From a virus (Duplodnaviria > Caudoviricetes), in IMG/VR virus record IMGVR_UViG_3300005326_000121, positions 1 through 25,193 of that record: a DNA stretch of 25,193 nt. One strand, 5' to 3'. How positions within the stretch are numbered: position 1 is the stretch's first letter; every line of letters begins with the position of its first letter. The notes under the pieces were generated by a model, which did no database searches, was not told where the DNA came from, and saw only the letters and a list, made by a program, of their open reading frames with translations. Shown here piece after piece: positions 1 to 25,193 of the stretch. Made by a program: the position numbers and the translations under genes.

Positions 1-69
1 TGTGGGGGCCGCCTCCCGGCCGCGACTGAGCCAATCTTCCCATGTCGCGGCGGGAAGCCGACTCCTACA
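1..69. repeat. Inverted REP doublet (REPIN-like, GTAG/GTGG-type)
   Basis: 1-25 TGTGGGGGCCGCCTCCCGGCCGCGA versus revcomp of 45-69 TGTAGGAGTCGGCTTCCCGCCGCGA (19/25 identical), 19-nt spacer. Confidence 0.65.
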
Positions 70-109
70 AATCGAGGGCGTTCCGGTAGATTAATTCTTG
101 GGAATTGCA

Positions 110-538
110 TTAGAACCTCGACATCCGCTCATCCGTCATGACCCGCTCCGTGGCCACGTAGGCCGGGGCGTCGGATGCCGGGGTGCCGGATGGGTCCTTC
201 GCCCCAAGGGAAATTTTGCCCTCGGCCACCCGCTCCAGGAACCGCACGGCGTCCCGGTAGCGCTCCCGCACCGTCTTTCTGGCCATATCCGGCCGCCTGG
301 CGTAGAGGTTATGGACGGCCATATCGACCGCGTACTTCCGGAGAACCGGAGGCACGGGGGATATGGGCAGCTCCATGCGCGATCCAAGATAGGAGTCGAT
401 CTCCTCGGAGGCGTCCGAAAGGGCGCGGGATAGCCTTGCCTCATCCGCGGCTCCCGTGCCCTCGTCGTCGGTAAGCTGGATCAGATCGAGCTCCGGTATC
501 TGCTTTTCAAGATCCTCGATAGTCGCGTAGGACGCCAC
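110..538 (-). CDS. Mu gp36-like head-tail connector protein (DUF1320)
   Basis: YATIEDL...LIQLTD...ASEEIDSYLGSR...P...RYRDAVRFLERVAEGKISLG pattern; follows capsid gene. Confidence 0.88.
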   Translation of the reverse strand: MASYATIEDLEKQIPELDLIQLTDDEGTGAADEARLSRALSDASEEIDSYLGSRMELPISPVPPVLRKYAVDMAVHNLYARRPDMARKTVRERYRDAVRFLERVAEGKISLGAKDPSGTPASDAPAYVATERVMTDERMSRF

Positions 539-573
539 GCTCCCCCCCTTTTTCGCACGCTATCCTGGAAAAA

Positions 574-1512
574 TTACGCAACGGCGTCCTGAATGAAGTA
601 CCCGACGTCGCCCGCAATCACCTTCTCGTCGCTGTTCCAGGCCACCTTAAAGAAGTGCGCCCCCTTGATGCCGCGCTTTCCGTCGAAATCGCGGTAGGTG
701 GAGCGGCGGGTCTCAACGAGGGTCGCCCCGAAGGTGACGCTCCTGATCCCCGGATTCGGATCGACATAGAGAGCCGCGCAGTGCTTGCCCCAAAGCCTCG
801 AGTAGCTCGCGGCCTGCCCCGGCTTCGCCGTGTTGTACCGGGCGCGTCCGACAAGCCAGCGCTCGACCTCAAAAAGTCCCCGGCACTCCTCGATTGTCGC
901 GAGTCCTCCCGGAGATCCCTGGTAGCGCGATGAGCCCTTTACGGCGTCGAGCACCTCGGGAAGAGCACGGAAGACCTTCCAGACGTCCGCTCCCATGGCA
1001 AAGGTGTTGGCCCTGGTAAAGCAGCCCTCGATTGCATCCAGAACATTTTTTATGGGGCTGTCGGCCGTGCCGCCCCACTGTCCCGTGCCTGAAAGCTGGA
1101 CCTTGTTTGCCGCCGGGTAGCTTGCGGCGTTGAAGACGATATCGACCACCCGCTTTTCCTGGGCGATATCGAGCAGGAGGTTCAGAAAATCGTTCGTGTC
1201 GAGCTCCGGCTGAAGGGGATTGTCCGAGTTATCGATTGTCTCCTGCGGAAGCCAGTCGGATAAGGCATGGTCCTTAACCGAGTAGTTTGCGGTCGTAACC
1301 CCCCAGTCCACCTCGTTGGGCATGCTTTTGGGTCCGATTTTATCGTCGGCCAGGGTGAAGGAGTCCTCCTTGTTGTACTGGTAGAAGAGATCGGATCTCT
1401 TGTTGACCTTGACTTCCGGCATGACGAGCGGCCAGATCATGGCCTCGTTTCGGTACTTGACCGATAGATTGGTCAAAACCGCGTCCTTGTGAAGGGCTCT
1501 TGCCTCGGGCAT
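574..1512 (-). CDS. Major capsid protein
   Basis: 312 aa; DAVLTNLSVKYRN N-terminus and C-terminal GYFIQDAVA typical of this capsid family; position after protease and cement genes. Confidence 0.85.
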   Translation of the reverse strand: MPEARALHKDAVLTNLSVKYRNEAMIWPLVMPEVKVNKRSDLFYQYNKEDSFTLADDKIGPKSMPNEVDWGVTTANYSVKDHALSDWLPQETIDNSDNPLQPELDTNDFLNLLLDIAQEKRVVDIVFNAASYPAANKVQLSGTGQWGGTADSPIKNVLDAIEGCFTRANTFAMGADVWKVFRALPEVLDAVKGSSRYQGSPGGLATIEECRGLFEVERWLVGRARYNTAKPGQAASYSRLWGKHCAALYVDPNPGIRSVTFGATLVETRRSTYRDFDGKRGIKGAHFFKVAWNSDEKVIAGDVGYFIQDAVA

Positions 1513-1527
1513 GAGGGCTTCTCCTTT

Positions 1528-2325
1528 TTAAATGCTCGTTACATACTCGACGAAAAATACGGCCTTGCCCGCCGTGAGCTTGTGCGTGGCGACCGTGAGC
1601 GCAAGCTCGCGCTCGGCCGTCGTCTTGATCATTTTGGCCGCCGTGCCGTCCGGGATGAGCGCGGCGATGCCGGAGAGGGTGTCGGCGTCCACGGCGGCGA
1701 GCAGGTCGTTATCCTGATCCTCGGAGCCGAGCTTGATCGTTCCGTCGTTTCCCTCGGATACGAACGGCGTGATAATGTCCGCGAAGCCGCCGGTGATGAC
1801 CGCGTTATCGGGAATGGCGACTCCGAGCCCGTATGAGCCCACCGCCCGCTCGCCGCCCTCTCCCTCGGATACGTCGAATACGGCGGCGGCCACCTGCTTT
1901 GACCCGATTCCCGAGATTCCGCTTGCATCGTCGAGGACGCTTATAACGCCGTCGCTCGTGCTGTAGAGCACGCATGGGGCGATCCGCAGGGGAACGATAT
2001 CGCCCGCTACCCCCGAGGCCGTTACAAAGCCTATGACGTTTTGTCCGGGCTTTGCCCGAACGGCCCGCCCCAGGGAGTCGGAGGTAACGGGGCGTCCCCG
2101 CAGAACCGTGCCGCCGAGCTTCACGTCGGAGATCCCCGAGATCATCAGGCGCACCTCTTCTCCCGCGGCCTCCGTCGCGTGCTGGAAGACCCCGATGGGA
2201 AAATCGCTCGGCCCGCGCGCGGTCCGGAAGGTCGAATCGTTCGCCCCAGGCCGCGCGAGGGTGAAAGCCGCCACAATGTTTCCGGCCGTAACCGACTTTT
2301 CGATTCCGGTTGTCCTGCCGATCAT
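1528..2325 (-). CDS. Capsid cement/decoration protein (DUF2190-like N-terminal domain plus extra C-terminal beta-rich domain)
   Basis: GISDVKLGGTVLRGRPVTSDSLGRAV...IGFVTASGVAGDIV motif; located between scaffold and capsid genes. Confidence 0.65.
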   Translation of the reverse strand: MIGRTTGIEKSVTAGNIVAAFTLARPGANDSTFRTARGPSDFPIGVFQHATEAAGEEVRLMISGISDVKLGGTVLRGRPVTSDSLGRAVRAKPGQNVIGFVTASGVAGDIVPLRIAPCVLYSTSDGVISVLDDASGISGIGSKQVAAAVFDVSEGEGGERAVGSYGLGVAIPDNAVITGGFADIITPFVSEGNDGTIKLGSEDQDNDLLAAVDADTLSGIAALIPDGTAAKMIKTTAERELALTVATHKLTAGKAVFFVEYVTSI

Positions 2326-3416
2326 CCTTGCCTCCTGAAAAGCTCGGGGTGCTTTTTAGAAGCCCCGAGCACGGCACCCCTGTAGGTGCAGTCCTTGTTT
2401 TTCTCCATGAAATAGGCGATTGCCAGATCGCGCCGGGACTCGGCGTCGGTTGGGATATCGGTATCCGATCCCGCATGCTCGCCAAAATCGACCGTCCGGG
2501 GAAAGTGCTTTTCCATGAAGGCGCTCAGCCACTCCCAGGGGGGCTTTTTGCCCGATTCCGCGAAATCGAGGGCCGAATTGGGAACGAAAGCCAGATGCTC
2601 GCAAAATTCGGCGAGGCCATCCTTCATCATGGCCGGAGTGACCCGGCAGCCGTCTTTCATGAGGGCGTCGAGGCGCGACTTGACATCCGTCTTGTGCGTT
2701 TTGGCGAGGGCTTCGGACTCGGCCCTCTTTCGCTCCTCGGCGAACTCCAGAGCCGCTTCGTCCCTGGCCTTCCTGGCGGCGGCTTCCTCGGCGTCCTTCA
2801 CCCTGCGGGCCACCTCTTCCTCGCCGAACGAGACACCCAGCGTGGCGACCGCCGGCTGAGGCTGATGGATCACCATGGGGGCCGCGCCCTCGGGCATCTC
2901 GTCGACCGCTCTTTTAAACAAATCCTTCCAACTCATGCGTTGCTCCTCGTTAAAATCTATGGTTACGGCATCGCGCGCATCGCCGAAGGCGATGTCTTCG
3001 AGTCCCTTTATGGCGGGCGGCGTGCCCCCGAGAAAGCCGACGTGGCGCAGATACCAGCCCCGGCCCTCGAGATCGGGATAGAGGCTTGCGCTCCTCTTTT
3101 TGAAAAGCCCCTGCCGAAGCGCCTCCTTGAACTCCGGGATTACGTCGAAGTCGGCTTTGAGCAGATCGCCCTCGGCCCTGAGGCCCGTCACCCAGCCGTA
3201 CGCCGGGGCGTTGTCTTTCGGATGGCCTATGGTAGCCGGGGCTTCGTGCAGCGCCGGATCGTAGGCTTTCGCAATGGCCGAGATCATCTCCCGGCTGACG
3301 TCGTATGCCTGGCCGTCGCTTGCCCGGTGCCTGCCCGATCTCAGGATTTCGACCCCTGAGAGGGGCTCGCCGAACGATACGGATTGCCTGTTGACTTTCA
3401 CGGTTCCCATCCTCAA
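2322..3416 (-). CDS. Mu gp32-like prohead protease (I) with C-terminal scaffold (Z); alternative ATG start 3410, internal start 2936
   Basis: EAPATIGHPKDNAPAYGWV, FKKRSASLY and YLRHVGFLGGTPPAIKGL motifs; GAGGAG RBS before in-frame ATG 2936. Confidence 0.85.
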   Translation of the reverse strand: MRMGTVKVNRQSVSFGEPLSGVEILRSGRHRASDGQAYDVSREMISAIAKAYDPALHEAPATIGHPKDNAPAYGWVTGLRAEGDLLKADFDVIPEFKEALRQGLFKKRSASLYPDLEGRGWYLRHVGFLGGTPPAIKGLEDIAFGDARDAVTIDFNEEQRMSWKDLFKRAVDEMPEGAAPMVIHQPQPAVATLGVSFGEEEVARRVKDAEEAAARKARDEAALEFAEERKRAESEALAKTHKTDVKSRLDALMKDGCRVTPAMMKDGLAEFCEHLAFVPNSALDFAESGKKPPWEWLSAFMEKHFPRTVDFGEHAGSDTDIPTDAESRRDLAIAYFMEKNKDCTYRGAVLGASKKHPELFRRQG

Positions 3417-3439
3417 GATGCTTCGTGGAGGTAGCGATT

Positions 3440-3679
3440 ATGGAAACGATCTTCGACCACAACCCGACCGATGAAGAGCTGCTCTGCGCCGTGGGCGGCA
3501 CGAGCCCTCATATCCTCGATGCGGTCAGGGCGCAAAGATCCCAGGACGGCCACTATGCCGATATCGTGGCGCTCATGCGCAAAAGGGGCGATATGAAGCG
3601 AGCCGGCCATTATCTCTCCCTTATCCGCGACGAGGAGTACCGGCGGGATATTCTCCAGCTCATATCAAAGGTCGCCTAG
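3440..3679 (+). CDS. Small helical protein (79 aa), convergent with MuF gene; possible immunity/accessory protein
   Basis: GGAGG RBS before ATG 3440; METIFDHNPTDEEL...; fills the gap between gp30 and gp32. Confidence 0.7.
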   Translation: METIFDHNPTDEELLCAVGGTSPHILDAVRAQRSQDGHYADIVALMRKRGDMKRAGHYLSLIRDEEYRRDILQLISKVA

Positions 3680-5107
3680 CAGCCGCCCGAAATCCTCGGA
3701 CGTTTCGTTGAGCCGCATAAGGACGCTCATGATCCGAGGCCGGTCCTCCGGCCTCGCCGCCCGTCGCGCCAGAAGGCGCGCCAGGGGCTCCGCGTAGCTA
3801 TCCCGCTTTGCCGTCAGGTAAAGCTCCTCGATCTCGCTCAAAAGCTCATCCCCAAGCCCGAGCCGCTCCAGCAGGAGCCCGAAATTTTTTACATACCGCC
3901 CGTAGGCGTATCCCGCCGCCTTGATGGCCTCCTGGTTGGAAGCCCCGGCCCCAAGCAGTGAAAGTATCCTCTGGTAGGTGCGCCGAGAGAGGTGCTGGGT
4001 GAGCGTCTCCTGCAAAATGTCCCTCGGGTCCAGGGAATCGAGCGCCTCGCCCGGCGTCTGCCGGCTGTGCAGTAGCTCGTGCTGGAGCGTCTCGACCGCG
4101 TACTCCCGGTTGAAGCTCAAGGGAGCGCCTTCCCGGATCGCCCGGAGCGCCCCCAGAAGATCTTTTGCCGGGTTGAACCCGCCGCTTTCGGGAAACGCGC
4201 GGTCGGTTACATAAAAATCCCCGGCTCCGTTCGTGGCCATCATGAAATCGCCGCGCCGGGTAAAATAGACGCTCTCTATCCCGGACGGCCCCGCCAGGGG
4301 CGCAAGCCTTTCCTTTATGAACGCTCCAGCCTCCGGATACGTCTCGATCTCTGGAACGGCGCCGGCCGATGCGAAAAGCTCCCCGCGCTTCTTCAGGAAA
4401 ATATCCCGCAGCCTTTGCGGATAGAGCGACAGATCCGGCTCGTAGTGCTCCCTGGCCGCGTTGGCGTTAAAGCCCCGGTCCGGCATGAGGGGCCGGGCCA
4501 AAAGCCTGTTGCCCTTTTCGTCCACGGGCTCGAAGAGCCTTCCCGTCGGGTCTTCCGTCTCGACGGTCAGGCCCAGCGCCTTAACCTGCCGATCTGAAAG
4601 GGATTTTACGCCGCACCGGCACCGGTGACCGTTCGGCGGATACCACGTATCCCAGAAGGGATGATCCGCCGGGAACACCTTGCCGTCGAGCGCCCTGTGG
4701 GCCGGGCGGGTCCGCGAGTCGTTTACCGCGTCGTACTGCCAGTAGGGCCGGAGGGCCTTCACCGCCTGCATCTGCTTCCATCTTCCCACGTGGTAGGCCG
4801 TCTGGATGTTGGTCCTGAAGATCGTCTCGAGCCTCCGGGCGCCCTTGCCCGTCCAGCCCTGCTTGAGGATGATCCCAGGGATCTCCTTTTTCCACTGCTC
4901 GAAGCTGAGGCCCTCGGATAAGGCCTTTCCCAGGGATTCCTGGATTTTTACTATCGCATCCATCGAGGCGACGCCCGAAACCGTAAAGGCGTTGCCGCGC
5001 GCGGCCTCCGCCAGGCCGTAAAACTCGCGCGCCGACATGGGAACCTTCGATTTCCAGTACTCGAGCGCCTCCTGCATGGGAAGGGCGGTTGGGGCGATAT
5101 CAGGCAT
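3665..5107 (-). CDS. Mu gp30/MuF head morphogenesis protein with C-terminal HExxH (zinc metallopeptidase-like) extension
   Basis: RLETIFRTNIQTAYHVGRW, YDAVNDSRTRPAH, DHPFWDTWYPPNGHRCRC; C-terminal ETLQHELLH...LQETLTQ. Confidence 0.88.
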   Translation of the reverse strand: MPDIAPTALPMQEALEYWKSKVPMSAREFYGLAEAARGNAFTVSGVASMDAIVKIQESLGKALSEGLSFEQWKKEIPGIILKQGWTGKGARRLETIFRTNIQTAYHVGRWKQMQAVKALRPYWQYDAVNDSRTRPAHRALDGKVFPADHPFWDTWYPPNGHRCRCGVKSLSDRQVKALGLTVETEDPTGRLFEPVDEKGNRLLARPLMPDRGFNANAAREHYEPDLSLYPQRLRDIFLKKRGELFASAGAVPEIETYPEAGAFIKERLAPLAGPSGIESVYFTRRGDFMMATNGAGDFYVTDRAFPESGGFNPAKDLLGALRAIREGAPLSFNREYAVETLQHELLHSRQTPGEALDSLDPRDILQETLTQHLSRRTYQRILSLLGAGASNQEAIKAAGYAYGRYVKNFGLLLERLGLGDELLSEIEELYLTAKRDSYAEPLARLLARRAARPEDRPRIMSVLMRLNETSEDFGRLLGDL

Positions 5108-6674
5108 GGGGAAACCCCGGTGAATCGGTGAATCGGTGAATCGGTGAATCGGGAAGCGCCTCCCTTCTTGCCGTGTGGCGCCCGTACATCTCGGCCGCGA
5201 CCGTCGCCCGCTGGATCACGTCGAGCATCGCGCGCTCGTCCAAAATTTGCCCGAAGGCGTCGGCCAGGCGGTCCGCTAGATCGTCCGGCGATGCGGATGC
5301 CTCGATTGCCGCCACGATCATCCGCATGGAGGCATCCATGGCGGAGACGCCCTCCGGCAGGACGTCCGCGACCAGGCGCTCCAGGGCCTCCTGATCGGAA
5401 TCGAAGCGCCCTTCCGAAAACTCGGCAGCCGGCAGGGCATCGCTTCGCGCCTTCGCGTCTTCGCGTGAATCGCCCTGCCCGATGGTCCGCTCCCCCTCCT
5501 TTGCGAGCGGGAGCCCGTAAGTCGTCTCAAAGTAGGTTTCCGGCACGCGCCGCTTAAAATCCAGATCGCCCAGAAGGATCTTGTCCCGCCCGGCCAGGGC
5601 CAAAAGATCCCGCTCCGGCTCGGTTCTCCTCCACACGCTCGGATATCCCCCGCGCGGCTGAGGGCCGAAGTTCAGGTCCACGATCCAGCGAACCAAGGTG
5701 CGGTTCAAGACCTCGCACTGATCGTCCGCGTCGGCCGCGACGATGGTTTGAAGCACCCGCTCGTGCACGTTTCCAAGGCTTTGAGATCCCCGCTCCCCCT
5801 GATCGGAGGTCAAGGTCTGCCCCAGAATGATCTTGGCTATGCAGCCGTCGAAGTAGCTGCAGGCCTTTTCGTAGGCGCCGTCTCCCGCGCGCTTCGCCTC
5901 GAGAAGCTCGATCGCCGCGGCGCTCGATATGGCGATCCCCGTCTTTCTCCTGACGTTTGAAACTATCTCGAGCAGGAGATCCTTGTCCTCCGGCGGCGCC
6001 CCCGGCGGGTATTTTCCGACCGGAACGGGCTCCCCGAAGTCCTCGAGGAAGCTCATCCAGAACTTGAGGCCGCATTTTTTGAACCATACCGGCCAGTAGA
6101 GCTGATGGCCGAGCCCCCGGCCGTAGGGGTTGCTGTCGTGCCCTCCGTAGCTCCAGAGAACGAATTTTTTATCGGGAACGATTTCGCCGTCCCACAGGTT
6201 GGACGGGGTAAGAAGCCTCAAATTCCCCTTCGGGTCGAATACGAACCGCCCCGGCCTCCTTCCCCGAAACTCGCGTATCCAGATATCCCCCCCGGATGCC
6301 TCCCACATGACCTCAACCGGCTTGTATCCGGTAATTACCGCCTGGCAGAGATCCCGGCAGAGCCTGTCGAAGTTGGCGGAGGCGAGCACGGCCTTGACGA
6401 AATCGGCGATTTTCGCGTCCGCCCGCTTCTCCGTGGCCGGGTCGCACTGCCATTCGCAGGCCTGAAGCGCAAGCGTTCTCGTCTGGTGCATGGCGAACAC
6501 CTGCGCATCGCGGCTAATCTCCTCGTAGATCCTGACTCCCCGCCCCGCGCTCTCCTCCCTCAGGACCGCGTCCGGGTTTTCGAGGCGAGAAAGCCAGCCG
6601 GAGAAGATATCGATATCCTTTTCCAGCGCGGCTACTTCGCCTGCAGGGGGCCGTTTTGCGGAATCGTCTCTCAT
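5100..6674 (-). CDS. Mu gp29-like portal protein (DUF935)
   Basis: NPYGRGLGHQLYWPVWFK, FGEPVPVGKYPPGA, IAKIILGQTLTS, GSQSLGNVHERV. Confidence 0.93.
   Translation of the reverse strand: MRDDSAKRPPAGEVAALEKDIDIFSGWLSRLENPDAVLREESAGRGVRIYEEISRDAQVFAMHQTRTLALQACEWQCDPATEKRADAKIADFVKAVLASANFDRLCRDLCQAVITGYKPVEVMWEASGGDIWIREFRGRRPGRFVFDPKGNLRLLTPSNLWDGEIVPDKKFVLWSYGGHDSNPYGRGLGHQLYWPVWFKKCGLKFWMSFLEDFGEPVPVGKYPPGAPPEDKDLLLEIVSNVRRKTGIAISSAAAIELLEAKRAGDGAYEKACSYFDGCIAKIILGQTLTSDQGERGSQSLGNVHERVLQTIVAADADDQCEVLNRTLVRWIVDLNFGPQPRGGYPSVWRRTEPERDLLALAGRDKILLGDLDFKRRVPETYFETTYGLPLAKEGERTIGQGDSREDAKARSDALPAAEFSEGRFDSDQEALERLVADVLPEGVSAMDASMRMIVAAIEASASPDDLADRLADAFGQILDERAMLDVIQRATVAAEMYGRHTARREALPDSPIHRFTDSPGFPHA
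5118..5152. repeat. Tandem octamer repeat (CGGTGAAT)x4 plus CGG in the 3' end of the portal gene
   Basis: Direct reading: cggtgaat cggtgaat cggtgaat cggtgaat cgg. Confidence 0.95.
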
Positions 6675-6680
6675 GGAGGC

Positions 6681-8099
6681 CTACCTTAAAAAACGCTCTA
6701 AGGCCGTCGAGGCCCTATCCACGCCGCTCGAGCGGTACTCGATTCTCGCCGGCGGCGAGGCGGCCGCGTGAAGCGCAAGGGCAAGCGCCCAGAAGCGATC
6801 TGAATGTCCGTTCGGTCCCCGGTCGGCGTCGAACCGGATGTTTCCGGCGGCCGTCGTGGTCTTTTTGATCGCCCGAAGATCGGACCTGATGGCGTTGCTC
6901 TGCGGGATCTTGATGTTTTGATCCTCGAAGGCGGCGCGAAGCGGATAGGCCAGGGCCTCCTTTACCGGCCCCGTGAAGCGCACGGGCTCGACCTTGTAGC
7001 CGTAGCGCTCGACGGCCCGCTCGGCGAGCTGCATGCCGAGCCCCGTAGCATCGATACAGCAGCGCCTGAGGGAGCGAAGCTCAAGAAGGCCGTAGAGCAC
7101 CGCCTCCTGCTCGCTAAAGGATTTGCCCTGCATCTCGACAACCTTGCGGGTAAAAAAGCGCCCGTTTATGCGCTCGATGGCCCAATCGACCGTAAGATCC
7201 CTGTTCCGTCCGACATCGACTCCGAGATAGAGCTCACCGGGCGCGCGGCCGTCAGGCCCGCGTCCATCGGCTCCCATCTCCCACTCATCCCCCGGCGCGT
7301 ACTCGCATTTGGCGATCTGGTCGTAGGTCAGAAACGCCCCCTCGTCGTCCGCCGGAACGCACATATACTCCTGGGCGAACTGCTCGGAATCGGCGCACCC
7401 TGACCGGATGAAGTCGAAATAATCCGCCTCGTCCATCTCCTGAATGGGGGAATCCGCCGGGATCTTCGACTGGAGCTTGTATAAAAAGCCCTGATCGAGC
7501 GCGTCCTGAAGCGTCACCCTGTGGAGGGAAAACCCCTTGGGGTTTCCCTTGTGCGTTATTTCAGTCACCAGCTCGTTAAAAAAATTCGCAGATCCCCGGT
7601 GGGTGGAGACGATCTCGAGCTGCCCGCCCCAGGTAATGCCGGGGTAGGCAATCGAGTAGAGCTTCCTCGGATCGGGGTGCAGGGCGAATTCATCGAGGAC
7701 CCGGCCTCCCCTTTTTCCCGCCTGGGCGTCCGGGTTTGAGCTCATCGAGTGGATGCGCCGCTCGTTTGCAAACTGGAGGACAAAGGCGGATATTCTCTTC
7801 TCCGGATCGATTACCTGGAGCCCGAGGGATTCGGCGGCGGCGTTCAGGAGCTTTGCGAACATCACGCAGTCCTCCAGGAAAAGCCGCGCCTGAATTTCGT
7901 CGCGCGACGATACCCACTGATCGAATCTGGCCTCTCTGGGCGCCGTTCTGTCCACGCAGGCGCAGGCCGAGGCCCAGGAGAGGCCGATCTGCCTCGATTT
8001 TTCCATGAGCTTCAGGCGCGATGCATCGTCTATCCACCGGTTCTGATACGGCAGGAAGGTGCGCCGCGGCTCGGGAGGAATGATTTTTGCTCGGCCCAT
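6681..8099 (-). CDS. Terminase large subunit (Mu gp28-like)
   Basis: MEKSRQIGLSW (Walker A-like), VLDEFA (Walker B), nuclease motifs LGVDVGR and HSDRFWALALA. Confidence 0.93.
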   Translation of the reverse strand: MGRAKIIPPEPRRTFLPYQNRWIDDASRLKLMEKSRQIGLSWASACACVDRTAPREARFDQWVSSRDEIQARLFLEDCVMFAKLLNAAAESLGLQVIDPEKRISAFVLQFANERRIHSMSSNPDAQAGKRGGRVLDEFALHPDPRKLYSIAYPGITWGGQLEIVSTHRGSANFFNELVTEITHKGNPKGFSLHRVTLQDALDQGFLYKLQSKIPADSPIQEMDEADYFDFIRSGCADSEQFAQEYMCVPADDEGAFLTYDQIAKCEYAPGDEWEMGADGRGPDGRAPGELYLGVDVGRNRDLTVDWAIERINGRFFTRKVVEMQGKSFSEQEAVLYGLLELRSLRRCCIDATGLGMQLAERAVERYGYKVEPVRFTGPVKEALAYPLRAAFEDQNIKIPQSNAIRSDLRAIKKTTTAAGNIRFDADRGPNGHSDRFWALALALHAAASPPARIEYRSSGVDRASTALERFLR

Positions 8100-8100
8100 G

Positions 8101-8727
8101 TTAGAGTCCCAGCGTTGTGCGAAGCTCTTTAAGGGTTTCGGCGTCGGGCGCCCGGCCTGTAATCTCCTGACCCCTCGTCCCGTCAGCCTCCATCTTGCTC
8201 AAAAGCTCGCGCATGGCGGCAAACTCCTTCAAGGTCTGAAGGGTCAGGGCCTGGGCCGGATTGACCAGCATTTGCCGAAGCTTCAGCTCCATCGCCGCGC
8301 GCAAGGCTTCGATGGGAGAATCCGCGCGGATGGGGCCGCCCGTCTCTTCATCCGGCGCCGAAGCCGGAACGGAGGCCGGAGGCGGCGTTTCCTGGAGCTT
8401 GAGCCAGGCCTGGGCGGTCTTTTCAAGCGCCGCTACGGCAAAGGCGTCTTTGGCCTCGAGGCTGTCGAGGTATTTCCCGAGACCCGCCGCTCTCGCCACG
8501 ATGAGGTCGGCTCTGATGGCGGATCGCGCCTGCCGGATGCGCTCTTTTTTCTCCTGCCAGGAGTAGCGGTCGCTCCACCGCTTGAGGGTGGATGCGGCGA
8601 TGCCGAGAAGAGAGGAGACGCCCTCGAAAGTGTGCCCGTCCACGCAGTAAAGCTCTTCGGCGCGGTCCACCACCTCCATGGGGTATTCCTTCGATGCCGG
8701 CTTCCTCGGCGCCCCATCTCCGTCCAT
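8101..8727 (-). CDS. Putative terminase small subunit / HTH protein (DUF1804-like)
   Basis: N-terminal HTH TFEGVSSLLGIAASTLKRWSDRYSW; directly upstream of the large terminase. Confidence 0.65.
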   Translation of the reverse strand: MDGDGAPRKPASKEYPMEVVDRAEELYCVDGHTFEGVSSLLGIAASTLKRWSDRYSWQEKKERIRQARSAIRADLIVARAAGLGKYLDSLEAKDAFAVAALEKTAQAWLKLQETPPPASVPASAPDEETGGPIRADSPIEALRAAMELKLRQMLVNPAQALTLQTLKEFAAMRELLSKMEADGTRGQEITGRAPDAETLKELRTTLGL

Positions 8728-8729
8728 GT

Positions 8730-8981
8730 TTACTCCCGGCCCAGGACGCGCTTTATGATGTCGATTTCCCTGTCGAGAGGATCGAGCTGCTCTCTTTTCA
8801 TGCCGTCGAGCCGAAGGGCCAGCACGGCAAGGGCCTCGGTATCCAGGGACTCCACGGGCTCATAGGCGGGGAGCAGGCATTTGATGCGGTCCCGCAAGGA
8901 CTCCATTTCGATTGCGAGCCTGTTCCGGCGCTCCCTGCGATCGGACAAAGCCCCCAGGTTCATCAACCGCTCCTCCTGCAT
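8730..8981 (-). CDS. Hypothetical coiled-coil phage protein
   Basis: 83 aa, translationally coupled to neighbours. Confidence 0.7.
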   Translation of the reverse strand: MQEERLMNLGALSDRRERRNRLAIEMESLRDRIKCLLPAYEPVESLDTEALAVLALRLDGMKREQLDPLDREIDIIKRVLGRE

Positions 8982-9358
8982 CAGATCACCTCCCCGGCGG
9001 ACCGTCTGACCATTGGACAGAATTGATTCGTCTTCACTTCGTGGCTCACCGTTTCGAGCCCTTTAACGACCAGCACCGATAGATCCTGCTGGCCTTCGGC
9101 CAACCGGTGGCAGGTCTTGACCAGCTCGACATTGTTTTCATACCGCCTGGCCCACTCCGCGTCCCGGACGTCGCTCTTTGCCTGGATGGTCATGATGTCG
9201 TCGCGGTATTGCCGAAGCACCGCCTGGATATCCTCGCGGTACTGGCGCATCATCCGGTCCTGCTGCTCCCGGCCGAAATACCAGACGATAAAGACCATGC
9301 CGGGAAGTCCGAAAGCCTGGAGGAGCTCGACCAATGTTTTGAGGCCGAACGATTCCAT
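8981..9358 (-). CDS. Membrane-anchored coiled-coil protein (holin-like, BhlA/UviB-type architecture)
   Basis: N-terminal hydrophobic segment LLQAFGLPGMVFIVWYF followed by charged helix; start of late operon. Confidence 0.6.
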   Translation of the reverse strand: MESFGLKTLVELLQAFGLPGMVFIVWYFGREQQDRMMRQYREDIQAVLRQYRDDIMTIQAKSDVRDAEWARRYENNVELVKTCHRLAEGQQDLSVLVVKGLETVSHEVKTNQFCPMVRRSAGEVI

Positions 9359-9579
9359 CAGCCCCTCCCCGTGCCGGACGGCATGAGCCTCAGGGGCCGC
9401 TCGGCCTTGATCCGCCCGTAGAGCGCCCAGATGAGCCCGACGACGACCGAGGCCTCATCGAGCATTTGCCCGAGGGCGTCGGAATCCACGGCAATGCCCA
9501 GGCGCGGCGCGAAATGGGCCAGGGCCATGAGAATCAGCCCCTGAACGGTCCTGCTCGAAAGAATGTGCTTTGGCTTCAT
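9358..9579 (-). CDS. Putative holin (two TM segments)
   Basis: K.ILSSRTVQGLIL...VVGLIWALYGRIKA pattern; GAGGG RBS. Confidence 0.65.
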   Translation of the reverse strand: MKPKHILSSRTVQGLILMALAHFAPRLGIAVDSDALGQMLDEASVVVGLIWALYGRIKAERPLRLMPSGTGRG

Positions 9580-9814
9580 ATGCTGCCCTCTGCGTGGTTA
9601 TTCGGTTTGTGCCGGGATGAACGGGGAGAGGGGAGGATGGGCGCCGCGTCCCGGGGGTGCTCGAACACGGCGCCCGGAGTATGAGAAGCGATGAGTCCCG
9701 GCGCAACGAGGGCAGAATATCGCCTCCCGCCGGGCAGCCAAGCGAAACATGAGGGTACGTGATGCAAGTGGTTGTTTTTAAAAGCGATTGTTTTTGCGCA
9801 GAACAATCATTATC

Positions 9815-9841
9815 AAAAAAGCCGCTCCAGATGGGGCGGCT
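9815..9841 (-). terminator. Rho-independent terminator between early/middle and late regions
   Basis: Minus strand AGCCGCCCCA-TC-TGGAGCGGCT followed by T-run. Confidence 0.7.
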
Positions 9842-9922
9842 CTACAGCGCTTCTTTATGGGGGTGGCGGAACGATTGAGATGTGGTAAATATAACCGTCA
9901 TCCAATACGGAAGGAGATGCTC

Positions 9923-10339
9923 ATGGGTGTTGCGGCGGTCGAGGGCGCTTTGGCTTTCGGACAATTTGCCTCGGAGCTTCAAAGGGTGCTGCGCGGCCTG
10001 GCCGGAGGATGGCCAGCCCTTCTGCCGGCCGCGCTCCATCTGGCGCGCATGGAGCGGGGAAGCCGCCTGACCCTTGCAAAGGTGAGGAGCGCCATGGCGC
10101 TCTGCGCGGAGCTCTGCCACGAAGGAGCCTGCCTTGGCAGGCTTTTGGAGCACGCCGCCTTGATCCGGGATCTCCACGCGGAGATATACGGCCGCATGGC
10201 GGCGTTTCCCCTTGGATTTCTGTTCAGAAAACGGGTCGAGCTCTCGCTCCATGAATGGGACAATCTGGTGGAGGACTGCGCCGTGGCCTCCGATCCCGAA
10301 ATCCGTGAAATGCTCATCGAGCTGGCCGGCCGGATGTGA
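9923..10339 (+). CDS. Putative antitoxin (138 aa, helical, family not recognised)
   Basis: AAGGAG RBS; TGATG overlap with downstream RelE-like toxin gene. Confidence 0.65.
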   Translation: MGVAAVEGALAFGQFASELQRVLRGLAGGWPALLPAALHLARMERGSRLTLAKVRSAMALCAELCHEGACLGRLLEHAALIRDLHAEIYGRMAAFPLGFLFRKRVELSLHEWDNLVEDCAVASDPEIREMLIELAGRM

Positions 10340-10692
10340 TGGCCTGCACCATCGAGCGCTCATCGGCATACGAGATCCATCTTCGCGATCTGCTCAAGAC
10401 CTATCCCCGGAGCCGCTCCACCATCGAATCGCTTATCTCAGGGCTTGCCGATCAGCCCGAGCAGGGAGATGTGTATCCGGGATTCGGCCCGGCGCAGGTC
10501 CGCAAGGTGCGTATCGCCCTGCCCGAATATCGCCTGGGACAGAGCTCCGGAGTGCGCCTCCTCTATCTTTTCAAACCGCAATCCGGCAAGATTCTGCTTC
10601 TGGCGATATACCGCAAGGGCGCAATCAAGGCGGAGCACGAAGTGATCCGCCTTATCAAAAAAGCGCTCAAGGAAGAGCTCGGGAAGAATTGA
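10339..10692 (+). CDS. RelE/HigB-family type II toxin
   Basis: LADQPEQGDVYPG..VRKVRI...GQSSGVRLLY...ILLLAIYRKG resembles the HigB-2/RelE pattern. Confidence 0.8.
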   Translation: MACTIERSSAYEIHLRDLLKTYPRSRSTIESLISGLADQPEQGDVYPGFGPAQVRKVRIALPEYRLGQSSGVRLLYLFKPQSGKILLLAIYRKGAIKAEHEVIRLIKKALKEELGKN

Positions 10693-10811
10693 GGGAGGGC
10701 CGCCATTGCCCGCCGAGAGGTGGCGGCCGTATCGTTTCGAGCAACGGGCGGAATCTCTTCCGCTTCTCCGGGTACTGGGCTGTTCCCCTGTGCTCCTCGG
10801 CGCATACTCGG

Positions 10812-10902
10812 ACTCAACGCCCCAAAATCAGCGGCGCGGCCTGCGGTCTCCGGGGGAGAACCACAGGCTGTCTCCGCGTCCGCTGCATTTTGCTGGTTAG
10901 AC
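10812..10902 (-). other. Integron attC site (91 bp)
   Basis: Minus strand: GTCTAAC CAGC AAAAT[G]CAGCGG[A]CGCGG...CCGCG CCGCTG ATTTT GGGGC GTTGAGT; R''/L''/L'/R' layout with two extrahelical bases, 5 nt after a stop codon. Confidence 0.85.
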
Positions 10903-10907
10903 GGATA

Positions 10908-11213
10908 CTATAGAATCAGGCTTTCGCCCTCTTTGAACACCTTGAGACTCTTTTTGTACCGGAAGACCGTCACCACCGTGCACGTGGCCAGGTCCACCAC
11001 GAAGATGGACGTCGGCCCCTTGCCGGGAGGCACCGCCGCCACAAGGTTTTCCCTGGCCTCGGTGATGCGCCCCGAAAGCGCCCGCTTGATGAACCGATCC
11101 TCGTGGAAGGTCTCGGTCTTGAGGCCGTAAATCTCCTTCAGGCGGATCACCGCGTAGCGCGAGAGCTTTACCGCCTCGCAGTAGGTGGCGACCGTCTGTC
11201 CTTTGAGGTTCAT
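10908..11213 (-). CDS. Hypothetical protein, weak DUF4258/RelE-like pattern
   Basis: VKLSRYAVIRLKE...IFVVDLATCTVVTVF; ATGA-coupled to upstream gene. Confidence 0.6.
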   Translation of the reverse strand: MNLKGQTVATYCEAVKLSRYAVIRLKEIYGLKTETFHEDRFIKRALSGRITEARENLVAAVPPGKGPTSIFVVDLATCTVVTVFRYKKSLKVFKEGESLIL

Positions 11214-11488
11214 GGCGCATCTCCCGTGAGGGCTTCATAGGCTTCGTCCACGGCTTCCCGGACGATGCCCAGAATCAAGGCGAGGCCGTCCGCCTCCCGG
11301 TTGGTAAGCGGAACCTCCATGGACATTTCGGGGCCTACGGTCGGAGCCCACTGAAGCACCGAGTGCCGAAGAAAGGCCAGCATGCCGTCCGCCGCCATGA
11401 GCGCGTCTCCGGGGTGACTTGAGCCGGTGATCTGCTCCATAAGAGAGCCCGGCTTGAGCTTCGGTACGGGGCAGGGGTTAGTTGACAT
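11210..11488 (-). CDS. Hypothetical protein downstream of antirepressor
   Basis: 92 aa; AAGGA RBS; overlaps both neighbours. Confidence 0.65.
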   Translation of the reverse strand: MSTNPCPVPKLKPGSLMEQITGSSHPGDALMAADGMLAFLRHSVLQWAPTVGPEMSMEVPLTNREADGLALILGIVREAVDEAYEALTGDAP

Positions 11489-12170
11489 GATTGTCCTTCC
11501 TTGAAAAGAGAGCAGGAAGGTTCTCCGTCATGCGGCGTATTCGGGCATTGGCCGGACCGTGATCGGGGAAAAATAGTTTGAAAGGCTTCATTTCATGCTC
11601 AAGCCGCTTTGCCTGCTCCACGGTAAGACCCACTGCTCCGGCCGCCTCCGCCTGATAAAGCCCTAAGTAACGGAAATTGCAATACCGGGTGAAATCCTCG
11701 GAAGAGAGGCCGAATCGACCCAGTAAGGCATTGATGCCAAACCCAAGGCTGAGGCCCGAGGGTGGAGATAGGGGAAGCTGGATGGGCTTGCCCTCAGGCA
11801 GGGCTGCCGTGATAGCCTGCTTTAATTCCCTCACATGCCCAGGTAGCCTAGCAAGCCACACGCGCAACTCCTTGGCCGCAGGGGATTGACCGAACATGGC
11901 GAGGAGGTAGGCACCCGTTTCATCGAAAACCCGATGGGGCCTGGCGTGGCCATCTCCTTGGGCCCTCATGGTGAGGGTGCGGGTGTGAGGCTCAAGCTCT
12001 TCTTTATTTCGTGCATAAAGATTCTGCACAGCCTTGGTAGGGTCGGCAAACCCAAGGGCCATGCCAAGATCCACTCCCGGAACGTAGTCGCGCCCCTCAA
12101 TATGGACAACGCGAACCGGGACGCCGTTGAAATGATGGATGCTAATGGTGAAGTCCTTGTTCTTTTCCAT
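11478..12170 (-). CDS. Bro-N domain phage antirepressor
   Basis: FNGVPVRVVHIEGRDYVPGVDLGMALGF...VFDETGAYLLAMFGQSPAAKELRVWL. Confidence 0.85.
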   Translation of the reverse strand: MEKNKDFTISIHHFNGVPVRVVHIEGRDYVPGVDLGMALGFADPTKAVQNLYARNKEELEPHTRTLTMRAQGDGHARPHRVFDETGAYLLAMFGQSPAAKELRVWLARLPGHVRELKQAITAALPEGKPIQLPLSPPSGLSLGFGINALLGRFGLSSEDFTRYCNFRYLGLYQAEAAGAVGLTVEQAKRLEHEMKPFKLFFPDHGPANARIRRMTENLPALFSRKDNHVN

Positions 12171-12223
12171 GTCTTGTCTCCATTTTATTCAAGCTGTCCG
12201 GAGCCCCCCGCAGAAAACAAAAA

Positions 12224-12389
12224 TCCCGAAGACTTGCTTGCACCAAAATGGAAGTGCCCCCGTCCTTGCGGATGCGGGGAGTCTCCGGGATCATAGTTCC
12301 GGCCTGAAATAAAAAAGGCCACTGACGGGGGCAACCGCCATTTTGTTGCAAGCCCCATCAGCCTACGGGATGCCCGGCAGCGATGTCAA
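12224..12389 (-). promoter_or_regulatory. Promoter plus structured leader of the antirepressor operon (c4/ash-like antisense pairing)
   Basis: TTGACA-18 nt-TAGGCT (12389-12360); long inverted repeat 12236-12264/12324-12353; second pair 12224-12234/12280-12290; T-run after GGCC. Confidence 0.6.
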
Positions 12390-12407
12390 ACGGTTTTTAC
12401 GGAATGA

Positions 12408-12731
12408 TCAGTGAATCCGGTGCAGCACATCCCGGCAGGGATTACGCCTGAATTTGTCCGGGATGCGCTCGGAGGCGGCTTCGAGCTCATCCATTGTCAT
12501 GCCGAGCCCCTTGCAGAGGGTTTCCGCGCTGTAGCAGGGCTCGCCGTTCTCGTCGAAGTAATCGGGCTTGACGTCCGGGAAAAACATCCTGAAGCCTGCT
12601 GCCATCTTCTCCCTGATCTCGGGAGGCCCGTTCTCCATGCAGTATTGCAGGGCATCCAGCCCGGCCTCGCTCTCAAGCCCCTCGCGCTCGATAACCGCCA
12701 TAGCTTCCTGCAAGGACGAAAACTCTGTCAT
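12408..12731 (-). CDS. Hypothetical protein with putative DNA-binding motif
   Basis: GGAGG RBS; FDENGEPCYSAETLCKGLGMTMDEL resembles wHTH/antirepressor N-domain. Confidence 0.7.
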   Translation of the reverse strand: MTEFSSLQEAMAVIEREGLESEAGLDALQYCMENGPPEIREKMAAGFRMFFPDVKPDYFDENGEPCYSAETLCKGLGMTMDELEAASERIPDKFRRNPCRDVLHRIH

Positions 12732-12798
12732 GACTACCCCTCCCTATGAACATGCAATTTGCGCTTTTTGACAAACCGGCACGGACTGCCGGTGATCC

Positions 12799-12907
12799 GT
12801 CTAACGCAAGATTAAGCAGCGGCGCCGAAATACCATGGACTGCCGCTGACACCACCGACTTTCACTCGCCCACGGATTGCGCCGTCTGCTTCAATCTCTG
12901 GTTAGCG
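12799..12907 (-). other. Integron attC site (109 bp)
   Basis: Minus strand: CGCTAAC CAGAG ATT[G]AAGCAG[A]CGGCGC...GCGCCG CTG CTTAAT CTTGC GTTAGAC; the ORF stop codon lies within R''. Confidence 0.88.
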
Positions 12908-13081
12908 TCTGTGGATATAGTACGGCATCAAAAACGGACTTAGCCCGGCCAAGCCAAAGAGTGCACCCAAGACCTCTCTCTCCACCTGGCGTTTACTCGG
13001 CTTCCTCCTCTTGGTCCTGCCGGCGACGATAGCCTGAGCCTTTCGCTCTTCCGCTGAGCCTCTTCTTTTGGCTTCTCCCAT
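12902..13081 (-). CDS. 59-aa basic cassette-encoded protein (MGEAKRRG..., hydrophobic C-terminus); absent from ORF track
   Basis: MGEAKRRGSAEERKAQAIVAGRTKRRKPSKRQVEREVLGALFGLAGLSPFLMPYYIHRR*; ATG 15 nt after GTTAGCG, TAA inside attC R''. Confidence 0.7.
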   Translation of the reverse strand: MGEAKRRGSAEERKAQAIVAGRTKRRKPSKRQVEREVLGALFGLAGLSPFLMPYYIHRR

Positions 13082-13096
13082 CTCTCACTTCCCTTC

Positions 13097-13245
13097 CGCT
13101 AACAAGGATTAGACGGCTCAAGGCCGTTTACCCAATAATTGCACCATGCGCATCTCCTACACCTCGTTCATCGACATCTCGTTCATGGCTGTTATGTTCC
13201 ACGTGAAACATCAGCCATTTTGTCAACTATCACTATGGGTTAGCT
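13097..13245 (-). other. Degenerate/composite attC-like site heading the cassette array
   Basis: Minus strand AGCTAAC (13245-13239)...hairpin TAAACGGC/GCCGTCTA...ATCCTT GTTAGCG (13103-13097); L boxes poorly conserved. Confidence 0.45.
13195..13210. promoter_or_regulatory. parS-consensus palindrome TGTTCCACGTGAAACA
   Basis: Exact match to the bacterial chromosomal parS consensus TGTTNCACGTGAAACA, flanked by ATGGCTG/CAGCCAT arms. Confidence 0.75.
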
Positions 13246-13262
13246 CCAAACGAGTATACTTG

Positions 13263-13940
13263 TCATCTCTTCGTGTGCTTCCCGCACGCCTTTGCCGGAT
13301 CGACGGACCGCACGGCCTTTGGATCGAGCCGGCACCATCTGGGCACTTCAAAATGCTTGCAGGTGTGGCAGTTGAGCTTTTTATCGGCATCGAACGCCTT
13401 GCCCAGCGCTTCGGCAAGGGCGCGGATATCGCCTTTCGTGGCCCGAGCCTCCCCAGTCTCCTCGGGCGCCGATGCCGCCTCCAGCGCACCGAAAACGAAG
13501 CTTCTACCCTCCCTTTGCTTTCTTGACTCGTCCGTCCGCTCGGCCTGGGCGGCAAGTGGCCTTGCCTTGCTCCAGGCCGTGTGGCGTATGTAGTTGTGGT
13601 CCTTTAGGTGCTCTAGTCTCGGCTCCCGCTCGATTGCCGCCCGCATCGCCTCGGCCCATATTTCGGGAGGGCAGGGGCGCTCCTCGGATTTCTCCCACCG
13701 CACGCGGCCGGGAGCCACCAGGTCGCGCAGCGAGGATAGGATTGTCAGTGTCCGCTTGCTCGTCAGGCTGCGCTTTTCGGAGCGAAAAAGCCCCAGGTAC
13801 TCCCATAGATCCCGGTGAAGGACCTGGGGCAGCTCGTTTCGCGCCAGCATGATTACCTGCTTCCAGCCTATGGCCTCGAGGAAAGCCTCCAGCTCCCCCA
13901 TGTAGCCTCAGCACGGGCACTGGCACATGAAGGGGCTCAC
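13263..13940 (-). CDS. Mu-like early protein (YLGLFR family) with in-frame TGA at codon 11; open from ATG 13901
   Basis: GTG 13940 overlaps the gam stop (GTGA); reads MSPFMCQCPC*GYMGELEAF...EYLGLFRSEKRSLT; C-terminal Cys cluster. Confidence 0.7.
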
Positions 13941-14455
13941 ACCGCGGCCTCGCTAAGCGCTTCCTCGAAGGGCTTGACCTCGAAGTCCTCGCTCTGGCTT
14001 ATGGAGAGCCCCTTTATCGCAACAATCGCCTCGGGCTCGTTCAATATGGCCTCCTTGTTGAGCTCCTCCTTTTCCCTGATAAAGCGCGTGAGCCCGAGCC
14101 GTCTCAACTGATCCAGGACAGCCTCGACGCCTCGCGTCACGACCTTGGGAGGCGTCGTGCGCCAGGAGACGACTCCGGTTTCAAGGGATGCGCTTTTCAC
14201 TTTCCCCCCTTGCGTAAGAGCGTCCCGGTTGGCCTCGCACCAGATCCTGACCCCGTGGGTCAGCGCCTCGATCGCCGCGCCGTGGGGCCGCGCCGCCTCT
14301 TCATATCTGGCCTTGATCACGGACATTTCATCGTTCATGGCCGTCTCCAGGCGCGTTACCTCCCTCTGCCGCCTGCCGATTTCGGCGATTGCCGATACCG
14401 CCTGCTCGCGGCTCTGGGGAACACCGTAAGGCGATGCCTTCTCCTTTGCCCTCAT
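13937..14455 (-). CDS. gam: Mu Gam-like host-nuclease inhibitor
   Basis: WCEANRDALTQGGKVKSASLETGVVSWRTTPPKV...FIREKEELNKEAIL...EDFEVKPFE. Confidence 0.93.
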   Translation of the reverse strand: MRAKEKASPYGVPQSREQAVSAIAEIGRRQREVTRLETAMNDEMSVIKARYEEAARPHGAAIEALTHGVRIWCEANRDALTQGGKVKSASLETGVVSWRTTPPKVVTRGVEAVLDQLRRLGLTRFIREKEELNKEAILNEPEAIVAIKGLSISQSEDFEVKPFEEALSEAAV

Positions 14456-14808
14456 GCCTCGCCTCCCGCCTCATCGGCCGCATTCGCCGCATTCCCGCAG
14501 GCGCACGCGGCGCACTCCCGAAGCTCCGTTAAAACTGGAACGGCTGCCTCCGCCCGCTTGAGCTCCCAGACGATCTGGTTGCCGAGAGGCCGCATGTCGT
14601 CTTCCGCCCGGAGCCTGAGCCCCTGAAGGATGTGCGGCGCCAGGCTAAAATCGACCGTAACCTGGAGCCCGGCCGCATCGCCGTTTGCTCCCAGCGCCTT
14701 CTCCCTTGCCATCTCATCGGCGTAGCAGGGCGAGCAGAGCCCGCGAGCCTTGATGAGCCTTTCCCGATTGCACTTCCTGCAAACCCCCATTTTGGAGCTT
14801 CCACCCAT
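14452..14808 (-). CDS. Zn-finger protein with possible ribbon-helix-helix region
   Basis: CRKC...ARGLCSPCY; VTVDFS...LRLRAEDDMRPLGNQIVWEL; AAGGAG RBS. Confidence 0.7.
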   Translation of the reverse strand: MGGSSKMGVCRKCNRERLIKARGLCSPCYADEMAREKALGANGDAAGLQVTVDFSLAPHILQGLRLRAEDDMRPLGNQIVWELKRAEAAVPVLTELRECAACACGNAANAADEAGGEA

Positions 14809-14910
14809 GTATGCTTCTCCTTCATCCGGTGTTGCCCGTTCGTCCTTATCCGGGGTAGAAAGACCGGTGAAGCCGGGTCTTTTCCACCCCGCGCCTGGCG
14901 CGATACCGGC

Positions 14911-15552
14911 TTATGCCCTGGCAGGTCCGGCCGGCGTCGCGCCCTCCTCACCTTCATTTTTCCGGGATATCGCGCAATTTTTTTCCGTCGCGCACAGACG
15001 GCAGACCCAGACCTTTTTTCCCTTGAGCCTGCGGTACTCCCCGTACACGGAAAAATCCCGGCATACGCCGCACTGCGTTGAAGCCCGCCGCATGTCCGCG
15101 GCATTGTTGAAGTCCTCGACCGTCGAATCGAGGATCGAGAGCAGCTCCTTCTGGAATCCGCTCGAAAAATGCCCCATCCGCTTCAGCATGAGCGATCTCA
15201 AAAAACTTCTTTCGGATTTGTCGAGCACCCCGGACCTCCTTCCTGTCTGCCTGTGTTCCTTCAGGGGCTTCGCCCCGCCGCGGCTTTTGCGCTTCCTCGA
15301 TGCCGCCGGACCGGGCGCGGCAGCATCCACGCCCGGCTCCTTCCGCGCGCATCGGGCCTCGACTGCGTCCCTGAGCGCCGAAACATCGCTATCGTCGAGC
15401 TCGCCCCGCGCAGCAGCCTCTCCCGCCGGGCAATCCCAGCAGCCCGGATAGCGGATCTGCCTTATCGCCGGGTTATAGCCCGCCACTGTCGCCCCCTGGT
15501 TTGCAAGGCACCTTTCGACCGTTATGGTTGCGTGCATCCTCTCGCATCTCAT
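14911..15552 (-). CDS. Cys-rich hypothetical protein (several CxxC pairs)
   Basis: CWDC, CGVC, CRLC motifs; GAGGT RBS. Confidence 0.7.
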   Translation of the reverse strand: MRCERMHATITVERCLANQGATVAGYNPAIRQIRYPGCWDCPAGEAAARGELDDSDVSALRDAVEARCARKEPGVDAAAPGPAASRKRKSRGGAKPLKEHRQTGRRSGVLDKSERSFLRSLMLKRMGHFSSGFQKELLSILDSTVEDFNNAADMRRASTQCGVCRDFSVYGEYRRLKGKKVWVCRLCATEKNCAISRKNEGEEGATPAGPARA

Positions 15553-15556
15553 CGCC

Positions 15557-15781
15557 TTACCTCAAAGCCGCCCAATCGGGATGCGCGTCGTCCCGGTGAA
15601 GCCCGCGCCCCTTCATCGTCTTTACGCGCTCGTCGAACCCTTCGGGAAACTGCAGGTAATCGGCCAGCGACGCCCCCGTAAGGCGCCATATCCTCCGTTT
15701 CACGTACCTGCGCCTGAGGCGCTCCTGGCGCGAGAAGAACGCAAGGATCCGCTTTACCGGTCTTTTAAGCCAACCCGGCAT
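15557..15781 (-). CDS. Hypothetical basic protein
   Basis: 74 aa, tiles between neighbours; AAGGGG RBS. Confidence 0.55.
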   Translation of the reverse strand: MPGWLKRPVKRILAFFSRQERLRRRYVKRRIWRLTGASLADYLQFPEGFDERVKTMKGRGLHRDDAHPDWAALR

Positions 15782-16172
15782 GCATCCCCCTTCTCGGATG
15801 CACCTGAATAAAGGGCCTCCGTCCGTTTAAGTCGCACGGCATGCAGTACCACCACTCGACCGGCTCGAAATCCGCGCCGAACCATCCCCACCGCATCATG
15901 GGCTCCCCGCACAGGCGGCACCTCGGAGCCCCCGCATGCTCGCGCATGATCCCCTCGACGCAGCCGAGCGGGTGCGGAAGCTCGGCCCAGGCGATGATGC
16001 CGGGCCATTCCTCGGCCTGGCAGGCGTCGGCGTCGAGATCCCAAAACGCCCCGCCGTGGTGGAAGGCAAGCCCCACGTTGCCGCCATCGGTTACGAGCAC
16101 CGCGTCACGGTGCTCGGGCGGATTGCAGGCGGGATGAAACTCAAGCGTCCAAAAACGTCCCCACGCCCTCAA
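15765..16172 (-). CDS. Hypothetical protein, DUF551-like region plus Zn ribbon
   Basis: TTG start overlapping gemA stop with GGAGG RBS; PP..DAVLVTDG...IIAWAELPHP; CRLC...CMPC. Confidence 0.6.
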   Translation of the reverse strand: MRAWGRFWTLEFHPACNPPEHRDAVLVTDGGNVGLAFHHGGAFWDLDADACQAEEWPGIIAWAELPHPLGCVEGIMREHAGAPRCRLCGEPMMRWGWFGADFEPVEWWYCMPCDLNGRRPFIQVHPRRGMHAGLA

Positions 16173-16735
16173 TTTTTCCCTCCCTTCCCTGGATTCCCGC
16201 CAGGAGCGCGCGGGAATGACTGGACGCCTGCCGCGGCATCGCCGGCGCCCTTCCGGTCCAGGCGCTTTCCGTGGATGGATAGCGCCGCCGCGATTTTGTG
16301 CAGTTGCTCGAAGTCGCACCAGACAACCTTCTCCACCCCGAACATCCGCCGGGCCATCCCGTGGGCATACGCCCAGCCCTTTCCCTGGGCGGCCAGGAGA
16401 GCGCTTATCTTGGACATGAGCGGCTTTTTTTCAGGGGAGGGCTCAAGCCCCCGCTCCCACTGCAGGAATGCCGGTTTCTCGCTTACCCTGCTCGCCCTCG
16501 AGGGCGGCCAGCTTTTGCCCGCCGACTTGAATCCCAACGCCTCGAATCTTTTCATGCACTCCTCGAACTGTTCGGTTGTCAGATCCTTCGAGCTTTCCGC
16601 TCCGGAAACATCCCTGAGCATGTCCCGGTAGGCATCCTCCTCCATCCCCACCTTCGCTTTCGCCACGTGGATCAGGGCGATCTGCCTGCCGTTTACCGCT
16701 CCCACCCGCGTCTTTTTCGTCTGAGCATGAATCAT
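16169..16735 (-). CDS. gemA: GemA/gp16 family protein (DUF1018), copy 2
   Basis: QIALIHVAKAKVGMEEDAYRDML...SSKDLT...LMSKISALL...WAYAHGMARRMFGVEKVVW; AAGGAGG RBS. Confidence 0.9.
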   Translation of the reverse strand: MIHAQTKKTRVGAVNGRQIALIHVAKAKVGMEEDAYRDMLRDVSGAESSKDLTTEQFEECMKRFEALGFKSAGKSWPPSRASRVSEKPAFLQWERGLEPSPEKKPLMSKISALLAAQGKGWAYAHGMARRMFGVEKVVWCDFEQLHKIAAALSIHGKRLDRKGAGDAAAGVQSFPRAPGGNPGKGGKN

Positions 16736-16748
16736 TGCCCTTCCTCCT

Positions 16749-17031
16749 TTACCTTCCTTCCCCGAGCAGGCGCTGCCTTCGCTCATCGATCCTCTCCGCC
16801 CGCTCCCAGAGCCGTACCGAGCCCTCGTAGGCAGCGGAGGCCAGCGCGAATTCGGCGAGATTTCCGACGCAGCGCTTCTTCGCGGCAATCGCGGCATCGG
16901 CCATGGACTTCGCCCTTCTCCTCAAAGTCCTCACCCTCGCCCAAAGCAGATCGGATTAGCGGCCGCACATTCAAAACAAGATCCAGCAGCTCGTCCTTCG
17001 ATAAATCCTTAAGAGCCATCGCCGTTTCCAT
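16749..17031 (-). pseudogene. Hypothetical gene, probably frameshifted near 16950-16956
   Basis: METAMALKDLSKDELLDLVL... (AGGAGG RBS) continues more plausibly as ...DLLWARVRTLRRRAK...GEGR* in another frame, whose stop abuts the gemA RBS. Confidence 0.45.
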
Positions 17032-17147
17032 CGAACACATCCTCCTCGCCCAGGTTTGGTTATCGCCATGCCCCCATCCCACCTCCCAGGGCTCGATTCG
17101 CGATCAAGCCCTGGAAGATAGGCCCGGCCCGTGGGCCGGGACACCGC

Positions 17148-17357
17148 TTACGCCCAATCGAACCGGTTGCATCCGATCCGCATATCTTCGAGATATCGAA
17201 GCCTGATCTCCTTCCGCTCGCTCTCGTCCTCGATCATCTCAAGGACCGCCTCGTCGCTCGGGCGGCTCCTCCCGATCCGCTCAAGGAGCTCCCCGGCCAG
17301 ATTCCCGTAGTAGCTGGACTCGGAGCTGAGCTCCTTCAGGTATGCTCTCAAACTCAT
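17148..17357 (-). CDS. Hypothetical protein (69 aa)
   Basis: MSLRAYLKELSSE...; GGAGG RBS; ATGA coupling. Confidence 0.65.
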   Translation of the reverse strand: MSLRAYLKELSSESSYYGNLAGELLERIGRSRPSDEAVLEMIEDESERKEIRLRYLEDMRIGCNRFDWA

Positions 17358-17473
17358 CCCTCGCCTCCCCAGTCCTCTACCGCCCCGGTTTCCCACATCG
17401 CGTTGACCAGGCCGCCACCGACGACGCCACCGGCGACGGCCCCGAGCAAAAAGATCAGGATGTATTCGATCAT
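17354..17473 (-). CDS. 39-aa single-TM small protein
   Basis: MIEYILIFLLGAVAGGVVGGGLVNAMWETGAVEDWGGEG; strong AAAGGAGG RBS. Confidence 0.65.
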   Translation of the reverse strand: MIEYILIFLLGAVAGGVVGGGLVNAMWETGAVEDWGGEG

Positions 17474-17557
17474 GAGCCCCCCTCCTTTCTATTTCTCTGG
17501 TTTTGAGTGCGAAATTTCCCCGCCTCGAATTCTTCCAGTTTTTCGTGCAAAAACCCT

Positions 17558-18034
17558 TCAGCCCGCTCGCCTGCTCCGATGAGCTCCGCCCCGCTTTAAA
17601 ATCCCGAGCACACGCCGAAGCTTTGTAAGATCCCGGCACCACCCGATCTCCTGAACGTTGCACTCCCGATTGGCCAGATCTCGAAGCCTTTGCTTTACGT
17701 CGCCGCCCAGGGCCTCCGCTGCCGCCCGGATGCGCGTGTGAAGCTCGCGCACCTGGCGGTCCATTGTCGCCGGGTCCTCCGAATCCTTCGGCTTTCCAGG
17801 CTTCCAGCCAAGGGCCATCATGACCCGCACCAGATCTTCGAGCTCCATGTTTGAAAGGCAGCTTGCCGACGTGACCCCGAAGTGCTTTACGAGCATCATT
17901 CGGTAGTCGATGTCCCTGATTTCGAGCTCCTTTTTGGCGATGTGCACCTTGGCCAGAAGCGCCCGGTACTCGAGCACCACGGCGTTGGGCCCGCTTTCGA
18001 TTTTGCTTTGGCTTCCTCCATCGAGTACCTTCAT
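17558..18034 (-). CDS. gemA: GemA/gp16 family protein (DUF1018), copy 1
   Basis: LLAKVHIAKKELEIRDIDYRMML...GVTSASCLSNMELEDLVRVMMALGW. Confidence 0.85.
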   Translation of the reverse strand: MKVLDGGSQSKIESGPNAVVLEYRALLAKVHIAKKELEIRDIDYRMMLVKHFGVTSASCLSNMELEDLVRVMMALGWKPGKPKDSEDPATMDRQVRELHTRIRAAAEALGGDVKQRLRDLANRECNVQEIGWCRDLTKLRRVLGILKRGGAHRSRRAG

Positions 18035-18501
18035 GAGCCACCTTCCTTTCCGGACCTCTGCGCCGCGACGTATTTTTGATAGAAGCGATCCAGATGACGA
18101 ACCCGGTAGATCCATATGGGCTGATTGTTCCTATTTCTTTTTTTGCCCACCCGTTCGATGTCATCTTCGTCCAGAAGCTGCCGGATAACCTTCGAGGTGA
18201 AATTCATGCCGGCATCGGCCAGCATCGCGATATCAGCGGCGGTAAAGGCGCGCTTTACGTGCATCGCCCGGTACATTCGGGGCTTGATGCTCCGGCGCGC
18301 GCCCCACGCCGGTTGAAATCCCAGGTAGCGGTACCGGCCGGATTCCATCCGTTTCACCTCACCCCGGAGAGCCATGTCTTTGAGAACATCCCGGACCACT
18401 CCTCCGTGCGGCAGCTCAAGATCCCGTGTCACCTCAGCCGGCGTAAACTCACTCAAAAGACCGCTTATATGCTCACGCACCCTGCTTGCCGTCGTCTTCA
18501 C
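18031..18501 (-). CDS. Tandem winged-helix DNA-binding protein
   Basis: Two wHTH-like units: FTPAEVTRDL...RGEVKRMESGRYRY and FTAADIAMLAD...DIERVG...IYRV. Confidence 0.7.
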   Translation of the reverse strand: MKTTASRVREHISGLLSEFTPAEVTRDLELPHGGVVRDVLKDMALRGEVKRMESGRYRYLGFQPAWGARRSIKPRMYRAMHVKRAFTAADIAMLADAGMNFTSKVIRQLLDEDDIERVGKKRNRNNQPIWIYRVRHLDRFYQKYVAAQRSGKEGGS

Positions 18502-19180
18502 GGCATACCTCCGCGGTAAGCTCGTCCGTAATCGCCTCGATCCCCGAGGCCTTCATCTTCTTTTCCATCTGCACGGCGTCGTTTACGACGATCCGGAAAT
18601 CCCCCGCGCTGTGCTTGGCAAGCTGCGCCGCCTGCTTGGGGGTTACGGCCTGCCCCATGGCGTTCCGGTAGAAGACCACCACATCGATTGCGCAGAGGGG
18701 CTCGAATCTGAGCTGATGGGCGACTCTGCTCTTGATGCGCCTCTCCTGCTCGATGAGCCTTGAAAGCATCTCTTCTCCGATCATTACAACCGGCACCTTG
18801 AGCGCGTCGTGCAGGTCCCGAAGCGTGTTCACATGCCTAAGGGTCATGCGGTCCACCTCATCGACCATGATGATCCGCCGCTGCAGGGCCATTTCGCTTT
18901 GAATGAGCTCGTATGCCCCGGCTCCGCTCCGGGGACGGGTGCCGCCCAGGATGAAGGCGATCTCGCGCATGAGCACCCGAGGAGTCATCCAGTCCTGAAA
19001 GCGGATGAGCACCGCTCTGGGATCGACCACGATCAGCCGCTCGGCGGCCGTCGTCTTGCCCCGTCCCGTGCTTCCCACAACGGTCGCCATCTCGAGGCCG
19101 AGCGATGTGGAAAGCAGGTCCTCACACAGGGATTGCAATTTCTGGTAGTTCTGGGTAGGTATGAATACGTCTTCACGCAT
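18473..19180 (-). CDS. MuB-like AAA ATPase (transposition protein B)
   Basis: Walker A GSTGRGKT, Walker B IMVDEVD, LRDLHD, RIKSRV; GGAGG RBS before ATG 19180. Confidence 0.9.
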   Translation of the reverse strand: MREDVFIPTQNYQKLQSLCEDLLSTSLGLEMATVVGSTGRGKTTAAERLIVVDPRAVLIRFQDWMTPRVLMREIAFILGGTRPRSGAGAYELIQSEMALQRRIIMVDEVDRMTLRHVNTLRDLHDALKVPVVMIGEEMLSRLIEQERRIKSRVAHQLRFEPLCAIDVVVFYRNAMGQAVTPKQAAQLAKHSAGDFRIVVNDAVQMEKKMKASGIEAITDELTAEVCREDDGKQGA

Positions 19181-19250
19181 GAGCGCCTCCATTCGGTTCT
19201 GGTGGTTTAAGGCCCCGTTTGGCACTTGCAGGCGTAGCGGGGCCGGGTGC

Positions 19251-21566
19251 TCAGCACCCTTCCGTTTTTACGTTCAGTGTCTCCTTCATAAGATCCCAGT
19301 AGCCCCTGGCTTCCTCGTCGAGTCTCGATTCAAAATCCCGGATAAAGACCATGTCGGATTCCGTAAGCTCGAATCCCTCGCCCATCCGCTCAAGGGACCA
19401 GCGGTAGCGGTCGATATGATTTCCGAAGATGGGGCGCTTCCCGGTGAAGGGCTTTCCTTCCCGCTCTACGGGAGGATCGGGCGCGGCCTCGCGGGTGGGT
19501 GAGGGAGGCGAAGACGTTCCGGCCATCTCGGCCGTTAGCCGGTCGAGCTCCAAAGCCTTCCTAGCGATCTCTTCGGCCTCCTTATCGCTCACCACGGCCG
19601 GAGCCCGGTAGCCGTCGATGGCCGCAACCCCCGCTTTGATTTCCTCTTCACTTGGCGCGCGCATGATCTTGAGCTGGTCGGCCACGGCCCGCTTGGCCTC
19701 GGAAACTGCGGCGTTGTCGAATTCCTCGACTTTCACGATGGGAGCGATCCTGCGCCCGGCGGCTTCGAGGTCATCGAGGCGGTCCATCATGGGATTTGAG
19801 CCGATGTCGGCCTTGAGATCCTTGAGCGCGCGGCTCGCCGCCTTGACCTTTTTGGCCTGGGATTTTCTGGCGCGGGAGAGCTGCTCGGGCGTGAACCCCG
19901 CCCTGGTGCTGTCGATGGCAGTAAAAAGGTAGCGGTGCTTCAAGTCGAAGACGTACACACGGGCCGCATCGGTCAGGTCGATTTGCACCCGCACGCGCTT
20001 TCCCACGTGCTCGCCCATGTCAAGAGACTGGAACCAGCCGCGCTCAAGCTCGATTCCCTTCTTCTGGATTGTGCGCTCGAAGGGAGGGGCCAGCAGGATG
20101 TCGAGCACCCGCTCGTCGCTCACGCGCCTGACGGGTACGGGGGATCTTCCCGGCATATCGGCCGGGATGGCGCCGTTTAGCCCCTTGTGCGGCCGCTGGG
20201 AGTAAATGAGATCGATCCACCGATCCATGATCTCCTGCAGCTCGTCTCTCGAAACGCCTACTTCCACCACGCCGCCGTGGGTGAGGAAGGCCTTGACGAA
20301 CTCGTCCCGAGCCTTTTCGCGGTTGCGCATGGCCTGCCGCTCGGCCACGTTATGACCGCTAAAGCCGGGAAGCTCTTCAAACAGCCCAACCGCCAGCGTC
20401 CCCCAGAACCGTTCGATGAAGGGCTTGCCCTCGGGAGTGCGGGGAGGAATCCAGGGCTTTGCGATGTTAAGGGCATTGCAGACGACATCGATATGTTTGC
20501 TGTCGTAGTCCTTGCCGTGGTCCATCCCGAGCTCTTCGGGAATGCCGCCGATGCCTCCGAGCCCGAGCATTCCCTTGCGCAGGATCGCCGCGACAGCCGT
20601 GGCCTTGCTTGACTCCGCGATGAGCACTGCCGGAAGACGGCTGAAGACATCTATGAGCCCGACGCCTGTGTAGCGCTTTTTATCCGAGCAGATGATATCC
20701 GCCGGAGTCGAGTCCGCCTCCCATCGCTGGCAGAACCGCTCGATACCCGCAGCCTTATCGCCAAGGGCCAGCATGTGCCTGTTTTTCCAGTCGGAGGGGT
20801 CCAGGAGATAATCGTAGAGCTGCCGGTTTTCGAGCTTCCAGCGCTCCATGAAGCGGTAGATCGTGGCCGGGTGGGGCACCGCGTTCTTGCCGAACTTGTC
20901 CCTCAGGTATTCGTGGATCCGAACGGGCCGAACTATCGGGTTCTTGTGAACGAGCCCCAGGATGAAATCCTGCTGCTCCTGAGTAAGCGAGCGCACCGCA
21001 GCCTCCCGCTCCTTTCTCACGAGCCCGCCCAGGCCAAAAGCATCCTGATCCGCTCGCCATGAGTGAAGAGTAGGAACCGATATGTGGGGCACCCGTGTGT
21101 AGACGTCGGCGGACAGGGATTTTATCGCCCCTTCGTTATAGAGCCGGCAGAACTCGGCCTGGGTGAGGTGCTTTGCATCCGGCGCGCGCGGCCCCCGCTT
21201 GTGCCCGACCGAGCGCTCGAAGGCGTCGAGTATCTCCTTTTTTATATGGCCGAGCTCCCGATGCTGATCGTCCGCCCGCTGGTAGCGAAGAAGGCCCTCC
21301 CCCCGGCTTTTGGGGATGACGGGGCAGGAGGCGGGATCGGAGGGAGCCTCCGTCTTCAGGGCCAGGCGGCGCAGGTATGCCGCCTGGGCGGGAGGGGCGA
21401 GGCAGGAGAAGTGGATTTGCCAGATCATCCCATCCTTGCCGCCGCCCTGTGGGGCTGGGACCTCTCGGGCTTTCGAGTACTTCCCTTTTTGCGCCCGCCA
21501 TTGGATCGTTCGGAGGGGCTTGGTTTCCAGCTCGGCGACCACATCTGCGTTGATCCATTCGTCCAT
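19251..21566 (-). CDS. MuA-like DDE transposase (ORF open to 21656)
   Basis: N-terminal Mu-type HTH (GGG...WQIHFSCLAPPAQ); catalytic WEADSTPAD, MDHGKDY, KPFIERFWGT; C-terminal Mu transposase beta domain. Confidence 0.95.
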   Translation of the reverse strand: MDEWINADVVAELETKPLRTIQWRAQKGKYSKAREVPAPQGGGKDGMIWQIHFSCLAPPAQAAYLRRLALKTEAPSDPASCPVIPKSRGEGLLRYQRADDQHRELGHIKKEILDAFERSVGHKRGPRAPDAKHLTQAEFCRLYNEGAIKSLSADVYTRVPHISVPTLHSWRADQDAFGLGGLVRKEREAAVRSLTQEQQDFILGLVHKNPIVRPVRIHEYLRDKFGKNAVPHPATIYRFMERWKLENRQLYDYLLDPSDWKNRHMLALGDKAAGIERFCQRWEADSTPADIICSDKKRYTGVGLIDVFSRLPAVLIAESSKATAVAAILRKGMLGLGGIGGIPEELGMDHGKDYDSKHIDVVCNALNIAKPWIPPRTPEGKPFIERFWGTLAVGLFEELPGFSGHNVAERQAMRNREKARDEFVKAFLTHGGVVEVGVSRDELQEIMDRWIDLIYSQRPHKGLNGAIPADMPGRSPVPVRRVSDERVLDILLAPPFERTIQKKGIELERGWFQSLDMGEHVGKRVRVQIDLTDAARVYVFDLKHRYLFTAIDSTRAGFTPEQLSRARKSQAKKVKAASRALKDLKADIGSNPMMDRLDDLEAAGRRIAPIVKVEEFDNAAVSEAKRAVADQLKIMRAPSEEEIKAGVAAIDGYRAPAVVSDKEAEEIARKALELDRLTAEMAGTSSPPSPTREAAPDPPVEREGKPFTGKRPIFGNHIDRYRWSLERMGEGFELTESDMVFIRDFESRLDEEARGYWDLMKETLNVKTEGC

Positions 21567-21646
21567 AAGCACACCGCACAGAGAAAGATTATTGTTGAGG
21601 AACAAACACATCTGGGGTCCGAATGGTTCTGGGACCTGGCTTTTGC

Positions 21647-22118
21647 ATTGCGTCACTCAAAGGGTCTCGAATTCCTTGCAACTCACTGAAAACGCTCTTT
21701 ATAGGGTCGTCTACCCTCATTGCGTCACCGTTGCGCCACTATTGCGTCACTCCTCCCCCTCCATTGAGGGGAGAGAGCCGGGGTGAGGGGGAGTATCCCC
21801 TGCCTCCTGCGGCTGTGCTGTGGTATCTTTCTGCCCCAATTCACAGACGACCACCTCATAGCGATTGAGATACCCCTTCGGGTCGGACTGGTAGGTCTCG
21901 TACACAGACAGGTCAGGCTTTAATTTTTCCTTCATGAAAGGATCTCCTATGGAAAAGAAAGAATTTTGTTGCCTTCTGTCATTGCATCAATGAATTGCTG
22001 TTGAATTTGCCGTAAGAGGCTGGAAATAGGTTCCATAGGTTGCTTCGGCCCTATTGCATCAATGTTGCACCAATCGCCATCTGGATTGATGCAATGGAAG
22101 CCACTCGGTTGCGTCAAT
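21647..22118. repeat. Cluster of nine 11-bp repeats RTTGCRYCAMY
   Basis: Copies at 21647, 21719/21730/21741 (tandem), 21981, 22053/22064 (tandem), 22085 (inverted), 22108. Confidence 0.8.
21747..21935 (-). CDS. Small hypothetical protein (62 aa)
   Basis: AGGAG RBS before ATG 21935. Confidence 0.5.
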   Translation of the reverse strand: MKEKLKPDLSVYETYQSDPKGYLNRYEVVVCELGQKDTTAQPQEAGDTPPHPGSLPSMEGEE

Positions 22119-22123
22119 CCTCC

Positions 22124-22606
22124 CTACTTGAGCCCCCTCTGCACCGCATCCTTCAGCTCCATCGCCTGCACCACCAACCGGTCGATCTGACTGGACACGG
22201 CCCGCTTTTCTTCATTCGTCATCTCCCCATCCGAGAGCACATCCTGGAGGCAGTCGGCCAGGGTCCCAACTTCTTTGTTGATATCCAAAAGCTCCATCAC
22301 CGCGGACCCCTTGTCCGAGCAGCACTCCGCAGCCGATACCCGATAACCCAGGGATTCCGCCAAAATACGCAGCGCTCCGTCTACTACATGGTCCTGCCCG
22401 ATCTCCTGCAACTTGCTGAACGTGATCCGGAGCAGATCCATGGGGTTCCGGTAGCTGCCTTCGGTAGAATCCGGGTCCTGAGCCCACCGGTAAAGAGTCC
22501 GGTGCTCCACGTGCCAGATCTTGGCAAGCTCGGTCTTGGTCAAGTGCTTCAAGGCAGCCGCGAAGATTTGATGCGATCTGACGAAATAGGAACCCTTAAG
22601 ATCCAT
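22124..22606 (-). CDS. Phage regulatory CII/CP76-like protein
   Basis: HTH TELAKIWHVEHRTLYRWAQDP, RNPMD, C-terminal DVLSDGEMTNEEK helix bundle. Confidence 0.75.
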   Translation of the reverse strand: MDLKGSYFVRSHQIFAAALKHLTKTELAKIWHVEHRTLYRWAQDPDSTEGSYRNPMDLLRITFSKLQEIGQDHVVDGALRILAESLGYRVSAAECCSDKGSAVMELLDINKEVGTLADCLQDVLSDGEMTNEEKRAVSSQIDRLVVQAMELKDAVQRGLK

Positions 22607-22907
22607 GTCGTACTCCTGCCTTTATTGTCATTGCCTCTTGGGGGTCGTTCTGGTTGGATGCCACACAAACGGAACCACTCACGGAGGGCCGGTCATGACA
22701 GCAGTAGAGCTTGAGTGCAGAGAGGATTTCCAGAGTCACATCCCCGCGTGGACGGGAATCAGCCCGCCCCCAATGCCGCCGTATCACCTTGACCACCGTG
22801 TCGAACTTGAACCCATGCTTCCGGGCGAATGCGCTCAGCGTAAGGTCATGCGCGAGAAGATCCGAACGGAGGCGATTGAAAATGCTTGTTCTTCCGGCGA
22901 TTTCCAC
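22596..22907 (-). CDS. Ner/Cro-like transcriptional regulator
   Basis: LRSDLLAHDLTLSAFARKHGFKFDTVVKVI...PRG; first gene divergent from the repressor; AGGAG RBS. Confidence 0.75.
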   Translation of the reverse strand: MEIAGRTSIFNRLRSDLLAHDLTLSAFARKHGFKFDTVVKVIRRHWGRADSRPRGDVTLEILSALKLYCCHDRPSVSGSVCVASNQNDPQEAMTIKAGVRHGS

Positions 22908-22944
22908 CTAAGTTGCTCCTCGTTAGTGTCTAAATGTTGGGATA

Positions 22945-22973
22945 GTTCTACATCCTATAGGATGTCCGGTCAA
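22945..22973 (-). promoter_or_regulatory. Early lytic promoter with a perfect 16-bp palindromic operator in its spacer
   Basis: Minus strand TTGACC-17 nt-TAGAAC; ACATCCTATAGGATGT at 22950-22965; extra half-site GGATGT at 22983-22988. Confidence 0.7.
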
Positions 22974-23480
22974 CAACTTTTTGGATGTATTGTGGGCGAG
23001 CCTCTTTCAGAGAGACTGAAGGTGCTTCGAGTGGCCGCCAATCGCACTCAGGCCCAATTTGCTGCATATATGGGAGTCACCCTTAATACATATCAACGGT
23101 ACGAAAAGGGTGCACAGGTCCCAGGCGCGGACAAGATTGCCGGTCTTAAAAACCACTTAAAAGATGTAAGTCTTTCTTGGCTTTTGGTTGGGATAGGGGA
23201 GATGCTTGAACTGCCACTGGGTACTTCGTATACCCAAGAGGCAGAAGAAGACCCCGAAATCGCAGAGCTGCTCATGCGCGCGCGCGAGGTCCTGAAGAGC
23301 GGCAATCAACTGGCTTTCGACGCCCTGTCCCGGAACATCATGTACTTTGCCCACGCAGTTAAAATCGAGAAGCGCCTGAACGAAATGGAGGCGAGGATGG
23401 CTGCCATGGAGCAGAAGCTCCAGCACATCGAGGAGCCAGTCAAGCCCCTGGGAGAGTCAGAGAAACGAGAGGCAATGTAA
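22962..23480 (+). CDS. XRE-family HTH prophage repressor (alternative start GTG 22992)
   Basis: LSERLKVLR...TQAQFAAYMGVTLNTYQRYEKG...VSLSWLLVGIGEM; C-terminal coiled coil; no S24 peptidase domain. Confidence 0.88.
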   Translation: MSGQQLFGCIVGEPLSERLKVLRVAANRTQAQFAAYMGVTLNTYQRYEKGAQVPGADKIAGLKNHLKDVSLSWLLVGIGEMLELPLGTSYTQEAEEDPEIAELLMRAREVLKSGNQLAFDALSRNIMYFAHAVKIEKRLNEMEARMAAMEQKLQHIEEPVKPLGESEKREAM

Positions 23481-23544
23481 TTTACGTGAGGTTCGATTAA
23501 GGGTAGATTCCCCTGGCTGGATAATATGAAGGTAGGAGGGTAAA

Positions 23545-24033
23545 GTGAAGCGCTTTCTAAACCATCTCTTTGAATGGAACCACGAGCTAAAGAAGGGTCA
23601 CAACCCCAATACCGGCTTTGTCGTGGGCTTTACGGAAAAACATATGAACACCCTGCAGTACCGAGTTTGCAACGTCCTGGAGGAGCTTGGCAGGCCCTAT
23701 CGCGTGGCCAACGCCGCGGACAAGGGTTTTCCCGGCATGGTGGAAGATCTCACAGGCACAAAGTACCACACGGCCAACACCGCCTATGACGCCCTCCGCG
23801 ATCTCCTTTGCAACACCAGCGAGGTCATTGTCATAAGAGAGTTCTCGGCCTCCAAAGTGAAGCGCCCGGCCGGATACCTCCACGACTTCGTCAAAATCCT
23901 CGACGACGCCCACCTCTTCGATATCCGCCCCAAAAGTGATCTCATCCTCATAGACTACGGCGCCTTCCTCCAGCGCGCATGGAAAGACATTGGCCGCTAC
24001 CTGGCCGTCCACACCTTCCTCGAAAATGGATGA
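23545..24033 (+). CDS. Accessory hypothetical protein at the phage left end
   Basis: AGGAGG RBS, 162 aa, alpha/beta pattern. Confidence 0.75.
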   Translation: MKRFLNHLFEWNHELKKGHNPNTGFVVGFTEKHMNTLQYRVCNVLEELGRPYRVANAADKGFPGMVEDLTGTKYHTANTAYDALRDLLCNTSEVIVIREFSASKVKRPAGYLHDFVKILDDAHLFDIRPKSDLILIDYGAFLQRAWKDIGRYLAVHTFLENG

Positions 24034-24066
24034 GACAGCCGTTTTTTGCGCGATATTCCAGAGAAA

Positions 24067-24257
24067 CAATTCTTCTACCGGATCGCGCGAAAAACATGGC
24101 GATGACCGCTTTTCGGGCTTAATTCTTCTGACACACTCGTGGGCTTGGAGCCAAGCAGGACCAACCAGCCTAAGCCCACATTATCACCACAAAAGTCCTG
24201 CTTTCGTCGCCCTTAATCAAGGCACCTCAATTCTTCTCAAGGATAGTGAACCCCACA
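24067..24257 (-). other. Prophage left end with three putative transposase-binding sites
   Basis: AATTCTTCT at 24068, 24121 and 24229; 24067-24096 and 24228-24257 share 19/30 nt; terminal CA at 24256-24257. Confidence 0.75.
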
Positions 24258-24728
24258 CCGGGGATGCTGGTTTCGTCGGGCGGCCTCGGGACCATGGGCT
24301 TCGGGCTTCCGGCGGCGGTCGGAGCGACGATGGGACGCCGCGATCAGCCCGTCATTCTGGTAACGGGCGACGGCAGCATCCAGATGACAATTCAGGAGCT
24401 GGCCACCATGCGGGAGCAGGAGCTTCCGATAAAGATCTTCATTTTCAACAATCAGGCGCTCGGCATGGTCAGGCAGCTTCAGGATGTGTATTGCGAGGGC
24501 CGCAACATTGCGACACTCTTCAAGTTTCATCCGGATTTCGCCCATCTTGCCGGAGCCTACGGGATGCCTGGATACACGATCGACAAGGAGGCCGATTTTG
24601 AAGCGGCCCTTCCCGGTATCCTCGCCACTCCGGGAGCCGTTCTGGTCAACTGCCTGATTCCCACGGCGGAAAACGTCTCCCCCATGGTGCTTGCGGGAGC
24701 CGGTATCCACGAGGCCGTTGATGTTTGA
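24258..24728 (+). pseudogene. ilvB: 3' remnant of acetolactate synthase large subunit (TPP-binding domain) interrupted by the prophage
   Basis: SSGGLGTMGFGLPAAVGA, VTGDGSIQMTIQELAT, FNNQALGMVRQLQ; similarity stops at 24258 and an in-frame stop lies at 24171. Confidence 0.88.
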
Positions 24729-24821
24729 GGCCGGAAGACTCAACTTTCAGAAAGCGGGCTGCGCTTCGGGCAGTCCGCTTTCTTCAGTATCGGTCGGCCA
24801 TCTTGCTGACGAGACAGATCT

Positions 24822-25193
24822 ATGAGCGACTTTCAGAAAGAGAGCGAAGCTTCGCCTCCTTCGCACAAAGGGCTGGTAAATTTCTTTTTCGAGCTGGGAA
24901 TGCTTAAGAAGACGCCCCGCTCCGGCTACCAGTTCCTGGGCTCGGGTGGCGAATCGGTTGCGGACCACTCCTTTCGCGCATCCCTCATCGGCTACACCCT
25001 GGCCCGCCTGACTCCGGGATCGGATCTCCTCAAGGTGATCTCTCTTTGCCTCTTTCACGACGTACCGGAATCGCGAACGGGCGATCTCAATTATGTGAAC
25101 AAAAGATACGTGAAGCCGGACGAAGAGCTGGCCGTGGCGGATCTCGCCGCCACGGGGCCTTTTGGCGGCGCGGATCAGGCTCCCATGAAGGAA
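24822..25193 (+). CDS. HD-domain hydrolase (YfbR/5'-deoxynucleotidase-like), runs off window end; absent from ORF track
   Basis: FFELGMLKKTPRSGY...ESVADHSFR...LFHDVPESRTGD. Confidence 0.88.
   Translation, partial: MSDFQKESEASPPSHKGLVNFFFELGMLKKTPRSGYQFLGSGGESVADHSFRASLIGYTLARLTPGSDLLKVISLCLFHDVPESRTGDLNYVNKRYVKPDEELAVADLAATGPFGGADQAPMKE

Follow-up and report, generated by a model that had tools for sequence, protein, structure and literature searches.

An integron cassette array behind an attI-like site in a Mu-like prophage, probably supplied in trans by a host integrase

Introduction

Integrase-less integron cassette arrays (CALINs) have already been described in phages. Among 10,705 genomes, Qi, Rajabal, Ghaly, Tetu and Gillings (2023) counted 17 phage CALINs; 5 of 6 tested phage attC sites recombined with attI1 under IntI1 (PMC9892861). 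The same paper describes an attI ahead of the CALIN in Shewanella prophage M16-3 (PMC9892861), a phage of non-Mu-like type in which a complete integron is present as well (PMC8541194). The integrase IntI, usually under SOS control, recombines the folded bottom strand of attC with a double-stranded attI, and replication promotes the folding of attC (PMC8946536); CALINs are described as mobilisable in trans (PMC11389934). A literature search, mostly without subscription journals, returned no paper that treats docking sites conserved among phages but filled with varying cassettes.

It has long been asked by what means phages acquire and exchange the small accessory genes found in their early regions. 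Here we analyze a stretch of viral DNA of 25,193 nucleotides (IMG/VR record IMGVR_UViG_3300005326_000121, positions 1 to 25,193; hereafter the window), for which it had been predicted that an integrase-less cassette array lies in the early region of a Mu-like prophage and is probably worked by a host integron integrase.

Results

The prophage and the position of the array

Pfam searches identified a prophage gene set comprising a DDE transposase with the Mu C-terminal domain, a MuB-type ATPase, two GemA proteins, Gam, a terminase, a Mu portal, F and gp36, and by this gene set the prophage is a Mu-like transposable phage. The window covers the prophage without its tail genes and right end, and the phage genome is known only as one contig. 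Its landmarks around the array are as follows (all coordinates refer to the window):

110..24257, minus strand: Mu-like prophage (part), from Pfam matches
13263..13901, minus strand: conserved phage gene phrog_2161 (E 2e-17), directly upstream of the docking site described below; it marks the slot
9923..10692, plus strand: two-gene opposite-strand module downstream of the array, possibly toxin-antitoxin, from PHROG and domain matches

The left end of the prophage, at position 24257, interrupts a host acetolactate synthase gene. The order of this gene and the next is kept in 5 Syntrophobacteraceae loci among the 80 matches listed, and from this gene order the host of the prophage is probably a member of the Syntrophobacteraceae. 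In contigs of a run (X1) that may be the source of the window, the end at 24257 occurs next to two distinct host flanks, and the same run additionally contains the uninterrupted host gene, as expected of a transposing phage.

The array closes the early block and lies directly ahead of the lysis and head genes, so that the predicted location inside a Mu-like prophage held while the position within it had to be corrected from the early region at large to this boundary. The sites are also co-oriented with the phage early genes (minus strand), as had been claimed. We considered the opposite-strand module downstream as a third cassette and rejected it, since a complementary R'' is absent downstream of it; its second ORF matches phrog_5869 (E 1e-8) and, weakly, Gp49 (E 0.013) and ParE (E 0.085).

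Two attC sites close two cassettes

Judged by sequence and predicted fold, the two sites that had been described as well-formed attCs are real attC sites, and their recombination by IntI is predicted:

12799..12907, minus strand: attC closing cassette A (covariance model R1, 52.2 bits, E 4e-11)
10812..10902, minus strand: attC closing cassette B (R1, 42.5 bits, E 1.2e-8)

A rule-based finder returned exactly these two sites in the window (10812-10902 and 12799-12907), versus none in 30 shuffles. Each shows the attC anatomy of R''/R' cores, paired L''/L' arms and a variable terminal stem, with arms that pair perfectly and, in agreement with the original prediction, two extrahelical bases. The first extrahelical base of the attC at 10812 stands at position 10, not 9, a register that also occurs in host arrays. 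Both sites fold on either strand (z -2.7 to -4.6). A search with an attC covariance model had been proposed along with the prediction, and both sites were matched by our model R1, which we built from 30 attCs of intI-linked arrays in genomes of the host family, with the window excluded; this design aimed to avoid circularity, the 30 training attCs having been picked with the same rule-based finder.

The attC at 12799 shares 89% identity over 103 bp with a site in a Syntrophobacteraceae attC cluster (L156), and the attC at 10812 belongs to the family of the last attC of a related phage treated below (L258; 76% over 87 bp) and of a host site (L161). In runs X1 and X2, other contigs carry the arms of both attCs beside different flanks. 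Rfam gave no match on the window at gathering score, the exact attC2 pattern had no viral match, and no match to the array was found among 50,697 GenBank phages.

The complementary cassette ends that had been claimed are present in the sequence, namely GTTAGCG/CGCTAAC in cassette A and GTTAGACGGAT/ATCCGTCTAAC, an 11-bp perfect complement, in cassette B:

12805..13102, minus strand: cassette A, 298 bp, with complementary ends and one ORF
10818..12804, minus strand: cassette B, 1,987 bp, with 11-bp complementary ends

The ORF of cassette A (12902-13081, 59 aa) has its stop codon within the R'' of its own attC; it matches phrog_35223 weakly (E 4e-4), and the sole match in a protein search was itself. 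Cassette B consists, in order, of an ORF at 12408-12731, a leader, and a three-gene block made up of a Bro-N antirepressor (11478-12170; PF02498, E 1.4e-8, plus antirepressor PHROGs) and ORFs at 11210-11488 and 10908-11213, with no named family found for its remaining ORFs. The Bro gene and a portion of the leader (82% over 83 bp) recur in another phage (L027), outside the cassettes detected there, and the antirepressor module of cassette B was probably acquired from a phage. For the cargo of the window as a whole, PADLOC and NCBIfam returned nothing, and Atlas matches were to unnamed families.

The third site resembles attI

A third site, at 13097-13245, had been read as a degenerate attC. 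We rejected this reading, as the region has no attC hairpin (z -1.5, -1.8) and R1 gave no match there even at E 5. Most likely, the third site is an attI-type docking site, with the following candidate elements:

13097..13136, minus strand: attI-like docking site, inferred crossover G/TT (between G and TT) at 13103/13102
13159..13186, minus strand: pair of 13-base direct repeats that precede the docking site, one of them possibly with an accessory integrase site
13195..13210, no strand assigned: 16-bp palindrome, an exact match with 0.01 expected by chance

The putative docking site has a GTTRRRY-type core at the first cassette, with the cassette complement present and no attC hairpin, and an imperfect inverted L-like box directly upstream of the inferred crossover. 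Its core agrees at 15 of 16 bases with the attI beside intI in a Syntrophobacteraceae integron (L230), and at 13 of 16 (L236) or 12 of 16 (L222 and L210) with other host attI sites; among 28,347 background GWT-anchored sites, none reached 14 of 16. We counted against the docking site that a similar core stands at an apparent cassette start in only 4 of 27 intI-flanking regions. The bare 14-mer attI core did not exceed its control frequency in 401 genomes, and matches to an attI-core pattern (8 viral, 12 genome), none of them beside an integrase or attC, occurred at control level and were dismissed as chance. When sites were ranked with an L-box matrix derived from 12 other sites, the L258 site came first of 419 and the window site fell outside the top 5 of 423.

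Further upstream, one of the 13-base repeats contains a GWTRRRY-type heptamer at -69 from the crossover. The palindrome at 13195-13210, which is of the chromosomal parS type, was found neither in L258 nor in any other phage locus that we scanned. As a DNA query against 301 genomes, the third site gave weak matches only, mainly to the palindrome, and similar palindromes dominate its weak matches in Desulfobacterota genomes. The attI-like site of another phage (L342) likewise gave only chance-level matches against plasmids.

On this evidence the third site is attI-like, short of a proven attI. Since it appears attI-like and not a decayed attC, the locus is better described as a docked platform than as a bare CALIN; the core idea of the original prediction, in which host IntI probably acts on a cassette array that a Mu-like prophage carries without an integrase, survives in this modified form, with use of the enzyme being something that we infer.

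A related Mu-like phage holds different cassettes in the same slot

Through a protein homologue of gene 13263..13901 (about 64-65% identity) we reached a second phage, L258, which is a Mu-like prophage with a Mu transposase and MuB ATPase (Pfam); the window transposase as similarity query missed the L258 transposase that Pfam detected. The same gene had no relative in viral contigs, and metagenome contigs gave only the window's own contig. Orthologues with 55-68% identity flank the slot on both sides in L258, and the phrog_2161 orthologue sits directly upstream of its site. This site, 100 bp past the same gene, has 25 of 36 ungapped identities to the window site, more than any other of the 818 GTT-anchored sites that the record contains. 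The first L258 cassette starts with GTTGGAT and ends with ATCCAAC, the array comprises three good attCs and one weak one, no cargo is common to the two phages, and similarity between them returns only at the block before the lysis genes. Relatives with breakpoints at G/TT had been proposed as a check on the prediction, and L258 provides such a case, with different cassettes that start at the equivalent G/TT.

We weighed whether host IntI simply inserted these cassettes at an ordinary secondary site (attG) serving as a tolerated hot spot, with no dedicated docking site. IntI inserts at very many GWT sites and may form small CALINs in doing so (bioRxiv 10.1101/2022.09.11.507474), and the failure of the window site in the L-box ranking would fit such an origin. 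The conservation of the site argues otherwise, because the 36 bases before the crossover are 69% identical between window and L258, versus 65-75% in the flanking genes, while long gaps are needed to align the non-coding DNA that lies further upstream, and because of the 15/16 agreement with a host attI. We consider attG insertion very unlikely.

It is somewhat less improbable, although still unlikely, that the array is a dead relic, in which an ancestor captured a piece of a host integron (attI and cassettes) and the array of the window phage no longer changes. Such a relic would have to explain why the docking site is common to both phages and the cargo is not, why the window attCs still pair perfectly with intact cassette ends, and why the end of the phage is found at two places in host DNA. 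It would account for the resemblance of the attI core to host attI, for the single family to which the last attC belongs in both window and L258, and for the finding of no excision joint or deletion at 13103, 12805 or 10818 in contigs of runs X1 and X2, contigs being assemblies that drop rare variants; reviews, moreover, regard CALINs as deletion products (PMC11389934). The window prophage may also be defective, since searches with Pfam and PHROGs found no endolysin before its holin, a gene that was found there in L258, L027, L153 and L154.

The slot trait is patchy among related prophages. Two fragments carry attCs directly before late genes, L027 (terminase 72% identical, contig starting at a GTT core) and L368 (with a Mu portal); we rejected L027 as a proven Mu-like phage, as it gave no Mu portal match. 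Other prophage loci in Syntrophobacteraceae genomes, several of which end short of the slot, had attC matches in 0 of 14 cases, and scans with Gam and terminase yielded 37 mostly distant viral loci, with attC matches only in L027 (1/37).

Similar arrays occur in many uncultured phages

Searching 30 of the 64 parts of IMG/VR with one pattern for a single attC subtype, we identified 122 viral loci, which leads to an estimate of about 260. R1 was run on the first 79 loci with flanks (321 matches), and then on the 56 with several matches. Three or more co-oriented attCs were present in 45 of the 79 loci, with a maximum of 13, a count that includes the record of L258 and records that were not dereplicated. 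Flanking ORFs matched PHROGs in 23 of 32 tested, among them terminases, a portal, helicases and tail proteins.

These arrays bear marks of cassette exchange. Across 222 adjacent attC pairs, the 4 bases after GTT fully complement the next R'' in 74% and the R'' of their own site in 24% (3.57 of 4 bases observed versus 2.07 of 4 under shuffled pairing), a signature of circle insertion. Phages L349 and L354 share 8,748 bp at 99.9% identity and diverge exactly at G/TT; a cassette common to both is preceded in L349 by a non-attC site, and in L354, whose contig stops inside its array, by an additional attC. We also found a 413-bp cassette (99-100% identical) in L334, L345 and L327 with different neighbours and with both ends at G/TT. 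Divergence of near-identical phages exactly at G/TT speaks further against a dead relic. Many arrays begin at recurring families of sites that are not attCs and that have an L-like box as well as direct repeats, the repeats being clearer than at the window's site, and this recurrence is a further argument against attG insertion.

Phage cassettes have a median size of 390 bp, and among 219 cassettes there are 104, versus 60, whose longer ORF is encoded on the opposite strand; unlike many of them, the window cassettes have their genes in the usual orientation. Cargo is mostly unnamed, with matches for 3 of 142 same-strand ORFs and 6 of 50 opposite-strand ORFs, the few matches including DNA methyltransferases (3 of the latter 6). 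Cassette bodies from phages had no match in the sampled host arrays.

The likely enzyme is encoded in some genomes of the probable host family

As had been predicted, we found no tyrosine recombinase among the 39 ORFs of the window, which covers only part of the phage, and the best tblastn hit of IntI on it had an E-value of 1.8. The locus combines two co-oriented attCs with the lack of any IntI within the 25-kb window, at least 10 kb on each side. Likewise, PF00589 matched nothing in the L258 record (42.5 kb, rated 84% complete), and a complete integron, with intI beside attI, was seen in neither the window nor the L258 record. Among 50 array-bearing records, none had an IntI over the cut-off, 12 had a tyrosine recombinase of some kind, and among the 10 near-complete records 6 had none at all. 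On the host side, 22 of 81 Syntrophobacteraceae genomes encode an IntI over the TIGR02249 cut-off.

The 12 records with some tyrosine recombinase, together with the incomplete coverage of the phage by the window, leave some room for a different mover, such as a recombinase of the Xer type from phage or host, or homologous recombination acting on attC arms that resemble each other. We hold this to be highly improbable: the attCs resemble those of intI-linked arrays and show the two extrahelical bases, no array has uniform attC arms, exchange takes place at G/TT and not inside the arms, and neither the L258 record nor the 6 near-complete records just mentioned contain any tyrosine recombinase.

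Discussion

We consider it likely that the prophage carries two real attC cassettes behind a likely attI-type site, in a fixed slot that closes the early region, with host IntI likely adding cassettes in trans. As no cassette-moving enzyme was found in the sequenced parts of either virus, the host integron enzyme is likely borrowed. Host IntI would recombine the folded bottom strand of an attC with the double-stranded docking site at G/TT, so that new cassettes would enter at first position and could be expressed by read-through of the early operon. We propose the early transcript as the source of expression because we found neither a consensus promoter nor a clear Pc upstream of the array on the cassette strand. 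Each filled version would then travel by replicative transposition and packaging. Both the use of host IntI and present activity in the window phage are inferred.

More broadly, we lean toward the view that phages, including transposable ones, use attI-type sites of their own and host integrases to build accessory regions from a cassette pool that passes from phage to phage, and that this extends to hundreds of uncultured phages, far beyond the 17 published CALINs. The counts suggest that the surveys of cultured phages in print miss most cases. If true, integrons would be a tool borrowed by phages and not only a defence store of the host, and a transposable phage would offer cassettes an added route among chromosome sites and between cells. 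With exact swap points and a known likely enzyme, the idea lends itself to a standard assay.

The chromosomal integrons of Syntrophobacteraceae are close in several respects to the array described here, with the same attC architecture, near-identical attC sequences and a similar attI core. They differ in that the window lacks intI and a clear Pc on the cassette strand, and in that its site follows a phage early gene and its cargo is phage-like. With attG sites and SALINs (Loot et al., bioRxiv 10.1101/2022.09.11.507474) the model shares a trans-acting IntI that places cassettes outside integrons and can leave small CALINs; attG sites, as presented there, are many and have a GWT consensus only, whereas the insertion point here is conserved between phages and attI-like. 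The attI1 site, according to the legend of Fig. 4 in PMC9892861, has direct-repeat integrase sites upstream, to which the one heptamer within a 13-base repeat of the window may be compared.

The phage CALINs of that study are closest of all, having at least two attC sites without intI and, in some cases, DNA methyltransferase cargo. Its main text suggests illegitimate or homologous capture and leaves relatives uncompared; the words "in trans" are absent from that main text and "Mu-like" occurs there only in the title of a reference, and the accompanying Dryad annotations may include Mu-like cases. In contrast, we compare an orthologous slot that holds different cassettes in two transposable phages. 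Phage CALINs as such are already published, and what the present analysis adds is a fixed, variably filled slot in transposable phages.

Orientation of genes and arrays in phage loci

Across the phage attC arrays found by pattern scan in IMG/VR (L297-L375), many seem to have genes placed against the usual cassette orientation; the longer ORF lay on the opposite strand in 104 of 219 cassettes. Some of these phages (L305, L314 and L319) each carry at least two arrays running in opposite directions, with near-identical attI-like sites at the start of both arrays in L305:

L305, 7243-9723: array, opposite in direction to the next
L305, 14541-15292: array, opposite in direction to the preceding one

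Sequences around the docking site and the early region

Immediately upstream of the attI-like docking site lies a palindrome (13195-13210) that matches the parS type exactly and that the related phage L258 lacks. Together with its surroundings, a stretch of 28 bases, it also bears a loose likeness to the attI-like site in another scanned phage locus, L349, so an older docking site may underlie the palindrome.

Within the array, the Bro-N antirepressor gene is preceded by a non-coding leader with a terminator-like stem (12171-12407), partly common to L165 and to L027 (1237-1436), a phage fragment with attC sites; the leader may be akin to those of antisense-controlled antirepressors. Two GemA paralogues share one early region (16169-16897 and 17558-18115), and the scan of window ORFs turned up no Mor-type activator. 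The early region of another Mu-like prophage (L154, genome G038) holds a four-gene block (10455-13817), possibly a type IV CRISPR-like module, in which genes appear Cas7-, Cas5- and CysH-like by eye. Among the window's head genes lies a small ORF that had no family match:

3425-3679, opposite strand: small ORF flanked by F and the protease gene

Region between the array and the lysis genes

No endolysin was found between array and holin in the window (9580-9720), whereas L258, L027, L154 and a further phage locus, L153, have one at that position; the prophage may be lysis-defective or may carry its endolysin gene elsewhere. A gene pair occupies the opposite strand at 9923-10692, its second member weakly RelE/ParE-like; at the matching place L258 has an opposite-strand gene of another kind.

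Follow-up and report, generated by a model that had tools for sequence, protein, structure and literature searches.

To our knowledge, how integron cassettes form is an open question, and the source of a cassette gene is usually untraceable. The available text of PMC8352920 mentions cassette genesis without a mechanism. Here we analyzed a locus that raises this question, a cassette of about 2 kb that lies between two attC sites of a Mu-like prophage and carries an antirepressor-type module. The preliminary description of this DNA proposed a possible recombinational switch between lysis and lysogeny, in which IntI would delete or move the module and change the inducibility of the prophage; alternatively, the module would have inserted into a simpler cassette, or phage genes would have been captured into a new one. 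The window analyzed is the entire record IMGVR_UViG_3300005326_000121 (25,193 bases, linear, about 58% complete). Its features are collected in Table 1, and the loci compared with it carry numbers beginning with L.

Results

A two-site attC array without integrase in a Mu-like prophage

A domain search detected a DDE transposase, a TnpB ATPase, Gam, two GemA proteins, a terminase, a Mu portal and gpF in the window, which place it among the Mu-like prophages. The Mu-type genes are on the minus strand and the repressor gene is on the plus strand. As first described, this repressor lacks a RecA-cleavable domain, with HTH domains only and no peptidase domain found. Beyond the prophage end, a host gene for acetolactate synthase is represented at 24246-24728 by its C-terminal part only, which is consistent with this gene being the insertion target of the prophage.

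The cassette array has the early genes on one side and the predicted genes for lysis and terminase on the other. A strict attC scan of the window gave exactly two sites, both on the minus strand, when 10 shuffled windows gave 2 matches in total. Both sites exhibited R''/R' cores, L boxes and a single-strand hairpin with one extrahelical base in the L box, and their bottom-strand folding z values were -2.6 and -4.2. The attC-bounded cassette proposed initially (cassette 2, 12804-10818, 1,987 bp) is thus confirmed by two strict-scan sites, by their folds and by cognate ends. Its R' (12799-12805) is perfectly complementary to its R'' (10896-10902), and the match extends beyond the 7 nt first noticed, to 11 nt, the longest among the 12 cassettes measured. 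Non-cognate end pairs from the same 12 cassettes reached at least 7 nt in 29/132 cases and at least 10 nt in 0/132. A 7-nt match alone is therefore weak evidence and an 11-nt match strong evidence, so that both ends of cassette 2 derive from one cassette.

Cassette 1 lies upstream, and the entry site of the array consists of an R core and a degenerate L-like box, at which the promoter scan lists no minus-strand promoter. The segment 13097-13246 was rejected as a third attC since it does not fold as one (z -1.5). As the R' of attC2 finds no matching R'' further on, the array ends at attC2. With two attC sites, the minimum given in the available part of PMC9892861, and an integrase absent from the record, the array is a CALIN; no TIGR02249 match to an integron integrase was found anywhere in the approximately 58%-complete record, and the array flanks are phage genes.

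All attC sites were searched by scripted scans, and 13 of them gave no useful MAFFT alignment. The strict scan misses several sites visible by eye. A relaxed scan recovers 13 of 14 by-eye sites, with a null level of 0.6 matches per 2.2 kb at L-box score 5.

Two further elements were observed outside the cassettes. Beyond attC2, a convergent two-gene unit is possibly a toxin-antitoxin pair, judging from its weak domain matches; it is reversed, as often for such units in integron arrays, and has no attC of its own. It was rejected as a third cassette for want of a matching R''. Approximately 100 nt upstream of the array entry site, a palindrome that we take to be of parS type was present in the window's own record and in none of 111 other loci scanned.

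Table 1. Coordinates of the array, its cargo and the other features of the window.
Feature	Position	Strand	Remarks
attC1	12799..12907	-	strict scan and hairpin fold
attC2	10812..10902	-	strict scan and hairpin fold; R' = GTTGAGT
Cassette 1	13102-12805	-	298 bp, upstream of cassette 2
59-aa ORF of cassette 1	12902..13081	-	small phage early-gene family; phrog_35223 weak match; stop codon inside R''
Array entry site (attI-like or attG-type; R' core of cassette 1)	13097..13115	-	7-nt complement to attC1 R''; not a full attC
107-aa ORF	12408..12731	-	no Pfam family
Module promoter, predicted sigma-70-type	12361..12389	-	TTGACA-17-TAGGCT, 12389-12361, read by eye
C4/sRNA-Xcc1-type antisense leader, about 190 nt	12168..12360	-	target a1 12345-12338; a' 12251-12244; a2 12187-12180
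230-aa Bro-N protein, C-terminal HTH-like domain	11478..12170	-	Bro-N above Pfam cut-off, E 1.4e-8
92-aa ORF	11210..11488	-	overlaps Bro-N stop
101-aa ORF	10908..11213	-	ATGA overlap with 92-aa ORF; ends 5 nt before R''
Convergent two-gene unit (140 aa, 118 aa), outside cassette	9917..10692	+	weak Gp49/ParE matches, E 0.013 and 0.085
16-bp palindrome	13195..13210	+	exact match to parS consensus
Prophage repressor	22962..23480	+	HTH_3 only, without detected peptidase domain

The cassette carries four ORFs and an antirepressor-type gene

The four ORFs described between R' and R'' were all located (Table 1). The PHROG ant families align to residues 6-129 only of the Bro-N protein, and the 230-aa Bro-N/HTH protein is predicted to be an antirepressor or a DNA-binding regulator. 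The antirepressor-type module of the preliminary description is therefore supported by a Bro-N domain above the Pfam cut-off, its role as an antirepressor being a prediction. A complex prediction of the repressor with the Bro-N protein gave a score of 0.00, which is no evidence either way.

Against a profile of the small ORFs of eight relatives, the 92-aa ORF scored 6.8 bits, and 0/500 shuffles scored that high; it weakly resembles the small ORF in the matching slot of these relatives. For the 101-aa ORF, a homolog was found neither in the relatives nor by the word-based protein search. A fold comparison gave a DUF4258/DUF3781-like fold for its product (TM 0.54-0.62, below our bar for naming), which we retain as a lead only, and its single-sequence structure model was too poor for searching (pLDDT 45). 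A 113-aa ORF (10897-11238), which overlaps the 101-aa ORF in another frame, was judged a shadow and rejected as a real gene. The 5-nt repeat TCCGT is present just after the 107-aa stop and again abutting R''; Mu transposition was rejected as its origin since the insert lacks TG...CA ends.

Searches with the cargo proteins gave few matches. Using the 107-aa, Bro-N and 101-aa queries, a word-based search among 5.8 billion proteins recovered no sequences other than those of the window itself. The 107-aa, 212-aa and Bro-N proteins matched nothing in viral scans, and a two-row 107-aa alignment and the L014 Bro-N protein gave only records already in the set.

The leader belongs to a family of C4-type antisense elements

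A search with the terminase gave 11 viral and 13 genome loci, among which L014 has, in the corresponding position, a Bro-N gene preceded by a similar leader. A leader pattern built from the window and L014 then gave 9 viral and 16 metagenome matches; it covered the viral and metagenome sets rather than the GTDB genomes, and chromosomal arrays were sampled only through metagenome contigs. We left out L045 (identical to the window) and L039 and L043 (chance matches in non-phage genes), dropped the repeats L032, L034, L037, L041, L042, L044, L047 and L049, and counted L029 as L014. The leader family comprises 14 distinct phage records besides the window, each with at least one phage marker at the locus (terminase, TnpB, GemA, Gam, phrog_2161 or endolysin).

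A folded core is common to the 15 leaders, and its 8-nt a' loop pairs with two targets, a1 near the 5' end of the leader and a2 over the ribosome-binding site. At six variable positions, we observed cognate pairing in 85/90 cases for a1:a' and 82/90 for a2:a', compared to shuffled means of 57 and 54; 0/20,000 shuffles were as high, the shuffle ignoring relatedness. The a' loops present 12 different specificity hexamers among the 15 leaders, from which a covariance model, R1, was built. An antisense loop complementary to both an upstream target and the ribosome-binding site, and covarying with them across copies, is the layout of a C4-type RNA.

No Rfam family (C4, c4-2, c4-a1b1, sRNA-Xcc1) was above its cut-off for the window leader, which had chance-level matches only, nor for five relatives, and a blastn search of the leader against annotated phages and plasmids gave no match. 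The window leader is below detection for RF02221 and, in the reverse direction, R1 scores sRNA-Xcc1 loci at 18.5 bits at best. Judged from their sequences and predicted folds, the 15 leaders are an uncatalogued family of C4-type antisense RNAs. The structured leader of the preliminary description is confirmed. The internal promoter was read by eye and was not listed by the consensus promoter scan (12389-12361); its -35 box occupies the same position in 15/15 leaders. Since the leader is of C4 type and covaries, control is likely at the RNA level, and the antirepressor module likely carries its own switch, operated by antisense RNA rather than by recombination.

The leader is also retained where the antirepressor-type gene is missing (L040, 1333-1533) or split in two frames (L033, 5103-5912). 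Two other records, L038 and L046, are truncated.

Related phages carry the module at the same locus without a downstream attC

In the relatives, the gene downstream of the leader encodes a Bro-N, ORF6N or AntA protein, in many cases with an HTH at its C-terminus, and a small ORF comes next. The relatives swap antirepressor-type N-terminal domains, and the window Bro-N is 21-28% identical to theirs. In the relaxed scan of the 14 relatives, no downstream attC with an L-box score of at least 6 was found. An attC after the module was observed in 0/9 relatives whose downstream sequence extends over 1.7 kb or more, and in neither L015 nor L141; five score-5 downstream matches in L025, L030 and L031 were discounted as null level. 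Upstream of the module, attC sites were present in 2/14 relatives (L014 and L040), two sites each. The preliminary description had itself stated that homologous blocks never flanked by attC, together with a lack of excision under an active IntI, would refute its proposal, and the first of these two is what the nine relatives show in our sample.

In L015, a true sRNA-Xcc1 (66 bits) precedes a Rha gene in the corresponding slot. At 6466-7314 of the same locus, a small zinc-finger-like ORF and the lysis genes flank a 282-aa gene, whose product has the appearance, from its sequence, of a dCTP deaminase extended by a membrane tail.

Members of the 107-aa family occur on chromosomes and on a plasmid as well as in phages, namely in the Mu-like prophages L033 and L141 and in further phage regions. 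It was detected in 30 of 401 genomes, and an attC directly after the ORF was found in 0/25 of the loci fetched (25 of 31 matches). The phylum samples of genomes were centred on an unrelated terminase match. In L033, the homolog is 35% identical and lies 1.1 kb before the leader, attC being absent. L114 and L141 represent one Mu-like prophage with GemA, Mor, a 69-aa member of the 107-aa family (hhalign probability 97.5), promoter, leader, Bro-N gene, coupled small ORF and endolysin-like gene. Its leader includes the complement of its own ribosome-binding region. The 107-family ORF stands directly before the promoter in L141, so that the gene order is that of cassette 2, without any attC at the block. 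A conserved chromosomal branch of the family (L117-L137) was observed beside a metallophosphoesterase and a sulfate-symporter-type gene.

The 59-aa family of cassette 1 was found at 30 viral loci. The gene is attC-bounded in 2/30 (L068 and L080) and lies near gemA without attC in 11/30, many of them close kin. L068 is a Mu-like phage with three cassettes before gemA. No integrase was found in the records L068, L080 and L014, all of which are fragments. Small genes in runs of attC cassettes were observed in phage early regions at L068 3884-4957, L080 2511-5123, L040 63-618 and L014 2-1017; some attC in these runs are decayed or fused, with ORFs running into them. A strong single attC was also present in a Verrucomicrobiae genome (L009, 7145-7243, minus strand), about 3 kb upstream of a Mu-type terminase.

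At sRNA-Xcc1 loci, a strict attC within 1.5 kb was found in 0/30 fetched (of 78 matches in 151 genomes); the relaxed scan of both strands gave matches in 12/30, which we treat as noise.

No excision joint is present in contigs

Two runs (X1, which may be the source, and X2) contain the region as contigs, and one X1 contig is unbroken over both R' sites. The 12805/10817 excision joint, which the preliminary description proposed to look for, was not seen in either contig set, contigs being a form of data that drops rare forms; cover gaps in run X2 were uninformative. Variants of attC1 adjoin different cassettes in further X1 contigs; integrons with attC1-type sites therefore exist in this sample.

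Discussion

We consider it probable that the cargo of cassette 2 is the block that related phages carry at this locus, enclosed between the two ends of one cassette, that a host IntI could delete it, and that the antisense RNA of the leader, not recombination, likely controls it. The last alternative of the preliminary description, phage genes captured into a new cassette, is accordingly the best fit, since the block sits without attC in relatives. At the level of sequence, the resident phage origin of the leader, the Bro-N gene and the 107-aa gene is established. The 101-aa ORF, with no homolog in the relatives, could be the original cassette gene.

For the functioning of the module, the internal promoter would make the leader RNA, whose a' loop would pair over the Bro-N ribosome-binding site. 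From the covariation, and by analogy with the C4 RNA acting on P1 ant, we infer that this pairing keeps the gene of the putative antirepressor silent in the lysogen. For the origin of the cassette, attC cassettes enter the variable end of the early region in these phages, as the window, L014, L040 and L068 show, and here the enclosed DNA would be the phage's own block. The ends may have been gained when a new cassette formed and re-entered at the array site, or when the block recombined into a small cassette already present. Recombination of attC1 with attC2 would then leave a module-free prophage and release a circle that expresses itself and could join other arrays. As a close relative lacking attC2 was not found, we infer this order of events from distant relatives.

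Insertion outside integrons bears on the same question. Cassettes enter GWT (attG) sites and can excise with neighbouring DNA, as reported in the available part of Loot et al. (10.1101/2022.09.11.507474). An attG insertion followed by imprecise excision could explain an array without intI and with a non-matching last R'. However, this route alone does not yield two cognate ends around resident genes, as in the window.

A first alternative is that the unit was made elsewhere, circulates among phages and chromosomal integrons, and entered at the array site, replacing a native module or in its stead. The cognate 11-nt ends would suggest such a passage through a circle, other cassettes of this sample have attC1-type sites beside them, and sRNA-Xcc1 with symE is the most widespread Xanthomonas cassette in the accessible part of 10.1101/2025.06.18.660453. 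However, the 14 true leader matches are all in phage context at the locus and none in an intI array, and a strict attC was found within 1.5 kb at none of the 30 sRNA-Xcc1 loci, nor an attC directly after the ORF at any of the 25 fetched 107-family loci, so that we regard import as unlikely.

The second, insertion of a 1.5-kb module into a one-gene cassette (the 107-aa or the 101-aa ORF with attC2), was also among the initial proposals and is weakened by L141, where a 107-family gene already adjoins the module without attC, and by L033, where one lies near it. The presence of TCCGT both behind the 107-aa stop and next to R'' is what such an event would leave, although 5 nt can repeat by chance. 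The 101-aa ORF stops 5 nt before R'', as is typical of cassette genes, but it is coupled to the 92-aa ORF through the ATGA overlap. Simpler one-gene cassettes of the 107-aa or 101-aa ORF, whose search had been suggested, were not found, and we hold this insertion to be quite improbable.

Finally, a selected switch, in which an SOS-induced host IntI excises the unit and alters the inducibility of a prophage with an uncleavable repressor, fits the intact appearance of both attC sites, the repressor without peptidase domain and the frequent SOS control of intI genes (in the available text of PMC8876359), but seems to us very improbable given that the downstream attC is not conserved (0/9 relatives, plus L015 and L141), that intI is absent from the record and the joint from the contigs, and that the antirepressor-type gene, missing in L040 and split in L033, is not always needed. 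Deletion by IntI, as first proposed, would be feasible, whereas moving the unit would leave its expression unchanged: with its own promoter it is indifferent to array position (in the available text of PMC8876359), so the switch would be one-way and only loss would count, which under SOS would make induction weaker.

The enclosure of the phage's own block can be compared with several known systems. In the phage CALINs of Qi et al. (2023, PMC9892861), as far as the available text goes, clusters of attC without integrase are borne by phages, and five of six tested phage attC recombined with IntI1. The window resembles them in its two attC in a phage, its lack of intI and its several ORFs between adjacent attC. 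Their cargo, in the same text, consists of methyltransferases, toxin-antitoxin genes and unknown ORFs, antirepressors not being named there; in contrast, the window cargo is traceable to the regulatory block of a phage family at the same locus.

The P4 CI RNA has a seqA/B/C layout. The window shares with it, and with the P1/P7 immI operon (C4, icd, ant), a promoter, an antisense-loop RNA and targets upstream and at the ribosome-binding site, followed in the window by an antirepressor-type gene; it differs from them by the absence of an Rfam match to C4, c4-2, c4-a1b1 or sRNA-Xcc1, by its Bro-N and HTH gene, by its Mu-like phage and by its location inside a cassette. C4 RNA controls ant in P1, according to the accessible parts of PMC8201110 and 10.1101/2020.03.17.996009. 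The available part of 10.1101/2025.06.18.660453 describes a Xanthomonas integron cassette in which a C4-type RNA has a transcription unit of its own. This sRNA-Xcc1 (RF02221) cassette is like the window in carrying a C4-type RNA, and RF02221 occupies the slot in L015; unlike the window, the Xanthomonas cassette carries symE, is reversed and lies in a chromosomal integron, and the window leader is not detected by its model.

There are thus precedents for CALINs in phages, for promoter-bearing cassettes and for a cassette-borne C4-type RNA, the last from the part of 10.1101/2025.06.18.660453 at hand. What is new here is a traceable before/after pair, and an uncatalogued C4-type RNA family, which shows 12 specificity variants across 15 phage records. 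The literature searched by title listings, where subscription journals are thinly covered, gave no paper on cassettes that carry antirepressors.

The uncassetted form, with the same gene order and locus in related phages, provides the before/after pair, and a promoter, an RNA leader and an operon in one cassette are hard to reconcile with the copying of a single promoterless mRNA. A bolder reading, tentative and in our view rather doubtful, is that the locus is a snapshot of cassette birth, a phage anti-immunity operon turned whole into an IntI-mobile cassette, and that Mu-like phages with attC-interleaved early genes feed new cassettes, including self-regulated antirepressor units, to the integron pool. 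If this were true, antirepressor cassettes in the integron pool could trigger or block related prophages.
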